Shown: in pieces, positions 1 to 64,000 of the stretch
Position numbering within the stretch: position 1 is the stretch's first letter
Layout: every line of letters begins with the position of its first letter
From: a virus
Lineage: Duplodnaviria; Caudoviricetes
IMG/VR virus record: IMGVR_UViG_3300037466_001900
Span: 1,608-65,607 of that record
Length of the DNA stretch: 64,000 bases
Direction: 5' to 3' (one strand)
Made by a program: the position numbers and the translations under genes
Notes under the pieces: generated by a model
Databases searched by the model: none
What the model saw: only the letters and a program-made list of their open reading frames with translations
What the model was told of the DNA's origin: nothing

Positions 1-2
1 AG

Positions 3-134
3 ATCCAGAACGAGAATAACCTCGATCGGGTCCAACCACAGTTCAACATCGGGATGGAGGACAATTACCTGCCCGTCCCGCCGGTTCCTAACGAAGGCAC
101 TCCCGACGCTACGTCAGATGAGAGTGGCTTCTGA
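3..134 (+). CDS. 3' end of a head-tail adaptor/neck gene (partial)
   Basis: Open frame from the window edge (IQNENNLDRVQPQFNIGMEDN...SGF*); TGA overlaps the next ATG; position upstream of neck genes. Confidence 0.5.
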   Translation: MQNENNLDRVQPQFNIGMEDNYLPVPPVPNEGTPDATSDESGF

Positions 135-664
135 TGCTCGACGTCAAGATCCTGGGGCTCACAAAGCTTCAGGCTAGCTTTGACCAGATCACACCAGTTC
201 TGCAGGATCAGCTTCGAGTCTTTATGGCTCGGTTCGGCCTTATGGTCCGGGATAGGGTTAGGCAAAATATCCTTGAACGGTTTAAGGTCGTCACCGGCGA
301 GTTTCCTTCAGCCGTCCAGGTTGAGCAGACCGAAACAGTTCAGCAGGTCCAAAGCAGGATCTTTATTGACACCCTCCCCTGGGCTGCAATTCAGGAGCGG
401 GGTGGTAAGACACCTCCTCACACTATCGAGGTCCGGGCCGCCAATGCCTTAGCGTGGCTATCGCCTTCACATCTGGGTCTATCCGGAGGCCCTAAGTCAA
501 GTGCCTACGCTTTCGCAATGAAGGTCAATCACCCGGGGTCCAATATCCCTGAGCGAACCTATATGCGGTTGGCCCTAGTCCAGATGCGCCAGCCTTTTGA
601 AGGGGGCATCCGGGAGCTGGTCGATCGCAGTATTGACCAAACCTTTGGGGTGGCAGCCGAATGA
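134..664 (+). CDS. HK97 gp10-like neck/tail completion protein
   Basis: Size, position, and motifs AAIQERGG..PPHTI, VNHPGS.IPERTYMR. Confidence 0.65.
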   Translation: MLDVKILGLTKLQASFDQITPVLQDQLRVFMARFGLMVRDRVRQNILERFKVVTGEFPSAVQVEQTETVQQVQSRIFIDTLPWAAIQERGGKTPPHTIEVRAANALAWLSPSHLGLSGGPKSSAYAFAMKVNHPGSNIPERTYMRLALVQMRQPFEGGIRELVDRSIDQTFGVAAE

Positions 665-1185
665 GCCGCGAAGACGTCTATGCAGCTCTTTTTGGACTGC
701 TCACCCCCTTAAGGGCACCTGGTGCTGTTGACGGATCGCCTGATGGGGAATTGGGTTCAGGTGTCCAGGCCGCGCCAGGTGACCCGTTGGAGACCCAGCC
801 TTTTAACTTAGTTAGCCGAGAGGTAATTGAAGTCCAACGCGTTCCTCCTGGGCTCCAGCCCGTCTTGTTTATGGATGAGGCGATGGAGGACTACGTATTC
901 GACGGCAATGGCCTTCTTCACGTCAAGTGGACGGTTTACTTTCACGTAGGCTGCACTACCATGCGGGGGACCGCAGCGGCTACTGTCCTTAACCCCCTGA
1001 TTGACATGCTTCAGAATACCCTGCTACCTATGGATGGAAATATCCTAGGTTTTGGGGATATGATCGAGTCTGCTCAGTTTGCAGGTATGTCAGTCAAGAA
1101 CCTAGGCAACAACTTCTCCGACCCCAATGTTCGGCAGGCAGTTGCCTACATTCCATTCCAGATCACATTCGCTCCCCAATACTAG
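661..1185 (+). CDS. Tail terminator-like protein
   Basis: Lies between gp10-like gene and tail tube; ATGA overlap. Confidence 0.55.
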   Translation: MSREDVYAALFGLLTPLRAPGAVDGSPDGELGSGVQAAPGDPLETQPFNLVSREVIEVQRVPPGLQPVLFMDEAMEDYVFDGNGLLHVKWTVYFHVGCTTMRGTAAATVLNPLIDMLQNTLLPMDGNILGFGDMIESAQFAGMSVKNLGNNFSDPNVRQAVAYIPFQITFAPQY

Positions 1186-1194
1186 GAGTTTCCT

Positions 1195-1479
1195 ATGGCA
1201 TCCGTTGATGACGTCCTGGCTGAGATCGACACCTGGTTCGCTGAAGAAGTCCAGCGTGCCCCTCTCAGCTACAACACCGAAATATACAACCAGATGCACG
1301 AGGCCCGAGCCAGTCTGAAAAACCGGTTATCGGTTGTGATGACAGGTGAACCTCTGCAGCCACCCAAAGAGCCCGATGCGGGCACCGATCAAGGTGGCCA
1401 GGCCGAAGAGCCCGAGACCGATCTGAGCGACCCGCCGGCGGACCAGGGCAAGGCCTCTTCCAAGTCCAAGGCCGGTTAA
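1195..1479 (+). CDS. Hypothetical protein with acidic/Pro-rich C-terminus
   Basis: RBS AGGAG, 94 aa ORF in the tail operon. Confidence 0.6.
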   Translation: MASVDDVLAEIDTWFAEEVQRAPLSYNTEIYNQMHEARASLKNRLSVVMTGEPLQPPKEPDAGTDQGGQAEEPETDLSDPPADQGKASSKSKAG

Positions 1480-1515
1480 TCCGGTCTCTCTTCCCTCCAA
1501 TCAGGAGTAACTATC

Positions 1516-2262
1516 ATGGGTTCATCTGTCACGGGCAAAAAGATCTTCAGCCCTGGCCGTTTCTTCGGCATCAACAACGTCACTAATCCTACGCCGACTC
1601 GAGCCTACGTCCCCCAGGACATGAGCATCGATTTCAAGCAGTCGACCAAGGAGCTGTTCGGCGATCGCAAATTCTCGGTGGCGGTGGCTGCTGGAGAAAT
1701 CTCCGTTTCCGGTAAGGTGACAATGGGCGCCCAGAACGCCCGCATCCTGGCTGACCTTCTTTTCAATGTCTCCGGTAGCTCTGGCACTATTGCTCAGATC
1801 GACAAAGAGGCTGGCACTGTTACTACTACCACTGTCACGGTTGCAAACTCAGCTCAGTGGACTACGGACCTGGGGGTTATGCTGGCATCGGATGGCACGG
1901 TCTTTACCAGGGTGGCCTCGTCGCCGGCCGCTGGCCAGTATTCAGTTTCTGCAGGCGTTTACACGTTCAACGCTTCCGACAATACCAAGAACGTGCTGAT
2001 CAGCTACCTCTACACGATCGCATCCAGTGGTGAGAAGATCGTCATGGCCAACCAGGTCCAAGGGCCTGCGGGTAGCTTTACGGCCGTCATGGTCTTCCCC
2101 TACGCGACCGACCAAGACGTCCTCACTCTCAACAACGCGATCCTCCAGGACTCTGGTATCGCAACTAAGCTTGGTGATTACGCCAAGCCCACAATGTCGT
2201 TCATGGCGTCCACTGACAGCTCCGATACCCTCGGGACTTTCGCATTCTCGCAGGCCGCCTAA
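1516..2262 (+). CDS. Major tail tube protein
   Basis: Strong RBS (TCAGGAG); Ser/Thr/Gly-rich beta protein upstream of chaperone and tape measure. Confidence 0.8.
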   Translation: MGSSVTGKKIFSPGRFFGINNVTNPTPTRAYVPQDMSIDFKQSTKELFGDRKFSVAVAAGEISVSGKVTMGAQNARILADLLFNVSGSSGTIAQIDKEAGTVTTTTVTVANSAQWTTDLGVMLASDGTVFTRVASSPAAGQYSVSAGVYTFNASDNTKNVLISYLYTIASSGEKIVMANQVQGPAGSFTAVMVFPYATDQDVLTLNNAILQDSGIATKLGDYAKPTMSFMASTDSSDTLGTFAFSQAA

Positions 2263-2278
2263 CATAAGGGGCTAATTT

Positions 2279-2653
2279 ATGAAGACTGCAGCTGAGCGCC
2301 TGGGTGAACAGCGTCGCTTGATCTTCGAGAACGTTGCTAATGGCGTTCCCGTCCAGCAAGTGATGAATGTGTTCCAGTGCTCCGAGAAAGAACTGATGGA
2401 TGACATCAAGTTCGTAGGCAAGAAGATTTCCGAGTACAGATTTCGCCGGAACCAGCCGCCGCTCAGCTGCAGCACCTTCAACGAGATTTTTACTAACCGC
2501 TTGGCGCTGCTAGATACGCTGCGCCGCCTTGGCGATGTGTATCTAAGCACGTCACTCCTCATTCCAAATATCCATGTGGGCAAGCTGGAAGACCCTCACG
2601 TTGTGAGAGAAGCAGAACATAGAACTGGAATGAGGATGTTAGGACATGGCTAA
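2279..2653 (+). CDS. Hypothetical protein, possible HTH
   Basis: 124 aa; helix-turn-helix-like segment VANGVPVQQVMNVFQCSEKEL. Confidence 0.55.
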   Translation: MKTAAERLGEQRRLIFENVANGVPVQQVMNVFQCSEKELMDDIKFVGKKISEYRFRRNQPPLSCSTFNEIFTNRLALLDTLRRLGDVYLSTSLLIPNIHVGKLEDPHVVREAEHRTGMRMLGHG

Positions 2654-3038
2654 GACACGACCTGTTACCCTGGGCGGCACCGAACTCCACGTGCCCATGC
2701 TCCCTATTCGTTTGAATAAGATTGCATACCCTCTCTGCCGGAAACTCCACAACTCAGGTTTTCTCGACCGGATCATCGAGGGAAAAGGCCAGGTTGACTG
2801 CTCCGACGAGGAGATGGACATCCTGGTTGAGATTGCGTTTACCGCCGTCCAGGCAGCTGCGCCCCAGGTAACTCGCGACGAGTTCGACAACTGGGCTATC
2901 TCCCCTCCGGAACTTGTTGATGCCTACTTCGTTATCCGTTACCAGACTGGAGCCTGGGTTGCTCCGGAGCCGGAAGCGGAAGTTAGCGAGGAGGCTGCTT
3001 TGGGGGAAGCCGAGGAAGTGGAGACGCTCCCGACATAA
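2646..3038 (+). CDS. Tail assembly chaperone (gpG-like)
   Basis: Position before tape measure; slippery site near 3' end. Confidence 0.8.
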   Translation: MAKTRPVTLGGTELHVPMLPIRLNKIAYPLCRKLHNSGFLDRIIEGKGQVDCSDEEMDILVEIAFTAVQAAAPQVTRDEFDNWAISPPELVDAYFVIRYQTGAWVAPEPEAEVSEEAALGEAEEVETLPT

Positions 3039-3262
3039 ACTTCGACCGCATCCTTGCCCGCCTAGTTCGCTACTTCGGGCAGACTCCTGAATACTGGCTC
3101 GATAACTGCACGCTTCCAGACTGGCACAATATCTGGAACCGTGAGCTAATTGAACAGCCACCCCCAGAGTCGTTCCTTGCCGTCTATTTCGAATATGAGG
3201 CATCGTCCTCAGTCGAAGAAGCCGAGGAGATCGACTTGGGCCTCCCCGAGTTCGAGGAGTAG
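2999..3262 (+). other. Programmed -1 frameshift (T TTG GGG) and gpGT-like extension
   Basis: X XXY YYZ heptamer at 2999-3005 in frame; -1 frame open to TAG 3260-3262 just before the TMP ATG (FDRILARLVRYFGQTPEYWLDNCTLPDW...). Confidence 0.8.
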
Positions 3263-3265
3263 CTG

Positions 3266-6200
3266 ATGCCCACAACTGACGGTACAGTCGAAATCAAGAT
3301 TACTGGTTCGGTTGATCCGTCAGTTGCGGCTGCAGCAAACGAGGCCAAAGCCTCTCTCGATGCGGTTGGCGCGTCGGCCTCAGGGCTTCGCCCAGGCTTC
3401 GACGCCAGCGCCGCCTCCCTAAAACAGCTGATCGCCCAGACGGGTAGCTTTGCTGCTGCCCAGAAAGCCCTAGCTGCGGCCAACGGGGATATGGGCGCAG
3501 CCTTGCTGGCAACTAGGGTTGCACAGGAGGTAGAGACCGAAGCAGTCAAAGCCGGGACTGCAGCAACAATCAATAGCCGGGCTGCATATGAGTCGTTAGT
3601 TCTGATCCACGAAGCCATGCAGGGTAGGTTTACTCGCATGGCCGGCTCGTCGATGATTCTGACCCAGGCATTGGCTGGCCAGGCTGCGACCACGAAGTTT
3701 GTCCAGGCAGCTTTGAGTTCTACTGGCCTTACAATTATTGGCACCACCATTGCCATGGGCACGCTATTAGCGGCTACCATCTCGATGGAGAGTGAGGAGA
3801 AAAAGTTAACAGCAACCTCTATTGGCCTCGGAGCTCAGTCAGGGCTCACTGCCAAGCAGTTGAAGGACATTGGTGAGTCAGCCGATAGTTCAACCCAGTC
3901 TATTCGCGAGACCACCAAGGCCGCTGAAGCTTTTGCTGCTGTTGGGTTGCACAACGCTGATACGGTTAAAACCCTATCGAATAGCATTGAGTCTTACTCA
4001 CAGCTCATTGGGGTTAAGTTTGCGGATGCTCAAAAGAAGTTAGCATCAGCGATGAAAGACCCTGTTAAAGGGGCTCAGGAACTTCATGACGAACTAGGCA
4101 TCCTAAGTGGTGACCAGCTGGAACAGATCCAGCGGCTTGACGCCATTGGGGCCAAGGACCAAGCTGTTGCCATTATCACCCAAGCCCTGACAGAGAGGGT
4201 GAATGAGGCTAAGGACGCAGGAGTTGGTCTGCGGGGTGAATTCGGTCAGCTAGTCGACGTCCTAAGTAACGTCTATAACTGGATCGGCCAGGTCAGTGAA
4301 GGGTTCGGCCGAGAAGCTGAAACACTTCTAGAGGACCTCATACCTGCTCTGCATCAGGCGGCTCAAGCCCACAGGGATGTAGCGGCTGCAGCTTCCCAGC
4401 AGGCCCAGAACGAAGCGGCTCTCAACGACATCTCAGCCAAAGGGGCTAAGGCGTTTGCCAACACTCCCGAAGGTCGCAAAGAGAAAGACCTCATCGACCT
4501 GGCTGGCCAGCGTATGGCCGCGGAAGATGCTTACACCTTAGCCAAGGCTCGGGGCGACACCGTAGGCATGGCCCAGGCGAAAGAAGCTGTTGACGCTTAT
4601 ACTCACGCAATCACGTCCTACAGGACCGAGGCTGAGAAGAAAGTTGCAATCGACAAAATTGACGTCCAGCTTGCTGCGGCCAAGCACGCACACAATAAGG
4701 AATTAGTAGCAGATCTTACTCAGCAGAAGGCTTTAATAGCTGAGTCAGGTAAGATCGAAACCCAGGCTGATGCCAACGCTCTGGCTAAAGGGGCGGGTGA
4801 CGTCGGAGGCGCTAGGACATTCCCTAAAGGAGGAGGTAAAGGCCCCTCAATTGTGTCCCAGTGGGAAGAGCAGCTTCACGCTATGGAGGTGGCCAGCAAT
4901 GACTTCTTCGACGACCAGACATCTACTGAGCTGAAATTCTGGCAAAGCAAGCTGGGGTTAGTCAAGGCGGGTTCCAAAGAGTGGCTCGACGTCCAGACGA
5001 AAGTATACGACGCCCAGAAGACCCTTGCCCATCGCGACTACGACGAACATATCGCCGATCTAAATGACCGGATCGAGGCCGATCGGAACGACTTCACCAA
5101 GTTCAAGGCCGACTGGCAGGAAAAGCTCGACTTCATCAAGTCAAAGTACAAGGAAGAGTCGACCGAGTACAAGAACGCCCATCGTCAAATGGAGGCCGAG
5201 ACCCGCCAGTTCGAGGACCGGCTGATCCAGGAGGAGCTCAGCGGCAACAATAAGATGGTTGCGGCCCTCAAGAAGAACCTCCAAGAACAACAGCAGATCC
5301 GCCAAGAGTATACCAAGCTTCGCGAAGAGCAGATAGCTGACAAAGCCGGCAACTCCCCGTTTGGCGACATCTCGGCTATTACCCAGATCGCCCGGCTCCA
5401 CCACCAGATGGCGCAGCAGGAGATCCAGGACGCCCAGACTGCATACAATGCCGAGAACGCCCTGCGTGCCCAGGGAGTGGCCGATGCCTTGCGGGTCTAT
5501 GGTCAGGATGACCAGCGGTATAAGGCGGCTCTGGCGGACAAACTCAATGCTGATAAGCAATATGAGAACCAGAAGCGCCAGCTTGAGCTAAAGGCCCTTA
5601 ACCAGCAGCTTCAGGATCTTCAACGCCTAAAGGCCGCTTATCATCAGTATATTGATGGCACCGTATCTGCTACGGTTTCGGGCTTTGCTAACATGGCTGA
5701 CGGAACCGGCACCTTCCGAGAAGCGGTGATTGGGGTTTACCAGTCAATTAAGTCGGCGGCGATACAAGCTATTAGCACAATCGTCGAAAACTGGATTGTC
5801 AACCTTCTAGTCCAGAAGACGGCTTCTAACACCGCAGCGGCCGCTCAGGTGGCTTCCTATGCGGGTATAGCCGGAGCGGCCGGTGTGGCCTCCTGGGCGG
5901 CGGCTCCGTGGCCAATTGACGCGGGGGCTCCAGGGTTTGGTGCAGCTATGTCGGCAGCAGCCGCAGCGTTTGCCCCGTTAGCATCTCTTGACAAGGGCAC
6001 TAACTTCTTACCTCAAGATATGCTGGTCCAGGCTCACCAGGGCGAACGTGTCGTTCCGAGGGCAGACAATACTAAATTGATCCAGCTGGTTAGCCAGGCT
6101 GCGAACAACAACACTCCTAACGGTGGGAATGGTGATGTCCATTTGCACTTCCACGGGGACATTATTGGCTCTCGGGCTGGAATGGAACAGTGGGCGAGAC

Positions 6201-6283
6201 AAAACCGGCATATGTTCGGAGCAGGAGCTAAGGCCTATTCCCGATATGGTGGCAATCTTGATCCCAATCGTCGCGGAGGGTAG
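3266..6283 (+). CDS. Tail tape measure protein
   Basis: 1005 aa Ala-rich helical protein; lambda-type TMP features; C-terminal LDKGTN...AHQGERVVP motif. Confidence 0.92.
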   Translation: MPTTDGTVEIKITGSVDPSVAAAANEAKASLDAVGASASGLRPGFDASAASLKQLIAQTGSFAAAQKALAAANGDMGAALLATRVAQEVETEAVKAGTAATINSRAAYESLVLIHEAMQGRFTRMAGSSMILTQALAGQAATTKFVQAALSSTGLTIIGTTIAMGTLLAATISMESEEKKLTATSIGLGAQSGLTAKQLKDIGESADSSTQSIRETTKAAEAFAAVGLHNADTVKTLSNSIESYSQLIGVKFADAQKKLASAMKDPVKGAQELHDELGILSGDQLEQIQRLDAIGAKDQAVAIITQALTERVNEAKDAGVGLRGEFGQLVDVLSNVYNWIGQVSEGFGREAETLLEDLIPALHQAAQAHRDVAAAASQQAQNEAALNDISAKGAKAFANTPEGRKEKDLIDLAGQRMAAEDAYTLAKARGDTVGMAQAKEAVDAYTHAITSYRTEAEKKVAIDKIDVQLAAAKHAHNKELVADLTQQKALIAESGKIETQADANALAKGAGDVGGARTFPKGGGKGPSIVSQWEEQLHAMEVASNDFFDDQTSTELKFWQSKLGLVKAGSKEWLDVQTKVYDAQKTLAHRDYDEHIADLNDRIEADRNDFTKFKADWQEKLDFIKSKYKEESTEYKNAHRQMEAETRQFEDRLIQEELSGNNKMVAALKKNLQEQQQIRQEYTKLREEQIADKAGNSPFGDISAITQIARLHHQMAQQEIQDAQTAYNAENALRAQGVADALRVYGQDDQRYKAALADKLNADKQYENQKRQLELKALNQQLQDLQRLKAAYHQYIDGTVSATVSGFANMADGTGTFREAVIGVYQSIKSAAIQAISTIVENWIVNLLVQKTASNTAAAAQVASYAGIAGAAGVASWAAAPWPIDAGAPGFGAAMSAAAAAFAPLASLDKGTNFLPQDMLVQAHQGERVVPRADNTKLIQLVSQAANNNTPNGGNGDVHLHFHGDIIGSRAGMEQWARQNRHMFGAGAKAYSRYGGNLDPNRRGG

Positions 6284-6286
6284 CGA

Positions 6287-6949
6287 ATGACAGCCCCATT
6301 CCTTCCTTCACGATGGGTCATTACCCCAGCTGACAATACTGATGATCCGGATGTATTCCCGATCCTGAAAGGTCAGATGTTCAAGATTGAGAAGACCCCA
6401 GTCTGGTCGACTAAAACTGACATCTCTGTATCCGGGGTCGAACGCCGGCGTTCTTTGTTCAGCTATCCCATCTGGAGGTTCCAGCTAGGATACGGGGTCC
6501 TCCGAGATGGAGCGGCCTATCTTGAACTTCAACGCCTGATCACATTCTTCAATCTGAAGAGTGGGTCAATGACTGCATTCTTCTTCTACGATAAGGATGA
6601 CTACTTCGCTGTTGCTATGCCTTTTGGAACTGGGGATGGGGTCACGGCTACATTCCAAGTTACCAGGACAACTTCTATTGGTGGAGCAGGACTGACCTTC
6701 TCCGAACCGGTTCGTGGTTTTGACGGAACCCCAACTTTCTATGTCAACGGGGTAGCTACCAGCGCAACTGTTGGGCCGCTTGGAACCGTGACTTTTGCTT
6801 CACCTCCTGCAAACGGAACCTCGCTTACCTGGACAGGGAGCTTCTACTTCCTTTGCCGTTTTTCAGCTGATGACCTATCTGGACTAAGCCAGGTGGCTTC
6901 TGGGTTGTGGGCGCTCAACGCTTTTGGGTTCCAGACGTTCAAACCATGA
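6287..6949 (+). CDS. Distal tail protein (DUF2460, GTA-like)
   Basis: SGVERRRSL..YP, FGTGDG.T.TFQ and LTWTGSFYFLCRF motifs; follows TMP. Confidence 0.85.
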   Translation: MTAPFLPSRWVITPADNTDDPDVFPILKGQMFKIEKTPVWSTKTDISVSGVERRRSLFSYPIWRFQLGYGVLRDGAAYLELQRLITFFNLKSGSMTAFFFYDKDDYFAVAMPFGTGDGVTATFQVTRTTSIGGAGLTFSEPVRGFDGTPTFYVNGVATSATVGPLGTVTFASPPANGTSLTWTGSFYFLCRFSADDLSGLSQVASGLWALNAFGFQTFKP

Positions 6950-7845
6950 AAACAGTCAGCACCGCTGTCCTTGACCTCCTTCAAACCGGGGAGTATGTTG
7001 CGGCCGATTTATACACTATTACACTTAATGGCGGATCGGTAGTCAGGTGGACAAGTCACGATCAGTCAGTCTCTTGGGCCGGGCAGGTTTTCACAAAGAT
7101 GCCTCTGTCCAGGGGCACTATCGGAGAGAAGACGGGGACAGATGTTTCAACGTTGCAGGTCACTCTCTACGGTAACTCCACGGACCTTATAAACGGCGTT
7201 CCCGTCATCCCCTTCATCGCCCAGCATGGGTTCGACGGGGCGTCGCTGAAACTAGAACGAGTCTACGGTGACTCGTGGGCTTCTACTTCGACACTGGCGG
7301 GAACTATCATCCGTTTTGCTGGTAAGATCACCTCCATCGACTCGATCCAGGGTGGGGCCGCGACTTTCACTGTCTCGAGCTGGATGGTCCTCCTCAACAC
7401 AAACATGCCCAGGAATGTCTACCAGGCGGCTTGCCAGCATTCGCTTTATGATGCAGGATGCACCCTGAACCCAGCGAGCTTCTCAGCCAGCGGGCACACT
7501 ACCTCCGCGGGTGGAACGGTTACTTTCCCAACGAACCTAACTCCCACAGCAAACGACTATGCCCTTGGACGGATAGTCTTCACCAGCGGGCCAAACAACG
7601 GGCTTACCAGGGCGGTCAAGTCGAACGACGGGTCTGGAAACTTCACCCTGATGTTAGCTCTGCCTAATCCGGTAGGATCGGCTGACAATTTCACAGTCTA
7701 TAAGGGCTGTGATTTAACTATGGCAACCTGTTCGGGTAAGTTCAGCAACCTGGTCAACTTCAAGGCTGAACCCTTCACTCCTCCACCCAGGACTGTGATT
7801 GCTACACCTTCGACGACTACTACGACGAGCGGCGGCAAGGGATGA
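6946..7845 (+). CDS. Baseplate hub protein (DUF2163/BR0599)
   Basis: Start re-placed at ATG 6946 (ATGA overlap); CQHSLYDAGC and GCDLTMATCSGKFSNLVNF motifs. Confidence 0.85.
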   Translation: MKTVSTAVLDLLQTGEYVAADLYTITLNGGSVVRWTSHDQSVSWAGQVFTKMPLSRGTIGEKTGTDVSTLQVTLYGNSTDLINGVPVIPFIAQHGFDGASLKLERVYGDSWASTSTLAGTIIRFAGKITSIDSIQGGAATFTVSSWMVLLNTNMPRNVYQAACQHSLYDAGCTLNPASFSASGHTTSAGGTVTFPTNLTPTANDYALGRIVFTSGPNNGLTRAVKSNDGSGNFTLMLALPNPVGSADNFTVYKGCDLTMATCSGKFSNLVNFKAEPFTPPPRTVIATPSTTTTTSGGKG

Positions 7846-8312
7846 CGACTGAGGCGGACCTCAGGAACCGGATTATTGGGGAGGCCCTTCTATGGGACCT
7901 CACCCCTTATCACACCCATGCCAGGGTTCTGGGCGTGGGTGTCGATTGCGCCCAGCTTCCAGCTGCAGTCTACGAAGGTGCTGCGGTTATTCCACATCTC
8001 GAGCCCGAATATTCGAGTCAATGGATGCAGCACCGAGATGAAGAGCTTTATCTCGAGGAGATCCGGAGGTGGTCGAGGGAGATCAAGGTTGAAGCTGCTC
8101 AGCCGGCCGATTTGCTTGTCTGGAAGTTTGGCCGGACCTTTAGCCACTCAGGGATCATCATAGCCTCTGGGGTAGTGCTTCATGCATGGGCTCGGGCTGG
8201 TCGGGTGGTTCGATCGGATCTTGAGACCGAGGAAGAGCTCAAGCATAGAGAATGTAAGGCTTTCACGGTATTCGCCCCCGACGGCAAGTTGATGCGGGGC
8301 GGGGTTAAGTAA
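7842..8312 (+). CDS. NlpC/P60 tail peptidase
   Basis: GVDCAQL catalytic Cys, SHSGI His, typical GTA-like order. Confidence 0.88.
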   Translation: MTTEADLRNRIIGEALLWDLTPYHTHARVLGVGVDCAQLPAAVYEGAAVIPHLEPEYSSQWMQHRDEELYLEEIRRWSREIKVEAAQPADLLVWKFGRTFSHSGIIIASGVVLHAWARAGRVVRSDLETEEELKHRECKAFTVFAPDGKLMRGGVK

Positions 8313-11300
8313 TGGGCGGCTCATCCTCCAACACGGTAACAGTCGGCTCTAAGTTAGCTGGCATGTCGATCCAGACTTCGCTTCTGGGTCAGGTCATTCC
8401 GATCGGGTGGGGTCGAGGCAAGCTTAGCTGTAACTTAATCGACTACTTGAACTTCCGGGCGATCCCCCACACTACAACTACTACTACAGGTGGCGGCAAG
8501 GGTGGTGGGTCTTCGTCGACTAGCACGACTGACTACACCTACACTGCAGATGTGATAATGTCTCTCTGCGATGCAGGGCCCAACGGAATTGTTGGGGTTA
8601 ACCGAGTGTGGAAAGACTCAGGCAAGTTCGATCCTCCAAACGCTTTGAGCCAGGTAGGCCTTAGCCTCATGCGGGGGACTTCGACCCAGACGGCTTGGCC
8701 TTATCTAGTAAGCGCGGCCCCAACACATGCACTCGCCTATCGGAACATGGCTTACGTCTACGCCCAAGCCTATGATCTAGGGTCAGAAGGTGTAGTAGCC
8801 AATCACAGCTTTGAAGTCGATTTCCCCATCCAGTTCAATCCTGGAGGGTCGGTCTACGACGCGGCTCCTAAGGACGTCCTTACCGACTTCCTGACGAACA
8901 CGAATGCGGGTGTCCCCAACTGGCCTTCGTCTGCTAATGGCGACTGGACCAACTGGAACAACTATTGCCTGGCGAACAACCTGCTGCTATCACCTGTCCT
9001 AGATACGGGGACTGCAGCTAACCAGTTTATTCAGCGGTTACTCGACCAGACTCATAGCGACTGTTTTTTCTCTGAGGGCCTCCTAAAGGTCGTTCCTCTT
9101 GGGGACACAACGGCTACTGGCAACGGAGTTACATGGAACCCAGACCTAACCCCGATTGTTGACCTGACTGAAGATGACTTCCTGGGCGAGGTCCAGCTCG
9201 AGGTCATGGACCAAACGGATGCCTATAACCGCGTCCAGATCCAGTTCCCCGACCGGACGAACGAGTACAACACCGGCGTAGCAGTTGCCGACGATCTAGA
9301 CAACATAATCCAGTTTGGCCTCCGCCAGCAAGATCCTCAGACGTTCAATGACATCTGCGACCCCCAGATCGCAATGACCGCGGCTCATCTGTGGCTTAAT
9401 CGCCAGCTTTACATTCGTGATCAATACAGCTTCGACCTGCCCGAAGATGTGGCTGTTTTTCTCGAGCCTCGCGACTACGTCACGCTGACCACTACAGTCG
9501 ACGGTATGCAGCTTGATCGGAAACTAGTCTCAATCCTTTCGATCGATGAGTCTGAAGATGGTCATAACGTTTTTCATATCGTTGCTGAGGGTGTGCCGGG
9601 TCATACTGCTAATGCAGCTCTTTATTCCGCTCATTCTGCTACCGGTTTCTCTCCAGATCAGAATGCTGACCCTGGTGACGTTGCTACCCCATTCATTTTC
9701 AATGTTCCTGAGAGCCTTGTTTCAAGTGTAACTACTCTCGAGGTTGGAGCCGCGGTTGCAGGCGTCAATGATAACTGGGGTGGATGCTTTGTCTTCCTCA
9801 GCTTTGACGGAACCAACTACAGCCAGGTCGGGCAGATTACTGGTCCCTCGAGATACGGCGGGCTTACGGCTACCTTAGCTAGCCATGCCGATCCCGACAC
9901 AACCAATACTCTTTCAGTCGATTTGTCGATTAGTAAGGGTGCCTTGGGGACATATTCGCATACGACAGCTGACCAGAATGCTACTCTATGCCTAATTCGG
10001 GATGCGGGTGGTTCCTATGAGCTGATCAGTTATGGGACTGCGACTCTAACCAGCGCAAACCATTATGACCTCACATATCTCCGCCGCGCCCAGTTCGGAA
10101 GCACTCTAGGGGCACACACTAATACGGCTACGTTTGCTCGACTTGACCAGGCGATCTTCACCTTGCCGTTCGACGTGACGAAGCTGGGGCAGACAGTTTA
10201 CATCAAGTTCCAGAGCTACAACATCTATCATCGGGCTCTTCAAGACCTTTCGGTCTGTACTGCTTATTCATTTGTCCTGGCTAAGGCTGGGGCGGTTCCG
10301 GATATGCCTACTGGGCTTGCTCTAACCAGCGGGTCGTCGTGGGTTGGTCCAAGCATGGACATCATCTGCGACCCAGCAAACAGGGCGACAAGCTACAGGT
10401 TCGACATCTACAAGTCTGATGGGACCACGCTTCTTCGGCAAATCACATCGTCGACCCCAAGTGCCAGCTATACCACGGACCAGGCCGCGCTTGATGGAGC
10501 TCAACGATCCTATAAGCTAGCGGTCACTGCAATCAACGACTCTGGACCTAGTACAACTACATCCCAGATTAGCGTCAGCAACTCGGCCCCAGCAACTTTA
10601 TCTAGCCCAAGTACTACTGGTGGCACCTATACCGGGCAGGTAACTGCAACGGCCAGTTCGGACCCGGACCTAGCAGGCTATATTGTCTTCTTCAGCCCGA
10701 CTAGCGGGTTCAATCCCAAGACTACAGGTGGTGTCGTTGTTGGTGGGACCTTGCCACTGAACATATACGGCTTGGCTGCTGGGACCTATTATTGCAGGAT
10801 AGCGGCTTACGATCCTTGGACAAATGACCCCGACCAGCTGAACCTTAGCACCGAGTTGAACTTTGTAATTAGTACGGGTGGTGGTGCATCACCTAGTGGA
10901 GGGGGCACAGACGGAGGATACGACGGTAATTGCGTTGTCGAAGATACTCCGATCCTAATGGCCAAGCGCGATTGGCGGTGGTTCTGGCTTCGTCGTTGCC
11001 GCGGCGCGGAGAAGCCTATGAACCAGTGCCGACCTGGAATTGACTGGGTTTGGACCCGTCACGAGGCAACAGGGAAATGGGGTGCTTACCAGATCGACGC
11101 TCTTGAATTCGTTCTAGCTCTAGCATACCGGGCTTCTGGGTTCCCAGATGCAACCGCCCAGCACCACTTCTCACCTGGCGATGGAGACATACGCTGGATC
11201 AGGATGGGGTATTTAGGCGATATTTTGGGGATGCGCATAGTCGGGAAGATGCGAGTTAAAGATGCCCATACCTACGTAGCGGCTGGGGTCCTCAGCCATA

Positions 11301-11317
11301 ACATCAGAAAGCTCTAA
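8312..11317 (+). CDS. Central tail fibre/megatron (host-specificity J-like) with FN3-like domains and a C-terminal Hint domain
   Basis: 1001 aa; GQVIPIGWGR N-terminus, YNRVQIQFPDRTNEY, two FN3-like repeats, Hint motifs at the C-terminus. Confidence 0.85.
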   Translation: MGGSSSNTVTVGSKLAGMSIQTSLLGQVIPIGWGRGKLSCNLIDYLNFRAIPHTTTTTTGGGKGGGSSSTSTTDYTYTADVIMSLCDAGPNGIVGVNRVWKDSGKFDPPNALSQVGLSLMRGTSTQTAWPYLVSAAPTHALAYRNMAYVYAQAYDLGSEGVVANHSFEVDFPIQFNPGGSVYDAAPKDVLTDFLTNTNAGVPNWPSSANGDWTNWNNYCLANNLLLSPVLDTGTAANQFIQRLLDQTHSDCFFSEGLLKVVPLGDTTATGNGVTWNPDLTPIVDLTEDDFLGEVQLEVMDQTDAYNRVQIQFPDRTNEYNTGVAVADDLDNIIQFGLRQQDPQTFNDICDPQIAMTAAHLWLNRQLYIRDQYSFDLPEDVAVFLEPRDYVTLTTTVDGMQLDRKLVSILSIDESEDGHNVFHIVAEGVPGHTANAALYSAHSATGFSPDQNADPGDVATPFIFNVPESLVSSVTTLEVGAAVAGVNDNWGGCFVFLSFDGTNYSQVGQITGPSRYGGLTATLASHADPDTTNTLSVDLSISKGALGTYSHTTADQNATLCLIRDAGGSYELISYGTATLTSANHYDLTYLRRAQFGSTLGAHTNTATFARLDQAIFTLPFDVTKLGQTVYIKFQSYNIYHRALQDLSVCTAYSFVLAKAGAVPDMPTGLALTSGSSWVGPSMDIICDPANRATSYRFDIYKSDGTTLLRQITSSTPSASYTTDQAALDGAQRSYKLAVTAINDSGPSTTTSQISVSNSAPATLSSPSTTGGTYTGQVTATASSDPDLAGYIVFFSPTSGFNPKTTGGVVVGGTLPLNIYGLAAGTYYCRIAAYDPWTNDPDQLNLSTELNFVISTGGGASPSGGGTDGGYDGNCVVEDTPILMAKRDWRWFWLRRCRGAEKPMNQCRPGIDWVWTRHEATGKWGAYQIDALEFVLALAYRASGFPDATAQHHFSPGDGDIRWIRMGYLGDILGMRIVGKMRVKDAHTYVAAGVLSHNIRKL
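10931..11302 (+). other. Hint (intein-like/BIL) autoprocessing domain
   Basis: Block A CVVEDTPI (Cys874), block B TAQH, block F/G DAHTYVAAGVLSHN followed by IRKL*. Confidence 0.8.
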
Positions 11318-11332
11318 AAGGACAGGATACTC

Positions 11333-13066
11333 ATGGAATTTGTGTCATTCCAACTAGCTGATTTTGTTACGGGGGCAGCTATCCCAAATGGTAAATGCGT
11401 TGTCTACCTTAGTGGTTCATCGACACTTGCAGCTCTATTTGATGTTAACGGAGCTTCGATCGCGAACCCAGCAATAGCTAGCAGCCTTGCCCAAGTAGGC
11501 TTTGCCGCAGCCGACGGTCTTTACGACTATCAGCCCCAATATCCCGACGGAACGGCGGCAGGGCCGAAGATCCCTAGACAACGCCTCTTCGATTTAAGCC
11601 AGATTGAAAAGCTCGTCACGCCGCAGCAATACGGCGCTCTGGGCGATGGTGTGCATGACGACACATCCGCTATCAATGCGGCAGCCGCAGCTGCGGTAGC
11701 TCCAGGCATGCCGGGAGTTGTTTTCTTTCCAACGCCACCGGTCTTCTATCGTTGTGATGGGCAATTCAATGCTGAGTCAACGCTCGGTTTGCTGCTCCGT
11801 GGGACAGGCGCTCGGGTAGAGCCATTAACGGACATGCCGCGATGTGCGATCGTCTATACAGGAACGGCATCGTCGTTCTTCAAGGCCGGCAAATCGCATG
11901 GTTTGACGATCAAGGAGCTGGCGATCCAGATTAACAGCTCGTTCTTCACTGGCGACATCTTCACGCTCGACAATGACGGCGCCGGCGGCGCCGTGTCCTA
12001 TTCGACATGCATCGTGGATGCATTTATTGGCGGGCGAACGTCGTCGGCACGTCATGCTCGTTCATGCATTAACGCTTCCGGCGCTGTCGAGCTCATAGTT
12101 CTCCGCACTGAGTTTGGATGGGCCGATCAGCAAATCATAGGCCGTCACAGTGGCTCGACGCAACCTTTCTCGAATGCTGTGAAGATCTCCTTTTGCAGGT
12201 TCAATGGAGCAAACAACCACGCGATCAATGTCTTTGCCGCCGAGCAATGGGATATTGGAACCAATGTCTTCGAGCCGCTATTCGACGGTACAACTGCTGG
12301 CGCAATCTCCGATGTGTTGGTCGGAGGAAGCAGCCGCGGAAGCCACTATGGGGTCTCGATCCACAACAACGGCTTCTGGGACGCTACAACAGGCGGAACG
12401 TGGATCGACATGCTTGTTCAGGGAACGTCGATCAAAGACAATTTCGTCTCGCTTGGTAGCGCAGCAACATTCGCTCATTTCCATGGCGGCGCTGGCCTGA
12501 AACTATCTGGGCAGATCGTACTCGGCTCAGCCGGTGCCACGTTCATCACCGACACCGATGTCGTTATGACCCAGTTCGATGACGATGGCACGAACGTAAT
12601 CGCATCTGGCATTACCTACAACGGCAATCCGTCTGGCTTTGTCTCATGCGATCGGTCATTCCACGACGTCTCGGCGCGGCAGCTCACCGTCACGGCGGAC
12701 GCTGGCGGTGCTGGTGGGTTTGTTCACGCGCGTAAAGCCGTGGCATCATCTGGAGTGTTCGGTGGCGGCTTTTGGGCTGACCGCAACGATAACGTCAATT
12801 ATAGAGGTTACGGGGTATTTAGTTATCTCGACCCCACGATGAGCAAGGAGTGCATAGCTCTCACAGTCGCAGCTGCAACGACCGCTCCGACCGATACATC
12901 TCAGATTAGGATGTTGATAACTCAAGATGGAGCCATGGTCGTTCCCGAAGCCGCTGCCGCATCTGTGAATGCCCCAGCATCCGGCTGGCAAGCCATATTT
13001 CTCGATACATCTGACCATAAGCTGAAGCGCAAAGATAGCTCCGGGACTGTTACTATACTGGCCTAG
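11333..13066 (+). CDS. Tailspike/depolymerase with right-handed beta-helix (pectate lyase 3-like)
   Basis: VTPQQYGALGDGVHDDTSAINAA motif followed by beta-helix-like repeats. Confidence 0.8.
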   Translation: MEFVSFQLADFVTGAAIPNGKCVVYLSGSSTLAALFDVNGASIANPAIASSLAQVGFAAADGLYDYQPQYPDGTAAGPKIPRQRLFDLSQIEKLVTPQQYGALGDGVHDDTSAINAAAAAAVAPGMPGVVFFPTPPVFYRCDGQFNAESTLGLLLRGTGARVEPLTDMPRCAIVYTGTASSFFKAGKSHGLTIKELAIQINSSFFTGDIFTLDNDGAGGAVSYSTCIVDAFIGGRTSSARHARSCINASGAVELIVLRTEFGWADQQIIGRHSGSTQPFSNAVKISFCRFNGANNHAINVFAAEQWDIGTNVFEPLFDGTTAGAISDVLVGGSSRGSHYGVSIHNNGFWDATTGGTWIDMLVQGTSIKDNFVSLGSAATFAHFHGGAGLKLSGQIVLGSAGATFITDTDVVMTQFDDDGTNVIASGITYNGNPSGFVSCDRSFHDVSARQLTVTADAGGAGGFVHARKAVASSGVFGGGFWADRNDNVNYRGYGVFSYLDPTMSKECIALTVAAATTAPTDTSQIRMLITQDGAMVVPEAAAASVNAPASGWQAIFLDTSDHKLKRKDSSGTVTILA

Positions 13067-13069
13067 ATA

Positions 13070-13378
13070 ATGTATTTGCGATATTCAGGTCGCCTTAGCC
13101 AAAGAGATGTCCTCCGAGGGGCTGCTCATCGTTATCCTGTAAGCCAGGACGAACTCAAAGTCCTCGCCTTCATCTATCACAACCCCAGATGCCACCGTAA
13201 ACAGATTATGGGTTCTTTGAACCTAGAGTACTTTACTGTTGAACACCTGATCAATCTTCTTCGAGGGAGGAAGTGGATTGAGGAGAAAGTAGCTAAAGCC
13301 AGAGGCTACACTTTCGAATATACTACAACATCTCTAGGGTATCACACACTTTGCAATCAGGAGATAGGTAATGCGTAA
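13070..13378 (+). CDS. Winged-helix (MarR-like) protein
   Basis: LAFIYHNP...LRGRKWIE...YTTTSLG wHTH pattern. Confidence 0.55.
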   Translation: MYLRYSGRLSQRDVLRGAAHRYPVSQDELKVLAFIYHNPRCHRKQIMGSLNLEYFTVEHLINLLRGRKWIEEKVAKARGYTFEYTTTSLGYHTLCNQEIGNA

Positions 13379-13393
13379 CAGAGGGTCAAACTG

Positions 13394-13807
13394 ATGCCGC
13401 CGTCCAAGCCCCAGGATCTAGGCGAGCGCCTAGCCGGGATGGAAGCCAGGTTCGAGTCATTCGAGAGGTATACTCATGAACGGTGGCATCAACTTAACAA
13501 TGACCTCCAACCCTTGACGATGCTGCCTGAGCGTATAGCTCGCGACATGGGCAAGATCCAGGGGATATTCGAAGGAAGGATTGTGTCCGTATCCAAGGAC
13601 CTCGAGCGCAGCATGGAGGCCGCGATCGAGAAGGCCCTTAGGCCTGCAACCCAAGACATCAAGAAACTCCAGACCGACGTCGACAGGCTGAAAATCAAAA
13701 GCGGCCAAGACAGCGCTCTTCGGCGTTTCTTCACCTCGGCAATCCAGACCATCCTGGCCGCAATCGGGGCTTTCGCAGCAATCTACGCGCTAATGCCCCA
13801 TCACTAG
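13394..13807 (+). CDS. Coiled-coil protein with C-terminal TM helix (lysis cassette)
   Basis: Heptad region plus C-terminal hydrophobic helix; upstream of holin and endolysin. Confidence 0.55.
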   Translation: MPPSKPQDLGERLAGMEARFESFERYTHERWHQLNNDLQPLTMLPERIARDMGKIQGIFEGRIVSVSKDLERSMEAAIEKALRPATQDIKKLQTDVDRLKIKSGQDSALRRFFTSAIQTILAAIGAFAAIYALMPHH

Positions 13808-13816
13808 GAGATTTCC

Positions 13817-14104
13817 ATGAGACTCGTCGACTTTCTCAACAAGCATCTGATCGACTGCTGGAGGAGCGCCCTTAGGCTGCGGATTATCCAGCTCCATACC
13901 TTCATTACTCTCTTGGTGGGCGCCCTTTACAATCTCGCCAAGTCATACCCCACCCTGGCCCAGGACGCTATTAGCAAGCTACCTCCTACGCTGATGAAGC
14001 CGACGGTAGTGAACCTGGTCCTTCTGGTGTGGCTTCTAGTCGGAGCGTACGCCCGTCTCGTTCCTCAGCCTAACCTTCCACCTCCTCAAGAGCCGAAGCC
14101 CTGA
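13817..14104 (+). CDS. Putative holin
   Basis: LIDCWRSALRL..IQ N-terminus, two TM helices, directly upstream of endolysin. Confidence 0.6.
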   Translation: MRLVDFLNKHLIDCWRSALRLRIIQLHTFITLLVGALYNLAKSYPTLAQDAISKLPPTLMKPTVVNLVLLVWLLVGAYARLVPQPNLPPPQEPKP

Positions 14105-14844
14105 TGCACATCTGGCACGCCTTAACCAGCTGGGTCGGGGCGTGGCTTGCTCCGATCGGGGTCGTAGCCTTAGCGATCAAGGCCCGCTCGGCTAAAGCGG
14201 CGGCCCCTCCGGAGGCGAGCGGGCCTTCGGTCCCACCAATCCCTAGTTCCCTGCCCGCACCCCCATCTCCGGAGGTTATAGAAGACGGGCTTACCGCCCA
14301 GGGAGTAGCTGAACTCGTCCATCACGAGTCGATCTGCCTTGAAGCCTATAAGGACGTTCGGAAGATCTGGACCTGGGGCGTAGGCGTTACTGATACTAGT
14401 GGACATAACGTCGAACGATATATCGACCATCCGGCTTTGCTTAGTCAGTGCCTTATTATATTTGTCTGGCTGCTGCGGAAAAACTACCTCCCTGATGTCA
14501 AGAAAGCTTTTGCAGGCTACGCATTGACCGAAACACAATTAGCTGCAGCTCTATCCTTCCATTACAACACTGGGGCCATCCTTCATGCTACCTGGATCGA
14601 CCACTGGAAGGTGGGGGACATTACTGGGGCGAAAACCTCGTTCATGCAGTGGGACCATCCCATCTCGGTTACTGGGCGCAGGCAGGATGAGAGGGACCTG
14701 TTCTTCGACGGGAAGTGGGCCGGCGATGGAACTGCCATGATCTACCCCGTGTTAAAGCCATCTTACCAACCGGACTTTCACCACGGGACCAAGATCTATG
14801 TCTTGGCTTCGCTTAACGAGATCTTGAAGGGAGAAACGAAATGA
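14104..14844 (+). CDS. Endolysin, GH24 (T4/lambda-R type) lysozyme with N-terminal hydrophobic segment
   Basis: Catalytic E-x8-D-x5-T (HESICLEAYKDVRKIWT); ALSFHYNTG; SAR-like N-terminus and Pro-rich linker. Confidence 0.88.
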   Translation: MHIWHALTSWVGAWLAPIGVVALAIKARSAKAAAPPEASGPSVPPIPSSLPAPPSPEVIEDGLTAQGVAELVHHESICLEAYKDVRKIWTWGVGVTDTSGHNVERYIDHPALLSQCLIIFVWLLRKNYLPDVKKAFAGYALTETQLAAALSFHYNTGAILHATWIDHWKVGDITGAKTSFMQWDHPISVTGRRQDERDLFFDGKWAGDGTAMIYPVLKPSYQPDFHHGTKIYVLASLNEILKGETK

Positions 14845-15005
14845 GCATCCTTATCTTCATCCTGGTTGTGCTGATCGTGCTGTTCCTGGTTCTTTATGCT
14901 CTTGAGCAGGTTCCTATCACTCCTCCATTCAACTGGCTCATCCGCCTTCTGATCGTCCTGATCGCGGTTGTGATCATCGCCCAGAAGGCGGGTCTCCCAT
15001 CATGA
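14841..15005 (+). CDS. Small two-TM membrane protein (54 aa), not in ORF track
   Basis: MSILIFILVVLIVLFLVLYALEQVP...LIVLIAVVIIAQKAGLPS*; ATGA overlaps at both ends. Confidence 0.7.
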   Translation: MSILIFILVVLIVLFLVLYALEQVPITPPFNWLIRLLIVLIAVVIIAQKAGLPS

Positions 15006-15499
15006 CCGGAATGGTAGCTGGAGTTGGCTTCAAGGCCGTAGCCGGCAAGATCTTTGGGGACTTTGGCCGATGGATTGGCAGACAGGATGCCATCCATCTC
15101 CTGGCCTGGGCCTTGGCTGTGTTTGCTATAGTCGAGTTCGTCCATATCCATGGGTTCGAGGTCAAGCTACCTTTTGGGGCCAAGATCCATTTCGTGGGTA
15201 TGCAGGGCAAGATCGACGCGGCCAACGCTAAGACGGCTCAGGTCGAGAAAGACCTCCAGACTAGCCGGGCCAACGAGGCCGGCCTAACCAAAGCGATCCA
15301 GGATCAGAACAAGTCAATCGCCGACCTATCCAGCAAGTCGGCTGCCCAACAGACCGCGGCGTTGAAAGCCCTAGGGGTTGCTTCCTCGCGGGCTGATGCC
15401 GCTGCGGCCGCGGCTCGAAGGTTGAAGACTAGCGCGGCCCAGCGACCGTCTGGGGCGGCCTGCGAGCCTTCGGCAACCTTGAAGAAGCAGTGGCACTAA
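15002..15499 (+). CDS. Inner-membrane spanin (Rz-like)
   Basis: N-terminal TM, Ala/Gln/Lys coiled coil, C-terminal Cys. Confidence 0.7.
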   Translation: MTGMVAGVGFKAVAGKIFGDFGRWIGRQDAIHLLAWALAVFAIVEFVHIHGFEVKLPFGAKIHFVGMQGKIDAANAKTAQVEKDLQTSRANEAGLTKAIQDQNKSIADLSSKSAAQQTAALKALGVASSRADAAAAAARRLKTSAAQRPSGAACEPSATLKKQWH

Positions 15500-15500
15500 C

Positions 15501-15821
15501 GTGCGACTAACGGAACTTGATCCTGAATGGGTATGCGACGGCACTGGCCATAGTTATCGTCGGACGGAGAAGTTCGAGGAGGCTCAAGGCATACTCTTCG
15601 CCTGTCCATTCTGCTTCCGGAAGAACGGAGGCCTGGTGGGGACGCACATGATTCTAATCTGGTTCGCTAACCGGGGTGTTCCGGATGTCTGTGAGCCCAC
15701 ACCTCGCTGGACTGCTACCGGAACAGGGTTCGACGACTTAAGTGTCACTCCTTCTATCAATCTCGCAATCAACCGAGAGGAATGGCATGGCTGGATCACA
15801 AATGGGGAGATACTAGGATGA
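15501..15821 (+). CDS. Conserved hypothetical protein (DUF6527-like)
   Basis: CPFC, H, LSVTPSI..WHGWITNG motifs. Confidence 0.55.
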   Translation: MRLTELDPEWVCDGTGHSYRRTEKFEEAQGILFACPFCFRKNGGLVGTHMILIWFANRGVPDVCEPTPRWTATGTGFDDLSVTPSINLAINREEWHGWITNGEILG

Positions 15822-16129
15822 ATCGTTTAATAGTTGCAGCGGCCGTCTTGCTATCGGGCTGCCTCGGTCGAGGCCAGCATGTTCAGCCAGTCAAGATCGT
15901 CGAGGTCGACAAGGCAGTCGCGATCCAGCCGATCACCAAGGACCAGATCCCGCCCCTGCCTGCCCAATTAGGCAAGCGGCCCAATGACGCTAGGCAGGCC
16001 GCGGATATGGCCTTGGCGGGAAGGTGTGATGCGATTGCGTTTGTCATCAAGGCCTATCCTCTCCTTCTTCAGAGCGCGGGATTAGCACCGGCCCAAGCTC
16101 CTGACTACCCCGAGTGCAAGGATCAGTAA
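15818..16129 (+). CDS. Outer-membrane spanin lipoprotein (Rz1-like)
   Basis: Start at ATG 15818; lipobox LLSG-C; Pro-rich with two more Cys. Confidence 0.72.
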   Translation: MNRLIVAAAVLLSGCLGRGQHVQPVKIVEVDKAVAIQPITKDQIPPLPAQLGKRPNDARQAADMALAGRCDAIAFVIKAYPLLLQSAGLAPAQAPDYPECKDQ

Positions 16130-16130
16130 C

Positions 16131-16418
16131 ATGACGGTAGCAGACCTAGCTGCCTCAATTGGAAAGGGACTTAAGATGATTGATCAGAAAATCCAAGATG
16201 TGCTCGACCGGATCAAAGCAGCCCTGGCTTCGGCTGAGGCCAATGCCTCGCAAGTCGCCGGCCTTCAGGGACAGGTTGCCGACCTGACCTCGAAACTGAA
16301 CGACGCCCAGGCCCAGGTTGCTGATCTGGAAGCGGCGATTGTCGCTCTTGATCCTGGTGGAAGCACAACCGCCTCACCGCCGACGGATGGATCGGGTTCT
16401 GGGGACCTTACCCCGTGA
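16131..16418 (+). CDS. Coiled-coil hypothetical protein
   Basis: Heptad QVADL..KL..AQAQVADLEAAI; Gly/Ser/Thr tail. Confidence 0.55.
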   Translation: MTVADLAASIGKGLKMIDQKIQDVLDRIKAALASAEANASQVAGLQGQVADLTSKLNDAQAQVADLEAAIVALDPGGSTTASPPTDGSGSGDLTP

Positions 16419-16876
16419 TCACGTCCGATACGGCAGACCAGATCGAGCAGCTTGGTCTGGCTATCTTCAACCCGCACACGGAGGCTGGAAGCGGAAACCA
16501 CTCGACCGGTCTCCAAGCTGCAGATCCTTTAATCGACGCTCAGCTGGCTTCGCTGATAGGCCCAGTCATGCTGGCGATCGACGGACGAACACTAGCCCAG
16601 GGGTTCAAGTACACCCTGAACGTAACCAACGCTCTCCAGCTTCGGGCTAAGCATTGGTATCTACGGGGAGTGGAAGAACTTGACGCCACAAGCTTCTGGC
16701 CTTGTTCGACTGCTATGGAGTTCATCCCAACCGCCGGCACGGTTCTGGGAGGAACCAGCTCCTTTGGCTACTCAATTGGTCTTTCGACCTGTGCCTGCAT
16801 TTGCAAGACCTGGGCGACCATCATTCGCATGTGGCTAGCTGGAAACTATCCATTGGCAGTGACTCAGCCCCAATAG
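16415..16876 (+). CDS. Hypothetical protein
   Basis: GTGA overlap; last gene before the terminator. Confidence 0.55.
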   Translation: MITSDTADQIEQLGLAIFNPHTEAGSGNHSTGLQAADPLIDAQLASLIGPVMLAIDGRTLAQGFKYTLNVTNALQLRAKHWYLRGVEELDATSFWPCSTAMEFIPTAGTVLGGTSSFGYSIGLSTCACICKTWATIIRMWLAGNYPLAVTQPQ

Positions 16877-16900
16877 GGTTATATTTGGCTCAAGATCCTG

Positions 16901-16934
16901 AAAAGGCCTCGGAACCAGCGTTCCGGGGCCTTTT
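16901..16934. terminator. Bidirectional intrinsic terminator
   Basis: AAAAGGCCTCGGAAC-cagc-GTTCCGGGGCCTTTT between convergent modules. Confidence 0.85.
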
Positions 16935-17039
16935 CTGCGTGTGCTCCGTGGACGGAGACGACGGGTGCGGGCTCCGCCTATGGTCCGATACCCCGGGAAA
17001 GCCCGTGATTTTCCTTAGTCCAGGGAAAACTTCAGATTA

Positions 17040-17498
17040 CTATGCCCTTAGCTGAAGCTGCTCCTTGGGTAATTGGATAAGCTCCCTTCCCGCCCTACGC
17101 CACCATTCGATCGCATCCGGATGTGGGTAGATTTCCCGGCAGACAATTCGTTTCGCCGAGGTGCCTAGCAAAAGCTTGACACAGGACAGGCACGGAGAGG
17201 CGGTCACGTAAACCGTGTCGACCTTCCACGGGTCGCTGAGCAGCAAGCAGGCGTTCTGCTCTGCATGTATGGCCTCGCACTTGTCGAGGCCTTCGCCCGA
17301 CCCATACGTTGCGCCTGGGCAAGGTTCGCCTTCCGAACAGTGGGGGCGACCGCTAGCCGGCCCATTGTAGCCGGTAGCCATGATCCTCCCCCTAGCATCA
17401 ACTATAACGCACCCAACCTGGCGTCGGGGGCATGTGCCGCGCTGTGCAATGGTCTCGGCGACCCTAAGCCACGTTTCATCCCTCGAAGGTCTTGTCAT
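17040..17498 (-). CDS. dCMP deaminase
   Basis: HAE and PCLSC Zn motifs; CPRRQVGCVIV; ATGYNG. Confidence 0.92.
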   Translation of the reverse strand: MTRPSRDETWLRVAETIAQRGTCPRRQVGCVIVDARGRIMATGYNGPASGRPHCSEGEPCPGATYGSGEGLDKCEAIHAEQNACLLLSDPWKVDTVYVTASPCLSCVKLLLGTSAKRIVCREIYPHPDAIEWWRRAGRELIQLPKEQLQLRA

Positions 17499-17689
17499 AC
17501 CTCAATCCCAGAAGAGTTTTGCATACTCCTATACTCCTCAAAAAGCAGCCTAGGATTAGACCACCCACTGGACCACCATTGACGGGGTTCAGCCTCTGAG
17601 TAAGGGTTCATAGAATGCGAAAACCCGTCCAGATAGGCGTGTTGACCAGCAACGTAGAACTTCTTTCTCTCTTCTTCATTATAGGTCAT
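17495..17689 (-). CDS. Rmf/CrpP-fold-like small protein
   Basis: Start re-placed at ATG 17689; GQHAYLDG...NPY...WWSSGW pattern. Confidence 0.5.
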   Translation of the reverse strand: MTYNEEERKKFYVAGQHAYLDGFSHSMNPYSEAEPRQWWSSGWSNPRLLFEEYRSMQNSSGIEV

Positions 17690-19074
17690 ACTAAACCTCC
17701 TTTCAGCTCCGGGAACAAGGGACACTCGGCTCGGTGCCAACACATCTTGCAGGCACCCGCCTGGTTCGAATAGCCGCCGAGACGGCAGAAGTCCTCTTTG
17801 GCCTTAGTGACCTTGGGATTGGGCTTCAAGACCCTGTGGCCCGTGGTTATGAACGTGTCGCGATTTATGAACGCCTGGACTTGCTCAGCTACGTAGGTCG
17901 TGAACTGCAGGGGCATCGACTTGCCGGTCTGCTTGATCCCCCGCTGGCCATCTGAATTATAGGGTTCCCAGACTTCCCGACCAGGCCCCTCTTCGTCATG
18001 GTGGAACAGGAAGTCGTCGGGGAAACCCTGGATCGCCGCCCGTTCCCGCACAGACAGTGGAGAGCGCCGGATGGGGTGAATGGGATTGTAGCCGCCTGAG
18101 AGAACTGGACAGAAGCCCTCCCACTTGGGATTAGTCGTTCCAGGGCGAACCTTCTGTTCACCTGCCGGCGAATAGTACTTCAGGTTCTTACCCCAGTCAC
18201 CCGTCTTGAACAATTCGCTGAGTTCACCCCAGCTAGACCGTTCGCCATACCATCGCATATTGACGTATCGGCCTGGAACATATGTAGGGTCGACAAACGC
18301 GTGATTTGGAACACCGCCGGCGGGCACATCGAGGAAACGCCCGATAACATCCTTGAGAACCAAGCCATGCTCTTTCTCTCCTGGCACAAAAACGAAACCT
18401 TCGGATTTCTTGGCCCCGATGATGAACATCCGGTTTCGGTGCTTCTGGATATTGCCGTAACCCCAGTTGCTGATCCACTCAGGGAAGAGATCGTAGTCAG
18501 GAAGCATCCTGACATATTCGCTCATGGGCAATGGGATAAAACTATCGGGCAGGTCGTCCATCAAGAAGAAGCGCGGCTGGAGCTCGGCTACCAGTTTAAG
18601 GAAGAGCGGGAGGTCCGAGACATCCTCTCCTCGCGTTGCCTGATACTCCCCGTTACCTGCAACGACTGAATGTGAGAGCGAGGAATAGCGTCCACACTCA
18701 GGATGACCAAGGGCCAGGTCGATAGACCCTGGCAACATGTTCTTGGGAACATCATCCAGTCCTCGAGCATTGAAGGCACCGGGAAAGTAATTACAGAAAG
18801 TCGAGTCACCGGTCTGTCTCCTGAACCTATAGTAGTCGCGCCACTCGATATTGCCAACGACCTTATAGCCCAAGAGGTGCGGTCCGATCAGCATCGAGCC
18901 GACGCCGCTGGTTATTCCGAACGCCGTGAGCGGCCGCATGCTGGGCAGTTCGCCGACTGGCTCCTGGAACACTGGCATTCGCTTATACTTGGCCATAGTC
19001 GGCTTATCGAGGAGCCCGAACCGCTCCTCGATCGAGTCGGCCTTTCTATGTTGCCACGTTGCTGATTTAGACAT
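17686..19074 (-). CDS. Divergent C5-cytosine DNA methyltransferase-like enzyme
   Basis: Motifs in order: I (TSGVGS), IV (HPECGRYS, Cys127), VI (DDL for ENV), VIII (QKHRNRMFIIG), IX (REraAIQGFPDDF), X (QTGKSMP, Lys385); C-terminal Cys cluster. Confidence 0.85.
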   Translation of the reverse strand: MSKSATWQHRKADSIEERFGLLDKPTMAKYKRMPVFQEPVGELPSMRPLTAFGITSGVGSMLIGPHLLGYKVVGNIEWRDYYRFRRQTGDSTFCNYFPGAFNARGLDDVPKNMLPGSIDLALGHPECGRYSSLSHSVVAGNGEYQATRGEDVSDLPLFLKLVAELQPRFFLMDDLPDSFIPLPMSEYVRMLPDYDLFPEWISNWGYGNIQKHRNRMFIIGAKKSEGFVFVPGEKEHGLVLKDVIGRFLDVPAGGVPNHAFVDPTYVPGRYVNMRWYGERSSWGELSELFKTGDWGKNLKYYSPAGEQKVRPGTTNPKWEGFCPVLSGGYNPIHPIRRSPLSVRERAAIQGFPDDFLFHHDEEGPGREVWEPYNSDGQRGIKQTGKSMPLQFTTYVAEQVQAFINRDTFITTGHRVLKPNPKVTKAKEDFCRLGGYSNQAGACKMCWHRAECPLFPELKGGLV

Positions 19075-19330
19075 CTTTCAAAACCTCCCTGGCATGTGTC
19101 AGGGGTAGGCTTTCCCCCGCATGGTAAACCTTATAGAAACCGTCGAGCTGTTGCTCGCATTTAGCAGTATGGTCGACAAGGAGCTCGAGGGCTTTACGAA
19201 GGCGAGCGGCCTTCTCGGCGGCCAGGATAAACCCCTGAACCCGCTTGACCGCTTCGTAAGGCCCGTGGACGAACAGGCGGGTCGATCCGTCTCCCACCCC
19301 GATCGTGGTTTCATAATCAGCCACGACCAT
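19067..19330 (-). CDS. Hypothetical protein
   Basis: Coupled ORF inside the modification operon. Confidence 0.55.
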   Translation of the reverse strand: MVVADYETTIGVGDGSTRLFVHGPYEAVKRVQGFILAAEKAARLRKALELLVDHTAKCEQQLDGFYKVYHAGESLPLTHAREVLKDV

Positions 19331-19511
19331 GGACCTTTATGTAGACAAACCAGATAGGGGACAGAATAATGCAGGTCACAAAGGTCAGAGCCAGGACGAA
19401 CCAATTATGAGGTTCTCCTAGGATCTGGTCTTTGTGCTCTATAAAGTCAAAGACTGTAAGAGCGAACCCGCAAACTATCCAGGCAAATGCTATGGAGGAC
19501 AACAACGTCAT
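19317..19511 (-). CDS. Small two-TM membrane protein
   Basis: Two hydrophobic helices; ATGA overlap. Confidence 0.55.
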   Translation of the reverse strand: MTLLSSIAFAWIVCGFALTVFDFIEHKDQILGEPHNWFVLALTFVTCIILSPIWFVYIKVHGRG

Positions 19512-20224
19512 TGGTTTGCTCCATTCGTTTCGAGATCACCCTGATGGACGTAGCGAATATGAGCATGGTCCTTCACCAAGTCGTGGTGGTCGGGCGGCAT
19601 CCAGCCTTCGGGCTTCACTACGTCGAACGTCGAACCCCGCTTGGACTGGTCCGCGGTCTCGGCCCGGACCTTGGCCATGTTAGCCGCCTGAACGCGCTTC
19701 CACGCTTCATGGAAGATTGTTGGTCCAAACTGGAGATAGGCAGCTCCCAGGACGACGTAGGTTAGATCGACGAGAGCGTCGAGCTGCTGATGAAGCCCCA
19801 TTGCGATCCTGCGATGGTCAGGCTTCCCGTCGTCCGAGGTGAGCGCCTCAACTAAGCCTTCCTGCTCGGTCTCCCACTCCTCGAACTCCTCTCGAATGAA
19901 CTTGCTCCGGAAGTCGAAGAGTTCAGGCTCCAAGATCCTGGGCTTACCAACATACTCAAGGCCGAACTTCTGGTGGAATGCAGCAATGTCCAGCATGAGG
20001 TGCGGGGCTTCGGCTCCAGTAACGTGAAGGCCTTTCTTGATCATCTCGGACTGGGCCTTCAGGACCTCGGTCACGTACGACATGGGACCTGGCCCAAGCC
20101 TCCTACCCGCAGCGTTGGCCGCCGAGACCATCATTCGGACTACTCCCTCAGCTTCCTCGAGCTTGAACTCGAAGACAACTTCTTCACCTTGCTCATCAGC
20201 AACCTTAAGTTCTTCCGTAATCAT
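19508..20224 (-). CDS. MazG-like/PRA-PH nucleotide pyrophosphohydrolase (dUTPase/dCTPase-like)
   Basis: FHQKFG, IREEFEE, DALVDLTYVVLG, VQAANMAKV, VVKPEGW.PPD motifs. Confidence 0.85.
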   Translation of the reverse strand: MITEELKVADEQGEEVVFEFKLEEAEGVVRMMVSAANAAGRRLGPGPMSYVTEVLKAQSEMIKKGLHVTGAEAPHLMLDIAAFHQKFGLEYVGKPRILEPELFDFRSKFIREEFEEWETEQEGLVEALTSDDGKPDHRRIAMGLHQQLDALVDLTYVVLGAAYLQFGPTIFHEAWKRVQAANMAKVRAETADQSKRGSTFDVVKPEGWMPPDHHDLVKDHAHIRYVHQGDLETNGANQ

Positions 20225-21537
20225 TGTTCCACCTCCGATATGAATGCGTCTACTAACTCAATCCTGTATCCTATGCCGCCGGTCTTCACCGCCTCGGTCT
20301 TCAGCGGGTGCTTCGCTCGGTTTATGATCCGATCGGGGACGACACCTTTGAAAGCACGCTTTAACGCCTGCTTCTGGGTGCGCATCTCTCGGGGGAGCGA
20401 GAGCCCGTGGGCAATGACCGCCGGCGCCAAGTAAGGCGACCTAAGCTCGATTGTCTCCTTCATCATCACTCGATCGAGCCGTGGCAAGTGGTAATATGGA
20501 AGCTCGCAGAAAACATCCGACCATTGACTATCGTATTCCGCAGCCCGTCTATAGCCGCCAAACACTTCGTCTGCGCCATCCCCAGTCAAGCACACATTGT
20601 AACCCGCGGCCGATACCGCCTTAGCCAGTTGGACCTGTGGAACCAGGGAACCCAGGTCGAGAGGAGCCTGCATAATCCGAACGGCCTCCCTCATGGTTGG
20701 GGGCCGAGTGAAGGATGAGAAGTTATCGAGAAGCGTGACCTCGGGTGGTAGGAATTCACCTTCACCATTCTCAACCGAGAAAGCGTCGACTTCCCTGCCC
20801 AGTATATCCTTTAGGGTGTAATAGATGATCGACGAGTCAAGGCCGCCCGATAGAAGGAGGGCGACAGGAAGCTCGCCGATAAGCCGGTTCTCGATCGCCT
20901 GGGTAACTGCATCACGGAGGTATCCAGCCTGGGGCACCATCCACCACTTCCAATAGGTCTCTTCATGGATACCTATATCACTAACCGTGATCCTGGTGCC
21001 AGGCCGCATCTGAACGATGCCTTCATAAGGTGTTCGACCTGAGTAGTCGTATCCCCACTTAATGCAGTTGGCAAGGTAGGTCTGGTCAAAAGCCGGCCGA
21101 CGCTGAAGCATGAACATAGGTTCTAGCTCGGAACAGAAGATCCTGTACTTCGGCCAGAAATACATCGGCTTGATGCCGAGGTGGTCAGTGTAAACCGTAG
21201 CCCCATATTTCGTAACTGAGGCTGCGGCCCAGAACCCGTCCGTGTTATGGAAAACGGCTTCGTCGACTAGAGCGGAAAGCAAGTGCATCTGCTCTCCAGC
21301 CTGGTGGTTGAAGAATTCCCCTACAAAGCCGTAAAGGCTAGATCGCCCTTCAAAAGGCTGGTTAGCATCTTCCGTCCTATCCTGAATAGCCAACCGAACG
21401 TGAGCGAAAGTCCAGCCAGCAAAATTCTTGGCTGAAACATGACCCTTCTCTCCATCGCCCCTATGGCTCATAGCAGCCAAGGCGAGCTCAATCTGTTCAG
21501 GCAGATATGTTGACGGGGTTAGGAGGACGCCGCACAT
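20221..21537 (-). CDS. Asparagine-synthetase-like glutamine amidotransferase (Ntn GATase plus PP-loop), compact 438 aa
   Basis: N-terminal MCG, RLAIQD, GEFFN, D.LGIKP, SGGLDSS, GDGADEVFGGY, ELRSPYL. Confidence 0.88.
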   Translation of the reverse strand: MCGVLLTPSTYLPEQIELALAAMSHRGDGEKGHVSAKNFAGWTFAHVRLAIQDRTEDANQPFEGRSSLYGFVGEFFNHQAGEQMHLLSALVDEAVFHNTDGFWAAASVTKYGATVYTDHLGIKPMYFWPKYRIFCSELEPMFMLQRRPAFDQTYLANCIKWGYDYSGRTPYEGIVQMRPGTRITVSDIGIHEETYWKWWMVPQAGYLRDAVTQAIENRLIGELPVALLLSGGLDSSIIYYTLKDILGREVDAFSVENGEGEFLPPEVTLLDNFSSFTRPPTMREAVRIMQAPLDLGSLVPQVQLAKAVSAAGYNVCLTGDGADEVFGGYRRAAEYDSQWSDVFCELPYYHLPRLDRVMMKETIELRSPYLAPAVIAHGLSLPREMRTQKQALKRAFKGVVPDRIINRAKHPLKTEAVKTGGIGYRIELVDAFISEVEQ

Positions 21538-22064
21538 TTAATTTTCTCCAACAAGTTCTCATAGCTGTCACTTGGCCATGAGTAATGCACAATAGGCACT
21601 AGGCCCGAGAGGGAGCTAATCCTTCGGTCATACGCATTCACGATCGCCGGGTAATTCTTGAGGACCCAGTCGAGGTGGTCCTGAGACTTGTGGGACTTTA
21701 CCGCCATGGAGATGTGCGAGTGCATGAACTTCGCCGACCCCGCTTTGCAGTAGACCAACACCAGGCCGAGCTCCTGGACCTCCCTGTCCAATCGGTATAG
21801 CGGCTCGTAAAGGTCCCGGCCCATCAGAGGCCCATAAACGGTTTCGCTGATCTGAGGTAAGCGATCAACCAGGACGGTCTCACCCCGATCGGCCCGCCAT
21901 TTACAGTCCCATATGATCTGGAGCTTGGCATCCCACGCCTCCCGATCCTTGGGAGGTCCCCCACTGTGGCTTACCTCAACGTCAAAGGTCTCGGCCAGCT
22001 TGGCTAGAAGGGTCGACTTCCCCGACCCGTCCGGGCCTTCAACTACGATCATCCTTCGCTGCAT
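21519..22064 (-). CDS. P-loop deoxynucleoside monophosphate kinase
   Basis: IVVEGPDGSGKST Walker A, LVDR motif; start re-placed at ATG 22064. Confidence 0.82.
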   Translation of the reverse strand: MQRRMIVVEGPDGSGKSTLLAKLAETFDVEVSHSGGPPKDREAWDAKLQIIWDCKWRADRGETVLVDRLPQISETVYGPLMGRDLYEPLYRLDREVQELGLVLVYCKAGSAKFMHSHISMAVKSHKSQDHLDWVLKNYPAIVNAYDRRISSLSGLVPIVHYSWPSDSYENLLEKIKCAASS

Positions 22065-22830
22065 CTTCCCTCCCCTTCTCCCATGCGGTGACTGCCACCG
22101 GAGCAACTAACGCAGCCAGGTTTTTCATAGCCCTGGCGTAGACCTGGATTTCATATTGTGCGTGTGGGTCATCCCGGAGTGTCAAGAACCGGAAGAGGTT
22201 CAACAAGTTGACCGTAGCAAACATGTGACTGTAGGTATTGACCGGCAGGACCGATCGAGCGAGCTCCCGGGGCCAGCCGTTTAAAAGTAGCCGGCGATAA
22301 AGATCGAAGGCATCTTCGCAGTGTTCGCGAAGCATCTCAACCTCCCGCTCTCGAGCCTGGAGGTTATCAAGGTTTTCGCCTCCTACCTCCCTGGCCTGTT
22401 TGTTGCTCGTCGACTGACGCCCAATCAAGGCCGGATTAGGGACATAGAATTCAGTCGGCAATTCCCGATAGCGGGCCGACAGCTCATTGTATCCCCAAGT
22501 GCGGTGACGATGCCACTGGCGAAAGACAAAGATGGGGGCCTTCACCTCAAAGGTCAGGGTGACCGCCTCGAATGGGGATGTGTGGCTATGTTTCCACAGA
22601 TAGTTGATTAACCGCTGATCGCTACCTTCGTCTTCGCCGGCTCGCCAGGCAGCGTCGTACGATACGCGGGCCGCTCGAACGATTGAGATGTCACCACCCA
22701 TGAAATCGACGAGCCGGACGAAGCCGTAGTCAAGGCAATTGATGACCCCCGTCGATCGGTTTTTCTGGAATACCGATCCGGCACCTTCTGATAGGTCGTG
22801 ATAGCGGCTTTCCGCTTCTTGGTCTGTCAT
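22039..22830 (-). CDS. thyX: Flavin-dependent thymidylate synthase
   Basis: RHRTWGYNELSAR signature, HTSPFE, AQYEIQ.YA. Confidence 0.95.
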   Translation of the reverse strand: MTDQEAESRYHDLSEGAGSVFQKNRSTGVINCLDYGFVRLVDFMGGDISIVRAARVSYDAAWRAGEDEGSDQRLINYLWKHSHTSPFEAVTLTFEVKAPIFVFRQWHRHRTWGYNELSARYRELPTEFYVPNPALIGRQSTSNKQAREVGGENLDNLQAREREVEMLREHCEDAFDLYRRLLLNGWPRELARSVLPVNTYSHMFATVNLLNLFRFLTLRDDPHAQYEIQVYARAMKNLAALVAPVAVTAWEKGREDAAKDDRS

Positions 22831-23036
22831 CGAATAGCCTCCTCCGAATTGTCCCTATAGTTTATCCAAAAACCTCCATTAGTAATGCTTACCCGAGGCT
22901 GCGGAAAAAGATCGCTGGGGATATGCGCACAGTTAGCATCCAGGATCAAGGAGACTATAGCCGCCCCACCGTCGTCCATGTCATAATTCGCAGGGATACC
23001 TACGCTATGGTGGAAACAGTTAGGTTCGTCTTGCAT
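22827..23036 (-). CDS. Hypothetical protein
   Basis: Coupled small ORF. Confidence 0.45.
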   Translation of the reverse strand: MQDEPNCFHHSVGIPANYDMDDGGAAIVSLILDANCAHIPSDLFPQPRVSITNGGFWINYRDNSEEAIR

Positions 23037-24327
23037 TCGCGTACTCCTTTACCATGGAAAGGACGGTGGCCTGGGAAATCTTCTTCGCCTCCAAAACTTC
23101 TAAGAGGAGGTCGTCCACCGTATCAACTGCTCGGAGGAAATGAAACACCGGCAGAGTAATTTGTCCTTGGCGGTCGATCCGCGCTCGGGTCTGGGCCATC
23201 TGCTCGAATGAGAACGAGGCCGAATAGATAACCATCGTGTGCGAGCCATACTGCAAATTAAGCCCATGCCCGCCCGATTGGGGATGGAGGAACAACAACG
23301 GTATTTCCTTGTTGTCCCACTCCTTCTGGGTCCAGCCCTTCTCCAAAGAAACCCCGTGAGGGAATTTCTTCTTTAAGGCAGCAAGTTCGTGCTGGAAGTG
23401 GTAGACCACAATGACGGGTGAACCAGTTCCTTCCAGGATCATCTCAAGGGCATCTAGCTTCCCAGTATGAATTTGCTTCACTTCATGGTCGTCGTCGTAT
23501 ACAAAGCCGCTAGCAACTTGTCGCAACTTCATTAGCGCGGCCGCAGCATTAACAGCGGTGATAGTCTTCTCCTTGCCCAGGTCGACAAAGGCCCGGCGCT
23601 CCATCTCCTTGTAGATCTTCCTAGCGGCTAGAGGAAGCTCAATGTCGATGATGTTCTCGATCGGTTTTTCCGCCGAGGCCTCCAGCTCAACTCGGAAGAT
23701 CAAGTCACTGATAATCTTGGTGACCTTTTCAGTTGCCCCCTCTCGAGGTCCGAACTTGTAGCCCATATAGTCGAGCTGCTCGAAAAACTTAGACTTGAAC
23801 CGAAAGAAGGCTGTGTCGAGGCGTTGGCCAAGATCCAGGATGAAGATCTGGCTCCAGAGGTCCATTAGTGAGTTAGGGTTTGGCGTCCCTGTATAGATGT
23901 TCCTCCGCTCAAAGTGCTTCAGGTATTTACGCAGCTTCTTGAACCGTTTAGTCGACGGGTTCTTGAACATGGAAGACTCATCGATCGCCAGGACCTTAAA
24001 GGTCCGCGCTTCGAGGGCTTCGGGCAGGAGCTCGGGGTTCACCAAGTAAATGTCCGCTTCGGCTTCCAGGGCCTCACTCCGTTCGCGGGGCGACCCTCTA
24101 ACAAGGGAGAAGGTGAGCCCCTTGGTCATATCCCATTTCTTAGCTTCGGTCTCCCACACGGTTTCGATGACCATGATCGGGCCAACCAGGATGATGGGCT
24201 TAGGAAAGTCTACGAACGCGTGGAGGGCGATCGCGGTCTTGCCCAGCCCCATGTCAATGAAGAGACCAGCGTGGGGGTGGGCCTTGAGATATTCTACCCC
24301 TTCAACCTGATAGTCTCGGAGCTTCAT
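23020..24327 (-). CDS. SNF2-family helicase
   Basis: LRDYQ, DMGLGKT, DESS, TGTP, HPQSGGHGLNLQ, QTRARIDRQGQ. Confidence 0.92.
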   Translation of the reverse strand: MKLRDYQVEGVEYLKAHPHAGLFIDMGLGKTAIALHAFVDFPKPIILVGPIMVIETVWETEAKKWDMTKGLTFSLVRGSPRERSEALEAEADIYLVNPELLPEALEARTFKVLAIDESSMFKNPSTKRFKKLRKYLKHFERRNIYTGTPNPNSLMDLWSQIFILDLGQRLDTAFFRFKSKFFEQLDYMGYKFGPREGATEKVTKIISDLIFRVELEASAEKPIENIIDIELPLAARKIYKEMERRAFVDLGKEKTITAVNAAAALMKLRQVASGFVYDDDHEVKQIHTGKLDALEMILEGTGSPVIVVYHFQHELAALKKKFPHGVSLEKGWTQKEWDNKEIPLLFLHPQSGGHGLNLQYGSHTMVIYSASFSFEQMAQTRARIDRQGQITLPVFHFLRAVDTVDDLLLEVLEAKKISQATVLSMVKEYANARRT

Positions 24328-24758
24328 GGGTTGAGCTCCTTAACCCCTACTAGGATAGAAGGAGGGAGAGGGATATGTTGGTGAAGGGGCCGCCAAAGAT
24401 GGAGACAGAAAGGGTAGTTGTTTATATACTCTTTGACTGGGTGTAACTGCATCGCTACCTCATCGGGAAAGAAGAATAGGTCCTTGATGAAGTTCATTTC
24501 TTCCCAGGTTGGAGTTCGGTAAGGTAGCGACACACTCACGTGGTCCCAGTTAGCTCCGGCTTCATTGCGACCCCAGACCACCCCGCCTTTGCTGGCTATT
24601 ACTCGGAGCCCTACCTGTGGTACTTGCCGGCTAACTGGGTTTCTAGATGAGAAGGGGACGACGAAAGCTCCTGCATAATCACGTATGTCTGTAGGCACTT
24701 CGCCCATAGGGTGGGGAATACGAAACTTATCGAAACGGTTGTCGCTAAAGCTACGCAT
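24324..24758 (-). CDS. Conserved phage protein (DUF7694-like)
   Basis: WDHVSVS...PTWEEM..IKDLFF...CLHLW. Confidence 0.6.
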   Translation of the reverse strand: MRSFSDNRFDKFRIPHPMGEVPTDIRDYAGAFVVPFSSRNPVSRQVPQVGLRVIASKGGVVWGRNEAGANWDHVSVSLPYRTPTWEEMNFIKDLFFFPDEVAMQLHPVKEYINNYPFCLHLWRPLHQHIPLPPSILVGVKELNP

Positions 24759-25051
24759 TATTCTGCCTCCAGTTCCAAGACCCTACGGCGACACAGCTTG
24801 ATCACCTGCTCACACTGGTCTATATCGAACAGGATTATGTGGCAATCGCTAGGAGGTATCTTCATCCTGCGGCCGAGCCAGCGATATGCCCTCTTCCTGG
24901 TCATGTGCCCATTCTTCCACAGGGCATCAAACTGCTGGTGAGCACGAGCCCGGGCCTTGGCCAGGGGCGACCCAGGCGTGGCACTAAATCCGCATGGGTC
25001 GTTCCGATCGGCCATTAGGCGATCTAGCAGTTCTTCGTCGTGTTCGTTCAT
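24758..25051 (-). CDS. DUF3268-like protein (C-terminal part)
   Basis: RARAHQQFDALWK..MTRKRAY.WL...HI..FDIDQC; start re-placed at ATG 25051. Confidence 0.6.
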   Translation of the reverse strand: MNEHDEELLDRLMADRNDPCGFSATPGSPLAKARARAHQQFDALWKNGHMTRKRAYRWLGRRMKIPPSDCHIILFDIDQCEQVIKLCRRRVLELEAE

Positions 25052-25437
25052 TGTCCACTCTCGAATAGCAGTTGGATCAACATATTGGTCAGGCCGTCGT
25101 TCTGTTTCTGGATCTCGTCTATCGCTCCCCGCTGTCCAGGAAGCCACGAAGGCATAAGCAACAGGGCGAGCTCGTCCTGCTTGGTGAAGCACATCCATGA
25201 TCGCTGGACCGTTTTCGTCACCACATTTGCTCGCATGATTGGCTCGAACTTCAGGTCGACGATCCGCATGATCTCTTCAATAGGCATCCTATCATGCACT
25301 TTCCTAGGGGTCACCATAGATGGAACCACTAAGCGATACCGGCAGCCGTGGTCTTCAATATCTCGCTCGGTAAAGCCCGGAATGTTCACCACCGTGATTG
25401 GCTCCAGGGTAGCGTCGTCGTAAATCACGAACCTCAT
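25048..25437 (-). CDS. Hypothetical protein
   Basis: ATGA-coupled ORF. Confidence 0.6.
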   Translation of the reverse strand: MRFVIYDDATLEPITVVNIPGFTERDIEDHGCRYRLVVPSMVTPRKVHDRMPIEEIMRIVDLKFEPIMRANVVTKTVQRSWMCFTKQDELALLLMPSWLPGQRGAIDEIQKQNDGLTNMLIQLLFESGQ

Positions 25438-25670
25438 GGCAGCAACTCCGCGGTGAAATAATAATTGGACTTACCTTCTACGGGCTGAACACTTTCTGGG
25501 TCGAAGCCACAAGAGCTTCCGAGGGCCCGCCATACACGCATAGCATTCTCATACGGTGTCCCAAAGAGGTAATTGCCTTTACCATCCCACATAGCTGGAG
25601 TTGGTTTTGACGCATCCAGTAACTTCTGGTATTGCTCTTCGGTCAACTGGAATTCTTTCCTCATCGCCAC
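25434..25670 (-). CDS. Hypothetical protein
   Basis: Coupled ORF. Confidence 0.55.
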   Translation of the reverse strand: MAMRKEFQLTEEQYQKLLDASKPTPAMWDGKGNYLFGTPYENAMRVWRALGSSCGFDPESVQPVEGKSNYYFTAELLP

Positions 25671-26164
25671 ACCTCCAAAGGCGTTGAATAGGATAGCATC
25701 AGCGGATGCCTGGGGCTTCCATCATCGCACGTGCCCCAGCACATGAGCTGCTTGCCTCGCTGATGGACCAGGGCGACGACCTCGTCAACCCTGTAACGAA
25801 GGTTAGCAGGAACCTTGTCGATCCGACCCCAGCCGGCAATGATCAGCTCCGCTCGCCCGATCGCGGACAAGAGATAGTTGTTGCAGCTATGTCCGACAGG
25901 ATCGGAAACCTTAGCCAGTTCACGGACATCAGTTGCCCTATAGGCAAAGAGGTTGGCGACTAGCCAATGGTTCACCCCCAGCCGATCGCCGAAGCCATAT
26001 AGTTTTCGAATGGACTGGTCATCAACACGTTCGTCGGCCGTGGATGGGTTGACCCCTATCCACAGAGCCGTGACCCCCTCCCGTGCGAATGACCGGCCCA
26101 GGAGCCAGCGATAATGACCACACTTGCTTATGTCGGCGAAGGTGAAGAAGGGAATGTCAGTCAA
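25661..26164 (-). CDS. DUF1643 family protein
   Basis: CGHYRWLL.R, IGVNPSTAD..DD.SI, NLFAYRATD, PRHPL; TTG start after GAAGGAG. Confidence 0.85.
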   Translation of the reverse strand: MTDIPFFTFADISKCGHYRWLLGRSFAREGVTALWIGVNPSTADERVDDQSIRKLYGFGDRLGVNHWLVANLFAYRATDVRELAKVSDPVGHSCNNYLLSAIGRAELIIAGWGRIDKVPANLRYRVDEVVALVHQRGKQLMCWGTCDDGSPRHPLMLSYSTPLEVWR

Positions 26165-26366
26165 CTGGTACTCCTTCTCGTTCAAGCTTTTCTTCCAGGG
26201 CGGCAACCATCCAGTCCTGCTGGGATATGCCCAACCTCCAAGCCGCCGATCGGACCTGGGCACTTAGCGTCAGCGGGACGTAGACTTGTTTAGCTTCTAA
26301 CCCGAGATGGCCACGGATACCCCTCTGGTTGTTCCTGACAGGTCGGTATCCTCCATGGTGGCTCAT
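26157..26366 (-). CDS. Ribbon-helix-helix-like DNA-binding protein
   Basis: VYVP..L...VR.AA...GISQQDWMVAALEEKL. Confidence 0.55.
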   Translation of the reverse strand: MSHHGGYRPVRNNQRGIRGHLGLEAKQVYVPLTLSAQVRSAAWRLGISQQDWMVAALEEKLEREGVPVD

Positions 26367-26617
26367 CCCTGACATGCCTCTTTGATCTCTTCAACTGTTG
26401 GTTCGTAGTCCTCGGGCCCGATAGCGTCCGCCTTCTTGGTGCAGTTCCGACAGAGGTGCATATCCCGTTGAATGGACAGATCGAAGTAGCTTCGGACCTC
26501 CTCGTCTACTGCTTCGGCCAATGCTGTTTTAATCTCCTCAGCTGGGTCCATTGAGACCCTGAACTCAGAGCCGCATACATCGCACTCTAGGGCGGCGGTA
26601 ATGTATTTAAGACTCAT
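26363..26617 (-). CDS. Zn-binding hypothetical protein
   Basis: CDVC and C..C pairs. Confidence 0.6.
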   Translation of the reverse strand: MSLKYITAALECDVCGSEFRVSMDPAEEIKTALAEAVDEEVRSYFDLSIQRDMHLCRNCTKKADAIGPEDYEPTVEEIKEACQG

Positions 26618-26655
26618 GATAATTCACTCCCCTCCTGTCTATAGGGCGGCGCGGG

Positions 26656-26808
26656 TCATGGCAGCCCTGCAAGTCGATGCAATTCACGAATTGCCTCTCT
26701 CAAGTTCTTTCGCGTTTCCTCGGTGAGCGACTTATCGGCAATATCTAGGGCGTCCATGATGTGTGATACTGCGGCTCGCAGATCGGCTGCTCGTGATAGT
26801 TCCATCAT
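26656..26808 (-). CDS. Hypothetical 50 aa protein (not in ORF track)
   Basis: MMELSRAADLRAAVSHIMDALD...RLAGLP*; ATGA overlap with RBS. Confidence 0.5.
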   Translation of the reverse strand: MMELSRAADLRAAVSHIMDALDIADKSLTEETRKNLREAIRELHRLAGLP

Positions 26809-26960
26809 TCCTCTCCTGTCTGTAGGGCGGGATGGGCTAGGAGCTTCTCCAAAATAGCGTTTTGGCGGTTGATTTCTGCTCCAATACGTTCATATCCGTC
26901 GCTCACCCGCTTCATAGCGGCTAACAACTGACGGGCGCTCCTATCTACTGTGTCGCTCAA
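26805..26960 (-). CDS. Hypothetical 51 aa protein (not in ORF track)
   Basis: TTG start; ends HPALQTGEE*. Confidence 0.5.
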   Translation of the reverse strand: MSDTVDRSARQLLAAMKRVSDGYERIGAEINRQNAILEKLLAHPALQTGEE

Positions 26961-26962
26961 TT

Positions 26963-27178
26963 TCACTCTCCTCCTGTCTGTAGGGCGGCGCGGGCTTCTG
27001 CTAGCGCATCAGCAGCCATGTAAAGCACCTTATATCGGCAAGTATCCGTATGGGTCTCGGGCTGTGGGCTAGTGTTCGCCTCATGGTAGCAATTGCACGA
27101 CGCAGCCATCGCCACACGCAACCAGCTTTCAGCGCGCTCAATGTCCGCGAGCGCAATCTTCTCTGCTGTGTCGTTCAT
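26963..27178 (-). CDS. Hypothetical protein
   Basis: MNDT start; ends ARAALQTGGE*. Confidence 0.6.
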   Translation of the reverse strand: MNDTAEKIALADIERAESWLRVAMAASCNCYHEANTSPQPETHTDTCRYKVLYMAADALAEARAALQTGGE

Positions 27179-27702
27179 GGCTGCTGGGCGGCGCTATCGT
27201 GCTCAATCGCTTGGATTTGTGCGACTGTGGCCGTGTTAAGTTCGCCTGCGAGATACTCTTTCGCGAAGTTCAATGCGCTTCGCAACCTCTCTCGTTCTTG
27301 CATTAGAGGGGCTACGACTTCGATTAGCTCGCGGAGTTCGTGAGCGTCGATTTCAGTTATGCCGCCACACGACTCCGCATCCAGCAAGCGTCTCTGAAGC
27401 ATTCCGATCTTCTCGCCGATACCAACCATAGCCTGTCCGTTGATGTCGATCGGGAACAGCTTGCCGATCAAGCGCGCTTCGCCGTAGTTGCGGGCAATGA
27501 CGATCTCGCGCCCATCTTCGAGCACGATGCTGGCCGGGCGATGGCCGTGCCCGGAGCAGCTTGCCCTAGTCCTCAGACCTGCGGCATTGAGCGCCCTGAC
27601 CAGCGGCACGATCTCAGTGTCAACCTCGATGGGGCGACCGCCGATCTCCATGATCTCGACGCTCTGACCGTTCGCGCCAAGCCTATCCTCTGTGTCGTTC
27701 AT
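27175..27702 (-). CDS. Hypothetical protein
   Basis: Start re-placed at ATG 27702; IVPLVRALNAAGLRTRASCSGHG motif. Confidence 0.6.
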   Translation of the reverse strand: MNDTEDRLGANGQSVEIMEIGGRPIEVDTEIVPLVRALNAAGLRTRASCSGHGHRPASIVLEDGREIVIARNYGEARLIGKLFPIDINGQAMVGIGEKIGMLQRRLLDAESCGGITEIDAHELRELIEVVAPLMQERERLRSALNFAKEYLAGELNTATVAQIQAIEHDSAAQQP

Positions 27703-27932
27703 GGCTGTGAGACCTTTGCTCTGACGGCTACCCATCGTTGAGTTGCAATTCTGGCTGTCTTGCGGCTTACCTCATCACCGAACCAAAGGTTCTCGCAAAG
27801 CACGTTCCCTGCCTCCACAAGTTCCCGTATCAGCGCGGCGGCTTCGCGGATTTCAGCTACACGTTGAGGATGAACGCCGGGAAGTGTTTCAACATAATTC
27901 GCTGTCGCCGTCAGCCTCTTAAGCAATGTCAT
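27699..27932 (-). CDS. Hypothetical protein
   Basis: ATGA-coupled. Confidence 0.55.
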   Translation of the reverse strand: MTLLKRLTATANYVETLPGVHPQRVAEIREAAALIRELVEAGNVLCENLWFGDEVSRKTARIATQRWVAVRAKVSQP

Positions 27933-28210
27933 GGGATTGTGTCCTGATTGGGTGACTGCCGAGCGTTAATCATCTCGCGCGTCTCGAACATGTCGTGGCC
28001 GCACTCGGGCCGCCAACGCAGGTTCCAATCGCGAAGGTTTACGGGGTCTTGGCCGATATCGCGGGCGCAGTCGGAGCAGTACCAACTGTGCGAGCCGTGG
28101 TTCCACCAAAGCGCGGGTTCGGCTTGGCAAGAGCGTCGATTGCAAGCCCCGCCTTCGTGGCCCTTGTTCGGCTTCTCTGGAGCGTCGAGAGGCAAGTCAC
28201 CGTAACTCAT
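27929..28210 (-). CDS. Zn-finger hypothetical protein
   Basis: CNRRSC and YCSDCA. Confidence 0.6.
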   Translation of the reverse strand: MSYGDLPLDAPEKPNKGHEGGACNRRSCQAEPALWWNHGSHSWYCSDCARDIGQDPVNLRDWNLRWRPECGHDMFETREMINARQSPNQDTIP

Positions 28211-28212
28211 AC

Positions 28213-28668
28213 CTATTCACCCTCCTGTGATGACATTGCTGCGATAGCTGCGCGGGGCGGTTCGGGAAGCGGCATCCAGTGGGTTACATTGTAGAGTAGC
28301 GCCTCGTCGCTCGGCTGTTCACCGTCAAAGATGGTGGCGCAGTGAACCCATGCGTCTCGCGTTCGCGACCACCAGCATCCAGCAACTCTTTCGTTCTCGT
28401 AGCGCTCCCTTTCGGCGGCCCAAAGATCGACGATTTTGTTCTTCGGCGCAGTTTCAATCGGCTGCCACCCAACAACCTCGTCAGTCACTACGGTAGGGCG
28501 GCGGTTCCAAGCTTCGGCACAAGCTGAAGGACTGCGCTGCGCCGGGTCTATGGTCACGCCGCAGTCGTCGTTGAGGCAGTGGACATTCCATAGTCCGCGA
28601 TAGCGCTCGAATAGTTCGCCCTCGCTTCCGCAATGAGCGCACGGCATCAGCTTCACTTCACCTGACAT
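28213..28668 (-). CDS. Lar-like restriction-alleviation Zn-ribbon fused to DUF551-like domain
   Basis: LMPCAHCG...C..C...EAWNRR; GWQPIETAPK...THWMPLPEPP. Confidence 0.7.
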   Translation of the reverse strand: MSGEVKLMPCAHCGSEGELFERYRGLWNVHCLNDDCGVTIDPAQRSPSACAEAWNRRPTVVTDEVVGWQPIETAPKNKIVDLWAAERERYENERVAGCWWSRTRDAWVHCATIFDGEQPSDEALLYNVTHWMPLPEPPRAAIAAMSSQEGE

Positions 28669-29068
28669 TGCTTGAGCCTTCCTGTGATCTGGCGCGGAGG
28701 GCGGCGGCGGTTAGAGCGAGGGCGGGAATTGCGGCACGCACTTCCTTGCCTTCGGTAAACAGGTGACGGACTATCGCCTCAGCATGATCGGCGTAGGCAT
28801 CAACGCCCCACACCATCCCCTCCGGCACAAGTGTCATGGCTGCGTCTAGGAACGCTTCGCAAGCGAGCTTATCCGTGAACAACCCAAAACGGTGGTTCCA
28901 CTCTACCCATCGCCTAGTCGTCTGAAGGCGCAGCACGTTGGAATACATTCTGGCTGGCGGCGGGTCACAAAGCCGGAAAGCTTCTTCCAGCACTTCTGAT
29001 TGCTGCTCAGCCATCGCTTTCTCGCAGCGCTCGGCCAACTCCAACAGCTTATCACTTGTCATATTCAT
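28658..29068 (-). CDS. Hypothetical protein (Ea22-like accessory)
   Basis: LLELAERCE...LDAAMTLVPEG...PALALTAAALRAR. Confidence 0.6.
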   Translation of the reverse strand: MNMTSDKLLELAERCEKAMAEQQSEVLEEAFRLCDPPPARMYSNVLRLQTTRRWVEWNHRFGLFTDKLACEAFLDAAMTLVPEGMVWGVDAYADHAEAIVRHLFTEGKEVRAAIPALALTAAALRARSQEGSSNVR

Positions 29069-29919
29069 CGCATGCTGTTCCTTAAGTTCTCTCGGTCCTG
29101 CCTGAACATGTGGAGCGAGGTGATATGCATCCGAAAAGTCCCGGGCTGAACCTCGCCCCAGGTCTCCCGATCAATATTCTGGCATTGGTGGAGGACCCAG
29201 AGCAGAAGCCGAATAGTCAGATAGACGTCGTCCCGGAAGTGCCGAATGTAGTCGCACGACCGCATTGGATAGACCAGGTGGAGGAAGTCGCCAAAGTTGC
29301 CCATCGGCCGGCGGATGATATGATAGCCCAGGGTGCAGGGAACCCGCTTGCCCATTCTGGCCGCGGCCGTGTCCTCGGGGAAGAAGATTGGGAGATAGGC
29401 CTGGCGGGTCAGAGGATCGTCGACCAAAGTTTGCACCAGGTCACTTAAGTCCCCGACACCAAACCGGATGCCCCTAGCCTTGAGAGGCAGTTTCAGAAAC
29501 TCATCATCGTCGCTGGGCAGTCGTCCATCCACAGTCATGCCGGCATACTTCGGCCAGTATCGTTCGGCATAGCTATGATCGTACTGCGGCACATTCTCCC
29601 CCTCGCGGAGATGTGCCGCAGCCGACCGGGCGTATGGCCATATCTTCCAGGTCTCGCCTGGATTGATTGGCTCGCCGCTGACCCGTTCTTCTTCAAAGTG
29701 GCGATCGGCCCAGGGTAGGTTTGGCCGGATCACATCGGCAATGGTTCCAAGATCCTCCTCCCCTCGAAGATCGAGAGTAAAGGACCGGTTAAAGAGCTCG
29801 ACCATGGGTTGTGGAGCGTCCGCCGACTGCCACTTTTTAGCAGCCACTTCTGGCGCATCCAAGAACTCCTTGTTCAGGTGGTCAGTCAGCCGTTTGAACT
29901 GGTCGGTCAATGTATACAT
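29065..29919 (-). CDS. Thymidylate synthase homolog, dCMP hydroxymethylase/methylase-type
   Basis: RQAY, VPCT (catalytic Cys), RSCDYIRHFRDD with Asp at the E. coli TS N177-equivalent position; start at ATG 29919 after GAGGAG. Confidence 0.82.
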   Translation of the reverse strand: MYTLTDQFKRLTDHLNKEFLDAPEVAAKKWQSADAPQPMVELFNRSFTLDLRGEEDLGTIADVIRPNLPWADRHFEEERVSGEPINPGETWKIWPYARSAAAHLREGENVPQYDHSYAERYWPKYAGMTVDGRLPSDDDEFLKLPLKARGIRFGVGDLSDLVQTLVDDPLTRQAYLPIFFPEDTAAARMGKRVPCTLGYHIIRRPMGNFGDFLHLVYPMRSCDYIRHFRDDVYLTIRLLLWVLHQCQNIDRETWGEVQPGTFRMHITSLHMFRQDRENLRNSMR

Positions 29920-30184
29920 CGATGAACTCCTCAACCCCTCTTTTGCCATGAATTACCTCTGCATTAAACCCCATCTTCTGAAGAATTTTGATAAAGGCTA
30001 ACTGGACCCCTGTGGCCTTCTCCCCGTCCTTCTTGAGTTCACGAAAGAATACCCGCCCTGGAGGAAGCAGAATGAGACGATCGGGAATGCCACGATAGAG
30101 AGCGGCCGGCAACTTGAAACATTTGCCGCCGGCGCGCTCTATCGCCTTCCTAAGATCTTTCTCGTGGTCGGCTTCCTTGACCAT
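29882..30184 (-). CDS. VRR-NUC nuclease
   Basis: GIPDRLILLPPGRVFFRELKK...Q. Confidence 0.88.
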   Translation of the reverse strand: MVKEADHEKDLRKAIERAGGKCFKLPAALYRGIPDRLILLPPGRVFFRELKKDGEKATGVQLAFIKILQKMGFNAEVIHGKRGVEEFIDVYIDRPVQTAD

Positions 30185-30516
30185 TAAGCCGAACGGCCCT
30201 GCTTCATCTCGGCAATGGTAGCTGGGTCATCTTCCCTATGCTTACCTCGATCCGGGTCGCCTTCTCCTTTTGCTTCTCTATATCCCTCGAACTCATTAGC
30301 AAGATGCCGAATATCCGAAACATAACCAGGGGACATATTCAATCTTTCAGCTTCATCCGCATAAGCCCGTAAAGCTGCAGGTGCAGCTGGGTCACGAGCG
30401 CCAATGACAAAGTTTGGCCACTCTACCACAGACCCATCCCGACGCTTGACCAGATATTTACCCTCGGGCGTCTTAGGATCGTTCCTCCACAATCCACTTA
30501 AAATAGGCTTTTCCAT
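30184..30516 (-). CDS. Conserved phage hypothetical protein
   Basis: KYLVKRRDG...FVIGARDPAAPAALRAYA; RBS GGAG before ATG 30516. Confidence 0.65.
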   Translation of the reverse strand: MEKPILSGLWRNDPKTPEGKYLVKRRDGSVVEWPNFVIGARDPAAPAALRAYADEAERLNMSPGYVSDIRHLANEFEGYREAKGEGDPDRGKHREDDPATIAEMKQGRSA

Positions 30517-30517
30517 T

Positions 30518-30658
30518 TCACTTCTCCTTGCAGTCATCAGGTGGTGGGTTTTCGAGTAACATCTCGGCAACTCGGTTCCCAGGTTTAAACGATTTACGAA
30601 CGCAGCCACGCCAACAGGCTATCTTACTGCACTTACTAGGCCAAGGACCGTAGGTCAT
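30518..30658 (-). CDS. Small Cys-rich hypothetical protein
   Basis: ATGA overlap with the polymerase stop. Confidence 0.4.
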   Translation of the reverse strand: MTYGPWPSKCSKIACWRGCVRKSFKPGNRVAEMLLENPPPDDCKEK

Positions 30659-32607
30659 TTCTTGTACACCTTGCTGACATATCCCTCTGTCGCTAAGGGG
30701 AAGCCTTCGGCCCATTCCGAACTGTTGCAGAGCAGCCACTCAAATCGTTCGAGCTCGTCCTTCCGGCCCTCGCCTTCCGCGATGGCCTCGTCGTGGCAGT
30801 GGCCGATGACTGAGAACCCCTCCTTGTCCGCGGCCAGCATCCCGTCCCGAAGGACGTCCCGGCATTGGGCCTGGATGATATTCTCGACCAGTGACCCGCC
30901 GAACGTGTCGGTCTTGATCCAGGACGAACCTAGGGGTGTATAGAATTCGAAGGTGCTGCGGGGTTCACCATTCCAGATCTCGGTGCCCAGCGAAGGCTTA
31001 GGATAGCAGATAGAGCCGGAAGGCATGTCAATGTAAAGGACGGGGTATCCATTAGCCAGCGTCTCGGGCCGGGCCGTGAACCTGCCGAACTGAACGGGCG
31101 AGCCCTTGCGGGTAGCCTTGATGCACGCCCGCTCGGCGTCCCTCCAGAATTGCTTGATCGCTGGAACCGAGTCTCTATAACCGTAGACCGCCTTCTCGGC
31201 TTCCTCCTCAGATAGGATCAGCGGCGGCACGGCCTTGGTCCTACACGTATCTATGAACCGATCCCGCCCCATGCCATAGCCACACCCTAGGATGATCTGC
31301 TTACCTACAAACCGCTCTCGGCTATTCTTGTCGATCTTGCTGGGGTGGATACCATAAACCCTACCCGCTGCGATCTTGTACACGTCCTCGCCCTTGGTAT
31401 AGGCCTCTACCAGCCAGTCCTCTCCAGCCGACCACGCTAAGCCCCTAGGCTCGACCGAGCTGTAGTCCGCCACCATGAACTGTTGCTGACTCTCGAAGAA
31501 CCCGCGGATCGACTGGGCAACAACAGTCAGGGGCCAGTCGAACATCATACAGATATCATTAGCATCTTCCTCAAGCAACTCCAGAAGGACCTCGGGATTA
31601 CACTCACCCTCAGGCTTCTGAAGGTTGTGCATCTGAACACCAGTTGAACTCCATCGCCTGGTTGACGCGGCTGAGAACAGGAACCCGCCACGGATGCGCC
31701 CATCGGGAGACACACACGCCTGGATAGTCTTAAGCTTCTTGGTCCCTGCCCGACTAAGCTCTATCCGAAACCGCATTAAATCCTTCAGATCTTCGGGCAG
31801 GTCGTCACGGTTCATATAGGCTTCAACCGTGGGCGCCTGGAGGTTCCACATGGGAAAGCCTCGGCTCTCCATGAAGGCTAGGGTCTTGTCCCGCTGGCTT
31901 GGCCGGCATCCAGCGATCGCGACCGCCTGCTCAGTAAGTTTCTCCGAGTACTCTTCGACAAAGGCTATGGCCTTGTTCACTCGGTCCATGTTGACCGGCA
32001 TACCGGCGTCGTTGATCTTGTAGTCGAGGACGAAAGCATCTTTCTCGACCTGGCTCAATGGTGGCAGGATCTTGTCCATCTGGACTTCAACCCGGACGTC
32101 CTGTTTACAGTACTCCATGAATTCCTTGAAGTCATCAGGACGATCAGCCGGCATGCACCGGCCTTTCTTCTTGTGCGGTTTGGTGAACAGCTGGATCAGG
32201 GCTGCACCTCTTGGGTCCTTCTGCTCCCCCAACCCCAAGGCTTCCGCCCCCGTCTCGAGTTTCCCAGGCAAGGCTAGCATCCGGGCTCTGGCAGCAGTGC
32301 AATCCCACTGTTCTGGCTTTGGGATAAGAGGGAAGTTGTGCCGGCGCATTCCGACCTTTTCCCAGATGGCTCGCTCAAAGTGAGCGTTGTGCGCCCCGAT
32401 CGGAACACCCTTCATCACCAGATCGAATAGGTAAGCCATCTTCCACAGCGCATCAGGCTGGGTCATGTCGATGGCAACCGGCTCTTCATTGTCGATCGAA
32501 TAACCGGCAATCAAGATTTCAGTCGATGGGTCTTCCGCATAGCGCATTCCACCGACAAGCTTAATGTCGGCTTCGCTATATGTTTCCCAGTCGAGATGGA
32601 TCTTCAT
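30655..32607 (-). CDS. Family A DNA polymerase with 3'-5' exonuclease
   Basis: Exo I DWET; motif A DYSSVEPR; motif B RFVGKQIILGCGYG; motif C HDE. Confidence 0.93.
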   Translation of the reverse strand: MKIHLDWETYSEADIKLVGGMRYAEDPSTEILIAGYSIDNEEPVAIDMTQPDALWKMAYLFDLVMKGVPIGAHNAHFERAIWEKVGMRRHNFPLIPKPEQWDCTAARARMLALPGKLETGAEALGLGEQKDPRGAALIQLFTKPHKKKGRCMPADRPDDFKEFMEYCKQDVRVEVQMDKILPPLSQVEKDAFVLDYKINDAGMPVNMDRVNKAIAFVEEYSEKLTEQAVAIAGCRPSQRDKTLAFMESRGFPMWNLQAPTVEAYMNRDDLPEDLKDLMRFRIELSRAGTKKLKTIQACVSPDGRIRGGFLFSAASTRRWSSTGVQMHNLQKPEGECNPEVLLELLEEDANDICMMFDWPLTVVAQSIRGFFESQQQFMVADYSSVEPRGLAWSAGEDWLVEAYTKGEDVYKIAAGRVYGIHPSKIDKNSRERFVGKQIILGCGYGMGRDRFIDTCRTKAVPPLILSEEEAEKAVYGYRDSVPAIKQFWRDAERACIKATRKGSPVQFGRFTARPETLANGYPVLYIDMPSGSICYPKPSLGTEIWNGEPRSTFEFYTPLGSSWIKTDTFGGSLVENIIQAQCRDVLRDGMLAADKEGFSVIGHCHDEAIAEGEGRKDELERFEWLLCNSSEWAEGFPLATEGYVSKVYKK

Positions 32608-32627
32608 CGCGTGGTGGCTCTTCCCCT

Positions 32628-32668
32628 AAAAGCCCCGCTGGTTACAGAAGGTAGGGAACCAGCGGGGC
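32628..32668 (-). terminator. Intrinsic terminator directly upstream of the polymerase gene
   Basis: GCCCCGCTGGTT-loop-AACCAGCGGGGC-TTTT on the minus strand. Confidence 0.7.
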
Positions 32669-32699
32669 GCATTCTCACAGGTGCTTCAAGTCTGTGAGA

Positions 32700-33509
32700 T
32701 TAGGGTTGAACGTCCGAACTCCCGGAACCGTCAGCTCCAGAGGTGTCGGCTCCAGAGGTGTCAGTCCCCGAAGTGTCGGCTCCAGAGGTATCAGTCCCCG
32801 AAGTGTCGGCTCCAGAGGTATCAGTCCCCGGAGTGTCGGTCGAACTGGCGCCCGAGGTATCGGCCCCAGAACCACTTGTATCCGTGCCTCCGGCGTCAGT
32901 GGGGGCCGGTGCGGGAGCCGGCGAAGCCGAACCACCTGCCGAGGCCACGATCGCGTCCAGCGCGGCCTGAGCGTTCCGAGCTGTGAGAATAGCCTGGGTC
33001 AGATCCACTGGCTGGTTATTGGCGGCCGCTTCCTGGGCAGCCTGGAGAGCAGCTTCGAGGTCCTTCATCTCAGGGCCAAGGGCAGCAGCATCAGCTGCAA
33101 TACCATCGAGAGCAGTTTGAAGGTCGTTGATGTCGGCCATTGTCTTGTCCATTTCCTTTTCTAGAGTAGTGAGTCGTTCATCGGTGGTGGGGTGGTGGGG
33201 TTTCATTTCATTGGGCAGCTCCCTTCTGCTTGTATGGACGATGTCGTGAGTGATCCCTGGGTCCTTCATTCTCGAGGGGTTCTGCAACTTGAAAAACTTG
33301 AACTCCTCAATCCGGTCCAGGACTGCCTGAATGTGATGGAGGTCTCCACCTTCAGTCATGAGGCAGCCGTGATAGTGCCATAGGACAGGTAGGGCGTGGA
33401 TGTCCCTGGCTCGAAAAATAATGACTGGTTCATCATCGGGAATTTCTTCCCCCGACACACGGTTAACGAACCGGCCATTCTCAAACTTGAACTTGCGGTC
33501 TTCAGCCAT
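32700..33509 (-). CDS. Bipartite hypothetical protein (conserved phage domain plus coiled coil and GTDTS/GADTS repeats)
   Basis: IFRARDIHALPVL N-domain; possible internal start; low-complexity tail. Confidence 0.65.
   Translation of the reverse strand: MAEDRKFKFENGRFVNRVSGEEIPDDEPVIIFRARDIHALPVLWHYHGCLMTEGGDLHHIQAVLDRIEEFKFFKLQNPSRMKDPGITHDIVHTSRRELPNEMKPHHPTTDERLTTLEKEMDKTMADINDLQTALDGIAADAAALGPEMKDLEAALQAAQEAAANNQPVDLTQAILTARNAQAALDAIVASAGGSASPAPAPAPTDAGGTDTSGSGADTSGASSTDTPGTDTSGADTSGTDTSGADTSGTDTSGADTSGADGSGSSDVQP
32731..32840 (-). repeat. 15/30-bp coding tandem repeat
   Basis: TCAGTCCCCGAAGTGTCGGCTCCAGAGGT(A/G) units at 32761, 32791 and 32821 (partial). Confidence 0.9.
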
Positions 33510-33753
33510 CAGAGCCCTCCGTCAAATAGTATTGCCGAGCGCCCGCAGAGGATACAACACTAATCATTCCTCTATGTTCCAGCTTCCTCGAAAGGTTGGC
33601 GCACTCCTGGGAGGAGACCTTTACCAGGCGGGCCAGCTTAGCCGACCGGATACCGGGCTCCTTCTTGATATGCCGAAGCATGGCCCTCATCTTCTCCTGG
33701 GTCTCGGGCAGGAGAGGCCTGCCTGGGCCGAAGGTGTCAAATTCAATGGTCAT
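33502..33753 (-). CDS. Winged-helix DNA-binding protein
   Basis: IKKEPGIRSAKLARLVKVS...L...GMI. Confidence 0.6.
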   Translation of the reverse strand: MTIEFDTFGPGRPLLPETQEKMRAMLRHIKKEPGIRSAKLARLVKVSSQECANLSRKLEHRGMISVVSSAGARQYYLTEGSDG

Positions 33754-33843
33754 GCTGTCTCCTTGGATTGGTGGGGCCGGCTAGGCGGGCTAACCAGCCC
33801 CGAGGTCTGAGCGAACAGGGGGAACACTCAAACCCCTATTGCA

Positions 33844-34392
33844 TCATACAAGTTCGCCGTCTTCGTCCTCTTCGTCGGCAAAGGCGTCTTCAGCCGACCG
33901 CCGGCCCGAACGCCGTTCGCCGTCCTCAAGCTTCTGGAAAGAGTTGAGGATCGCGCCAACACCTTTGTTCCCCGCCTTATCGTAGGGGAAAAGCCAGATG
34001 TCGCCGCGAGCAATACAACCGGAATAGACATCGAACTTGTCGATGATCTCTTCCAGGTCCTTGTCGACCACCTGGGGCCGGTCCGTCGAGCTGGCCTTCA
34101 GGAAGACCTTGCCTTCGTACATCTCGGCGTCCTTGGCGTCTTCTTTCTCCTCGCCCTTACGGAGCGGCGACTTCAGCTGGCCCTTCGCCAGCATGTCTTT
34201 CGCCTTCTTGCCCCACTTCTCCTCGGCGACCTCAATGATCGCCTGTTCGAGCTTGGCCAGCTTGGGGTTATCCTCGTCCCACAGGAACGTGGCGCAGAAC
34301 TGCGGTTCCTTGCCTTCCTGCATCGGCGGCTGGGCCTTGAAGACGTGGACATATGCGGTTTCGCCGCGAGGGATGACAATTTGCTGTCCCAT
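33844..34392 (-). CDS. Single-stranded DNA-binding protein (DUF2815, T7 gp2.5-like)
   Basis: PLRKG, VYSGC.AR, GNKGV...LNSFQKL.DGE, acidic tail. Confidence 0.88.
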   Translation of the reverse strand: MGQQIVIPRGETAYVHVFKAQPPMQEGKEPQFCATFLWDEDNPKLAKLEQAIIEVAEEKWGKKAKDMLAKGQLKSPLRKGEEKEDAKDAEMYEGKVFLKASSTDRPQVVDKDLEEIIDKFDVYSGCIARGDIWLFPYDKAGNKGVGAILNSFQKLEDGERRSGRRSAEDAFADEEDEDGELV

Positions 34393-34395
34393 AGT

Positions 34396-34863
34396 TCATT
34401 GTTCCTCTTCGTTCTCTTCGTTCATGTATGCCAGCTTCATCCCAGAGGACTGGCGGGCGGTGAGCTCGGCAAGCTTAGCTGCGAACAGCTTCCTACCGAG
34501 GGTCTTCTCGGCCTGGGCCGGCGACAGCGGGGTCCGCGGTGCGACGACATCAAGCTTCGAGAATTTGCGTAACACTTTAAGGAGTTCTTCCTCCTCGAGT
34601 TTCCAGTAGCGCCGGGGCTGGGTTGGGACCAGGGCGACCTTGCTCAGCTTAGCATCGTTCTCCAGCCGGGTAGTGAGCAGCTCCTCGACCGCCTTCAGCC
34701 AGGCCTTAACCAACGGGACCTGGGCGGCTAATTCATCAAGCTGCTTATCAGTCAATGCAGGCAGAGGTATTACGTCCGACTGCACTATCTTACCCGGGCC
34801 AGTGATAGCCTCCTTTCTTGGAGGCCGTATCCTAGCTAACGATTGAACTTGTCGATCTTGCAT
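34396..34863 (-). CDS. C-terminal half of a DUF2800-type exonuclease as a separate ORF
   Basis: LTDKQLDEL..V..W..AVE...RRYW...LSPAQAEKTLG; own RBS. Confidence 0.65.
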   Translation of the reverse strand: MQDRQVQSLARIRPPRKEAITGPGKIVQSDVIPLPALTDKQLDELAAQVPLVKAWLKAVEELLTTRLENDAKLSKVALVPTQPRRYWKLEEEELLKVLRKFSKLDVVAPRTPLSPAQAEKTLGRKLFAAKLAELTARQSSGMKLAYMNEENEEEQ

Positions 34864-34878
34864 GTGGTGGCGTCCTTC

Positions 34879-35595
34879 TTACTCATCGTCCATCGGATAT
34901 GCGGCCAGGAGCGAAAGGCTGTGCTTCTTCGCCGCCGGGCAGATACCCAGAGCCTTACAGAACTTCCTGCAGTGATCGCCGACCGTGTGTTTGCTCTTCC
35001 GATCGTAATTACCCTCGATCGCCCGTTCCAGGTCGGCCCTGAATTTGACAAAGTAGTCGTTGTCCAGGGGCCATTCTCGGATTGGGCCATCAACGTGGTA
35101 TGCCCGGGGCTGCAAAATGACCAGGCGATACTCGGGCCTCTGCCCGAACCTATGGACCGCGCCCACCAGATACGTAAGCATCTGGAGGTTTTCGGGGACT
35201 TCGACCAAGCCCTTACCATATTTAAGGTCGACCACGGTGATGCGGTGATCCTCAACGATGATCAGGTCGGACGTGCCCGTGAGATCGACAAAGCCGAACG
35301 TCTCCCCGAAGTCGACTTTCTGCTCGACGAACCGTTCACCTGGTTGCTTGCCGACCCACTCAGCGCATTCCATCAAGTAGTCGTACATGTCCTCGTCAGG
35401 GCAGGCCGAAAGATCCTGCTGGCCCAGGAGGTGCTTGGCCAGCCACTCATGTGCTCGAGTTCCTTCGTCTGCCGCCGCACTCGACGTGTCCTCAATCCCG
35501 GCGACCTGGCGCCGCCACGCATGGCAATGAAACCATTTGTCCGCGGACGATGGCGGCAACTCACTGTGGGTCTCAGGCCCGACTACTTCAACCAT
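34879..35595 (-). CDS. PD-(D/E)xK Cas4-like exonuclease (DUF2800 N-terminal part)
   Basis: HSELPPSSADKW..C, EGT.AHE, GTSD, VVDLKYGKG, Q...Y, C..C...C. Confidence 0.88.
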   Translation of the reverse strand: MVEVVGPETHSELPPSSADKWFHCHAWRRQVAGIEDTSSAAADEGTRAHEWLAKHLLGQQDLSACPDEDMYDYLMECAEWVGKQPGERFVEQKVDFGETFGFVDLTGTSDLIIVEDHRITVVDLKYGKGLVEVPENLQMLTYLVGAVHRFGQRPEYRLVILQPRAYHVDGPIREWPLDNDYFVKFRADLERAIEGNYDRKSKHTVGDHCRKFCKALGICPAAKKHSLSLLAAYPMDDE

Positions 35596-35596
35596 G

Positions 35597-35965
35597 TTAG
35601 GCTAGCGCCTCCTGGAGGTCTTTCTTCAATGCCTTCCATTTGTCGACCGGAGCCGACGAAACGGTTTCGAGGTCATGGGTTTCCAGGATCTTGCGGAAGG
35701 CGGCCCGATCCTTTTTGATCAGGTCCTTGCCCAACACCTGGAGATCGGCCATCTTAACCTCCTCTTCAACTTCCTCGGTCTGAGCCTCGTCGTCGTCGGG
35801 TTGTTCATCCTCGGCCGGCGAGGCGGGTTTTTGGGAACGTTTCGCCGGCCGAGGGGCGGGCTCCGATGTCGTAGGGGCAACTACGGCATCGGCTAGATCT
35901 AGAAGACCTTGCCCGATTGCTCTAAGCGCTTTCACTAATTCTGGGTTGGCAGGTAGCGTCATCAA
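35597..35965 (-). CDS. Hypothetical protein typical upstream of DUF2800
   Basis: Helix, acidic linker, helical C-terminal domain. Confidence 0.65.
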   Translation of the reverse strand: MMTLPANPELVKALRAIGQGLLDLADAVVAPTTSEPAPRPAKRSQKPASPAEDEQPDDDEAQTEEVEEEVKMADLQVLGKDLIKKDRAAFRKILETHDLETVSSAPVDKWKALKKDLQEALA

Positions 35966-36123
35966 TATCCCCCTCTCGGTGCTCTATGTGATCTCGGTGG
36001 AAGGTCACCACCACGGTGTTCTCACCGGTGGATAACGGAACTGTGCCCTGGGACCTTCCTATGGCCAATTCATCTTAAATGGTGGGGAAAGTATACCCCG
36101 GCAACTAAAATATTTTCCAGAGA

Positions 36124-36151
36124 GGGTTTACGGGCCGCAGAAGTAGTGACA
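36124..36151 (+). promoter_or_regulatory. Conserved early promoter-like motif, copy 1
   Basis: GGGTTTAC-N15-TGACA at the start of the rightward early region. Confidence 0.6.
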
Positions 36152-36190
36152 CAGAAGGGGATGTCAACCACGCAGAAGGAGATCACCCAG

Positions 36191-36403
36191 ATGAAAAGGT
36201 CCACCACCCCTAAACGCCTCTATACAATCGTCGCCTGTAATGAGGACGGCGAACATCTTGCCGAAGTTCAACACGCTAACTGGCAGGATGTCTCGTCTCT
36301 CATCGCGGCTTGGACCCGCCAATTCGAACTGGGTATGGATGCCGGTGAAGGACTATCCTGGTCGATTACCGGCTACATCCAGATCCACCCGGAGCTCGAC
36401 TAA
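36191..36403 (+). CDS. Hypothetical early protein
   Basis: AAGGAG RBS, ATG 36191. Confidence 0.55.
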   Translation: MKRSTTPKRLYTIVACNEDGEHLAEVQHANWQDVSSLIAAWTRQFELGMDAGEGLSWSITGYIQIHPELD

Positions 36404-36906
36404 TGGGCGCCCTCTCAATAGCCAGCGTTCAACTCGAGGCCCACAAACAGATCTCGAAGAACCTCACCCTCCGTCGAGTCAACTCGGCCAATGAGTTTGA
36501 GTGGATATTCACCGACGGCGAAACCCGCCGAGCCCAGCGTGTCCCCATCGACAAGATCCGGGGATTGAAACTCGACGAATGGCTTCGATACGCCCGCGGG
36601 CTGGCAGAGGGGCAAGTCATTGAAGGGGCGCCCGCTCCAATCCTGAACGCGGCGGAGGAGCGGCCGACGGGGCCGGCAGGAGGACCTAACCCCTCATTCA
36701 TGCTCATCAAGAACCGGCAGACAACCATTCCGTTCGACCCCGACCCAGAAGTCCAGGGCTATCGTGACGCCACTAGGGGCATCACCGCCTGTCCATATGG
36801 AACAGAAGAGTGCCGTACTAAGTGGAACCGCGGGCACGATCGGGCGGTGGCTGAAGGCGTAGCTGAGAAGCCGCGGTTCGGACTTACGGCTGGACGGAGG
36901 CACTAA
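36403..36906 (+). CDS. Hypothetical protein with C-terminal Rmf/CrpP-like motif
   Basis: GYRDATRG..ACPY.....KWNRGH. Confidence 0.6.
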   Translation: MGALSIASVQLEAHKQISKNLTLRRVNSANEFEWIFTDGETRRAQRVPIDKIRGLKLDEWLRYARGLAEGQVIEGAPAPILNAAEERPTGPAGGPNPSFMLIKNRQTTIPFDPDPEVQGYRDATRGITACPYGTEECRTKWNRGHDRAVAEGVAEKPRFGLTAGRRH

Positions 36907-37070
36907 TTTGACTAAGCCGACAACAGGATGGCGGACCGCCGAGGCTAACATGCAAGATATTGCTGGCTGTTCCTGTTGTGTAGTTCTCCTAGTCTTAGCT
37001 GCATTAATGACAGCACTGCTCTACGTTATAGCCTAAGCAACAAGAAATATTTCGGCACAGACAAAATAGA

Positions 37071-37098
37071 GGGTTTTATTCATCTGCAAGTAGTGACA
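37071..37098 (+). promoter_or_regulatory. Conserved early promoter-like motif, copy 2
   Basis: GGGTTTTA-N15-TGACA. Confidence 0.65.
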
Positions 37099-37137
37099 CA
37101 AACCTTACTACCGACCACCACAAAGGAGACCACCACA

Positions 37138-37887
37138 ATGACACCCGAACTCCGCGACATTCTTTTGAAGGGCCCAGTCACCTCCAAGTTCATTGGTGAG
37201 GCCCTCAACCTTTCCCCTGGCCGGGTTCGCGCCCTGCTAAAGGAAGACCAAGCCACGATCCGCTGCCGCAAGAGCGACGGGCTTGGCAACGTATTCTGGC
37301 TCGAGCCTGAGGGCGACTTTGAAGCTTCGTCCGAAGAGCTCGCCGCCCAGGTTCTCCGCAAGGAGATCCAGGAGAACAAGAACCCGCCGGCCGAAACGCC
37401 GGAAGGTGCCTGCCCGCTATGCCAGGCTGAAGCGGATCAGGTTCAAGCAGGCCCGGAAGGTTCCTATCTCGGAGCATGCCGGACTTGCGCAGCCTGCAAG
37501 CGAACATACAACGTGTTCACAAAAGAGGAGATCAAGATGGCCAAGGAAAAGAAGACCGAGGGTAAGCGCGCTGCTCCCCTCAATCCGCAGTATAAGATTA
37601 ATCAGCGCATCGCAGCGGCCGAACAGGCCGGCGGCAAGCTCGTCTATCAGCGTGACGGCCGCACATGGCTGCTCACCAAGAAGGGCGTCGAGCCGAAGAC
37701 GATGACTGCGGTGGAATTTGCCAACGAGGACGCGGCGTCGATCCACAAGTATCTGGGTTTCACTCCGCCGGCGCCTCCTGCAAAGGCCGAGAAGCCGTCG
37801 AAGACAGCCCCGGCCACTGGAGGTGGAAAGACCTCGAAGGGTAAGGCGTCGGCCCCGAAGGCGGAGAAGGTCCCCGAGACCGTTTAA
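37138..37887 (+). CDS. Putative DNA-binding protein (HTH, Zn ribbon, Lys/Pro-rich tail)
   Basis: TSKFIGEALNLSPGRVR; CPLC..C..C; start ATG 37138 after AAGGAG. Confidence 0.65.
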   Translation: MTPELRDILLKGPVTSKFIGEALNLSPGRVRALLKEDQATIRCRKSDGLGNVFWLEPEGDFEASSEELAAQVLRKEIQENKNPPAETPEGACPLCQAEADQVQAGPEGSYLGACRTCAACKRTYNVFTKEEIKMAKEKKTEGKRAAPLNPQYKINQRIAAAEQAGGKLVYQRDGRTWLLTKKGVEPKTMTAVEFANEDAASIHKYLGFTPPAPPAKAEKPSKTAPATGGGKTSKGKASAPKAEKVPETV

Positions 37888-37900
37888 GCCTAGGTGACCT

Positions 37901-37941
37901 AAAGGCGGGCCGAACCCAACCCCTCTCGGCCCGCCTTTTTC
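37901..37941 (+). terminator. Intrinsic terminator
   Basis: AAAGGCGGGCCGA...TCGGCCCGCCTTTTT. Confidence 0.85.
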
Positions 37942-37969
37942 CTTAAGCCCACCACGAGAGGAGGATACC

Positions 37970-38377
37970 ATGGCATTCCGTATCACTAGTATTGAGCGAG
38001 GTCGCCTAAACGCTTTTAGCGTCCAGCTGTCGAAGGAACACACAGACCTCAGCGGCACGGTCGACGAGCAGCTCGAAATCATCAACACCGCCGTCGAGAA
38101 GATCAATGGCGCGATCGACACATACAACGAGGCCCTGAACTCCGCCAGGGGCTACGTCGAGGACATCCAGTCCCAGGCCCAGAGCGACTACGACGATAAG
38201 TCCGAACGCTGGCAGGAGAGCGAGCGGGGTGGGGCCGTCCAGGAATGGATCAGCACTCTCGAGAACCTAGTCGCCGAGATGGAGGACGTCGAGCAGCTCG
38301 CCCTCGACCTGCCGGACAACAACTACACCGACCACTCCGAATTCTTCGACACGATCGAAGATGAGCCGAGCTACTGA
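37970..38377 (+). CDS. Acidic helical hypothetical protein
   Basis: GAGGAGG RBS; DYDDKSERWQESERG. Confidence 0.7.
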   Translation: MAFRITSIERGRLNAFSVQLSKEHTDLSGTVDEQLEIINTAVEKINGAIDTYNEALNSARGYVEDIQSQAQSDYDDKSERWQESERGGAVQEWISTLENLVAEMEDVEQLALDLPDNNYTDHSEFFDTIEDEPSY

Positions 38378-38378
38378 C

Positions 38379-38549
38379 ATGACCGAGGAACAGCTCGAGG
38401 CGCTGATCAGTCTCATGCAGGCGGTTGCCTACAAGGAGGCCGGGAGCGCAACTCACCAGCCACGGTGCAAGGGGATAGTCGAGGATGCGGCCGATGAAGT
38501 CCGCATGGCCTTCGACATGCCACTGGTTGACAGGGAGGACAACGAATGA
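38379..38549 (+). CDS. Hypothetical protein
   Basis: Small coupled ORF. Confidence 0.5.
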   Translation: MTEEQLEALISLMQAVAYKEAGSATHQPRCKGIVEDAADEVRMAFDMPLVDREDNE

Positions 38550-38767
38550 AGTACGTTCACACGGTCCGTCGTGGCCACAGCTACCTCACCCGCGTCGACG
38601 AGGACGTGATCGCCAGGGTTCGCCTGGCCAAGATCCGGGGGTTCAGCGAGACCTTCTGGACGGGCAGAGGATGGGTTCCCGTCCGGGTCGAGCGGCGATC
38701 GGATGCCGACCTGTACCAGCGGATGATGGCCGCCAAAGGCCTCCAGGTCCGAGTAGGTGCAGCATGA
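38546..38767 (+). CDS. Hypothetical basic protein
   Basis: ATGA-coupled. Confidence 0.5.
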   Translation: MKYVHTVRRGHSYLTRVDEDVIARVRLAKIRGFSETFWTGRGWVPVRVERRSDADLYQRMMAAKGLQVRVGAA

Positions 38768-38925
38768 CAGGACCAGGCATCTTCAAGCGGATCATCCAGG
38801 TCGTCCAGCGCGACCCCGATCGGAGGCACGACACCCGTCACCTCGAGTGCGGCCACAAGGTCATCGTCCCCAGGGCGAGGCTCCACCCGATGACGTCCAG
38901 GTGCAGAAAGTGTGAAGGAGAATAA
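38764..38925 (+). CDS. Small Zn-finger protein
   Basis: LECGH...RCRKC; ATGA overlap. Confidence 0.55.
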   Translation: MTGPGIFKRIIQVVQRDPDRRHDTRHLECGHKVIVPRARLHPMTSRCRKCEGE

Positions 38926-38928
38926 GCC

Positions 38929-39216
38929 ATGCGAGAGAATGCGTTCAACGAGAAGATCCTGCAGCCTAACGATACCTACAAAGACCTTGAGGATGTCTGG
39001 GAAGACCGCTTCGGCGAACTGCCACCCGAGGAGCTGGTGGTCGAGATCAACCCCACGTTCGACGAGGTCTACAAGATCGGCGGTGAATTCCGAGATCCTG
39101 CTACCGGCGAGGGTGTCGCCTTCGACGGCTTCGCCACTGTCGACGGGGCCAGGGCATGGCTCGAGAATAGCCTAGACATCGACCCTGACTGGATCGAGAT
39201 ACTCGAGGCGGAATAG
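38929..39216 (+). CDS. Acidic hypothetical protein
   Basis: RBS GAAGGAG. Confidence 0.6.
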   Translation: MRENAFNEKILQPNDTYKDLEDVWEDRFGELPPEELVVEINPTFDEVYKIGGEFRDPATGEGVAFDGFATVDGARAWLENSLDIDPDWIEILEAE

Positions 39217-39240
39217 AACCAGCAGCGTGGTGCTGTCGGT

Positions 39241-39284
39241 GGCGACGGGTCAGGTTATGCTTCCTCACCCGTCGCCTTTTTTTC
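39241..39284 (+). terminator. Intrinsic terminator
   Basis: GGCGACGGGT...ACCCGTCGCC followed by a T run. Confidence 0.85.
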
Positions 39285-39293
39285 TTGGGGAGG

Positions 39294-39321
39294 GGGTTTT
39301 AATCCATCTTAAACTATGACA
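39294..39321 (+). promoter_or_regulatory. Conserved early promoter-like motif, copy 3
   Basis: GGGTTTTA-N15-TGACA immediately after a terminator. Confidence 0.65.
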
Positions 39322-39362
39322 CTGAAAGTCCGAAGGCCACCACGCTCGAAGGAGATACCCGA

Positions 39363-40139
39363 ATGACTGAAGACAAGGCCAAGATGGCCGCCAAGATCCA
39401 GGCGCTCCTGGCGAAGGCGGCATCGACCGAACACGAGGCAGAAGCCGAAGCCTTCATGAGGAAGGCCCAGAAGCTCCTTGAGGAACACCAGATCAACCTG
39501 GGCGAGTTCATCAACGCGGACGATCCGGTCATCATCGACGAGAATGGCTTCGAGCAGACCGACTCATCCCCCAGCTGGTATAAGGACCTGTACATGGCGG
39601 TCGGCGGGCTCTATGGCTGCCGGGCTGTCCTCGCGCCCAAGATCCTGAAGACCTCACGCGGCAATGAGCGGTGGGGCTACGCGATCGAACTGGTCGGCCG
39701 CCAGTCGGCGATCACCACGGCCCAGCTGATGTTCCCCTGGATCAAGCAGCAGTGTTTCGAGAAAGGCCGGCAGATATGGAGGGACGCCGTTCGCGAGCAA
39801 TGCCTGGAGCTCGGCCTGACCCCACCGACGAAGTTCAATACCAAGGAGGACGCCAACCAGGAGAAGAAGCAGGCCCGCCGGGTCGGCAACGCCCTGGTCC
39901 AGCGGATCTGGAAGCTTGTCCGGGAACAGGAAGGTCAGGACCCATCCACCGCCGCGGGCAAGAACGCTTTGATCACCCTCGACCGAGTGGCCACGATCTA
40001 CGATGACTATACTAAGGACATGGACGAAATGAAGAACATGCCCACCGTCTCGAACAGGCAGGCCCGGGACGCCGCCAACTCGATCGGGCTCCACCGGCAG
40101 ACCGGTTCATCCTCCAACCTCCAGATCGGGAGCAACTGA
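39363..40139 (+). CDS. DUF2786-domain protein
   Basis: KIQALLAKAAST..EAEAFMRKAQKLL. Confidence 0.8.
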   Translation: MTEDKAKMAAKIQALLAKAASTEHEAEAEAFMRKAQKLLEEHQINLGEFINADDPVIIDENGFEQTDSSPSWYKDLYMAVGGLYGCRAVLAPKILKTSRGNERWGYAIELVGRQSAITTAQLMFPWIKQQCFEKGRQIWRDAVREQCLELGLTPPTKFNTKEDANQEKKQARRVGNALVQRIWKLVREQEGQDPSTAAGKNALITLDRVATIYDDYTKDMDEMKNMPTVSNRQARDAANSIGLHRQTGSSSNLQIGSN

Positions 40140-40546
40140 TGACCTTCCTTCCACTCTGGGCCAAGTGGCTCGCCCTTCATTGCGTTGACTATCCCGAGGA
40201 GATGCGGAGGATAGAAAGCCTGAGGCCCCGCAAGAACTGGGCAATCCTAATCGCCGACGACGAGCTCGCCTGCATCTACCAGCGGATGCGCTTCCGCCTG
40301 GAACGTGCCCGGTATGCCTGCGGACATAGAGCCCTCATTGGCGAAGGGTCGGTCCAGGTTGTCGACGGCCAGCTAGCCGTAGTGTGGGAGAACGCCACCG
40401 CGATCGCCGAACACAACCGCAAGAACTTCGATCGGAACCACCGCCAGCGAGCAGTAAAGGCCAAGCAGATCATGGCTGACAAACACCATCCTCGAGAGGC
40501 CTTCGAGACCTTCCTACATGCTAGAGACCTGGAGCGTTACGCATGA
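40139..40546 (+). CDS. Hypothetical protein
   Basis: Coupled ORF. Confidence 0.55.
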   Translation: MTFLPLWAKWLALHCVDYPEEMRRIESLRPRKNWAILIADDELACIYQRMRFRLERARYACGHRALIGEGSVQVVDGQLAVVWENATAIAEHNRKNFDRNHRQRAVKAKQIMADKHHPREAFETFLHARDLERYA

Positions 40547-40761
40547 GGCATAAGGCATCAGCTAAGCCCCCTCGATCGCCCGAGGCGAAGGCCAGGAGCA
40601 GGATGCGGGTGGACTTCATCGGCATCACGCTCTGCACCTTCCTCATCCCCTGGTGGTTCTACGACTGGGTGGAGAGCCGGCATACCTCGGCGTTCATCTT
40701 CCTCATCGCAGGAATGGCCCTCTGGCTGACCCTGTTCATCCGCCTGGTAAGGAGTATCTAA
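40543..40761 (+). CDS. Two-TM membrane protein
   Basis: Basic N-terminus plus two hydrophobic helices. Confidence 0.55.
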   Translation: MRHKASAKPPRSPEAKARSRMRVDFIGITLCTFLIPWWFYDWVESRHTSAFIFLIAGMALWLTLFIRLVRSI

Positions 40762-41288
40762 TGAGTGGACATGCTGTCATCCCCATCCCCCACCCGGACC
40801 TGAAAGTCCTGTCGGCAGCCATGAAGCTCCGAGGGCCGAAGGGCATGTGCTTCCATAGGTCGGTCGCCCTGGCAATGGACCTGCCCAGCTCCGCGGTGGT
40901 GGTCGCCACGCTTCGAGCGGCCACGCCCGAGGAACAGGTAGGGCACCCCGAACGCTCGACGGTCCCGTTCATCCACGCCTGGGTTGAATTCCAGGACAAG
41001 CTCATGGCCCCGTCGACGATCGAGCAGATGGGCGGCCTAGTCTTCATGCAACCCAGGAACTACTACGAGGTCAACGGCGCCAGGGACATTCGCCGGCTAC
41101 CGAGGCAAGCCCTGGTCAACCATGTAGCTGACAACCATGTGATGCGGGAGCTACTCTACGGTATCCACCCTGGCATCCCTGGCTATCTGGTAGGCCGGCT
41201 CCTCGATGCAGTCGGAGTTAAATACCTAGTGTCGCCCCAGGGCGGTGTTATCCCGCTGGCATCGAGAGGAGAAGCAAACGATGGCTAA
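40761..41288 (+). CDS. Possible transglutaminase/papain-like fold protein
   Basis: GMCFHRS ... HAWVE Cys-His-Glu pattern; start ATG 40761 after AAGGAG. Confidence 0.5.
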   Translation: MSGHAVIPIPHPDLKVLSAAMKLRGPKGMCFHRSVALAMDLPSSAVVVATLRAATPEEQVGHPERSTVPFIHAWVEFQDKLMAPSTIEQMGGLVFMQPRNYYEVNGARDIRRLPRQALVNHVADNHVMRELLYGIHPGIPGYLVGRLLDAVGVKYLVSPQGGVIPLASRGEANDG

Positions 41289-41327
41289 GTGTCTCTATCA
41301 TCAACTACTAATCTGGAGGATACACTG

Positions 41328-41486
41328 ATGAAGAAGTTCATGATCGTGACGGCAGTGATAACAGTCCACCGCAAGCATAGCGCCGGCTGGGTTCGAGACC
41401 ATATCAGCGAACGACTCACCGACTTTACCCCTGTCGCCCATCTAACGGTCGAAGAATACCAAGCAAAGGAGGAACCCAATGGCTAG
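41328..41486 (+). CDS. Hypothetical protein
   Basis: GGAGG RBS. Confidence 0.45.
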   Translation: MKKFMIVTAVITVHRKHSAGWVRDHISERLTDFTPVAHLTVEEYQAKEEPNG

Positions 41487-42060
41487 AGTAAAATACCAGA
41501 AGGCGGCAAAGGACTACCCCGCGGCCGGCATCAAAAAGGGGCAGATGTATTACTACACTAGGATCAAGACCAGCGCGTACTCCAGCCGGCAGATCCGCCA
41601 GCTGACCCCGATCCGGCCGAGCCAGATGACGACCTCGGCTTTCCTCAGCCAGTATTATAGCCTGCAGGAACGCCTTCAGGACTTCAATGGTGGGATTGCC
41701 GATTTGTCTGACTTCCTTAATGGCCTGGCCGAAGACGCCCGATCCCTGGGCGAAGAGGAGCAGGAGAAGTACGACAACATGCCTGAGAGCCTCCAAGGCG
41801 GGGACACCGGGCAGATGATCGAGGAGCGAGCCCAGGCGATGGAAGCGTGGGCCGAAAGCCTCGAGGCCGCGGCATCGACAGCCGAGGAGAAAGCCAGCGA
41901 GTTCGACGACAACGACCAAGTGTGGTCGGACTACGACGCCGCCATGGGCGACTACGACCCCGAGACGAAGGAAGAGCCGGCTGAACCCGAGGAGGAGCGG
42001 ATGAACGAAGCCGACCTGATCCAGGAAGTCCTGGGCGAGATCGAGGAGCCTTCAGTATGA
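41479..42060 (+). CDS. Highly acidic helical hypothetical protein
   Basis: EKYDNMPESLQGGDTG; E/D-rich C-terminus. Confidence 0.7.
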   Translation: MARVKYQKAAKDYPAAGIKKGQMYYYTRIKTSAYSSRQIRQLTPIRPSQMTTSAFLSQYYSLQERLQDFNGGIADLSDFLNGLAEDARSLGEEEQEKYDNMPESLQGGDTGQMIEERAQAMEAWAESLEAAASTAEEKASEFDDNDQVWSDYDAAMGDYDPETKEEPAEPEEERMNEADLIQEVLGEIEEPSV

Positions 42061-42230
42061 TATGGTTCCAAGCCGCCTTTGACCGAGAGGCCAACTATGG
42101 ACAGCAGTGGGTAGTTCTCCAGATGCGGTTAAACGATGATGGAAACGTTTGGGGGTTTCCTGTAGCTCGTTACCCTACCCGCCACGAGGCACAGGGCCAT
42201 AGTCGTAAAAACTGGGAGAGGTTACCATGA
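42057..42230 (+). CDS. Hypothetical 57 aa protein (not in ORF track)
   Basis: ATGA overlaps at both ends. Confidence 0.45.
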   Translation: MIWFQAAFDREANYGQQWVVLQMRLNDDGNVWGFPVARYPTRHEAQGHSRKNWERLP

Positions 42231-42430
42231 GACCTGAAGAGGTCAAAGTCGGCGTAGTCTTCGAATGGGCCTATACACCCAACTTCAAGGTCTCGGCGAA
42301 GATGACGATCGAGGAGCTCACTCCGGACTACCATGCCTGGGTGAGGTTCAATGATAGCGGAACCAGAAACTGCCTCTCGGTCTCTACCCTGCTATCCGAC
42401 CATGCGAGACTGGTCGAACCGGCTCTTTAA
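42227..42430 (+). CDS. Hypothetical SH3-like small protein
   Basis: MRPEEVKVG...beta-rich. Confidence 0.5.
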   Translation: MRPEEVKVGVVFEWAYTPNFKVSAKMTIEELTPDYHAWVRFNDSGTRNCLSVSTLLSDHARLVEPAL

Positions 42431-42457
42431 CGACTAGTGAAATAAATCTGAACAGAG

Positions 42458-42485
42458 GGGTTTTATCCATCTACATTTTATGACA
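42458..42485 (+). promoter_or_regulatory. Conserved early promoter-like motif, copy 4
   Basis: GGGTTTTA-N15-TGACA. Confidence 0.65.
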
Positions 42486-42522
42486 TGGAGTTCTTCGACC
42501 ACCACGACGAAGGAGCCACCAC

Positions 42523-42768
42523 ATGCCAAAGAATGTCTCAACCAAGTTCACCGTCGAAGGCCGCGGCCCGTTCCCGATTGACATGCTTAGATATGACGCG
42601 GCGCACCCCTATCAGACCCAAGACGCGTTCGCGATCGCCGACAGCTTTGATACGTCCGACGGCTACAAGCCGTGGGAGGTCCAGCTGATCACCGCCCAGT
42701 GGAATGGGCCAACCTCGGCCCGCTGGGCTAGCTTCATGTGCCGCGTCACGAAAGAGGAGCGTTACTGA
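42523..42768 (+). CDS. Conserved phage hypothetical protein
   Basis: FTVEG.G.FPIDMLRYD...RWASF. Confidence 0.65.
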   Translation: MPKNVSTKFTVEGRGPFPIDMLRYDAAHPYQTQDAFAIADSFDTSDGYKPWEVQLITAQWNGPTSARWASFMCRVTKEERY

Positions 42769-43046
42769 TGACCCTCCCCTCCCGTCTCGCACTCCAGTTC
42801 TCCCGGGAACTCCGCGAAGCCCTCACCGCCACCCAGATGAAGATTGTCCTTGAGCGGAACGCCGCCGAGGAACATCCGGACATCTGCCACTCGCACGACT
42901 TCCTCGACGCCAACATGATCATGGCCTCCGCCTTTGAGAAGGTCCACGGCCACTTCGTTGACCCGACGATCGAAGGCGACTGCGAAAAATGGAACGCCGC
43001 ATGGAAAGAGGCGAAAGCCAACCAGTTCAAGACGGGGAGGGCCTAA
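42768..43046 (+). CDS. Hypothetical protein
   Basis: CHSHDFLDANM.M motif; TGATG overlap. Confidence 0.65.
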   Translation: MTLPSRLALQFSRELREALTATQMKIVLERNAAEEHPDICHSHDFLDANMIMASAFEKVHGHFVDPTIEGDCEKWNAAWKEAKANQFKTGRA

Positions 43047-43049
43047 CCC

Positions 43050-43487
43050 ATGTTCACCTCTGCCAATTTCTTCCGTGAGTTCGCCCTGGCCGGGAATGCC
43101 CGGTTCACGGTGGTCTCGAAGAAGACGAACGCCCGCTTCACCTTCCGCGTCCGCCAGCCCGAAGGCAAGCCCTGGTTCGTCTCGGTCCTGACCGGGGCGG
43201 ACAACGAGAGCGACTACACGTTCCTCGGGACGATCTTCCAGGACGGGACCTTCCGCCATTCCCCGCGGTCGGCGATCGGGGCCTCAGCTCCATCGGCCAC
43301 CGCCTTTGCCTGGCTATGGGATCGGACCCGCTCAAACGCCTTCGACCTCATGCCCGCCCAGGTGGACGTCCACCACGAAGGCCGCTGTGGCCGGTGCGGT
43401 CGGACCCTTACCGTTCCTGAGTCGATCGAGAGCGGGTTCGGTCCCGAGTGTATCAACCTGGTCGGCCAAGTCCGGAGGGCAGCATGA
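43050..43487 (+). CDS. DUF6011-domain protein
   Basis: HEGRCGRCGR.LT.PESI..GFGPEC. Confidence 0.8.
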   Translation: MFTSANFFREFALAGNARFTVVSKKTNARFTFRVRQPEGKPWFVSVLTGADNESDYTFLGTIFQDGTFRHSPRSAIGASAPSATAFAWLWDRTRSNAFDLMPAQVDVHHEGRCGRCGRTLTVPESIESGFGPECINLVGQVRRAA

Positions 43488-43750
43488 TCAGCCGCGAAAC
43501 CCACATCACCCGTCTGTTCGAAGGGACTGCCGCCGGAGAAGACGGGCTCGAGGTCGAGCTTGAACTAGACCTTGCCGAGGCCGAACCTGACGTCGGCATC
43601 ATGGGGCCTTACATCGACGACTAGAAGGTCATAGCAGTCAATGGTAAGACCGACAAGGAAACCTGTAAGGCCGTTGAGCAGTTAATCATTCAGGAATATG
43701 GCGAGGACGAATTTGTCGAACGCCTATACGATGAAGGAGTAGGATCATGA
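43484..43750 (+). pseudogene. 88-codon ORF interrupted by in-frame TAG at 43622-43624
   Basis: ATGA overlaps with both neighbours; frame continuous except for one TAG. Confidence 0.6.
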
Positions 43751-43992
43751 ACAACAAAGGAGTTCAATTCATCCACGAACGGACCCGGCGCCTGACCGTA
43801 GGAAACAAGGAAGAGGCTTCGCAGGTTCTTCACGATGCGATCGCATCACGGGCCGAGGCACTCGACGCGGGGAAGACCGTTCCGGACCTGAAAACCTTCA
43901 CCGACCATCTTGTGTGGCTCCTGGGGTTTGATACCCTCACCGACCAACGCGACGAAATCCATCGCTTCGTCGACAAGATCATCATCGACTAG
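43747..43992 (+). CDS. Hypothetical protein
   Basis: RBS GAAGGAG. Confidence 0.55.
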   Translation: MNNKGVQFIHERTRRLTVGNKEEASQVLHDAIASRAEALDAGKTVPDLKTFTDHLVWLLGFDTLTDQRDEIHRFVDKIIID

Positions 43993-44019
43993 TCTACCAC
44001 GAGAGAAGGAGCCACCACA

Positions 44020-44268
44020 ATGAGCAAGTATGTTTTAATCACTGTCTTCGAAGACGGCAAGGTCGGGACAACCACCGCTGAAGGCTATTATGCCGAAAGC
44101 GCTTGTGACCGGCTATTCGACGAAGCCATCCGCAACGAGAAGGTCCTATCGGCCATTGTAATCGACGGCCCTGAGTTCGGCGAGTCCCCTCGGCGCTATT
44201 ACTACAAGTTTGCCACCATGAGGCGCGATCCCGAAGCCGAATTTGACGAAGCATCTAAACAACGTTAA
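44020..44268 (+). CDS. Hypothetical protein
   Basis: RBS GAAGGAG. Confidence 0.55.
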   Translation: MSKYVLITVFEDGKVGTTTAEGYYAESACDRLFDEAIRNEKVLSAIVIDGPEFGESPRRYYYKFATMRRDPEAEFDEASKQR

Positions 44269-44296
44269 CTGATCCACCACGAGAAGGAGACTGAAT

Positions 44297-45061
44297 ATGT
44301 TCCATGACTTCAAATCATTCCTCGGCGAACTCCCCTCGCACCGCTGCGAAGAGACGACGACCGACAAGTACATGTTCATCGACACCCGCCAGGTTGTCGA
44401 GGACATGCTCGACCTCGGCTACGAGGTTGCAGACTTCCGCCGGCCAAAGCACCGCACTCGGGCCGGTGCCTATGCGGTCCACGAGGTCGACTTCAGGCGG
44501 CCCCAGGACGTCAAGAAGGCCAAGGCCGAGGCCCCACGGGTCCTCTTCATCAACTCATACGACGGCAGCAAGCGCGCCCAGTTCATCGCCGGCCTCATTC
44601 GGTTTGCCTGCTCGAACGGCCTGGTGATCGGCGACCTGATCCAACACGAGAAGTTCCTGCACCTCGGCGACCATGCCCAGGCGATCCTCGACGGCCTTAA
44701 GCGAGTTGCCAAGGACACGGCCATGGCATTCGACGCAATCGACAAGTATCAGGAAGTCGAGCCAAGCCCCGAGACCCTGCGGGAAATGGCCCGCCGAGCC
44801 CTGGAAATCCGGTTTCCGGACGAGGAGACCCGCCCGATCGCCGACCCCGACGACCTGCTCCAGATCCGCCGCGAGGAAGACCTTCGGCCCAATCTCTGGG
44901 TGAAGTGGAACGTCCTCCAAGAAAATATTCTAAAAGGTGGGGTTCCCATGAAAAACAACAAGGGCCAGGTTCGCCTGTCCGGGCCGGTGGGGAATATTGA
45001 GAGGAGCAACGCGCTGAACGGCGCGCTTTGGAACCTCCTCGACGAGTTCGCTACCGCGTAA
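44297..45061 (+). CDS. DUF932/DUF945-family protein
   Basis: INSYDGS..AQFIAGLIRFACSNGLV, WNVLQEN. Confidence 0.85.
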   Translation: MFHDFKSFLGELPSHRCEETTTDKYMFIDTRQVVEDMLDLGYEVADFRRPKHRTRAGAYAVHEVDFRRPQDVKKAKAEAPRVLFINSYDGSKRAQFIAGLIRFACSNGLVIGDLIQHEKFLHLGDHAQAILDGLKRVAKDTAMAFDAIDKYQEVEPSPETLREMARRALEIRFPDEETRPIADPDDLLQIRREEDLRPNLWVKWNVLQENILKGGVPMKNNKGQVRLSGPVGNIERSNALNGALWNLLDEFATA

Positions 45062-45087
45062 CACCGCCACCAAGGTGGCAGGAACAA

Positions 45088-45125
45088 GAAAGGCCCGATC
45101 GGAACCTAATCCGGTCGGGCCTTTC
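45088..45125 (+). terminator. Intrinsic terminator
   Basis: GAAAGGCCCGATCGGA-loop-TCCGGTCGGGCCTTTC. Confidence 0.7.
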
Positions 45126-45232
45126 CGTTCCCTGCCACCACGCGAAGGAACTGAAGAGGGGTATATGTCAGAAATCGGCCTGGTTGACCAATCGGAATTG
45201 TTTCTGTCAATTCTCGCGGTTGGTCATAAATA

Positions 45233-47368
45233 ATGGCTAGCACGGCCAAGACCGGCCAACCCAAGATCCTGGAGACACTGCCACTCGAACTCCACGAGAT
45301 GAAGCGGTTCCTCCTGTGGAAAGAATTCCCCCATAGCGATCCGGCCAAGGCAGCGGCGGGCAAGACGATCAAGACCCCGTTCTACGCTTCGGGCAGGGTG
45401 CGGAAGGGCCTGCTGGATACTGACACCGACCTTGCTCGGCTGGTGACCCTCGACGAGGCGTATGACACCTATCTCCTGGGCGGATACAGCGGGATCGGCT
45501 TCGCCCTGGCGAACGACGGCATCGGCGCCTTCGACATAGACAACTGCCTGAACGCCAAGGGCTCACTCGACCCCACGCACGCCGGCGCCGACCTGGTTCT
45601 CGAGGCCAAGAGACGCGGGGCATACATCGAGCTGTCCCCAAGTGGGCGGGGCCTGCGGATCGTGGGGCCGGTGAAGAACGCCGAGGCGTACAGCAAGGAC
45701 GGCCTGGAATACTGGGGCATGAAGCGGTTCGTCACCTTGACGGGGAATGCCTGGGCCAATCCCAAGGGCTGGGTGGCGCTCGACGACCTTCGTGAACCCC
45801 TGGGGACACGCGAAGGCCGCGCCAGGGCCGCGGAGACGAACGGAGACGATGACGACGGGCTATTGGTCACCCCAAGGACCCTCGCCGACCTCCGTGACGC
45901 GCTGGAGGCCATAGACGCGGACGAGCGGGAGCTCTGGGTGCGGATAGGCCTGGCCCTGAAGCGGATCGGCCCAAAAGGTAAGCAGCTCTGGCTCGAATGG
46001 TCGAAGAAGTCCCCTAAGTTCGTAGCCGAAGACGCTGAACGGGTCTGGGCGTCTATGAACCCCCAGGACACCCACTTCCGGTCAGTCTTTGTCGAAGCCC
46101 AGAACAACTGGGGCTGGCGGAACCCGAACAAGGGCAAGCCTAGGCTGGTTCACGATGCCGACCCCGAGGCCGAAGGCGGTAATGACGAGGAAGACCATCC
46201 TCCCCTGCCCGAACCCGACAACATCGACCTCGCTGACTTCGAACTGTACCCGACTGAATTCGTCCTGGATGGGTTCATCCCCGCAAGCGTCTCGGTGATT
46301 GCTGGTGCCTGGGGCGCGGGTAAGTCGACGAACCTTATTCCTCTGTTCGCGTCGGTCGCCCACTTGTCGCCAAAGGACTGGGGCTTCCATCCGGACTTGC
46401 GCAGACACGTCGTCTATATCTCCGAGGCCCCGGACCAGGCCCGTGACACACTCTATTCCCTGGCCAAAGCCGAGGGCTCGGCGTCGTGGGACGAATTCAA
46501 GGAGTGGTTCCATCTTTATCCTGCCAAACGGCAGGCACCACGCCGCCTGGCGAAACGGTTGGCCCAGCTGGTCGAGGAGCTGTCCTGGACGACCGACACG
46601 GGCTTTCGGGTGAAACCGGTCATCGTCCTGGATACGACCACGGCGAACTTCGACTTGGAGAATGAGTCGGACAATAGCCAGGTCGCCGCAGCGATGTCGG
46701 TCCTGAAGCAGTCGCTTCCGGGTCTTCCCATGATCCTCATAGGACATACGCCCAAGGCCATGATCCGGGCGGATGTCGGCGACATGACCTTCCGCGGAGC
46801 TGGTGCCTGGGAGGCAGAGTCAGCGGCGACGTTCTTCCTGATCCACGACCACGAGACTGATATGCGGTTCCTAGCCATAAGAAAGGCGAGGTTCCGGCCT
46901 GCTTACCCCGAGATCGACTTTGACTTCGCTGGCGGGTCCGAGATCGTCGATACGCCCTGGGGCGAGCCGCAGTCCAAGAGCTTTGTCCACGGTGTCCCAT
47001 CGAAGTCGTCCGGAGAGGCCAGGCGGGCAGCCCAGGCTGAAGCCAAGGAAGACCGGAAGGACGACCAGAAAGAACGGCGGCTATCGGAGAGGCAAGGAAA
47101 GATCATCGAGTTCATCCGGGAACGAGCTGGAAAGGGGATATGGACCTCCAAGTCGGCCCTGCGGGAAGGGGTCGGCGGGAACAAGGCGTTGATGGAAGAA
47201 GCACTTGAACGATTACTCGAAGCCGACCTCCTTTTGGCCTATGGACTCACCGAAGGGCAGCTCGAACCACGAGCCATTAAATGGCAAGGACGTTTACCCG
47301 AGATATTCCTCCCGCCCGAGGTCGACATTGAGTCGTTCCTAGACACCGTTTCCGCCAGGAAGAATTAG
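45233..47368 (+). CDS. Primase-helicase (AEP primase, PriCT-2, AAA_25/RepA helicase)
   Basis: DIDNC, SPSGRGL, RFVTLTG; LWVRIGLAL..W.EWS; Walker A GAWGAGKST. Confidence 0.88.
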   Translation: MASTAKTGQPKILETLPLELHEMKRFLLWKEFPHSDPAKAAAGKTIKTPFYASGRVRKGLLDTDTDLARLVTLDEAYDTYLLGGYSGIGFALANDGIGAFDIDNCLNAKGSLDPTHAGADLVLEAKRRGAYIELSPSGRGLRIVGPVKNAEAYSKDGLEYWGMKRFVTLTGNAWANPKGWVALDDLREPLGTREGRARAAETNGDDDDGLLVTPRTLADLRDALEAIDADERELWVRIGLALKRIGPKGKQLWLEWSKKSPKFVAEDAERVWASMNPQDTHFRSVFVEAQNNWGWRNPNKGKPRLVHDADPEAEGGNDEEDHPPLPEPDNIDLADFELYPTEFVLDGFIPASVSVIAGAWGAGKSTNLIPLFASVAHLSPKDWGFHPDLRRHVVYISEAPDQARDTLYSLAKAEGSASWDEFKEWFHLYPAKRQAPRRLAKRLAQLVEELSWTTDTGFRVKPVIVLDTTTANFDLENESDNSQVAAAMSVLKQSLPGLPMILIGHTPKAMIRADVGDMTFRGAGAWEAESAATFFLIHDHETDMRFLAIRKARFRPAYPEIDFDFAGGSEIVDTPWGEPQSKSFVHGVPSKSSGEARRAAQAEAKEDRKDDQKERRLSERQGKIIEFIRERAGKGIWTSKSALREGVGGNKALMEEALERLLEADLLLAYGLTEGQLEPRAIKWQGRLPEIFLPPEVDIESFLDTVSARKN

Positions 47369-47369
47369 T

Positions 47370-48119
47370 ATGAACAAGCCCCTTCCGCCCCCTTCCGCCC
47401 CTTTCCGCCCCGTTCCGCCCCGGGGCGGAGAGGTCCAAAAGACTTCCTTCCGCCCCGTTTCTCCCCTCTCCCCCTTTAGGGGGAGGGGAAATGGGGCGGA
47501 AGGGTCTAAGGACCAAAAGGGCAAAGGGCGGATTAAAAATAACCCACTTCCGCCCCACGGACCTGAGGACCTGCCCGAAGAGGGGTTTTGGCCGCGGGTT
47601 CCGATCCACGAAGTTACCCCAGAGTGGACGGTCTTCCGATGTGCCTCGGCGGCGACGATTGAATTGCCCGAGGAGCTTCGGAACGAGTATGGTATCCTGG
47701 CCTGGTCGCCGGTCATCCGGGTTCAGCGGCGATTGCCCAGGCGGCGAAAGACCGAACTGGTGGTCAAACCCCTGCTTCCGAGTTTTGTGTTCGTGGCGAC
47801 CCATCATGCTGACGAAGCGATGGAACTGGTGGTGAATGGACGGGTCCACCAGATGAAATGGTTCCTGGTCAATGGCGGACCTGTGGCAATCCCATCCGTT
47901 CAGCTCGGACCATTGCACCAGGCGCAGATCCGGGGGACGATCAGGAAGCGGCCTTTGTCCCTGGGCGACCAAGTGGAGATCTTGGCGACGGTCATGTACT
48001 TGGCCAAGGCCCAGGTGACGAAGGGCCCGCTTCGAGACGATACGTACGAGGTTCAAATCGACGGTCAAAGGCTCAAGGTCATTTTTCCTGGTTTTCTTCT
48101 CAGGAAACTCATGGTATAG
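47370..48119 (+). CDS. NusG-like transcription antiterminator (true start probably downstream of the repeats)
   Basis: W...R...AWSP...VVKPLLPSFVFV NGN domain; GDQVEI KOW-like region. Confidence 0.75.
   Translation: MNKPLPPPSAPFRPVPPRGGEVQKTSFRPVSPLSPFRGRGNGAEGSKDQKGKGRIKNNPLPPHGPEDLPEEGFWPRVPIHEVTPEWTVFRCASAATIELPEELRNEYGILAWSPVIRVQRRLPRRRKTELVVKPLLPSFVFVATHHADEAMELVVNGRVHQMKWFLVNGGPVAIPSVQLGPLHQAQIRGTIRKRPLSLGDQVEILATVMYLAKAQVTKGPLRDDTYEVQIDGQRLKVIFPGFLLRKLMV
47381..47556. repeat. TTCCGCCCC iteron-like array (putative replication origin)
   Basis: Four tandem 10-bp units at 47381-47421, direct copies at 47448 and 47548, inverted copies near 47422, 47493 and 47526. Confidence 0.7.
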
Positions 48120-48424
48120 ACCCATGCTTATATACCGAGACACCGACAGCACCGAGACACCAAGATCCATCCGGGGATCAGGGCGCAGAGCCCAGAGTGG
48201 GGAGATTGGACGGGGCCGGGTCGGGGGACCAGGGGCCAACCGCCCTTCCAGCAGCGGCAATACGCTCCGCAGAGTAGCAATATCTTTGGTCTCGATCCGC
48301 CAATGGCCTCTTAGGGCTTCGTAGACGTAACCATAGAGCGCGTTCTCGGCTCCAAGGCCATATACCCCCAGCCAGCCCCTCCGCGTTCGGCTACGGCCCC
48401 ATCTACGGAGCTCGTAGAATACAC

Positions 48425-48456
48425 AAAAAAGGCCCCTGGTCGCCCAGGGGCCTTTC
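48425..48456. terminator. Bidirectional intrinsic terminator
   Basis: AAAAAAGGCCCCTGG-tcgc-CCAGGGGCCTTT between convergent units. Confidence 0.85.
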
Positions 48457-48475
48457 AGGGTCCGATCGGGTTTGT

Positions 48476-48685
48476 TCAGTCTTCGATTGGCCCGAAGATC
48501 TGCTCGAACATCTGCCGAAGGTTCTCCAGGACCGTTTCAACTGGCTTCTGGAACTGGTCCGCGACCAGGGCGGTGGTGACTGAGCAGGAGGTCGGGTCCT
48601 CTTCGAACAAGAATTCGGTGTCGTCATTCAGGCAAATCCAGCGAAGGCTCTCGCGGTAACCTGGGCGATGGGTTGAACGAGCCAT
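48476..48685 (-). CDS. Hypothetical protein
   Basis: YRESLRWICLND..E...VT.ALVAD.F. Confidence 0.65.
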   Translation of the reverse strand: MARSTHRPGYRESLRWICLNDDTEFLFEEDPTSCSVTTALVADQFQKPVETVLENLRQMFEQIFGPIED

Positions 48686-48688
48686 GGA

Positions 48689-48982
48689 TCAATTACCTTT
48701 CGTTTGAATTTCGATGGGGACAGAGTCAACCTTCGGCGGTGCGTTGGGGTCGAAGAGGATCATCCCAGGCGCTTTCTGGTCGGGCCGGTGGCAATTCCAT
48801 CGGAGCCAGTTCTCGAACGTCGAGGGTTCGCCATAGTCCGAATCTTCGACCATGAGTGGGAGCAGGATCGGCAGGTCGGACGACCTGGCATGGACCTGGA
48901 TGACCTTGCCGCGGTCGATACCGCCGAAGAACGCGGTGGCGAAGACCTGGCCGGTGACGGTTGAAATGGCTGAGTGTGACAT
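48689..48982 (-). CDS. Hypothetical protein
   Basis: Start re-placed at ATG 48982 after GAAAGGAAC. Confidence 0.55.
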   Translation of the reverse strand: MSHSAISTVTGQVFATAFFGGIDRGKVIQVHARSSDLPILLPLMVEDSDYGEPSTFENWLRWNCHRPDQKAPGMILFDPNAPPKVDSVPIEIQTKGN

Positions 48983-49002
48983 GGTGGCAGGTTCCTTTCG
49001 GG

Positions 49003-49248
49003 TTAGATGAGGGTGGACGAGATCTCGGTCGAGACCGGGACGACAGCCGCTCGGCGGTAACCGAACGAAGTCGATCGGGCAACCCACGATCCCATCTCGT
49101 CGAGGTGGCGGGTCACGGGCTCGGTCGAACAGCCATCCACGGGATTGTGAAGCCCGACGAATTCAAGTGCGGCATTCCACGCGGTCATGAAGTCGGGGAA
49201 CAGCTGAACGCGGTTGTGGTGCTGGGCCTGGGTATGAAGCAGGAACAT
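49003..49248 (-). CDS. Hypothetical protein
   Basis: Start ATG 49248 after GGAAGGA. Confidence 0.5.
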   Translation of the reverse strand: MFLLHTQAQHHNRVQLFPDFMTAWNAALEFVGLHNPVDGCSTEPVTRHLDEMGSWVARSTSFGYRRAAVVPVSTEISSTLI

Positions 49249-49261
49249 CGGTCGATCCTTC

Positions 49262-49466
49262 CTATCGGTGGGAGTTTTCGAGGGCGAACAGGGTGTTGAG
49301 GGCATCGAGTTCGGTCGGGCCGAAAGCGAAGGTCCCTTCACCCCTCTGGGCGTAGTACTTGGTCCTGGCGGTCGGTTCCCAGTCCGGTCCGGTCAGGTCG
49401 ATGGTGATCGCCCGATCGGTGTTCGAGCGGTCCGATCCTGGGCTGAGTGCGGTCGAAGATATTCAT
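49262..49466 (-). pseudogene. ORF needing a +1 shift at CCC-AGG (frameshifted gene or programmed shift)
   Basis: ATG with the cluster RBS; +1 frame has GC3-rich codons but no start of its own. Confidence 0.45.
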
Positions 49467-49477
49467 CGTCGGTCCTT

Positions 49478-49750
49478 TCAGAGGGTGGCGTGGGTATCGA
49501 GTTCGTAGGGCGCGATCGAGTGGTATCCGGACAGGATTTCAACCACCCCATCCTCCTTCATTTCGTCGACGACCGCGGGGATGTTCACGAACATGTCCTG
49601 GTCATCCTCGGCATCAAGCCCCTGGTTCCACCGCGTCCATTCCTTCTCGAACGCGTCCAGGGCCAGGTCGAAGGTCGAGTAGATCGAGATGGTCGTCGCC
49701 TCGGTTGGTTTGTCCTCGGGAAAGACGGAGCGAAGTACGAAGACGGTCAT
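49478..49750 (-). CDS. Acidic hypothetical protein
   Basis: Start ATG 49750 after GAAAGGAAC. Confidence 0.6.
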   Translation of the reverse strand: MTVFVLRSVFPEDKPTEATTISIYSTFDLALDAFEKEWTRWNQGLDAEDDQDMFVNIPAVVDEMKEDGVVEILSGYHSIAPYELDTHATL

Positions 49751-49767
49751 TGGTCGGTTCCTTTCGG

Positions 49768-50025
49768 TTAGGCCGGGTATTGGCTTGAGAGATGACGGAG
49801 GACCGCGGCGACTACCGCGTCGTAGGCTTCGCAATAATACTCGGTCGAAGCCTCCTCATTGTCTTCGGACGGTTCGGGAGGTCCATCCAAGCGGTCAGCG
49901 GCAACCGCATCGAAAGCCCCATCGAAACGGTCGAGGATGTGGTCCAAGATCGCGTCGGCGAGGTTGTTGATGGTTTCGCGGCGGAACGTGAACCCGTTCT
50001 CAACGATTGTGGTTGGGTCGGTCAT
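49768..50025 (-). CDS. Acidic hypothetical protein
   Basis: RBS GAAAGGAC. Confidence 0.6.
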   Translation of the reverse strand: MTDPTTIVENGFTFRRETINNLADAILDHILDRFDGAFDAVAADRLDGPPEPSEDNEEASTEYYCEAYDAVVAAVLRHLSSQYPA

Positions 50026-50040
50026 TGGTCGTCCTTTCGG

Positions 50041-50250
50041 TTAGGCGTTGAGGGCGGTCACGGCGGCGTTGATCGAGGCCTGGTCGTCCGAGGTCTGGAT
50101 GATCCGAAGGTCTTTCCGGCGAATGCCTTCCCATCCGCCGACGGTGTCCTCCAGTTCGTCTTGGACGGTGCGGCGGGAATAATCGCCGAATTCGATTGCC
50201 CACTTGCCATCGGCTTCGCGGCGGATGAGAGTGAAGTAACGGTGGGACAT
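50041..50250 (-). CDS. Hypothetical protein
   Basis: RBS GAAGGAAC. Confidence 0.6.
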   Translation of the reverse strand: MSHRYFTLIRREADGKWAIEFGDYSRRTVQDELEDTVGGWEGIRRKDLRIIQTSDDQASINAAVTALNA

Positions 50251-50279
50251 GGTGGCAGTTCCTTCTGGGTTGGAGAGGG

Positions 50280-50501
50280 TTAGGCGGTAAGGCCGCGGTT
50301 GAGGTAACCGGACAGGTCGGCCATGACGATGTCGGTCGGGCGGTCGAACAAGGCGGTGGTCATCACGATCATCGGGGCGAGGACTGGAAGGGGGTCCGAA
50401 CCTGCGGCGATCGTCCCCAGGGCGACCCTAGCGGCGTGTTCGAGGGCTTCACGATATCCCGCGGTCTTGGTCCGGGCGTGGATTTTCTTGGTGGTGGTCA
50501 T
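50280..50501 (-). CDS. Hypothetical protein
   Basis: RBS GAAAGGAAC; first gene after the promoter motif. Confidence 0.55.
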   Translation of the reverse strand: MTTTKKIHARTKTAGYREALEHAARVALGTIAAGSDPLPVLAPMIVMTTALFDRPTDIVMADLSGYLNRGLTA

Positions 50502-50545
50502 TTCGTGGTTCCTTTCGTTTGTCCCCTAGCGGACGAAGTCCGTAC

Positions 50546-50573
50546 TGTCACTCATTCGTCATGAATAAAACCC
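50546..50573 (-). promoter_or_regulatory. Conserved early promoter-like motif, copy 5
   Basis: GGGTTTTA-N15-TGACA on the minus strand, heading the leftward cluster. Confidence 0.65.
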
Positions 50574-51025
50574 CCCTTGACGATTTGTAATGTTTTTCTC
50601 CAGGTCCAAACTAGGGCGGGTCGGCGTCCATTAAGCGGAGGGTTCTGGTTCCACCGAGTTCTCCCCCTCTGATCGCAGTGGCTTTCCACCTCCGCACCGA
50701 CCACCCACATATATGGCCTATCCGCATATACAACATGCATCTATTGATGGATGCAGAGGAATGCGTCGGAGGGCCTTAAGGGTATCAAACCACCCGCCAG
50801 GACCTGGACGCGCTGTATGGGCCCTGTATGGAGCTCGTAGAGGCGTATGGGTTCTGCCCTGGTTACGGTGGGGCCGACCGCTTCAGGGGTTGAGTGGGTC
50901 CTAGGCTCGAACCGTCGCGACCAGGGGAGAGGAAGCCCCATCACCGGTTCGGGCGGGATGACAGCGACTCAATACACTACTACACCACGAGGCACCGACC
51001 CAGCGTCTTATGGAGGCACTGCACC

Positions 51026-51205
51026 ATGGCCGAACACACCAGGATCGCCCTTGGCCTCGTGTTCATCGTGGGGTCGGTCCTTGGGGCCTACTGGTTGCTG
51101 TGGCTTGGGGACGATGCCTCTGCCCGCCCAACCCTCGAGGTTGACCGGGACGAAGGGGATGACGAGTTCTGGTCACCCAGGTCCTATGGCGACGAAGGCG
51201 AATGA
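51026..51205 (+). CDS. Small single-TM protein with acidic tail
   Basis: GGAGG RBS; ALGLVFIVGSVLGAYWLLWL. Confidence 0.5.
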   Translation: MAEHTRIALGLVFIVGSVLGAYWLLWLGDDASARPTLEVDRDEGDDEFWSPRSYGDEGE

Positions 51206-51469
51206 GTACGATGACCGATGCATCCAGCACACATCATGGCCGGTAAGGTGCCGACCGCCAGGCCGATCCTCCCCCGGGGCCACCAGGCACGACTCGAAAA
51301 CACCCGACAAGGACGCCCCACCCCGGGGTCATCAGTGGCGGCCTACCGAGCGGTTACATATATAGCCTAAAAAGCAGAAGGCCCTCATAATTCATATCAT
51401 ATTAAGGCGACTGAATATCGTACTCATCGATATTCCATCCTTAATTCTCCCAGTAGCCAGGAGGGTAGG

Positions 51470-51709
51470 ATGCCAAAAGGACATTGGGGTCACGGGCCTA
51501 TGCCCTCATCAGCCCATTTCCGCGAGGCGGACCGCATATTTGAGGAGCTTGAGAACACACCGGACTTATCTCGAGGCGAGACCAGGCTAGCGGCCGAGGT
51601 CGCTCTTACGATAGTCATGGACATTTTCGTTCCTCCCAGAGAACTTTCCGCTTTCAGGTTGGCAAAAGCCAAGGCGGTAACTATCCTGAACCATCTTGCG
51701 AAAGGGTAA
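51470..51709 (+). CDS. Hypothetical protein
   Basis: GGAGG RBS; first gene of the late operon. Confidence 0.55.
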   Translation: MPKGHWGHGPMPSSAHFREADRIFEELENTPDLSRGETRLAAEVALTIVMDIFVPPRELSAFRLAKAKAVTILNHLAKG

Positions 51710-51714
51710 CAGTA

Positions 51715-52197
51715 ATGGCTCGCAAGACGCGACAAGAACAAGGGCTCTCGGATCGACGCAAGACCACGCCTCGAGATAGCAAGGGGCGAATTATCCCATT
51801 CGTTCCAACCGAGAAGCAGCGCGAGTTCGTGGCCCTCGAGGCCGCGTACGGAAAATCCCTCGAGTGGATTTGCAATCACCTGCCCGGAGCCAAGGGCCAG
51901 CTTTGTGAACAGACCCTCAAGACCCACTTCCAGAAAGAAATCGACGAAGGTGTAGACTACGCGAATGCTCAGCTCGGTGGTGTCCTGTTTGCCCAGGCTC
52001 GGGCTGGGAACGTCCGGGCATTGGAGCAGTGGTTCGACCGGCGTGGGGGTACCACGTGGAAGCGGAAAGTGACCCAGGAGCACTCCGGCCCCGATGGCGG
52101 CCCGATCCGCTATTCGGATTTGAGCGACGAGGAGCTCGAGGCGAAGCTTAATGAGCTTAGGCAGGCCAGCAATGGCAACGACAGCTCTAACGCGTGA
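51715..52197 (+). CDS. terS: Terminase small subunit
   Basis: HTH-like N-terminus, LFAQARAGNVRA, EHSGPDGGPI; upstream of terL. Confidence 0.8.
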   Translation: MARKTRQEQGLSDRRKTTPRDSKGRIIPFVPTEKQREFVALEAAYGKSLEWICNHLPGAKGQLCEQTLKTHFQKEIDEGVDYANAQLGGVLFAQARAGNVRALEQWFDRRGGTTWKRKVTQEHSGPDGGPIRYSDLSDEELEAKLNELRQASNGNDSSNA

Positions 52198-53734
52198 GCA
52201 GAAACTCCAGGAGATTTGGCTCCTAGAGGAGAAGCAACGCAGGGAGGAAGAGGCCAAGAAGGCCGCCGAGCTCCGGGATCTTGAGGTAAATGCCGACGCG
52301 ATCAGGAGCCGATGCCAGACATTGGCCGGTTTTGTTAAAGAAGCCTGGCACATTCTCGAGCCTGAAGCAGAATTCATCCATAACTGGCATATCGATGCCA
52401 TCTGTTCACATCTGGAAGCGGTTACAGATGGCCGGATCAACCGGTTATTGATCAACGTCCCCCCAGGTTCGTCAAAGTCCCTGCTCGTTTCAGTCATGTG
52501 GCAGGCATGGGAGTGGGGACCTAAGGGGCGGAGGTCGCTTCGCTACCTGGCGACGTCGTTCAACGAGGGGCCGGTCAAGCGCGACACCAGGAAATGCCGC
52601 GACCTTATTGAGTCCGATTGGTATCAGCGGCTTTGGCCCGAGGTAAAGCTGGTCAGGTCGGCCGAGATGAGCTTCGCCAATGACTCCACGGGCACCCGAG
52701 AGGGTGTTCCATTCGGGTCATTGACCTCCCAGCGCGGCGACCGGCTCTTGATCGACGACCCGCACTCCGCAGCTTCGGCCGAGTCTGAGGCGGAACGGCT
52801 GTCGACCACCAGGAAGTTCCGGGAAGGCGCGGTCAACCGCCTTAACGACCAGAAGAAGTCCGCAATCGTGGTGATCATGCAGCGGCTTCACGAGGAAGAC
52901 GTATCGGGCGTCATCCTCTCGCTGGGGATGGGTTATGTCCATCTGATGCTCCCTATGGAGTTTGATCCTGCCCGCGCCTGCAGCACCGCGATCGGTTTTT
53001 CAGATCCGCGGACAGACGATGGGCAACTACTAGATCCAGTCCGCTTCCCTAAGGCGGAGGTGGAGAAGCTTAAGCACGAGATGGGCTCATATGCCTACTC
53101 AGGCCAGTACGACCAGAACCCCACGCCCAGGTCGGGCGGCATGTTCCAGCGGGATGATTTCGAGATCGTCGACGAATGGAACGTTCCGACTGGTGGGATT
53201 ACGGTTCGGGCATGGGATTTTGCCGCATCGGTGCCAAAGCCAGGTAAGCAGCCTGACTATACCGTCGGCATCAAGGTCAAGAAAGTACGTGGAGTCTTCT
53301 ATGTCCTCGACGTTGTCCGCGGCCGATGGAGCGCGGGCCAGGTTAACGATAAGCTTGTTTCAACGGCGGGTCTCGATGGCACCGGCGTCACAATTCGTAA
53401 GCCGCAAGATCCTGCTGCCGCTGGTAAATCAGACGCGATCGACAAGACCCAGAAGCTTGCCGGCTACTCAGTCATAACTAAGCCGAATACGGGCGACAAG
53501 ACCACTAGGGCCAGGCCGGCTTCGTCTCAGTCAGAGTCGAAGAACATCAAGTTGGTCAGGGCTCCCTGGAACGAGGCATTCCTCAACGAGGTATGTGGTT
53601 TTCCGTCCGCGGCTCACGACGATCAGGTGGACGCGCTTTCTGATGCAATCAACGAGTTGGCGCTGGGCCTGGCCCGGGTGCCATTGGTTGGCCCGATCGC
53701 CGTTAAAGGCGTTCGTCCTAGTCCCGGAGGCTAA
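52172..53734 (+). CDS. terL: Terminase large subunit
   Basis: INVPPGSSKS Walker A, LIDDPH Walker B, YSGQYDQNP, AWDFA, HDDQVDA. Confidence 0.95.
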   Translation: MATTALTREQKLQEIWLLEEKQRREEEAKKAAELRDLEVNADAIRSRCQTLAGFVKEAWHILEPEAEFIHNWHIDAICSHLEAVTDGRINRLLINVPPGSSKSLLVSVMWQAWEWGPKGRRSLRYLATSFNEGPVKRDTRKCRDLIESDWYQRLWPEVKLVRSAEMSFANDSTGTREGVPFGSLTSQRGDRLLIDDPHSAASAESEAERLSTTRKFREGAVNRLNDQKKSAIVVIMQRLHEEDVSGVILSLGMGYVHLMLPMEFDPARACSTAIGFSDPRTDDGQLLDPVRFPKAEVEKLKHEMGSYAYSGQYDQNPTPRSGGMFQRDDFEIVDEWNVPTGGITVRAWDFAASVPKPGKQPDYTVGIKVKKVRGVFYVLDVVRGRWSAGQVNDKLVSTAGLDGTGVTIRKPQDPAAAGKSDAIDKTQKLAGYSVITKPNTGDKTTRARPASSQSESKNIKLVRAPWNEAFLNEVCGFPSAAHDDQVDALSDAINELALGLARVPLVGPIAVKGVRPSPGG

Positions 53735-53739
53735 GCAAT

Positions 53740-55341
53740 ATGGCGAAGACTTCGGGCCAGGGCGCCCGGCCCCATAGGAACCCGTCAGATGCCAGCCGGG
53801 GCTTTGTCGCTCCACACATGGTGCCGAATATAGCCTACCAGTCGGTGGGTTCATCTGGCCTTCGGCAGTATTCTGGCTGGGTTCGGGAAGAATTCCTACC
53901 CCAGCTTAGGGGTCGGGAGGCAGCTCGCACCTACCGCGAGATGATGGACAACTCACCGACAGTTGGTGCGATCATGTTCGCGATCCAGCAGTCAATGAGG
54001 CAGGTCACTTGGAGGGTCGAGGCCCCTGACGATCGGCCTGAGAGCGTAGAAGCAGCTGAGTTTGTCCAGTCATGCATGGGCGACATGACGCAGAGCTGGG
54101 CGGACTTCACGTCTGAGTCGCTCTCAATGCTTACATATGGCTTCGCCCCGCACGAGATTGTGTACAAGCGCCGCCTAGGTCAGCAGAAGCGGTCGACAGA
54201 CGGGTCGGCGTCCAGGCCGTCAAGCAAATATAACGACGGGATGATCGGCTGGGCGAAGCTCGCCCTCCGAGGCCAGGATACGGTCATCAAGTGGTTTTTC
54301 GACGAGGAAGGCAACACCACTGGCCTGACCCAGCAGCCCTGGTTTGGCGGGATGATCGACATTCCGATCGAGAAGCTCTTGCTTTTCCGGCCCCGGACCT
54401 GGAAGAACAACCCTGAGGGCTATTCGATCCTCCGATCGGCTTACCGTCCCTGGTGGTTCACCAAGAGGCTCGAGGAACAGGAAGCCATCTCGCTTGAGCG
54501 GATGAGCGGAACCCCCGAGTATCGCATTCCTGCCGAGCTTCTCGAGGCCGCGGCTGCAGGCGATACCGATGCGGCTGCCCAGGTCGAGGCTTACAAGGCA
54601 ATCGTCACGGGGATCAAGGTTGATGAGCAGATGGGACTTATCACCCCGTCGGATACGTTCACAAACTCGGACGGCACCAGGTCTAACGTGCCGATGTACG
54701 AGTTCAAGTACACGGTGCCCCAGGGGTCCAGGTCCCAGGCGAACTTCGATACCACTATTCAGCGGTACAAGCTCGACATCATGACTTCGGTCCTGGCGGA
54801 CTTCCTCCAGCTGGGACACCAGGCCAGGGGAACACAGAACCTGGCCGTCACAAAGGTCGACATGTTCTTCCAGGCTACGGAAGGGTGGCTGGCGGCGAAC
54901 GCCTCGGTACTTAACAACGACGGCATCCAACGCCTCTGGGACCTTAACGGCCTAGATCCAGACACCATGCCTCGGCTATCCCCCGATATGCCGAAGCGGG
55001 TCGACCTGGACCAGTTGGGGACTTACGTTCTTCAAATGGCCCAGGCCGGCGCCCGAATGTTCCCAGACGACGACCTCGAGAACTATCTCAGGGACGTCGC
55101 CGACCTGCCCGAGCTTTCTGAAGGCGAGTATCAGAATATTGCAGACATAGAAGGGCCTGAGGGTAAGGACGAGGTCAACAAGCGGCTGGGGGGAATGATC
55201 GCCAAGCGGCTCATCCACCAGGGGTTCCTGACAGCCCCGGCAGGCTTTGGTAAAAATAAGCATCGCCGACAAAATTCAAACGTCGAAAACAACGAAGGTG
55301 AGCTTCTGCTTACTGACGTTCACAACCCTTCCGGAGACTGA
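53740..55341 (+). CDS. Portal protein (DUF935-like)
   Basis: Follows terL; YREMMDNSPTVGA, GYSILRSAY.PW, ERM.G.P. Confidence 0.88.
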   Translation: MAKTSGQGARPHRNPSDASRGFVAPHMVPNIAYQSVGSSGLRQYSGWVREEFLPQLRGREAARTYREMMDNSPTVGAIMFAIQQSMRQVTWRVEAPDDRPESVEAAEFVQSCMGDMTQSWADFTSESLSMLTYGFAPHEIVYKRRLGQQKRSTDGSASRPSSKYNDGMIGWAKLALRGQDTVIKWFFDEEGNTTGLTQQPWFGGMIDIPIEKLLLFRPRTWKNNPEGYSILRSAYRPWWFTKRLEEQEAISLERMSGTPEYRIPAELLEAAAAGDTDAAAQVEAYKAIVTGIKVDEQMGLITPSDTFTNSDGTRSNVPMYEFKYTVPQGSRSQANFDTTIQRYKLDIMTSVLADFLQLGHQARGTQNLAVTKVDMFFQATEGWLAANASVLNNDGIQRLWDLNGLDPDTMPRLSPDMPKRVDLDQLGTYVLQMAQAGARMFPDDDLENYLRDVADLPELSEGEYQNIADIEGPEGKDEVNKRLGGMIAKRLIHQGFLTAPAGFGKNKHRRQNSNVENNEGELLLTDVHNPSGD

Positions 55342-55344
55342 CAT

Positions 55345-55785
55345 ATGGCCGGCTTTTCCGATACCACCGAAAATGCCATCCTGGCACTAATTTTCAATGC
55401 CACAGCGTGGGGTAACTATGCCGACAACGCGGCTACATCACCGCAAACGCAGATCGCAACAGGCCTCCATACGGCCGATCCGACCGACTCAGGCTCTATG
55501 AGTTCGTCGGAGACGACTTATACTAGCTATGCCAGGGCTAACGTTAACCGTAACTCAGGTGGTTGGACGGTCAGTGGCACCAGTCCTACTAGTGTCTCAC
55601 CGGTCGCGATCATCGCATTCCCAGCCGGCACTGGTGGCTCGGGCACGGTCACCAACTTCTCGACTGGCAAGACTGGTGGCGGCGCGGCCGCGATCATCAT
55701 GGCCGGGTCGGTCACCCCCAACATTTCGGTCGGGTCAGGTGTCACTCCGCAGCTATCGACTTCTTCCACCCTGACCCTCGACTAA
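55345..55785 (+). CDS. Virion accessory/fibre-associated protein
   Basis: SD..ENAIL..IFN...GLHTADP...E..YTSYAR...FP conserved phage family. Confidence 0.65.
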   Translation: MAGFSDTTENAILALIFNATAWGNYADNAATSPQTQIATGLHTADPTDSGSMSSSETTYTSYARANVNRNSGGWTVSGTSPTSVSPVAIIAFPAGTGGSGTVTNFSTGKTGGGAAAIIMAGSVTPNISVGSGVTPQLSTSSTLTLD

Positions 55786-55797
55786 GGAGCTACCCAT

Positions 55798-56088
55798 ATG
55801 CTTCCCAACCATTTCCGCGCTTATGCGATCCATGAGGTCCGAGGCCAGAAGATCGAAGAAGTTATTGCTGAGGGTGACCTCGACAACGGCCAGGCCAGCT
55901 TCGAGGCCGACGAGAAGGTCTCCCAGGTGGCATTCTACGACCACGAGAACGACGGCCAGGTTTGCTTAGGCCGGGTTCTGGGTCCGATGGGACCTGGCCG
56001 GATCGACATTGACTTCGCTGATGTGCCTGAGGTCGAAGAGCCCGCCGAAACAATTATTGTCGGCGGTGTCGAGTACAAGAAGGCCTAA
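55798..56088 (+). CDS. Hypothetical acidic protein
   Basis: AAGGAG RBS. Confidence 0.6.
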   Translation: MLPNHFRAYAIHEVRGQKIEEVIAEGDLDNGQASFEADEKVSQVAFYDHENDGQVCLGRVLGPMGPGRIDIDFADVPEVEEPAETIIVGGVEYKKA

Positions 56089-56555
56089 TGCTTAACGACC
56101 AGTTCAGGCAAGCCCTTGAAGAGGGCGACGTCAAGCTGGTCCGGAGACTTGCGGCCTACGTCATGCCCCACCTACCCCAGCCGGCTTCTGACGCCGAGGC
56201 CGAGGCCACTATGCACCTTTGCAGGACGGGTAGGGGCAACATCACTCTGAAGGCTAGGGCCTATTCGCATAAGTGGCTCCTTGAGCGAGGACTTCCTTCT
56301 CACCTGCCCGACCATCTAAAGCCTTCAGCTGAACGCCTTTATCCTCGGGTAGTCGAAGCTGTTGGCATTAGCGTTAAGAGCCGCAATCCTCTTCTGAAGG
56401 ACGCCATGGCATCTGTTCAGAGGTCGATGGAACTAGTCGTTGAAGACATGTATGCGAATGGGGATAAAGATCCTGCTCGAGTGAAGACCAGGATGATGGA
56501 GGCCCATGACGACGAGATGAGGAGGTTATTTGGAAACCTCCCCGTTAAGCGGTAG
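56088..56555 (+). CDS. Hypothetical protein
   Basis: TAATG coupling. Confidence 0.6.
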   Translation: MLNDQFRQALEEGDVKLVRRLAAYVMPHLPQPASDAEAEATMHLCRTGRGNITLKARAYSHKWLLERGLPSHLPDHLKPSAERLYPRVVEAVGISVKSRNPLLKDAMASVQRSMELVVEDMYANGDKDPARVKTRMMEAHDDEMRRLFGNLPVKR

Positions 56556-56560
56556 TTGAC

Positions 56561-58870
56561 GTGACGATTGCCGCTCTAAGTGGCGCCGGCCTCGCCAACA
56601 GCAAGACGGCGGGCACTAGCCTAGGTGCCCAGCCGAGCTTTCCGAACAACATCGCCGCTGGGTCGATCGTGCTCGCCGCGTTCGCCGGGGACAACCTGGC
56701 GACGGGCGCGGACGGCGACTACTCCGAGGTCACCAGTGTCACCGACTCTCAGAGCAATACCTGGACGAAGGTCGGGGAGTTCACCAACACCCAGGCTGCT
56801 GCCGCGGGTGGTGCGACCATTTCCCTGTGGAAGTCCAAGCTAACCACTGGCCTCGTTGCCAGCACTGACACGGTCACCTTCCACTTCGGGTCCATCACCG
56901 CCAAGGCGCTGATGTTCGGATCGTTCTCGGTCGCGTCCGGGAACGACATCCAGGTGGTGGGCACCATCCAGAAGTCGGCCGTCGACGGCGCGGCGCTCGG
57001 CACCCAGACGATCAGCGGGCTGACGAGCAAGGAGCACCTGTTCGTCCGCGTGTCGGCCTGCGAGGGCCCGACGTCCAGCCCGACCGCCGGCACCAACTAC
57101 ACAGGCCTCTCCAACGGCACGGTCGCCACGGGCACCACTGGTGGCAGCGGCATCACCAACATGTCCGTGCTCGGCGCATACCGCATCACCACGGGCACAG
57201 GCGATAGTAACAACGCCACGAACGGCTCTACTGACAGTGCCAGTCTTTACGTTGCTTTTGAGGAATATACTCCTTCAACTTCCTCAGTTGCATCATCAGA
57301 CGCTGTTTCTTCGGCTTCAGCCATTCCTGCTCTCATAGGTTCAAGTGCAGCTTTAGCTTCAGCCACTGCTGTTGCATTAGCGATCGGAACAGCTTTAGCT
57401 TCTTCAAATGCTTCAGCGGTAGGTAGTTCCTCTAACCGGGCCTCTAGTTCAGCAACGTCCAACGCAACGGCTAACCCATTAGGTCTTGCCAATTCAAATG
57501 CCGTGGCCTCGGGCACTCTAGTTCCAATAGTCTATGGGTCGGCGTCTGCAGTTTCTAATGCAGCAGCTATATTCCCAAGCGTAGGTTCAGGATTGGCTTC
57601 GTCAAATGCCACGGGTTTGTCAGTTAGTATTGGTGCTGCTTCAGGTGCTTCTACTGCAAATGCTATACCCCTTGGGCTTGGATCGGCCGCTGCTTCTGCT
57701 ACGGCTACTGGCGTTCCAATTGTCTCCAATGTTGGATCGGCTTCCGCCTCTTCAAATGCTTCAGCTATTCCACTCGGAATTGGCGCTTCCTCGGCGGTAA
57801 CTAATGCCAGCGGGCTTCCTTTGGGTCTAGGGTCCTCGATTGCAGTAGCTTCTGCTCTTGGAATACCAAAGGTTTCTGGATCTGCTTCGTCGGTCTCTTC
57901 TGCAGCTGCTATAGGACTACCAATTGGGTCGGCTTCGGGCGTTTCAAATGGGTTGGGCCTCTCCGTCAGCATAGGCTCGGCTTCGTCGAACGCTAACGCC
58001 AGTTCAATCCCCTTAGGGTTGGGGTCGTCTTCAGCAGTTGGTGCAGCAACGGGTATTCCGAAGGTTTCGGGGTCGGCATCCGCCACTTCTCTGGCAGCAG
58101 CCCAGGCCCTTGGTCTTGGTTCGGCAGTCTCTCAAGCCTTAGCCAATGCCCCGGTGCTCGGAATTGGATCGTCTACAGCGGTCTCGGCCGCGTCAGGTGC
58201 TCCGGTTGGGTCTCTGCCCGTCGGCTCTGCTACGGCGGTTTCTTCGGTCAGCGGAACCGGGGCTTCAACTGCTCAAGGGACGGGATCTTCTTCGGCAACG
58301 GCTTCAGCATTGGCCCAGGTATTGGGAATTGGCCTTTGCCTCGGCAGTTCTACTAGTTCGGTAACCGGCAAATCAACGGTTCAAAGTGTGGGCTCTTCTT
58401 CTGCTGTTAGCTCAGCTTCTGGAGTTGGTCGAGGTCAAGATCTTGCTACTGCCTCGGCTTCAGCCATATCAGCTGCTAATGCTAATGTAACTGGGGTCTT
58501 TGGTTCTGCTTCTGTTAATAGCTCAGCTTCAGCAGTCGGCCAGGCCTATATAACCGGTGTTGCTCTATCAGCTGGATTTGGTGTAGTTGTTGGTGCTGGT
58601 CAGTCTATTGCTGAAGCTATCGGTTCAGCTTTTGCCGTTAGCTTGGCAACTGGGCTCAACTTGCTTCCTTCCACTAATACCATTACGAGCCAGCGCAGGA
58701 TCTTGGCTGGGCCAGGAGATGATAGGTCCATTAATGCAGGGGTAGGACAACCTAGGAGCATGACCGATAAGATCCCAGGGTCGCGAAGCATCACCAGGGG
58801 TTATGGCGGCTCCAGGAACATATCAGGGCGAGCCTCGCTTCTCGCTGATCGAGGAAAGGTCTCGAAATGA
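56561..58870 (+). CDS. Ser/Ala/Gly-rich 16-aa-repeat protein with globular N-domain (putative head fibre)
   Basis: 769 aa; units such as GSASASSNASAIPLGI, GASSAVTNASGLPLGL, GSSIAVASALGIPKVS. Confidence 0.7.
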   Translation: MTIAALSGAGLANSKTAGTSLGAQPSFPNNIAAGSIVLAAFAGDNLATGADGDYSEVTSVTDSQSNTWTKVGEFTNTQAAAAGGATISLWKSKLTTGLVASTDTVTFHFGSITAKALMFGSFSVASGNDIQVVGTIQKSAVDGAALGTQTISGLTSKEHLFVRVSACEGPTSSPTAGTNYTGLSNGTVATGTTGGSGITNMSVLGAYRITTGTGDSNNATNGSTDSASLYVAFEEYTPSTSSVASSDAVSSASAIPALIGSSAALASATAVALAIGTALASSNASAVGSSSNRASSSATSNATANPLGLANSNAVASGTLVPIVYGSASAVSNAAAIFPSVGSGLASSNATGLSVSIGAASGASTANAIPLGLGSAAASATATGVPIVSNVGSASASSNASAIPLGIGASSAVTNASGLPLGLGSSIAVASALGIPKVSGSASSVSSAAAIGLPIGSASGVSNGLGLSVSIGSASSNANASSIPLGLGSSSAVGAATGIPKVSGSASATSLAAAQALGLGSAVSQALANAPVLGIGSSTAVSAASGAPVGSLPVGSATAVSSVSGTGASTAQGTGSSSATASALAQVLGIGLCLGSSTSSVTGKSTVQSVGSSSAVSSASGVGRGQDLATASASAISAANANVTGVFGSASVNSSASAVGQAYITGVALSAGFGVVVGAGQSIAEAIGSAFAVSLATGLNLLPSTNTITSQRRILAGPGDDRSINAGVGQPRSMTDKIPGSRSITRGYGGSRNISGRASLLADRGKVSK

Positions 58871-59259
58871 CGGTTGCTCTGACTCCACTTAAATGGGACG
58901 CTGCCCTGAACCCGGAGGATCAGGTCGACTATACCATCGACCTGGTTGGTCGGCTCTTAGAGGTTGGTGAGACCGTTCAGTCGTATACCCTTACTCCCAG
59001 TGATACCTCAGTCGCTGCTGGGCTTTTAATTGGATCTGGGCCTTATGCCAGTGCCTTGGGGTCGATCACCAACGGCATCTTCACCGCTGGGTCAGGAACG
59101 GTTCTTAGGATCTGGTTTAGCATAAATTCAACCAACCAGGCCAACGTAGGCTTTTTCGGAACTGGGGTTTGGCTGGATATGCAGCTTAAAGTCGTTACTA
59201 CTAACACTCCTCCCAGGACCCGGGAACGCACTCTGCTTCTCCGCGTCTGCCAGCAATAA
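58867..59259 (+). CDS. Fibre adaptor-like protein
   Basis: NPEDQVDYTIDL...L..GET...RTRERT pattern. Confidence 0.6.
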   Translation: MTVALTPLKWDAALNPEDQVDYTIDLVGRLLEVGETVQSYTLTPSDTSVAAGLLIGSGPYASALGSITNGIFTAGSGTVLRIWFSINSTNQANVGFFGTGVWLDMQLKVVTTNTPPRTRERTLLLRVCQQ

Positions 59260-59268
59260 GGAACCCAG

Positions 59269-59517
59269 ATGGCTAAAGAAGCATATGGGCTGTCCAAGCA
59301 GCTTGTCGTTGCGACGCCTAACTCAAACCTGATCAACGACTGTCCGGTTGGTGGCCTTCTGATTACGGCTACCGTGGCCGGCACAGCCCAGTGTGTCCTT
59401 TCAGGCGGCGGAACGATCCCGGTGGCGTTTGGAGTTGGTACCACGATCTTCACCGATCTATGCGTGATCAACATCAGCAGCACCACCGGCACCGCTAACT
59501 TCTACCAGCTCGCGTAA
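59269..59517 (+). CDS. Small beta-rich virion protein
   Basis: GLLIT.T.AGT...TGTAN. Confidence 0.55.
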   Translation: MAKEAYGLSKQLVVATPNSNLINDCPVGGLLITATVAGTAQCVLSGGGTIPVAFGVGTTIFTDLCVINISSTTGTANFYQLA

Positions 59518-59522
59518 ACGAC

Positions 59523-60509
59523 GTGCGGGCTCTTAAGGCTTCGGAGGTCCAGCCCAAGGACGACCCGGCGCGGGCGATCGCCCAGCAGCGGGAGAACGAA
59601 GTTAAAAAGGCCTTGATGGTCATCTTCGGCGGGCTGATTGCCCTGTTCACCGGAGAAGCAGTCATCCGGGCCGTATCGAGGTTCGACACTTCGGGGCTTA
59701 ATTCTATTCTAGGCGGGCAGGAAGCTCAGGATCTTATCGTCCACGGTTACCAGCCAATAGCCGACACGTTCCTTGAGTCAGCTAGGCAGGCGGCCAACGA
59801 GAATTTCAGGGGCTTGGTCCCCTATGATCCACTGGCGGCAGCCGTAGCCCTTCAAGAACTCCGGAACCAGATGGCTGGTACGATCGGCTTCGCAGCCCAA
59901 CGGAATATCCAGCAGGTTCTTCTCGACGCCTTAAGGACTGGCTCCGACCCGGCTACCGTAGCTACCTATCTTCGTCAAGTCATTGGCCTCGATCGCCAGT
60001 CGGCCCAGGCGCTTCGCAATTATAGGTTAATGCTTCAGATTGGGGACCTCAGTTCGCTTCGCCGGGCACTCAGAGATGAGCGGTTCGACGATCTAGTTAG
60101 GGAAGCGGCCCGGGGCCAGGCTGCGATGAAGCCCGAAGTTATAGACAGAATGGTTCAGGCTTATGCTGACCGGCTTCTTAGCCATAGAGCCGAGCGCATG
60201 GCTGCTACCGAAGCAATGCAAGCTGCAGTTAGTGGTATCCGCGATGCCCATGTCCAAGCTGTCGACACCGGGCGCCTTTTTGAGAGCGAGGTTCGGCGCT
60301 TTTGGCTTACCGCGGCCGACGAACTTGTTTGCCCGGTGTGTTCCAGTATTCCCGGAATGAACGAGGACGGTGTGGGGGTCCATGATGACTATAGGTCTAT
60401 CGAAGGCCCAATTGACGCGCCTCTGGTCCATCCCTGGTGCCGGTGTTCGGAACGTTATGTGACTAATATGTCAAGGCTTACCCAGCAACCCTTTGCCCTG
60501 GCGGCTTGA
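59523..60509 (+). CDS. MuF/SPP1 gp7-like head morphogenesis protein
   Basis: RAERMAATE, WLTAADE.VCP.C, PLVHP.CRC. Confidence 0.85.
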   Translation: MRALKASEVQPKDDPARAIAQQRENEVKKALMVIFGGLIALFTGEAVIRAVSRFDTSGLNSILGGQEAQDLIVHGYQPIADTFLESARQAANENFRGLVPYDPLAAAVALQELRNQMAGTIGFAAQRNIQQVLLDALRTGSDPATVATYLRQVIGLDRQSAQALRNYRLMLQIGDLSSLRRALRDERFDDLVREAARGQAAMKPEVIDRMVQAYADRLLSHRAERMAATEAMQAAVSGIRDAHVQAVDTGRLFESEVRRFWLTAADELVCPVCSSIPGMNEDGVGVHDDYRSIEGPIDAPLVHPWCRCSERYVTNMSRLTQQPFALAA

Positions 60510-60519
60510 GGAGGACACT

Positions 60520-61458
60520 ATGCCCGACTTCAACACCGTCATCAAGGATATGACTGTTGCATCGGTTCACGTTCCAGCTATTGATAGCGGGAAGAAGCCA
60601 AAGGCTAAACCATTCAAGGCGATTATTGGAGAGGACAACATTGAAGTCTCCAAACGAGATTTACATTCGAATGGCAATGGCACTGCCAAGTCGCCGTTCA
60701 AGTACGATCCTAACGCGCTTGGTTCGCTTCGACCCGACCAAGTGCCACGATTTTTCGGCGCCCTTACCGATAGCGATCAGCTCAACACCGAAGAGGTGAA
60801 GCTCAGTGACCTTCATGCCATGCAAGACCGAGTGGACCCGGCGAAGGTCCAGGCTATACGCGATAATGGCACTGGCGGAAAGCTCGCGGTTGTTATCCGG
60901 CATAATGGAACGCAGTACATCGCTGATGGCCACCACCGACTCACCGCCGACTGGCTCGACGGGAAAGAGTCCGTTCTTGTTCGGCACAAAGATCTAGAGC
61001 CAGTTGACCATGCCTTGAAGTCAGCCCCCAAGCTGATTGTCAAGGTAGAGAAGGTCGATAGTTCTCTTGGTGTTGTCCTTGGCTGGGCAATCGTGAGTAA
61101 GGTAAACGGGGAAGACTATTATGACCTCAATGTCGACCACGAAGGCCCCCACAAGGGTAAGCGCGTCCCCGAGCACATCCCCGAAGACGTCATGGCCAAG
61201 TGTGGCCTCGACTTTGTCGATGCGGGAGCAATTGGAAATGAGATGCACGAAGGACCGGACGTAGGCAGCTATCCTTTCGTCTTCCCTATGACCAGCGATG
61301 CCTTTGCTAAACTGTTTGGGGTTGACGACGTTCCGCCAAAGACTGGGCTTTTGGTTGGATACCGCCCGCCGGCAGATGTCCTGGCAAAGTTCAAGACCGG
61401 AGAATACACTGGCTTCTCGATCGAGGGCCGGCGTATATCCTATGAGGAGCACAGCTAA
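60520..61458 (+). CDS. ParB/Srx-like domain fused to XkdF-like prohead serine protease
   Basis: YIADGHHRL N-domain; LGVVLGWAIVS, NEMHEG, KTGEYTGFSIEG C-domain; start ATG 60520 after GAGGAGG. Confidence 0.75.
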   Translation: MPDFNTVIKDMTVASVHVPAIDSGKKPKAKPFKAIIGEDNIEVSKRDLHSNGNGTAKSPFKYDPNALGSLRPDQVPRFFGALTDSDQLNTEEVKLSDLHAMQDRVDPAKVQAIRDNGTGGKLAVVIRHNGTQYIADGHHRLTADWLDGKESVLVRHKDLEPVDHALKSAPKLIVKVEKVDSSLGVVLGWAIVSKVNGEDYYDLNVDHEGPHKGKRVPEHIPEDVMAKCGLDFVDAGAIGNEMHEGPDVGSYPFVFPMTSDAFAKLFGVDDVPPKTGLLVGYRPPADVLAKFKTGEYTGFSIEGRRISYEEHS

Positions 61459-62828
61459 TGAGTGCTGTTAAGCGCATTCTTCGGGCTCTGCGGCTAGATA
61501 AGATCGCCGCAGTCGACCGCCCCTGCCAGCAACCGGCGACAGCCGATCTGATCAAGCGAGCGGCCGACTTCGAGGACTTGGTGAAAGCCAAGTATGATAC
61601 CGCGGCCAGGGATAGCATGGCGTCGAATGGCGAAGCCATGCAGGACGGCAGTTATCCGATCAAGGATGCTGAAGATCTGCACAACGCCATCCACGCCGTT
61701 GGCCGCGGCCGGAATAATAGCCATGCAGCTATTCGGCGGCATATCATCTCGAGGGCGAAAGCCCTTGGGCTATCTAACGAGATCCCGGACACGTGGAAGG
61801 ACGGCGACAAGATCGTTAAGTCTCTCTACGATGTGTTCGAGAAGTCTGCCATCCCTCTGGATGATCCGGATGGTGACGAGGGTGCCCAGGCGTTCGATGA
61901 GGTCCTTGGTGAACAGCAACTCACAGAGGAATTCTGGAATGCTTGGTATAAGGGCACGAACGCACTCCAAGAGTCGCTCTGCTCGATCATTAAGGACGAT
62001 GACTTGCCTGATAAGTCGTCCGCGATCCAGGAAAGCCTTAAACAATTCGCCGACTACATCAAGACTATTCTTCCCGGTGATGTCGGTAAAGCCATCGCCA
62101 CAGAGATTGTGGCGTCCGCCGGTCAGGCCGGCACCCCGCTCAACAAAGGAGATGTTATGAGCGTTGAACTGAAGAAGGCGCTTGGCCTGCCTGAAACGGC
62201 CACGGATGCTGACGTGCTCAAGGCAATTACCGATAGGGATGCCGCGATCGCTAAGGCTAATGAAGATCTCGAGAAGGCGAATGCCGAACTCGAAAAGGCC
62301 AAGGCTCCGCCGATGGATGACGACGCTGATGCGGACTGCGCAAAGGCCCTGGCGGCTGGCGAGGCATTCCGGACGCCCGAGGGTGTAATCATCACCAAGA
62401 AGGCGGTCGGTGACCAGACTTTCTCAGTCCTCAAGAGCCAGAACGATCGTATCGTCAAGGCCGAAGAGGACCTCAAGAAGGCCCGTGAGGCTGATGAGGA
62501 GCGATCGTTTGCCAAGCGCGCCACTGAGATCGGTTGCTCCGAGGAGTTTGGCTCAACTCTTCGCAAGGCTTATTCGGGTGATGCCGAAGCCCAGAAGACT
62601 CTCGAGGCCCAGATCGCAGGGCTGAACAAGCAGGTCGACGAGGGTGAGCTCTTCAAGAACTTCGGCCACGGCGGCGAAGGTGGCACAGTCGCGGGCGAGT
62701 TCGCGGCCAAGGTAGAAGAGGTCCGTAAGGCTGACCCCGCTCTTACCCCCGAGCAAGCCTATTCCAAGGCTTACACCGATCCGGCCAACAAGGAGCTGGT
62801 CAAGCGGATGCGAACTGAACAAGCCTAA
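61458..62828 (+). CDS. Scaffold-like protein with DUF6582-like N-domain
   Basis: DGSYPI.D.EDL.NAIHAVGR...HIISRAKALG; Ala/Glu/Lys coiled coil. Confidence 0.7.
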   Translation: MSAVKRILRALRLDKIAAVDRPCQQPATADLIKRAADFEDLVKAKYDTAARDSMASNGEAMQDGSYPIKDAEDLHNAIHAVGRGRNNSHAAIRRHIISRAKALGLSNEIPDTWKDGDKIVKSLYDVFEKSAIPLDDPDGDEGAQAFDEVLGEQQLTEEFWNAWYKGTNALQESLCSIIKDDDLPDKSSAIQESLKQFADYIKTILPGDVGKAIATEIVASAGQAGTPLNKGDVMSVELKKALGLPETATDADVLKAITDRDAAIAKANEDLEKANAELEKAKAPPMDDDADADCAKALAAGEAFRTPEGVIITKKAVGDQTFSVLKSQNDRIVKAEEDLKKAREADEERSFAKRATEIGCSEEFGSTLRKAYSGDAEAQKTLEAQIAGLNKQVDEGELFKNFGHGGEGGTVAGEFAAKVEEVRKADPALTPEQAYSKAYTDPANKELVKRMRTEQA

Positions 62829-62868
62829 TCCGTCCTCCTCTCACTTCCATAAAGAAAAGGATTAACCC

Positions 62869-63246
62869 ATGTCCACTTTCGGAACGGGCCTGGTCGAAGG
62901 CGGCAACCTTGTCGCGAATGCAGACCTTTCGGCCAAGCAGTTCTATGCCGTGAAGCAGACGACGACCGCTCGCAAGGTCGACATTGCTTCGACTGGTGGC
63001 GAAGCTATCACTGGCATTCTGCAGAACACCCCCAAGGCCGGCGATGCTGTTGAGGTCTGCTACTCAGGCTTCACCAAGGCGATTGCCGGAACCGGCGGCT
63101 TTACCGCTGGCGACGCCCTCCAGACTGAAACAGGCACTGGTAAGCTGATCACCAAGACTTCGACGAATACTATCGTCGCAGTTGCGATCGAGACTTGCGC
63201 AGCTGGCGAGATCGGTCTAGTCCGCGTCGTTGCGTCGGCGGGCTAA
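62869..63246 (+). CDS. Capsid decoration/cement protein (DUF2190-like)
   Basis: A.ADLSAKQFYAVK...GILQN.P.AG...A.G..AAGEI; upstream of MCP. Confidence 0.8.
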   Translation: MSTFGTGLVEGGNLVANADLSAKQFYAVKQTTTARKVDIASTGGEAITGILQNTPKAGDAVEVCYSGFTKAIAGTGGFTAGDALQTETGTGKLITKTSTNTIVAVAIETCAAGEIGLVRVVASAG

Positions 63247-63284
63247 CCCAACCTTTCACATCCTCTCAGAAAAAGGAAACTGCA

Positions 63285-64000
63285 ATGCCTGCAGGTCTCA
63301 TTCGTAAGGCACAGCCGACGGTATCTCAAGTTCACACCGCGGCTCCGCTTACCAATATCGCTGTCGCCTATATGCAGGACGACAGCAGCTATATTGCCGA
63401 CAAGGTCTTTCCGATCGTGCCGGTGGAGTTTCAGTCGGACCTTTACTACAAGTGGTCGAAGGATGACTTCTTCCGCGATGAGGCACAGATCCGTGCTGAC
63501 GGCCAAGAGTCGGCCGGTTCGGGTCTTGGCCTCACGACCGATAGCTACTCGGCTGCGGTTTGGGCGCTTCACAAAGACATTGGCGATCAGCTCCGGCGCA
63601 ATGCTGACCCGTCAGTAGACATAGAGGTCTCGGTCACTCGGGCCTTGATGCAGAAGCTCCTCATTCGCCGGGATCGGCAGTTCGCCTCGAAGTATCTGGC
63701 AACCTCGATCTGGGGAACGGACATCACCGGCTCGGCTACGCCGTCTGGTGCCCAGGTCTACCAGTGGTCGGATGGCGCCAACTCGGACCCGTTCTCGGAC
63801 GTGGCCGATGGTCAGACCAAGGTCCTTCAGAACACTGGCCAGTCGGTCAACACTCTGGTCCTGGGCTTCCCGGTTTACCAGGCACTTCGCAAGCATCCGT
63901 TGGTCATCGACCGCATCAAGTACACGATGCAGGCCGATGCCCGGGCGATCACCCCAGAACTGATGGCCGCGGCTTTCGACGTCGATCGTGTTCTGGTTGC
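63285..64000 (+). CDS. Major capsid protein (lambda gpE-like), truncated by the window; not in ORF track
   Basis: AAAGGAAAC RBS; MPAGLIRKAQP..VHT.APLTNIAVAY.QD...IADKVFP.VPV...; open to 64000. Confidence 0.88.
   Translation, partial: MPAGLIRKAQPTVSQVHTAAPLTNIAVAYMQDDSSYIADKVFPIVPVEFQSDLYYKWSKDDFFRDEAQIRADGQESAGSGLGLTTDSYSAAVWALHKDIGDQLRRNADPSVDIEVSVTRALMQKLLIRRDRQFASKYLATSIWGTDITGSATPSGAQVYQWSDGANSDPFSDVADGQTKVLQNTGQSVNTLVLGFPVYQALRKHPLVIDRIKYTMQADARAITPELMAAAFDVDRVLV

Follow-up and report, generated by a model that had tools for sequence, protein, structure and literature searches.

A conserved phage gene module that may replace DNA cytosine with an amide-bearing base

Phage T4 makes its hydroxymethylcytosine (hmC) DNA with gp56 dCTPase, gp42 dCMP hydroxymethylase, gp1 dNMP kinase, the cd dCMP deaminase and td, and the hmC is then glucosylated. 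In the tRNA enzyme MnmE-MnmG a Cys-activated pyrimidine C5 takes up the CH2-THF methylene, and trapping by glycine gives cmnm5 (a carboxylate) while trapping by ammonium gives nm5 (an amine). In thymidine hypermodification 5-hmdU is made as a nucleotide and then tailored, with adducts such as N-alpha-glycinylthymidine (PMC5889632, PMC8989533), and the 5-hydroxy-dCMP synthases of RB69 and DLP3 are virally encoded thymidylate synthase (TS) homologues with Asp177 that act on dCMP (PMC13326640). Synechococcus phage S-B43 has the CmoA-CmoX-CmoY system (Yang et al., Nat Commun 2025, PMC12783734; PDB 8YF3); the same authors predicted, without testing it, a cluster of ligases with a glutaminase domain that would yield a plain amide (PMC12783734).

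The window analyzed here is a stretch of 64,000 nucleotides that covers nearly all of a 65,607 bp virus record with direct terminal repeats, a complete 65.6-kb phage genome from a rhizosphere source. The six genes that the initial annotation placed in a single leftward operon, those for the deaminase, the C5-MTase-like, MazG-like and AsnB-like proteins, the P-loop kinase and ThyX, were confirmed on the minus strand at the positions it gave (Table 1), and profile matches, strand and ORF overlaps all bear the operon out; adjacent ORFs overlap by 1-68 nt, and the genes from PolA down to the dCMP deaminase are thus a single translationally coupled leftward operon. The TS homologue does lie about 6 kb upstream near PolA as described (6.2 kb from thyX, with two small ORFs separating it from PolA), and PolA and the TS homologue are syntenic in related contigs. 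The 100-aa ORF between them has tblastn matches of 39-50% identity at the same position in six related contigs, and it may belong to the module. Pfam matches of the P-loop kinase are weak only (dNK, Ploopntkinase3).

Table 1. Genes of the leftward operon and the TS homologue-PolA region, with their profile matches.
Feature	Position	Strand	Profile match
dCMP deaminase, 152 aa, last gene of the operon	17040..17498	-	PF00383 E 1.4e-19; phrog_174 E 9e-47
Lys-type C5-cytosine-MTase-like protein, 462 aa, Cys-rich C-terminal tail	17686..19074	-	PF00145 E 7e-9
MazG/PRA-PH-like nucleoside triphosphate pyrophosphohydrolase, 238 aa, candidate dCTPase	19508..20224	-	PF01503 E 3e-5; phrog_671 E 3.5e-21
Compact AsnB-like glutamine amidotransferase / PP-loop synthetase, 438 aa	20221..21537	-	PF00733 E 1.2e-33 and GATase_6/7
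P-loop nucleotide kinase, 195 aa or shorter	21519..22106	-	phrog_761 'thymidylate kinase' E 3.9e-14
ThyX flavin-dependent thymidylate synthase, 263 aa	22039..22830	-	PF02511 E 1.5e-50
Diverged thymidylate-synthase / dCMP-hydroxymethylase homologue, 294 aa (284 aa from Met 29919)	29065..29949	-	phrog_160 E 4.6e-24
Conserved 100-aa ORF between PolA and the TS homologue, weak VRR-NUC	29882..30184	-	PF08774 E 0.003
Family A DNA polymerase (PolA)	30655..32607	-	PF00476 E 7.3e-18

The locus has a candidate for each precursor role of the T4 kit, and the T4-like kit that had been proposed is recognizable in its logic of dCTP clearing, kinase, deaminase and ThyX. Unlike T4, a search of the whole 65,607-bp genome with PF00535 (GT-2), the sole glycosyltransferase family searched, found no glycosyltransferase; searches of the same genome for a carbamoyltransferase (PF02543) and for CmoA (TIGR00740) also found none. 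The absence of glycosyltransferase and carbamoyltransferase noted earlier holds for PF00535 and PF02543, and the candidates for tailoring are the amidotransferase and the MTase-like enzyme.

That these genes form one functional module was borne out by a co-occurrence check: the set is found together in every related contig examined, on three replication backbones, so the arrangement is not due to chance. Genes for the TS homologue, kinase, AsnB-like, MTase-like and deaminase proteins are all present in 7 of 7 metagenomic comparison loci, one of which (L016) differs in its replication backbone and has MazG fused to the deaminase, and a contig from a Myxococcaceae MAG carries AsnB, MTase, TS, MazG and deaminase as a contiguous block. 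In a lineage of the PolB/UvsX type the TS, AsnB and deaminase genes adjoin or overlap, a small MazG-like gene occupies the corresponding slot of related contigs, and tblastn finds 27-36% identical P-loop kinase genes in 9 of 9 comparison loci. IMG/VR holds 349 AsnB-like relatives, and our survey of the module comprised 80 IMG/VR loci with the AsnB-like gene, of which 78 have the deaminase, 71 the TS homologue, 48 MazG, 25 ThyX, 6 the MTase-like gene and none CmoA; eight of the nine loci lacking the TS homologue are 11.4 kb or shorter. The constant core is the TS homologue, the AsnB-like enzyme and the deaminase, usually with MazG. ThyX is an optional member: seven of the metagenomic loci compared match the window in PolA, and four of these have no ThyX. 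The MTase-like gene is an addition within one subclade and was never found without the TS/AsnB-like/deaminase core. The amidotransferase and MTase-fold enzyme, seen in the initial annotation as a decorating pair, are not an obligate one (6 of 80 loci). Among cultured phages none carries the AsnB-like or the MTase-like gene. With slightly better than even confidence, we read the module as nucleotide-level cytosine replacement with a DNA-level add-on.

The identity of the TS homologue is real despite the lack of a Pfam match at E 0.01, because it matches phrog_160 (Table 1) and aligns by hhalign with 96.4% probability to T4 gp42, and likewise to E. coli ThyA; translation probably begins at its second Met (29919), as in the initial annotation. 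Invariant in its family are C205 (=Cys146), Y127 (=Tyr94), D233 (=Asp169), D241 at the E. coli Asn177 position and R202 at the Leu143 position, and Leu172 has given way to Arg and Gly173 to His, the His being nearly invariant. The change N177D turns TS toward dCMP (PMC8670742, PMC13326640), so dCMP is the predicted substrate, and this cytosine-specificity Asp supports the earlier proposal that cytosine is the target. The presence of ThyX beside the homologue argues against dTMP as its product. The protein shares with T4 gp42 the Cys, Tyr, Asp171, Asp179 and the FRxD motif, but has Arg in place of Asp145 and lacks a Glu in line with Glu60; with Arg for the acidic residue at 143 and Glu58/60 unaligned, it does not fit the T4-type hydroxymethylase that had been assumed. 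To our knowledge Glu58/60 is catalytic in all known TS/dCH enzymes, and the position aligned to it by hhalign is non-conserved in this family; the co-substrate of this enzyme may differ, or this part of the alignment may be in error. The 5-hydroxy-dCMP synthases also have Asp at 177, but their diagnostic D169N is absent from the module family, in which Asp169 is invariant, and they have Glu143 where it has Arg. The Arg and His in place of Leu143, Leu172 and Gly173 suggest a carboxylate on the substituent or on whatever molecule traps the methylene intermediate, and we know of no TS-family enzyme that adds a group with a carboxylate. MnmE-MnmG, of unrelated fold and acting on tRNA uridine, offers a lead for this reaction as chemical precedent only. 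The same cationic pocket is present in the AsnB-less phage Strzyga and, with Asn instead at position Leu172, in PMBT14, so the pocket alone does not imply amidation.

Thymidine hypermodification is similar in that other enzymes tailor the modified nucleotide product of a TS homologue to amino-acid or amine adducts, but those systems concern uracil/thymine, are of the Asn177 type, use a 5-HMUDK kinase and aGPT-PPlases on DNA, and have no AsnB-like enzyme. Thymine would be the target here if the TS product (e.g., 5hm-dCMP) were deaminated to a 5-substituted dUMP and the final base replaced T, and the translational coupling of TS, AsnB and deaminase in most loci would suit such a route, as would the ability of dCMP deaminases to use 5-substituted dCMP. 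We give it the least credence of the readings considered: the occurrence of ThyX here and in 25 of 80 loci suggests a demand for dTMP, the MazG-deaminase fusion is consistent with dCTP removal, and every thymine hypermodification route known to us proceeds through Asn177-type dUMP hydroxymethylases.

The profile of the AsnB-like family matches AsnB (1ct9, E 4.4e-32) and a hydroxyamidotransferase (7ylz, 1.9e-26). The protein begins MCG and has the PP-loop SGGLDSS, and Cys2 and the PP-loop are retained in 76 of 80 loci; judged by its sequence, it is a true AsnB-family member. The characterized members of that family, as far as we know, all adenylate carboxylates.

PF00145 is the only Pfam match of the MTase-like protein. 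Its AF2 model (pLDDT 89.8) gives VIA-align Z scores of 25.0 with M.HaeIII, 23.5 with SpCmoX (8yf3) and 23.3 with M.HhaI, and the predicted fold is that of a DNA C5-MTase. The catalytic Cys is invariant, as are the motifs GHPEC127G, MD173DL, Q210xxR213xR215 and KQTGK385xMP, and Lys385 is present in 120 of 121 homologues. If nothing exotic were involved, the locus would combine a nucleotide-pool kit for dTTP, a site-specific m5C anti-restriction MTase and an auxiliary asparagine synthetase; every gene does come from a common family, and phages often carry genes for a deaminase, TS/ThyX, a kinase and MazG. This is very unlikely in our estimation, given the changes of Asn to Lys (motif X), ENV to DDL and PPC to PEC in 112-120 of the 121 MTase-like homologues, the invariant Asp at 177 throughout the TS family in addition to ThyX, the score of the AsnB-like protein below the equivalog cut-off (TIGR01536, 166.8 against 267.1 bits; 438 aa against 554 model positions) and its strict synteny with the TS homologue in unrelated backbones.

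Lys385 occupies the position of M.HhaI Asn304 and SpCmoX Arg350 (KQTGK-x-MP against ERVGRMVPP; the structural alignments stop 22 residues past each of these positions), which makes CmoA/CmoX/CmoY the closest published system, and the SAM contacts E77, W78 and D108 align to SpCmoX E47, F48 and D69 (PMC12783734). The gene combination is not unprecedented as had been claimed, since the CmoX/CmoY work of December 2025 (PMC12783734) already rests on the principle of a C5-MTase homologue paired with an AsnB-homologue ligase. Both systems pair a C5-MTase homologue that has a basic residue at the Asn304 position with an AsnB-homologue, ATP-dependent amide-forming enzyme, and the MTase-like protein resembles SpCmoX in fold and by hhalign (probability 96.7%). 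They differ in that it has Lys not Arg, HPEC not SPPC and DDL not ENV, at 18-22% identity, that the module has no CmoA, that its ligase has a full glutaminase domain and is distant from SpCmoY (hhalign probability 83%), and that the AsnB-like gene mostly occurs without the MTase-like gene but with the TS homologue, MazG and deaminase.

A pathway purely of the CmoX/CmoY type on DNA would have the MTase-like protein use host carboxy-SAM to make 5-carboxymethylcytosine at a motif and the AsnB-like enzyme convert it to 5-carbamoylmethylcytosine using ammonia from glutamine, with TS, MazG, kinase and deaminase as an independent nucleotide-supply kit. The position of Lys385 and the constant company of the AsnB-like gene (about 13 contexts) favor it, as do the predicted glutaminase-domain ligases with ammonia as substrate and the engineered M.MpeI N374K, which accepts carboxy-SAM, host CmoA sufficing in E. 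coli (PMC12783734). M.MpeI N374K has the same motif X Asn-to-Lys change, but it is an engineered CpG enzyme, whereas in the module the Lys occurs naturally throughout the family, and motifs IV and VI are changed as well. We nevertheless think this pathway unlikely. The AsnB-like gene and TS homologue occur with no MTase-like gene in 74 of 80 IMG/VR loci, so the substrate of the AsnB-like enzyme cannot generally be MTase-made 5cxmC; CmoA is absent from the genome and from all 80 loci. It is also absent from an alphaproteobacterial chromosome that contains the MTase-like gene in degraded form, and in this class, the likely host class, it scores above cut-off in only 5 of 151 sampled genomes. The CmoX signature (SPPC and Arg350) is lacking because the family has HPEC and Lys, and the module, Asp177-type TS included, stays together on differing backbones.

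For cytosine replacement at the nucleotide level, we infer the following chemical path from the gene identities, residue patterns, fold and co-occurrence. The MazG-like enzyme would convert dCTP to dCMP, some of which the deaminase would divert to dUMP for conversion to dTMP by ThyX. The TS homologue would attack C6 of dCMP with its Cys and build the C5 substituent, whose carboxylate the AsnB-like enzyme, by the chemistry of its family, would adenylate and turn into an amide with glutamine-derived ammonia. The P-loop kinase and host NDK would then make the triphosphate, and the phage PolA would incorporate the modified dNTP; 5-carbamoylmethyl-C, 5-aminomethyl-C or an amide-capped adduct are possible products. 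In the subclade that has it, the Lys-type MTase-like protein would bind DNA, flip a cytosine-type base and use an adenosyl cofactor, either to carboxymethylate leftover unmodified cytosines, with the same amidation next, or to act on the already modified base. Against replacement, a fully substituted C5 leaves a Cys-dependent C5 transferase without an obvious substrate; the change of AsnB oxyanion Asn74 to Val in the AsnB-like family and the lack of a kinase HMM match in 67 of 80 IMG/VR loci would also count against it.

What endures of the cytosine-hypermodification reading is the module itself, the cytosine-specific Asp and the T4-like kit; the lack of precedent, the obligate pair and the T4-type hydroxymethylase do not. 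The gene set is known from no cultured phage and from hundreds of uncultured ones, and the phage described here most likely makes an amide-bearing 5-substituted dCTP and swaps its DNA cytosine for an amide-bearing base.

The virus record from which the window is taken (bases 1608-65607) is 65,607 bp long and has direct terminal repeats, so the window is essentially a complete phage genome. A rhizosphere metagenome, the sole public sequencing run with a match to the full genome, may be its source sample; no RNA run was listed among the public sequencing runs with the phage sequence. A leftward chain of genes extends from ~36 kb to 17 kb, its adjoining genes overlapping by 1-68 nt, and every gene named in the initial annotation lies where that annotation had placed it (table below). 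In the whole 65.6-kb genome neither a GT-2 glycosyltransferase nor a carbamoyltransferase was found; CmoA (TIGR00740), the carboxy-SAM (Cx-SAM) synthase, was not found in it either. The fusion of a Lar-like domain to DUF551 in the small-gene run would be a second anti-restriction device of the operon.

Genes of the leftward chain in order of transcription, with coordinates in the window
Feature	Coordinates	Strand	Placement and remarks
DUF2800/PD-(D/E)XK nuclease pair		(-)	first in transcription order
Enc34-type ssDNA-binding protein		(-)	after nuclease pair
Winged-helix protein		(-)	after ssDNA-binding protein
269-aa protein of unknown function	32700-33509	(-)	beside PolA
PolA	30655-32607	(-)	two small ORFs separate it from TS homologue
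100-aa ORF	29882-30184		weak VRR-NUC match; between PolA and TS homologue in six related contigs
TS homologue	29065-29949	(-)	phrog_160
Small-gene run		(-)	between TS homologue and SNF2 helicase; includes Lar-like restriction-alleviation protein and DUF1643 protein
Lar-like domain fused to DUF551	28213-28668		PF14354 E 1.4e-9, PF04448 E 1e-7
DUF1643 protein	25661-26263		E 7.8e-32; recurs in operon of two related contigs
SNF2 helicase		(-)	after small-gene run, before ThyX
ThyX	22039-22830	(-)	
P-loop kinase	21519-22106	(-)	
AsnB-like enzyme	20221-21537	(-)	
MazG-like enzyme	19508-20224	(-)	followed by two small ORFs, then C5-MTase-like gene
C5-MTase-like protein	17686-19074	(-)	
82-aa ORF	17495-17743	(-)	between C5-MTase-like gene and deaminase; sub-threshold ribosome modulation factor match (PF04957, E 7e-6, 26.4 bits, cut-off 27.9); unconserved among related loci
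dCMP deaminase	17040-17498	(-)	last gene of chain

The recurrence of this gene set in other phages, which had been proposed as a check, was observed in several backgrounds. Nine contigs reached through homologues of the AsnB-like or MTase-like proteins carry the TS homologue, kinase, AsnB-like, small MazG-like, MTase-like and deaminase genes in nearly identical order beside PolA and SNF2. Contig L016, whose backbone differs (UDG, AAA_24 and an exo-bearing PolA), still has kinase-like, AsnB-like, MTase-like and TS homologue genes and a 284-aa fusion of MazG to dCMP deaminase (L016:13164-14018), and the AsnB, MTase, TS, MazG and deaminase genes form one block in a contig of 75 kb assigned by binning to a Myxococcaceae MAG. 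A related-locus scan with the single AsnB-like protein gave no match, and an alignment-based scan of IMG/VR gave at least 349 AsnB-like relatives, from which 80 kept loci were analysed with custom HMMs and clustering. The AsnB-like gene is present in all 80, the deaminase in 78, the TS homologue in 71, MazG in 48, ThyX in 25, the MTase-like gene in 6 and CmoA in none. By these counts the TS homologue, the AsnB-like enzyme and the deaminase make up the constant core, which MazG usually accompanies, and the MTase-like gene is an add-on that was never seen without the core in the contexts examined. Most of the 80 loci belong to a PolB/UvsX/DnaB-type lineage in which the TS, AsnB and deaminase genes abut or overlap; at L050:6988-8328 and the corresponding positions of ~30-39 IMG/VR loci of the PolB/UvsX type, two further genes lie just upstream of these three, one for a ~320-aa N6/N4-MTase-like protein and one for a protein resembling DUF1599 ("nucleotide modification associated domain 1", E 0.0024).

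Cultured phages have parts of this set. Among 50,697 phage records megablast of positions 17040-24327 matched none, and a tblastn search of the same set with the AsnB-like protein picked up Streptomyces phage TurkishDelight alone (27% identity over 55%). Phages PMBT14 and Strzyga encode the kinase, MazG, the TS homologue and a second TS-like paralogue (and PMBT14 an annotated dCMP deaminase too); the AsnB-like and MTase-like genes are absent from both. The paralogue is annotated as a 262-279 aa "hypothetical" directly upstream of the TS homologue (L010:8144-8932 in PMBT14 and L011:8093-8932 in Brevundimonas phage Strzyga); the two proteins are 26% identical to each other, have GPCxQ and YRSTE motifs and, by these, look like a second, very diverged TS-fold protein. 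The 269-aa ORF beside PolA was compared with them as a possible counterpart and ruled out.

The TS homologue has no match to the Pfam TS model, and phmmer with the single sequence against the PDB found only MilA (E 0.018), so profile methods were needed: a profile of its 28-sequence family gave an hhalign probability of 96.4% to T4 gp42, and likewise to E. coli ThyA. The superfamily residues Cys146, Tyr94 and Asp169 in ThyA numbering (here C205, Y127 and D233) are invariant, the nucleophile lies in the motif RVPC-T/S-LGY, and the Trp equivalent to the PABA-ring-binding Trp of T4 dCH is retained. At the Asn177 position (T4 Asp179) all 28 sequences have Asp (D241), within a region that reads RSCDxxRHFRDD in this family, RSNDVVFGFRND in T4 and RSCDVFLGLPFN in E. 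coli. Asn-to-Asp substitution at TS position 177 gives a dCMP enzyme, and Asp is the residue of natural dCMP and CMP enzymes (PMC8670742, PMC13326640); because of this invariant Asp the TS homologue is very probably cytosine-directed. A thymine-directed pathway that proceeds through deamination is hardly credible, as the presence of ThyX does not fit it.

The remainder of the active site departs from that of the hydroxymethylases. Position 143 (Leu in ThyA), which is Asp or Glu in those enzymes, is an invariant Arg (Arg202), Arg and His occupy the Leu172 and Gly173 positions, and T4 Glu60 (Glu58), described as conserved across all TS/CH/dCH enzymes, aligns with Asn77 at a position that varies within the family, near an insert with an invariant Glu-Arg pair. 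Both the acidic 143/145 residue and the catalytic Glu58/60 of a T4-type dCMP hydroxymethylase are therefore missing, and the D169N substitution diagnostic of 5-hydroxy-dCMP synthase (PMC13326640) is absent as well, Asp233 being invariant. In these alignments Arg143, Arg172/His173 and the lost Glu58/60 match no characterised TS member; judged by them, the TS homologue is something other than a plain T4-type hydroxymethylase, with a predicted pocket beside C5 that is cationic. An ordinary nucleotide-pool kit next to an ordinary m5C MTase is a very improbable account of the module, since neither these invariant active-site changes nor the synteny fit it. Thus, of the initial proposal (cytosine hypermodification by a T4-like precursor kit, an amidotransferase and a variant C5-MTase, with no glycosyltransferase), the conserved gene set and the cytosine-type TS homologue stand, but the MTase-like gene is in only 6 of the 80 loci and the TS homologue is not of the T4 type.

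The AsnB-like protein (438 aa) scores 166.8 bits with TIGR01536 (cut-off 267.1) and 102 with NF006949 (cut-off 499), and so differs both in score and in length from asparagine synthetase B, which lies above the equivalog cut-off and has ~550 aa. Its nucleophile C2, the glutamine-binding residues R48, E74 and D100 and the PP-loop SGGLDSS are conserved, Val replaces the oxyanion Asn74 of AsnB, and ~100 C-terminal residues of AsnB are missing; the nearest solved relatives of the family are AsnB (1ct9) and a hydroxyamidotransferase (7ylz). The protein is a genuine AsnB relative, though a sub-threshold one. Characterised members of the AsnB family activate a carboxylate by adenylation before turning it into an amide.

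The closest published system is that of Synechococcus phage S-B43, in which CmoA makes carboxy-SAM, CmoX writes 5-carboxymethylcytosine (5cxmC) at GC sites, and CmoY, an AsnB homologue without a glutaminase domain, ligates glycine to 5cxmC in DNA (Yang et al., Nat Commun 2025, PMC12783734). The same study describes a second large ligase cluster that has a glutaminase domain and for which ammonia is the predicted substrate; soluble protein was not obtained (PMC12783734). SpCmoY performs the amide-forming chemistry of the AsnB family on 5cxmC but lacks the glutaminase domain. BLASTP aligns it with our AsnB-like protein only at the PP-loop, hhalign gives a probability of 83% (E 8.6e-6), and DNA-acting and nucleotide-acting ligases cannot be told apart by isoelectric point (family median 5.8, SpCmoY also 5.8). 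A CmoY-type ligase would be expected to travel with CmoX and CmoA; the AsnB-like gene is accompanied by the MTase-like gene in 6 of 80 loci and by CmoA in none. The literature searched yielded no publication that pairs a TS homologue with an AsnB-like enzyme, none on 5-aminomethyl-, 5-carboxamido-, 5-carbamoyl- or 5-carbamoylmethyl-cytosine, and nothing on DNA modification in phages PMBT14, Serbin or Tlacuache; GATase_7 appears as depleted in the MetaGPA supplements, from which Asn_synthase is absent. The core of the module, in which a glutamine-dependent AsnB-like enzyme is combined with an Asp177/Arg143 TS homologue, is undescribed in the literature searched, and CmoX/CmoY is the nearest published relative of the system.

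An AF2 model of the MTase-like protein (pLDDT 89.8) aligns with M.HaeIII (Z 25.0), SpCmoX (8yf3, Z 23.5) and M.HhaI (Z 23.3), so that its modelled fold is that of a DNA C5-MTase, and the catalytic Cys127 in motif IV is invariant, as in the CmoX type. GHPEC replaces PPC in 112 of 121 homologues and DDL replaces ENV in 115, so the family does not have the SPPC motif used as the CmoX filter (PMC12783734). The adenosyl contacts (Glu, an aromatic residue and Asp) are retained, which makes a SAM-type cofactor likely; in addition the N terminus carries a conserved extension and the C terminus a tail with four Cys. In motif X the family reads KQTGK-x-MP, with the Lys in 120 of 121 homologues, at the position where SpCmoX has ERVGRMVPP. 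Because of a ~20-aa insert the hmmsearch and hhalign alignments end before this motif, and Lys385 was positioned from the motif itself and from where the structural alignments stop, which is 22 residues past Lys385, Arg350 (SpCmoX) and Asn304 (M.HhaI), respectively; Lys385 thereby falls at the site on which the choice of methyl or carboxymethyl transfer depends. The CmoX signature residue there is Arg350, to which the carboxymethyl group of Cx-SAM binds; Lys385 instead resembles the basic Lys of engineered M.MpeI N374K, not the Arg that the CmoX authors take as signature. Several homologues of 617-820 aa (P0124, P0156, P0195, P0199 and L098:5794-8253) contain Hint/intein and homing-endonuclease insertions, which are usual in genes indispensable to a phage, and in others (L016:10001-12343, P0237, P0238 and P0241) an N6/N4 MTase domain is fused to the Lys-type domain.

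Where would carboxy-SAM come from? The best match of PolA (36% identity, a Rhodoferax phage) points to no host, and the window has no tRNA genes. The only host hint found is a frameshifted MTase-like fragment (L099:9920-10797) that a scan of GTDB species genomes located within an alphaproteobacterial MAG, on a chromosomal contig of 2.8 Mb. It lies among hydrogenase-maturation and sensor-kinase genes, beside a Mu-type transposase and the reverse transcriptase of a group II intron. In that genome no CmoA passes the cut-off, and only 5 of 151 evenly sampled genomes of this candidate host class have one. A phage or host CmoA of the kind that supplies CmoX was thus found neither in the phage genome, nor in the 80 loci, nor in the remnant-bearing genome, which makes the carboxy-SAM reading less likely. 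A pure CmoX/CmoY-like pathway acting on DNA, with 5-carbamoylmethylcytosine as its product, would suit Lys385, but 74 of the 80 loci lack the MTase-like gene and no CmoA accompanies it, and we consider it unlikely.

On balance we favour a module in which a cytosine nucleotide is built by the TS homologue, amidated by the AsnB-like enzyme and incorporated by PolA, after which the MTase-like enzyme acts on the DNA. MazG and the deaminase would clear dCTP and feed ThyX; a substituent at C5 of dCMP would come from the Asp177-type TS homologue; the AsnB-like enzyme would convert a carboxylate on this substituent to an amide with ammonia from glutamine; and the kinase and host NDK would make the triphosphate. 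The carboxylate is suggested by the chemistry of the AsnB family together with the Arg, Arg, His lining of the TS pocket. Candidate substituents with chemical precedent, each then amidated, include 5-carboxymethyl, 5-carboxyl and a glycine-type adduct on the C5 methylene, such as MnmEG makes in cmnm5U on tRNA. Such an adduct has a phage precedent in N-alpha-glycinylthymidine (PMC11472151). The MTase-like enzyme could carboxymethylate cytosines that escape replacement, to be finished by the same amidotransferase, or its target could be the modified base itself, in which case Lys385 would touch the substituent and the Glu-to-Asp and Gln-to-Gly changes would provide the space for it; the present data favour neither role.

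It is possible, and we suggest it tentatively, that the TS homologue is specifically a new pyrimidine-C5 enzyme which places a carboxylate-bearing group on dCMP, that the AsnB-like enzyme amidates the nucleotide, and that the MTase-like enzyme is a second, DNA-level writer. Its cationic site would be Arg143, Arg172 and His173 with no Glu58; either an amino acid would trap the methylene intermediate, like MnmEG on tRNA, or a non-folate electrophile would be used, and the Lys-type MTase-like enzyme would feed the same amidation. Amidation at the nucleotide level would put an amide-bearing cytosine, of a kind not seen in DNA before, throughout the genome.

Whether a given restriction, CRISPR or other nuclease defence works on a phage is determined by the hypermodifications of its DNA, and such modifications have in the past been a source of epigenome-sequencing enzymes. 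From its gene content, the predicted module is a new and widespread variant of phage pyrimidine hypermodification, with at least 349 IMG/VR relatives that span PolA-type and PolB-type phages; no cultured phage with the module was found among 50,697 phage records, and no biochemistry of it in the literature searched. If the proposed chemistry is true, a new cytosine derivative would join the natural DNA alphabet, made by a TS-family enzyme with a new outcome and a nucleotide- or DNA-directed amidotransferase; the engineered carboxymethyltransferase of DM-Seq-style methods would have a natural Lys-type relative in the MTase-like protein; and the CmoX/CmoY principle reported in 2025 would be one branch of a wider set of carboxylate-to-amide DNA chemistries.

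Follow-up and report, generated by a model that had tools for sequence, protein, structure and literature searches.

A phage protein of the C5-methyltransferase fold with a natural motif X lysine accompanies a probable T4-like cassette for cytosine modification

To our knowledge, no determinant other than exchange of the motif X Asn for a cationic residue is known to convert a DNA methyltransferase into a carboxymethyltransferase. The natural carboxymethyltransferase CmoX has Arg350 at motif X, where it contacts the carboxymethyl group, and its catalytic Cys lies in an SPPC motif; the wild-type enzyme accepts carboxy-SAM but not SAM (PMC12783734). The supplements of that paper do not mention Lys variants (PMC12783734). 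In engineered M.MpeI N374K and M.CviPI variants, a cationic residue at motif X leads to acceptance of carboxy-SAM (PMC13288465), in agreement with the initial annotation of the locus described here, which had cited M.MpeI N374K as a carboxymethyltransferase. The engineered enzymes keep canonical motifs elsewhere (PC, ENV) and depend on supplied carboxy-SAM (PMC13288465, PMC12015181). The protein analyzed here, P0001, carries the Asn-to-cationic change at the same motif X site, with several more pocket residues altered than in the engineered enzymes and, unlike for them, no evident source of carboxy-SAM.

P0001 is a 462-aa C5-methyltransferase-like protein encoded at 17686..19074 in a 64,000-nucleotide stretch of Caudoviricetes DNA (the window); the gene is on the minus strand, as are all features given below. 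It matches PF00145 above the cut-off (E 7e-9) and scores 24 bits against TIGR00675, for which the cut-off is 100.65. Residues 1-46 are an N-terminal extension, residues 47-407 form the core for catalysis and target recognition, and a Cys-rich tail lies at the C-terminus. The translation bears out the initial reading that motifs I (GITSGVGSMLIG), VIII (QKHRNRMF), and IX (RERAAIQGFPDDF) and the catalytic Cys127 are intact, and that three further elements depart from the canonical sequence or add to it. Motif VI reads FFLMDDLP, where Asp173-Asp174-Leu175 replaces the canonical Glu-Asn-Val (Asp173-Asp174, 18553..18558). Motif X had been read as IKQTGKSMP; KQTGKSMP contains Gly384-Lys385 in place of Gly-Asn, and the Lys385 codon at 17920..17922 is indeed AAG. 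The C-x11-CxxC-x5-C cluster was located at C430, C442, C445, and C451 (17722..17787) and forms a probable zinc-binding tail. The translation also revealed changes around the nucleophile itself. Motif IV is GHPECG (Glu126-Cys127, 18694..18699; HPEC-G compared with PPC-Q), in which Cys127 is kept but the preceding Pro is replaced by Glu and the following Gln by Gly.

The assignment of these residues was examined by profile alignment and structure comparison. An hhalign profile-sequence alignment of P0001 with SpCmoX from Synechococcus phage S-B43 (sequence from MN018232.1) gave a probability of 98.5% and E 3e-15, and paired Lys385 with Arg350, Cys127 with Cys98, Gly128 with Ser99, and Asp173-Asp174-Leu175 with Glu-Asn-Val. 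Sequence similarity between the two proteins is nonetheless marginal (profile E 8e-4). With E. coli Dcm, whose N436 sits within a canonical FGNSV, hhalign aligned the N-terminal half only, and phmmer searches of PDB sequences with whole P0001 or with residues 330-410 returned no alignment reaching through motif X. The AlphaFold (AF2) model of P0001 (pLDDT 94.4) superimposed end to end on M.HaeIII (Z 26.2), M.HhaI (Z 24.3), and CmoX (PDB 8YF3; Z 24.3, rmsd 3.8 A over 295 residues), covering the two-domain class I methyltransferase fold together with the target-recognition domain. Residues 47-407 of the model match the M.HhaI chain from 10 to 326, which, provided that the last helix aligns without gaps, places Lys385 opposite N304. 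Lys385 thus stands where the motif X Asn is found in other enzymes. Because a cationic residue at this site confers carboxy-SAM use elsewhere, a non-methyl transferase, as initially predicted, or an enzyme with an altered pocket is a fair reading.

P0001 is therefore a genuine and complete DNA C5-methyltransferase fold with a rebuilt C5/cofactor pocket. With M.HaeIII, M.HhaI, and E. coli Dcm, it has in common motifs I, VIII, and IX, the catalytic Cys, and the adenosine-binding residues, and the two-domain fold is the same as in M.HaeIII and M.HhaI (Z 24-26). P0001 retains the nucleophile Cys127 and the motif VIII RxR, together with an acidic side chain where the canonical enzymes have ENV; Glu77, Trp78, and Asp108 remain as adenosine contacts, and the target-recognition domain is preserved. 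Unlike in the canonical enzymes, the motif IV Pro, the motif VI Glu-Asn, and the motif X Asn are all replaced; the pocket substitutions are Lys385 for the motif X Asn, Gly128 for the Gln after Cys, Glu126 for Pro, and Asp174 for Asn.

The motif changes are more than chance events, because they are invariant across 32 homologs (45-89% identity), in which K385, C127, E126, D173, D174, C430, and C445 do not vary and C442 and C451 are at least 90% conserved. K385 and E126 were found together in every P0001 family locus fetched, and none of 88 relatives departs from Cys127 or Gly128. An intein found in relatives interrupts the protein exactly at the Cys127 position (L031), which marks this residue as critical. 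The DDL sequence is a milder change than it seems, since relatives carry DNL or ENL at motif VI, and Asp173 is a conservative substitute for the Glu of ENV. The family is phage-only, with the pocket changes and the Cys cluster conserved throughout; the cluster is missing from the shortest distant relatives. Only 286 clusters among 1.8 billion proteins matched P0001 (E <= 0.001), so P0001 belongs to a clade separate from canonical C5-methyltransferases.

These patterns bear on the simplest alternative, that P0001 is an ordinary sequence-specific 5mC DNA methyltransferase serving restriction evasion, its odd motifs being tolerated lineage drift. The complete fold and the intact adenosine contacts, Cys, and RxR are consistent with this, and distant relatives with Asn at motif X and ENL at motif VI look near-canonical. 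Drift is harder to reconcile with the strict conservation of K385, E126, and G128, and wild-type CmoX, with Arg at the position of Lys385, refuses SAM (PMC12783734). An ordinary methyltransferase would also leave unexplained the constant association with a thymidylate-synthase-like (TS-like) cassette described below, and we regard this alternative as unlikely.

P0001 resembles SpCmoX in being phage-encoded near an asparagine-synthetase homolog and in having a cationic motif X residue (K385 for R350) and a small residue after the catalytic Cys. It differs in having Lys rather than Arg, a substitution that works in the engineered enzymes (PMC13288465), in reading G-H-P-E-C-G rather than SPPC and DDL rather than ENV, and in carrying the Cys4 tail and the N-terminal extension. 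The initial annotation had proposed that P0001 acts as a CmoX-type enzyme, using host carboxy-SAM to make 5-carboxymethylcytosine, which the neighboring AsnB-like enzyme would amidate to 5-carbamoylmethylcytosine. The K385/R350 pairing and the small residue after Cys are in line with such a pathway, as are the three systems in which cationic changes at motif X confer carboxy-SAM use (PMC12783734, PMC13288465). Gene order offers further support: CmoA, an AsnB-like protein with a GATase domain, and CmoX(Arg) form operons in 46/80 cyanophage loci, and an AsnB-like gene lies directly upstream of the P0001 homolog in 29/29 family loci. The AsnB-like neighbor of P0001, P0268, scores higher with the AsnB-like enzyme linked to CmoX (127 bits) than with E. 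coli AsnB (72 bits), but reciprocal BLAST did not show the two to be orthologs, because the CmoX-linked enzyme is closer to E. coli AsnB.

The supply of carboxy-SAM argues against this pathway. The initial annotation had cautioned that no CmoA-like gene was visible in the window, and CmoA is likewise missing from the complete genome of the P0001 phage and from five related phage genomes (0/6), as well as from the P0001 family loci (0/36). In contrast, it was found in 64 of 80 true CmoX (Arg) loci, and as a positive control, the search recovered the phage CmoA of S-B43. The suggested host donor fared no better. Among 151 genomes of Alphaproteobacteria, the likely host class, only 5 had a CmoA match above the cut-off, and the three MAGs carrying relatives had none. 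The bacterial genome search yielded only two phage contigs in bins and, in the chromosome of an alphaproteobacterial MAG, a single decayed fragment, which is a weak host clue and not a prophage. Brevundimonas, Sphingomonas, and further Alphaproteobacteria of the rhizosphere are candidate hosts. Two features of the protein also count against this pathway, namely the lack of the SPPC motif and the additional Glu next to the Cys, which would repel a carboxylate.

The amidation step can be judged from the distribution of the genes. The TS-like gene, with its cytosine-specific Asp, and a dCMP deaminase gene accompany the AsnB-like gene in 34/34 well-flanked loci, but 28 of these loci lack a methyltransferase-like gene and only 6 have one; a complete 157-kb phage genome with the AsnB-like gene contains no PF00145 gene, i.e., no C5-methyltransferase. 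The AsnB-like enzyme is therefore independent of the P0001 product, the proposal that it amidates that product is not supported, and P0001 is not the step that gives the AsnB-like enzyme its carboxylate. Whereas CmoX is mostly accompanied by CmoA, P0001 family loci contain the TS-like (Asp) gene in all 26 cases with enough flank. Taken together, these observations make the carboxymethyl pathway quite unlikely.

Phage T4 replaces cytosine before replication by means of the dCTPase gp56, the dCMP hydroxymethylase gp42, the dNMP kinase gp1, a dCMP deaminase, and a thymidylate synthase, and it tailors hmC by glucosyltransferases. By sequence, the window contains predicted counterparts of the whole precursor kit: a MazG-like NTP pyrophosphohydrolase that is a candidate dCTPase/dUTPase (19508..20224; PF01503 E 3e-5, phrog_671 E 3.5e-21), the TS-like protein P0271 (29065..29949; phrog_160 E 4.6e-24), a thymidylate-kinase-like P-loop dNMP kinase (21519..22106; phrog_761 E 3.9e-14, with TIGR00041 matching on the P-loop only), a dCMP deaminase (17040..17498; PF00383 E 1.4e-19, phrog_174 E 9e-47), and the flavin-dependent thymidylate synthase ThyX (22039..22830; PF02511 E 1.5e-50). 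P0271 is probably of the dCMP C5 hydroxymethylase type. It reads RSCDYIRHFRDD, with the catalytic Cys and with Asp at the position of TS Asn177 and T4 gp42 Asp179, and this base-specificity Asp was present in 40/40 and 71/71 homologs; the best match of the family profile is the CMP hydroxymethylase MilA (1e-7), followed by T4 dCMP hydroxymethylase (4e-3).

Relative to T4, the additional genes are those for P0001, which is optional, and for the AsnB-like glutamine-dependent amidotransferase, which is core. The latter, P0268 (20221..21537), is a compact enzyme of 438 aa with a Cys2 nucleophile and an SGGLDSS PP-loop; its homologs have an N-terminal MCG in 77/80 cases and the PP-loop in 80/80, and tblastn against isolated phages gave a partial Streptomyces phage match only. 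The dNMP kinase gene overlaps the gene for P0268. The TS-like (Asp), AsnB-like, dCMP deaminase, MazG-like NTPase, and dNMP kinase genes constitute a conserved phage cassette, which occurs in > 540 viral loci and of which P0001 is an optional accessory. By analogy with T4, the cassette most likely makes an amide-bearing 5-substituted dCTP that would replace dCTP. The TS-like gene directly adjoins even relatives of P0001 with only 25-30% identity (L045, L052) and was not detected near the distant relative L047. Because the near-canonical relatives likewise stand beside TS-like genes, the association may partly reflect a module architecture shared within one phage lineage. Literature searches on a phage pathway combining TS-like and asparagine-synthetase proteins found nothing relevant, nor did those on natural Lys-type enzymes and phages PMBT14 and vB_YenM_P744.

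From the fold, residue equivalences, conservation, and gene associations observed here, we infer a substrate, donor, and product for P0001. We give even chances to the view that P0001 is an accessory DNA enzyme with Cys127 as the nucleophile and a pocket rebuilt for a polar C5 side chain, working within a T4-like modified-dCTP cassette. The protein would flip a base of the cytosine type out of the phage DNA, Cys127 would add to C6 of the flipped base, and the enlarged, charged pocket would accommodate a polar side chain at C5 in place of a bare methyl group. Glu126 is restricted to the AsnB-linked clade, being present at 30/30 AsnB-linked loci and replaced by Pro, Ser, Lys, or Asp in five relatives without an AsnB-like gene; such tracking is expected if the pocket reads a side chain made by the cassette. 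In the somewhat favored version, P0001 would act on the 5-substituted cytosine from the cassette and exchange or extend its side chain. In the other, only a little less plausible, an adenosyl-sulfonium compound would donate an equivalent charged group to cytosines escaping replacement. One objection is that the adenosine pocket is conserved, which speaks for a SAM-type donor, and transfer from such a donor classically needs an unsubstituted C5. We also know of no reaction in which addition of Cys to C6 and an adenosyl cofactor are combined with a cytosine already substituted at C5. A fuller proposal is that a natural enzyme of this fold activates a hydroxymethyl-derived cytosine in phage DNA through Cys-C6 addition and exchanges or extends the side chain, contributing to a novel cytosine hypermodification that bears an amide and draws on a T4-like precursor kit; we consider it less likely than not.

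The same charged residues could serve a different chemistry, the SAM-dependent transfer of a 3-amino-3-carboxypropyl (acp) group to C5 of cytosines that remain unmodified. In this case, Lys385 would bind the alpha-carboxylate and Glu126/Asp174 the alpha-ammonium, so that the paired new basic and acidic residues fit a zwitterionic group. No special donor would be needed, in keeping with an adenosyl pocket that is present and a CmoA that is not. Acp transfer has evolved on the class I methyltransferase fold in TYW2, and in diphthamide an acp step is followed by amidation, but we know of no precedent for acp transfer in the C5-methyltransferase family. There is no direct evidence for the reaction, the AsnB-like enzyme is independent of P0001, and many relatives without Glu126 likewise have Lys or Arg at motif X. 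We judge an acp transferase very unlikely.

Even less probable is that P0001 acts on free nucleotides (dCMP or a 5-substituted form) in the precursor pathway rather than on DNA. Its gene is set among nucleotide-metabolism genes (kinase, MazG-like, dCMP deaminase, and ThyX), as would suit such a role, but the similarity to the DNA-bound enzymes M.HaeIII and M.HhaI is whole-length and includes the target-recognition domain, and we know of no enzyme of the C5-methyltransferase fold that uses mononucleotides. Some relatives (P0116, P0117, and P0120) are fused to N6/N4 DNA methylase domains. The full target-recognition domain and these fusions suggest action at the DNA level.

The natural Lys-type clade thus carries the motif X switch with no carboxy-SAM source found, inside a widespread cassette that appears to replace cytosine. 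Once its substrate is known, P0001 should provide either a donor or reaction that is new to the C5-methyltransferase fold or a phage DNA base that is itself new. Side-chain exchange, if it occurs, would be a biological counterpart of the in vitro methyltransferase-directed derivatization of 5hmC, and the family could supply enzymes for DNA labeling and sequencing chemistry. Among isolated phages, megablast with positions 17000-24400 gave no match and tblastn with P0001 detected no relative above 26% identity. In public sequencing runs, two rhizosphere metagenomes, one of which is the probable source, accounted for all matches, and these were Logan contigs.

P0001, a C5-methyltransferase-like protein of 462 amino acids, is translated from the minus strand at 17686-19074, and its residues 55-399 match positions 7-322 of the 324-position Pfam DNA_methylase profile above threshold (E 7e-9). 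Translation returned all of the motifs quoted in the initial annotation: motif I (GITSGVGSMLIG), motif IV (GHPECG, with Cys127), motif VI (FFLMDDLP), motif VIII (QKHRNRMF), motif IX (RERAAIQGFPDDF), motif X (KQTGKSMP, with Lys385 encoded by AAG at 17920-17922) and the cysteine cluster C430-x11-C442-xx-C445-x5-C451. For natural phage enzymes with a cation at motif X there is already a published case, CmoX, in which the residue is Arg; in P0001 it is Lys. Yang et al. (December 2025) reported that CmoX of Synechococcus phage S-B43 (SpCmoX) moves a carboxymethyl group from carboxy-SAM, a cofactor made by phage CmoA, and that Arg350 binds the carboxylate; CmoY, an asparagine-synthetase homolog, ligates glycine to the CmoX product, and a second ligase cluster with a glutaminase domain was predicted to use ammonia (PMC12783734). 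The Asn-to-cation change is transferable to another methyltransferase (PMC13288465). The earlier proposal that P0001 uses carboxy-SAM therefore has direct precedent.

SPPC at Cys98 and Arg350 were verified in the SpCmoX sequence taken from the S-B43 record (MN018232.1). A profile of the P0001 family (88 sequences) aligned with SpCmoX at a probability of 98.5%, placing K385 opposite R350, C127 opposite C98, G128 opposite S99, and D173-D174-L175 opposite E-N-V. Glu77, Trp78, and Asp108 are aligned with the CmoX adenosine contacts Glu47, Phe48, and Asp69 (PMC12783734). The confident AlphaFold model of P0001 (pLDDT 94.4) superposed end to end on DNA-bound M.HaeIII (Z 26.2), M.HhaI (Z 24.3), and CmoX (8YF3; Z 24.3). 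The pairing with R350 bears out the placement of Lys385 at motif X. In P0001 the requirements for Cys-C6 covalent activation of a cytosine ring and for adenosyl cofactor binding are all intact, and the surroundings of C5 are enlarged (Gly128) and lined with charge (Lys385, Glu126, Asp174).

Searches found 437 homologs and, separately, 286 clusters at 50% identity; all came from metagenomes or viral contigs, with no isolated-phage member among them. K385, E126, C127, D173, D174, C430, and C445 are invariant in 32 members (45-89% identity), and only R79, C127, G128, P167, R213, and R215 in 88 members extending down to 22%. Motif VI shifts with distance from DDL to DNL to ENL. At residue 385, Lys or Arg predominates, with occasional Asn, Gln, or Ala. 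Inteins with Hint and homing-endonuclease domains interrupt L031 (10001-10963), L049, P0003, P0035, P0074, and P0078 precisely at the catalytic Cys, which provides their +1 residue; P0116, P0117, and P0120 (~760-780 aa) are fusions of the methyltransferase-like domain with an N6/N4 DNA methylase domain (PF01555). The P0001 clade comprises real, selected, DNA-directed enzymes and is not a one-sequence accident. A frameshifted fragment of the methyltransferase-like gene (residues 40-254; L050:10001-10644) lies on a 2.78-Mb contig of an alphaproteobacterial MAG; no further phage genes surround it, and it resembles a degraded relic within a bacterial chromosome.

The absence of CmoA from the window, noted in the initial annotation, extends further: a six-frame search with a CmoA model that recovers the S-B43 phage enzyme (E 2.5e-34) found none in the complete 65.6-kb genome carrying P0001 and none in five related phage genomes, of which four reach a completeness of at least 92%. 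CmoA was found at 0/36 loci of the Lys family (P0001 homologs), versus 64/80 viral loci of close SpCmoX relatives. In 46 of those 80, cyanophage operons (L057-L130) have a 465-aa AsnB-like gene with a glutaminase domain (MCG N-terminus, SGGIDS) between CmoA and CmoX(Arg); it takes the place of the short glycine ligase CmoY and presumably represents the predicted ammonia-using ligase cluster (PMC12783734). The host of the P0001 phage is probably an alphaproteobacterium, given its RcGTA-type tail module, the binning of related contigs with Sphingomicrobium, Azospirillum, and another alphaproteobacterium, the Brevundimonas phages that hold the closest isolated-phage homologs of its nucleotide-modification genes, and the rhizosphere metagenome that yielded the DNA. 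A host supply of carboxy-SAM, as had been suggested, was not supported: CmoA exceeded the curated cut-off in 5/151 sampled genomes of the probable host class and was absent from three MAGs carrying P0001 relatives. With CmoA missing in the phages and rare in this class, carboxy-SAM is unlikely to be available to P0001.

Seen from the methyltransferase-like gene, the glutamine-dependent AsnB-like amidotransferase looks coupled to it, lying just upstream in 29/29 family loci with upstream sequence. The picture reverses from the AsnB-like side, where over 540 viral loci encode relatives. Of the 80 best matches (35-57% identity, full length), 77 have Cys2 and all 80 the PP-loop, and the neighbors are a thymidylate-synthase-like (TS-like) gene, often overlapping, and a dCMP deaminase. 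Where both flanks reach at least 4 kb (34 loci), TS-like is present in all 34, dCMP deaminase in 31, MazG-like in 28, and methyltransferase-like in 6; PF00145 genes are entirely absent from a complete 157-kb phage that carries the TS-like/AsnB-like pair. The carboxylate substrate of the AsnB-like enzyme therefore does not derive from P0001, and the suggestion that this amidotransferase amidates the P0001 product is not supported. Carboxymethylation from carboxy-SAM, as in CmoX (PMC12783734), is quite unlikely for P0001.

The TS-like gene (P0271; 29065-29949, minus strand) matches phrog_160 and encodes a divergent thymidylate-synthase-fold protein missed by Pfam. Its family profile is nearest to MilA CMP hydroxymethylase (1e-7) and T4 dCMP hydroxymethylase (4e-3), with canonical thymidylate synthases at 7e-3 or worse. 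The catalytic Cys is retained. The base-specificity residue is a uracil-specifying Asn in thymidylate synthase and Asp in T4 gp42; P0271 and every homolog examined (40/40 and 71/71) have Asp. Together with the MazG-like NTPase, TMPK-like kinase, dCMP deaminase, and ThyX, the TS-like protein looks, by analogy, like a T4-type kit replacing dCTP with a 5-substituted dCTP, in which the AsnB-like enzyme would perform an amidation step. The three-gene core of TS-like(Asp), Gln-dependent AsnB-like, and dCMP deaminase genes, often overlapping (L136-L215 in IMG/VR), recurs in more than 540 viral loci, 114-157 kb phages included, and no literature on it was found. Isolated phages of Brevundimonas, Yersinia, Serratia, Pseudomonas, and Gordonia also encode TS-like homologs, which carry a thymidylate synthase annotation. 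In Brevundimonas phage Strzyga (L053:8093-8932) and Yersinia phage P744 (L135:6175-7008), which have the kit and lack methyltransferase-like and AsnB-like genes, an unrelated ~279-aa protein of no Pfam family, annotated "pyrimidine hmase synthase" in one record, lies between the NTP pyrophosphohydrolase and TS-like genes and might serve as a tailoring alternative or as a partner enzyme.

The TS-like gene accompanies the methyltransferase-like gene in 26/26 family loci with enough flank, including L045 and L052, relatives at only 25-30% identity that lack AsnB-like; none was seen near the distant relative L047. Glu126 occurs in 30/30 AsnB-linked members versus 0/5 relatives without AsnB-like, which suggests that the P0001 pocket co-varies with the side chain made by the cassette. 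We favor, at roughly even odds, an accessory post-replicative cassette enzyme handling a polar C5 side chain, which would either act on the already substituted base or supply unreplaced cytosines with an equivalent group. Confidence goes no higher, and four alternatives are retained, because to our knowledge no reaction uses an adenosyl-sulfonium cofactor on a C5 that already bears a substituent. Besides the carboxy-SAM route, these are plain methylation, which is unlikely; transfer of a SAM-derived aminocarboxypropyl group, which is improbable; and a role at the nucleotide level, the least probable of the four.

The literature searched held no description of a Lys-type clade marked by HPEC, DDL, and a Cys4 tail, of its lack of CmoA, or of its dependence on the TS-like/AsnB-like cassette. 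Elsewhere on the minus strand, domain matches to Lar restriction alleviation (PF14354, E 1.4e-9) and DUF551 at 28213-28668 point to a putative second anti-restriction function in this phage. An 82-aa ORF (17495-17743, minus strand) between the methyltransferase-like and dCMP deaminase genes resembles ribosome modulation factor (PF04957) at E 7e-6, its 26.4 bits falling below the cut-off of 27.9.

Follow-up and report, generated by a model that had tools for sequence, protein, structure and literature searches.

A compact AsnB-like glutamine amidotransferase of uncultured phages that probably works in cytosine modification

Why does a phage encode a relative of asparagine synthetase B next to its genes for nucleotide metabolism? 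The question is raised by P0001, a gene in the window (the whole stretch of DNA that was analysed, 64,000 nt of a Caudoviricetes genome). An earlier note on this DNA described a compact asparagine-synthetase-like enzyme embedded among nucleotide genes and proposed that its substrate is a modified nucleotide or DNA base rather than aspartate. P0001 and the nucleotide genes around it are listed here.

20221..21537, minus strand: P0001, compact AsnB-like glutamine amidotransferase/amidoligase of 438 aa, with a Cys2 glutaminase domain and a PP-loop synthetase domain
21519..22106, minus strand: P0003, dNMP (thymidylate-type) P-loop kinase; its end overlaps the P0001 start, and its true start is probably an internal ATG
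19508..20224, minus strand: P0002, nucleotide pyrophosphatase of the MazG / PRA-PH / dimeric-dUTPase type, adjoining the P0001 stop
17040..17498, minus strand: P0274, dCMP deaminase
22039..22830, minus strand: P0004, bona fide ThyX thymidylate synthase (TIGR02170, 180 bits versus a cut-off of 87.9)

The claim that P0001 combines a complete Cys2 glutaminase with an SGGLDSS PP-loop in so short a protein was confirmed by the ORF, by Pfam and by a structural model. The protein begins with MCG and the PP-loop occupies residues 230-236; the Pfam matches are Asn_synthase (1.2e-33), GATase_6 and GATase_7. The AF2 model (pLDDT 96.5, pTM 0.94) is a confident AsnB fold, with E. coli AsnB 1CT9, human ASNS, TsnB9 and beta-lactam synthetase as the top PDB matches (Foldseek against 1CT9: E 2.8e-21, TM 0.74). 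The gene overlaps pointed out in the earlier note are present as well: the gene starts with an ATG at 21537, 19 nt within the upstream kinase ORF (stop at 21519-21521), with a GGAG 8 nt upstream of the ATG, and its stop TGA and the start of the MazG-like gene overlap by 4 nt in the letters ATGA. A Gat-QueC identity (7-amido-7-deazaguanine synthase) was rejected, as the Pfam and NCBIfam matches are to Asn_synthase, GATase_6/7 and AsnB-related families and none is to QueC; no 7-deazaguanine genes were found among the scanned neighbours of P0001.

Relatives of P0001 are present in at least 441 viral contigs, recovered by an alignment-based scan (a single-protein scan returned none), and the Atlas clusters of the family are 100% viral. 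The compactness is real, with 204 relatives of 410-480 aa beginning with MC or VC, as compared with 553 aa for E. coli AsnB and a median of ∼630 aa for the best cellular homologs, whose identity to P0001 is 30% or less. In a tree with the 45 best cellular homologs the viral family is monophyletic (support 0.999), separate from cellular AsnB and not nested among the cellular asparagine synthetases. A megablast search of 50,697 phage records with the region gave no match, and tblastn of P0001 against cultured phage records found TurkishDelight gp124 alone; no cultured phage in these records carries the P0001 family. No host could be assigned by DNA polymerase similarity (best identity 36%).

Could P0001 nevertheless be a plain asparagine synthetase that the phage carries as an auxiliary metabolic gene? 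Its best family matches are indeed TIGR01536 and E. coli AsnB, and its relatives are annotated as asparagine synthase in the source databases. P0001 shares with E. coli AsnB (1CT9) and human ASNS the two-domain fold, the N-terminal Cys nucleophile and the glutamine-binding Arg/Glu/Asp, and with AsnB the SGGxDS PP-loop, the GxGxDE loop and Lys449 (Lys409 in P0001). Among 103 aligned family members Cys2 is invariant, and the glutamine-binding Arg48, Glu74 and Asp100 vary little or not at all. The scores of P0001, however, lie far under the NCBIfam equivalog cut-offs (TIGR01536, 166.8 versus 267.1; NF006949, 102.3 versus 499). P0001 is ∼115 aa shorter than E. coli AsnB, with the loss mostly C-terminal: ∼29 aa follow the Lys409 position, whereas ∼104 aa follow Lys449 in AsnB. 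The stretch matching AsnB residues 251-326 is shorter, has been replaced and does not align to the family profile; we take this segment of AsnB to hold Thr322, Thr323 and Arg325, needed for formation of beta-aspartyl-AMP. Two further AsnB residues differ, Glu348 being Asp in P0001 and Asn74, presumably the oxyanion-hole residue, being Val in P0001 and in most of the family. Given also the virus-only monophyletic clade, and a genomic context unlike that of AsnB, with a constant link to a cytosine kit and a variant methyltransferase (see below), P0001 is not a housekeeping asparagine synthetase, and we regard asparagine synthesis as a most improbable role.

That P0001 sits among nucleotide genes is correct for the genes that adjoin it, but the description is incomplete, as the most informative partners lie farther away, 7.5 kb upstream and 1.1 kb downstream (the latter in the same operon):

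29065..29949, minus strand: P0273, divergent ThyA homolog of 294 aa, with Cys205 at the C146 position, Asp233 at D169, Asp241 at the N177 position (dCMP type) and Arg202 at the L143 position
17686..19074, minus strand: P0006, variant C5-cytosine methyltransferase homolog of 462 aa, with a GHPEC motif IV (Cys127), an MDDL motif VI, a GK motif X (Lys385) and a C-terminal Cys4

The kit found around AsnB-like genes consists of the ThyA homolog, the dNMP kinase, the MazG/dUTPase-like pyrophosphatase and usually the dCMP deaminase; in the window ThyX is encoded alongside the ThyA homolog. The dependencies form a nested series: the kit alone is common, the AsnB-like gene was never seen without the kit, and the Lys (K)-type methyltransferase was never seen without the AsnB-like gene. 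All 75 AsnB-like loci with upstream sequence have the ThyA homolog, whose gene directly adjoins the AsnB-like gene in the largest AsnB-like clade and overlaps it by 1 nt. We rejected the view that the ThyA homolog is specific to phages with the AsnB-like gene, since, of the 80 best ThyA-homolog loci, just 5 have that gene and the other 75 carry the kit without it.

The pyrimidine enzymes encoded nearby, among them dCMP deaminase and two Thy enzymes, suggest one reading in which P0001 would aminate a ring carbonyl in the manner of GMP synthetase, adenylating the oxygen for displacement by ammonia and for instance converting a 5-substituted dUMP or dTMP to the matching dCMP for a modified-cytosine pool. 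Chemistry of this kind is carried out by PP-loop enzymes related to the AsnB C-domain (GuaA, TilS, ThiI), and the G+C content of this phage (53-61%) may imply a high demand for cytosine nucleotides. Against this, carboxylates are the substrates throughout the AsnB subfamily (every characterised relative matched to P0001 amidates or cyclises one), the reaction would oppose the co-encoded dCMP deaminase, and the ThyA homolog already takes a cytosine-type substrate (Asp177). Ring amination thus appears very unlikely.

In the methyltransferase homolog P0006, motif VI reads MDDL in place of ENV, and Lys385 aligns with Arg350 of SpCmoX, with an Arg of TurkishDelight gp123 and with Asn304 of HhaI. 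At the positions by which methyltransferases bind SAM, the aligned members carry a motif I GxG, Glu77 and, in the place of motif III, a DV pair, which are thus putative SAM-site residues. Arg350 of SpCmoX binds the carboxylate of carboxy-SAM, and an engineered N-to-K change at that site confers carboxymethyl transfer (PMC12783734, PMC12015181); Lys in the Arg350 column is functionally analogous (PMC12015181). From these residues P0006 is predicted to be a carboxy-SAM-type transferase; its motif and residue differences mean that it would be missed by the published search criteria (SPPC and Arg350). The K-type homologs all co-occur with an AsnB-like gene (13/13; 33/33 loci with upstream sequence), and the sole methyltransferase found in a kit locus lacking that gene (L122) is of the canonical ENL/Asn type. 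Separately, methylases of ∼300 aa that cluster with P0006 probably owe their grouping to a fusion protein; L005, the one that has a Pfam record, is an N6/N4 methylase.

A C5-methyltransferase homolog paired with an AsnB-like amide ligase is known from other phages. Carboxymethylcytosine and the ATP-dependent amide ligase CmoY, from Synechococcus phage S-B43, were first described, within the searchable literature, in December 2025; a glutamine-type CmoY cluster is also known but uncharacterised, and the glutamine-using form was not expressible (PMC12783734). The similarity of P0001 to SpCmoY is remote (hhalign probability 87%, E 3.9e-6). The nearest relative of P0001 outside its family is TurkishDelight gp124 (97 bits, compared with 47 for E. 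coli AsnB), a protein of 466 aa with the same compact GATase-plus-synthetase build and 25% identity over 462 aa, whose gene is flanked by a CmoX-like gene (SPPC, Arg) on one side and a CmoA-like gene on the other; gp124 is a candidate for the published A0A7T0Q3R0.

Taken together, it is likely that P0001 works in cytosine modification and not in asparagine synthesis. More specifically, we tentatively favour a glutamine-dependent amidoligase that, with P0006, would form a couple of the CmoX/CmoY type making 5-carbamoylmethylcytosine on DNA. The Cys2 Ntn domain would hydrolyse glutamine, and the PP-loop domain would adenylate a carboxyl on the C5 side chain of (deoxy)cytosine, with conversion of ATP to AMP and PPi; ammonia tunnelled from the first site would then turn the acyl-adenylate into a carboxamide. 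The most likely source of the carboxyl would be a carboxymethyl group put on DNA by the Lys-variant P0006 from host carboxy-SAM, and the product would be 5-carbamoylmethylcytosine, probably derived from 5-carboxymethylcytosine. The scheme builds on the observed fold, catalytic motifs, gene associations and restriction of the clade to viruses; in it we infer the substrate, the use of carboxy-SAM and DNA as the target. The branching order of the family fits this reading, since the members linked to a methyltransferase are basal in the tree and those without one make a single nested clade.

The proposal in the earlier note that the substrate is a modified nucleotide or DNA base is partly supported, by the virus-only clade, by the ThyA, kinase, pyrophosphatase and deaminase kit, by the strictly coupled Lys-variant methyltransferase and by the CmoY-like nearest relative; P0001 may act on a nucleotide or on DNA, and either on 5-carboxymethylcytosine or on a product of the ThyA homolog. 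The isoelectric point was uninformative as a clue to DNA binding, with 5.6 for P0001 and 5.8 for the DNA-acting SpCmoY. A literature search for links between AsnB-like enzymes or glutamine amidotransferases and dCMP hydroxymethylases, or cultured phages with the kit, returned nothing relevant. In the MetaGPA supplement GATase_7 is given as having no association with modified cytosine.

Several observations count against the CmoX/CmoY-type reading. A C5-methyltransferase as universal partner of P0001 had to be rejected, as the largest clade of the family lacks any such gene and a complete 157-kb genome from that clade has no PF00145 match. In that clade the substrate cannot come from a methyltransferase homolog. 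CmoA, the carboxy-SAM synthase, accompanies about three quarters of published CmoX contigs (PMC12783734), whereas a search for TIGR00740 found none in the complete genome that holds the window or in five related records, of which one is complete and four are partial. To these come the absence of SPPC and ENV from P0006, the remoteness of the SpCmoY similarity and the Asn74 to Val change. Moreover, if the ThyA-homolog kit replaced cytosine in full, no C5-H would be left to carboxymethylate.

There is a competing explanation, which we consider possible though doubtful: P0001 might tailor the product of the ThyA homolog before replication, amidating a substituent carboxyl or aminating an activated hydroxymethyl of a 5-substituted dCMP, which the kinase would then phosphorylate for incorporation, the K-type methyltransferase acting later or in parallel. 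The unbroken presence of the ThyA homolog in AsnB-like loci and its 1-nt overlap in the largest clade fit this explanation, as do the nested dependencies and the translational coupling of P0001 to the kinase and pyrophosphatase genes, although the operon position is non-discriminating, because the DNA-acting methyltransferase homolog is also there. In line with it, too, the family-specific motifs of the synthetase domain are conserved whether or not a clade has a methyltransferase, and the Arg at the L143 site of the ThyA homolog is invariant, unlike the Leu of methyl-type or the Asp/Glu of hydroxymethyl-type enzymes (PMC13326640). On the other hand, no ThyA-family enzyme is known to make a carboxyl-bearing product, and adenylation of an alcohol is not known for any member of the AsnB family; for cultured phages with the ThyA homolog, no description of a modification was found in the literature.

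The two explanations could also be parts of one pathway to a new amide-bearing cytosine, with P0001 amidating the products of both the ThyA homolog, before replication, and the Lys-methyltransferase, after it; we see this as unlikely. A 5-substituted dCMP with a carboxyl would come from the Arg143/Asp177 ThyA homolog, e.g. through an exocyclic methylene intermediate trapped by glycine or by a one-carbon donor that bears a carboxyl. The cytosines that remain would be carboxymethylated by the natural Lys-variant C5-methyltransferase, and P0001 would neutralise both products with glutamine-derived ammonia. Such a pathway would account for the nested dependencies, for the basic residue near C5 in both transferases and for the survival of the amidotransferase in the clade without a methyltransferase.

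Hypermodifications of phage DNA defeat restriction and CRISPR, and they are a source of enzymes for DNA labelling and sequencing chemistry. The P0001 family is a large added set of CmoY-like amidotransferases, from uncultured phages only, and belongs to a widespread cytosine-type ThyA kit. A small set of genes here predicts a new DNA base, with P0001 as a candidate soluble glutamine-dependent ligase.

CmoY is among the closest known systems. CmoY and P0001 are both phage-encoded homologs of the AsnB synthetase domain beside a C5-methyltransferase homolog with a basic residue at the HhaI Asn304 site, and both are proposed to convert a carboxyl on the cytosine C5 side chain to an amide via adenylation; the glutamine-type CmoY cluster retains the glutaminase domain, as P0001 does, and ammonia is its predicted nitrogen donor. 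The partner of P0001 differs from CmoX in having Lys instead of Arg, HPEC instead of SPPC, MDD instead of ENV, and an extra Cys4 tail. P0001 differs from CmoY in being always tied to a kit with a dCMP-type ThyA homolog, in having a large clade without the methyltransferase and in lacking an encoded CmoA.

The engineered enzymes M.MpeI N374K and M.MedI N377K carry Lys at the motif X Asn position, as do P0006 and all its relatives, and the P0006 lineage thus represents a natural counterpart of the Asn-to-Lys change that was engineered for carboxymethyltransferases. The engineered enzymes are laboratory mutants of canonical CpG methyltransferases, while P0006 is natural and diverges in motifs IV and VI as well.

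Finally, the hydroxymethylcytosine kit of T4 (gp56 dCTPase, gp42 dCMP hydroxymethylase, gp1 kinase, cd and td) has matching activities around P0001: a pyrophosphatase, a ThyA homolog with the cytosine-specifying Asp, a dNMP kinase, a dCMP deaminase and a separate thymidylate synthase. The ThyA homolog here has Arg at the L143 position and not Asp/Glu. The tailoring genes differ as well, being glycosyltransferases in T4 and an amidotransferase with a variant methyltransferase in the P0001 locus.

The window covers nearly the whole of a 65.6-kb IMG/VR phage genome, which is complete and has direct terminal repeats. Three of its genes, and one from a compared viral locus (L122), are listed first:

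20221-21537, minus strand: P0001, AsnB-like protein of 438 aa, N-terminus MCG, SGGLDSS at residues 230-236
17686-19074, minus strand: P0006, variant C5-methyltransferase homolog of 462 aa
29065-29949, minus strand: P0273, divergent ThyA homolog, a second Thy enzyme besides ThyX
L122:6800-8000 (IMGVR_UViG_3300026519_000029): canonical C5-methyltransferase between the pyrophosphatase and the ThyA homolog

P0001 belongs to a minus-strand operon with the order SNF2 helicase, ThyX, P-loop dNMP kinase, P0001, MazG/PRA-PH-type pyrophosphatase, two small ORFs, P0006 and dCMP deaminase; the ThyX gene is a true thyX (180 bits, cut-off 87.9). Upstream of the helicase (24324-26263) lie genes for DUF7694, a DUF3268 zinc-finger protein and a DUF1643 protein, the last of which occupies the same relative place in the contig of a 62%-identical relative.

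P0001 matches the Pfam families Asn_synthase (1.2e-33), GATase_6 and GATase_7, and its AF2 model, made with 103 relatives as input, has a pLDDT of 96.5. The best solved-structure matches of the model are E. coli AsnB, human ASNS, the hydroxyamidotransferase TsnB9, beta-lactam synthetase and carbapenam synthetase. The start codon, preceded by GGAG, lies 19 nt within the kinase ORF, and an ATGA is common to the stop codon and the start of the pyrophosphatase gene. The observation made in the earlier note, of a complete AsnB-like enzyme in only 438 aa overlapping both neighbours, is therefore correct in every detail.

Against the asparagine synthetase models TIGR01536 and NF006949 (AsnB), P0001 scores 166.8 and 102 bits, below the respective cut-offs of 267.1 and 499. 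AsnB residues 18-166, 169-250 and 327-450 align to the profile of the AsnB-like family (P0001 and its viral relatives), whereas residues 251-326 do not, and the C-terminal tail of AsnB (∼100 residues) is absent from the family; P0001 has Val at the Asn74 position and Asp at the Glu348 position. The family comprises 192 clusters (50% identity, E < 1e-30), with 1,719 matches among 8,000 candidates scored (90%-identity clusters), and is present in at least 441 IMG/VR contigs. The ESM Atlas clusters nearest to P0001 are 100% viral, and no family member was found among 50,697 records of cultured phages. The best cellular matches (one genome per species, 185,579 species) are only 23-30% identical to P0001, with a median length of ∼630 aa. 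The phylogeny against cellular AsnB proposed earlier was run, and the viral family is monophyletic with respect to 45 of the best cellular homologs (support 0.999). Judged by the sub-cut-off scores, the unaligned segment, the residue changes and the viral-only monophyly, P0001 is predicted not to be an ordinary asparagine synthetase, and we consider genuine asparagine synthesis highly improbable.

The comparison set consisted of 80 viral AsnB-like loci and contigs from other assemblies, with all neighbouring proteins clustered. The universal partner of the AsnB-like gene is the ThyA homolog, found in all 75 loci with >1.5 kb of upstream sequence; the nine loci without it have ≤225 bp of upstream sequence each. 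Of 84 loci, 64 have the dCMP deaminase; a kinase and a pyrophosphatase of the MazG or dimeric-dUTPase type are frequent. With a separate ThyX added, these genes make up a kit for precursors of modified cytosine that resembles the T4 one. The genes are arranged in two ways: kinase, AsnB-like gene, pyrophosphatase and then methyltransferase in PolA/SNF2 phages, including that of the window, and ThyA homolog, AsnB-like gene (overlapping by 1 nt) and then deaminase in UvsX/DnaB phages.

In every member of the ThyA-homolog family, the catalytic Cys (C146) and Asp169 are retained and the N177 position is Asp, the cytosine-specifying change also found in T4 gp42 and MilA. At the L143 position, which is Leu in known methyl-forming enzymes and Asp or Glu in hydroxymethyl-forming ones (PMC13326640), all 73 aligned homologs from AsnB-like loci have Arg; none of the characterised ThyA-family enzymes named in the literature consulted has Arg there. 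The RVPC signature, which contains this Arg, retrieved >500 further viral contigs. The Asp and the Arg together therefore predict a 5-substituted dCMP as product.

Only five of the 80 viral loci with the greatest similarity to P0273 have the AsnB-like gene, and in most of the 80 the bare kit is seen (kinase, pyrophosphatase, ThyA homolog, deaminase). The ThyA homolog also occurs in cultured phages of Brevundimonas, Pseudomonas, Serratia, Gordonia and Streptomyces, in which no AsnB-like gene was found. Because the kit mostly occurs without it, the AsnB-like gene is accessory to the kit, as a tailoring gene. Many phages lacking the AsnB-like gene have, after the kit, a gene for a fusion of a family-A DNA polymerase with a uracil-DNA glycosylase domain (L100:3173-5677 and another 37 ThyA-homolog loci); a recent description of fusions of this type concerns phages with thymidine-modified DNA (PMC13697223).

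P0006 and its relatives keep the catalytic Cys and have, at the positions that bind SAM in methyltransferases, GxG of motif I, Glu of motif II and a DV pair at the motif III position. They differ from canonical C5-methyltransferases in having HPEC as motif IV, MDD or MDN for ENV in motif VI, and G-K for G-N in motif X. Homologs with this Lys (K-type) have a conserved C-terminal Cys4 motif, C-x11-13-C-x2-C-x5-C (P0006 C430, C442, C445 and C451, within 17686-17800; also in loci L003, L004, L005, L007-L010 and L017), which resembles the end of the Fe-S cluster loop in DNA enzymes of the EndoIII/MutY type and could equally be a zinc ribbon. In L128/L202 (IMGVR_UViG_3300036766_000032) and L203, a ∼250-aa intein-like insertion directly follows the motif IV Cys (HPEC, insert, SGSYS). 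In the alignment this Lys falls on Arg350 of SpCmoX, a carboxymethyltransferase that has been crystallised; Arg350 contacts the carboxylate of carboxy-SAM, and the same Asn-to-Lys change makes M.MpeI and M.MedI carboxymethyltransferases (PMC12783734, PMC12015181). Without exception, the K-type homologs found occur together with the AsnB-like gene (all 13 in the first sets, and all 33 in viral loci that have upstream sequence); the only methyltransferase found in a kit locus without that gene is the canonical one of L122, with ENL and Asn at motif X.

We tentatively propose that P0001 is a glutamine-type enzyme resembling CmoY, the published amide ligase, and would convert the carboxyl of a cytosine C5 side chain to a carboxamide: in the window phage, 5-carboxymethylcytosine to 5-carbamoylmethylcytosine. 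This reading fits AsnB-family chemistry and the intact glutaminase, as well as the basic residue of the partner methyltransferase and the fact that this partner depends strictly on the AsnB-like gene. Amination of a ring carbonyl by P0001 appears improbable. The carboxy-SAM would come from the host, a supply that published E. coli experiments show to be possible; no homolog of the carboxy-SAM synthase CmoA was found in the genome of the window phage or among five related records, of which one is complete.

The main difficulty for the CmoY-like reading is a nested clade (97% support, quick tree) of 56 of the 68 tree sequences from which the methyltransferase is absent; one complete 157-kb genome of this clade has no PF00145 match. 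As all family-specific motifs are retained there, the substrate is probably of the same kind, which points to the product of the ThyA homolog as a source, or the only source, of it. P0001 might thus act on that product at the nucleotide level, a possibility we hold to be somewhat less likely than the CmoY-like reading. A linear and a two-route pathway would account equally well for the nested dependencies (kit, then AsnB-like gene, then K-type methyltransferase). There is a second tension, in that full T4-style cytosine replacement would leave a C5-transferase no C5-H; the canonical methyltransferase of L122 suggests that replacement is not always complete and implies that kit phages retain some cytosines whose C5 is free. 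In one phage of the clade (L026:4445-5152, 8855-9295 and 17036-17881), the ThyA-homolog/AsnB-like pair has as flanking genes a phosphomannomutase, one for a cytidylyltransferase-like protein and a weak match to GT8 glycosyltransferases. They hint at glycosylation as a further step, but the clade as a whole does not conserve them.

The literature searched describes neither the AsnB-like family nor the lineage of Lys-variant methyltransferases, nor any amidotransferase linked to a dCMP-type ThyA kit; there is a realistic chance that the family leads to a new base. That a phage cytosine modification can be completed by an AsnB-like amide ligase is, as a general idea, already published. In the phage trio CmoA, CmoX and CmoY, described in December 2025, CmoY, which is homologous to the AsnB synthetase domain, ligates glycine to 5-carboxymethylcytosine in DNA; a second CmoY cluster keeps the glutaminase domain and was predicted to use ammonia, its expression being unsuccessful (PMC12783734). 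SpCmoY has only remote similarity to P0001. Streptomyces phage TurkishDelight gp121-125 (two ParB-like proteins, a CmoX-like protein, a GATase-plus-synthetase protein and then a CmoA-like protein) is a cluster of the glutaminase-keeping kind; the Arg of its gp123 aligns with the P0006-type Lys, and gp124, the sole cultured-phage relative of P0001 (25% identity over full length), scores about twice as high against P0001 as E. coli AsnB does.
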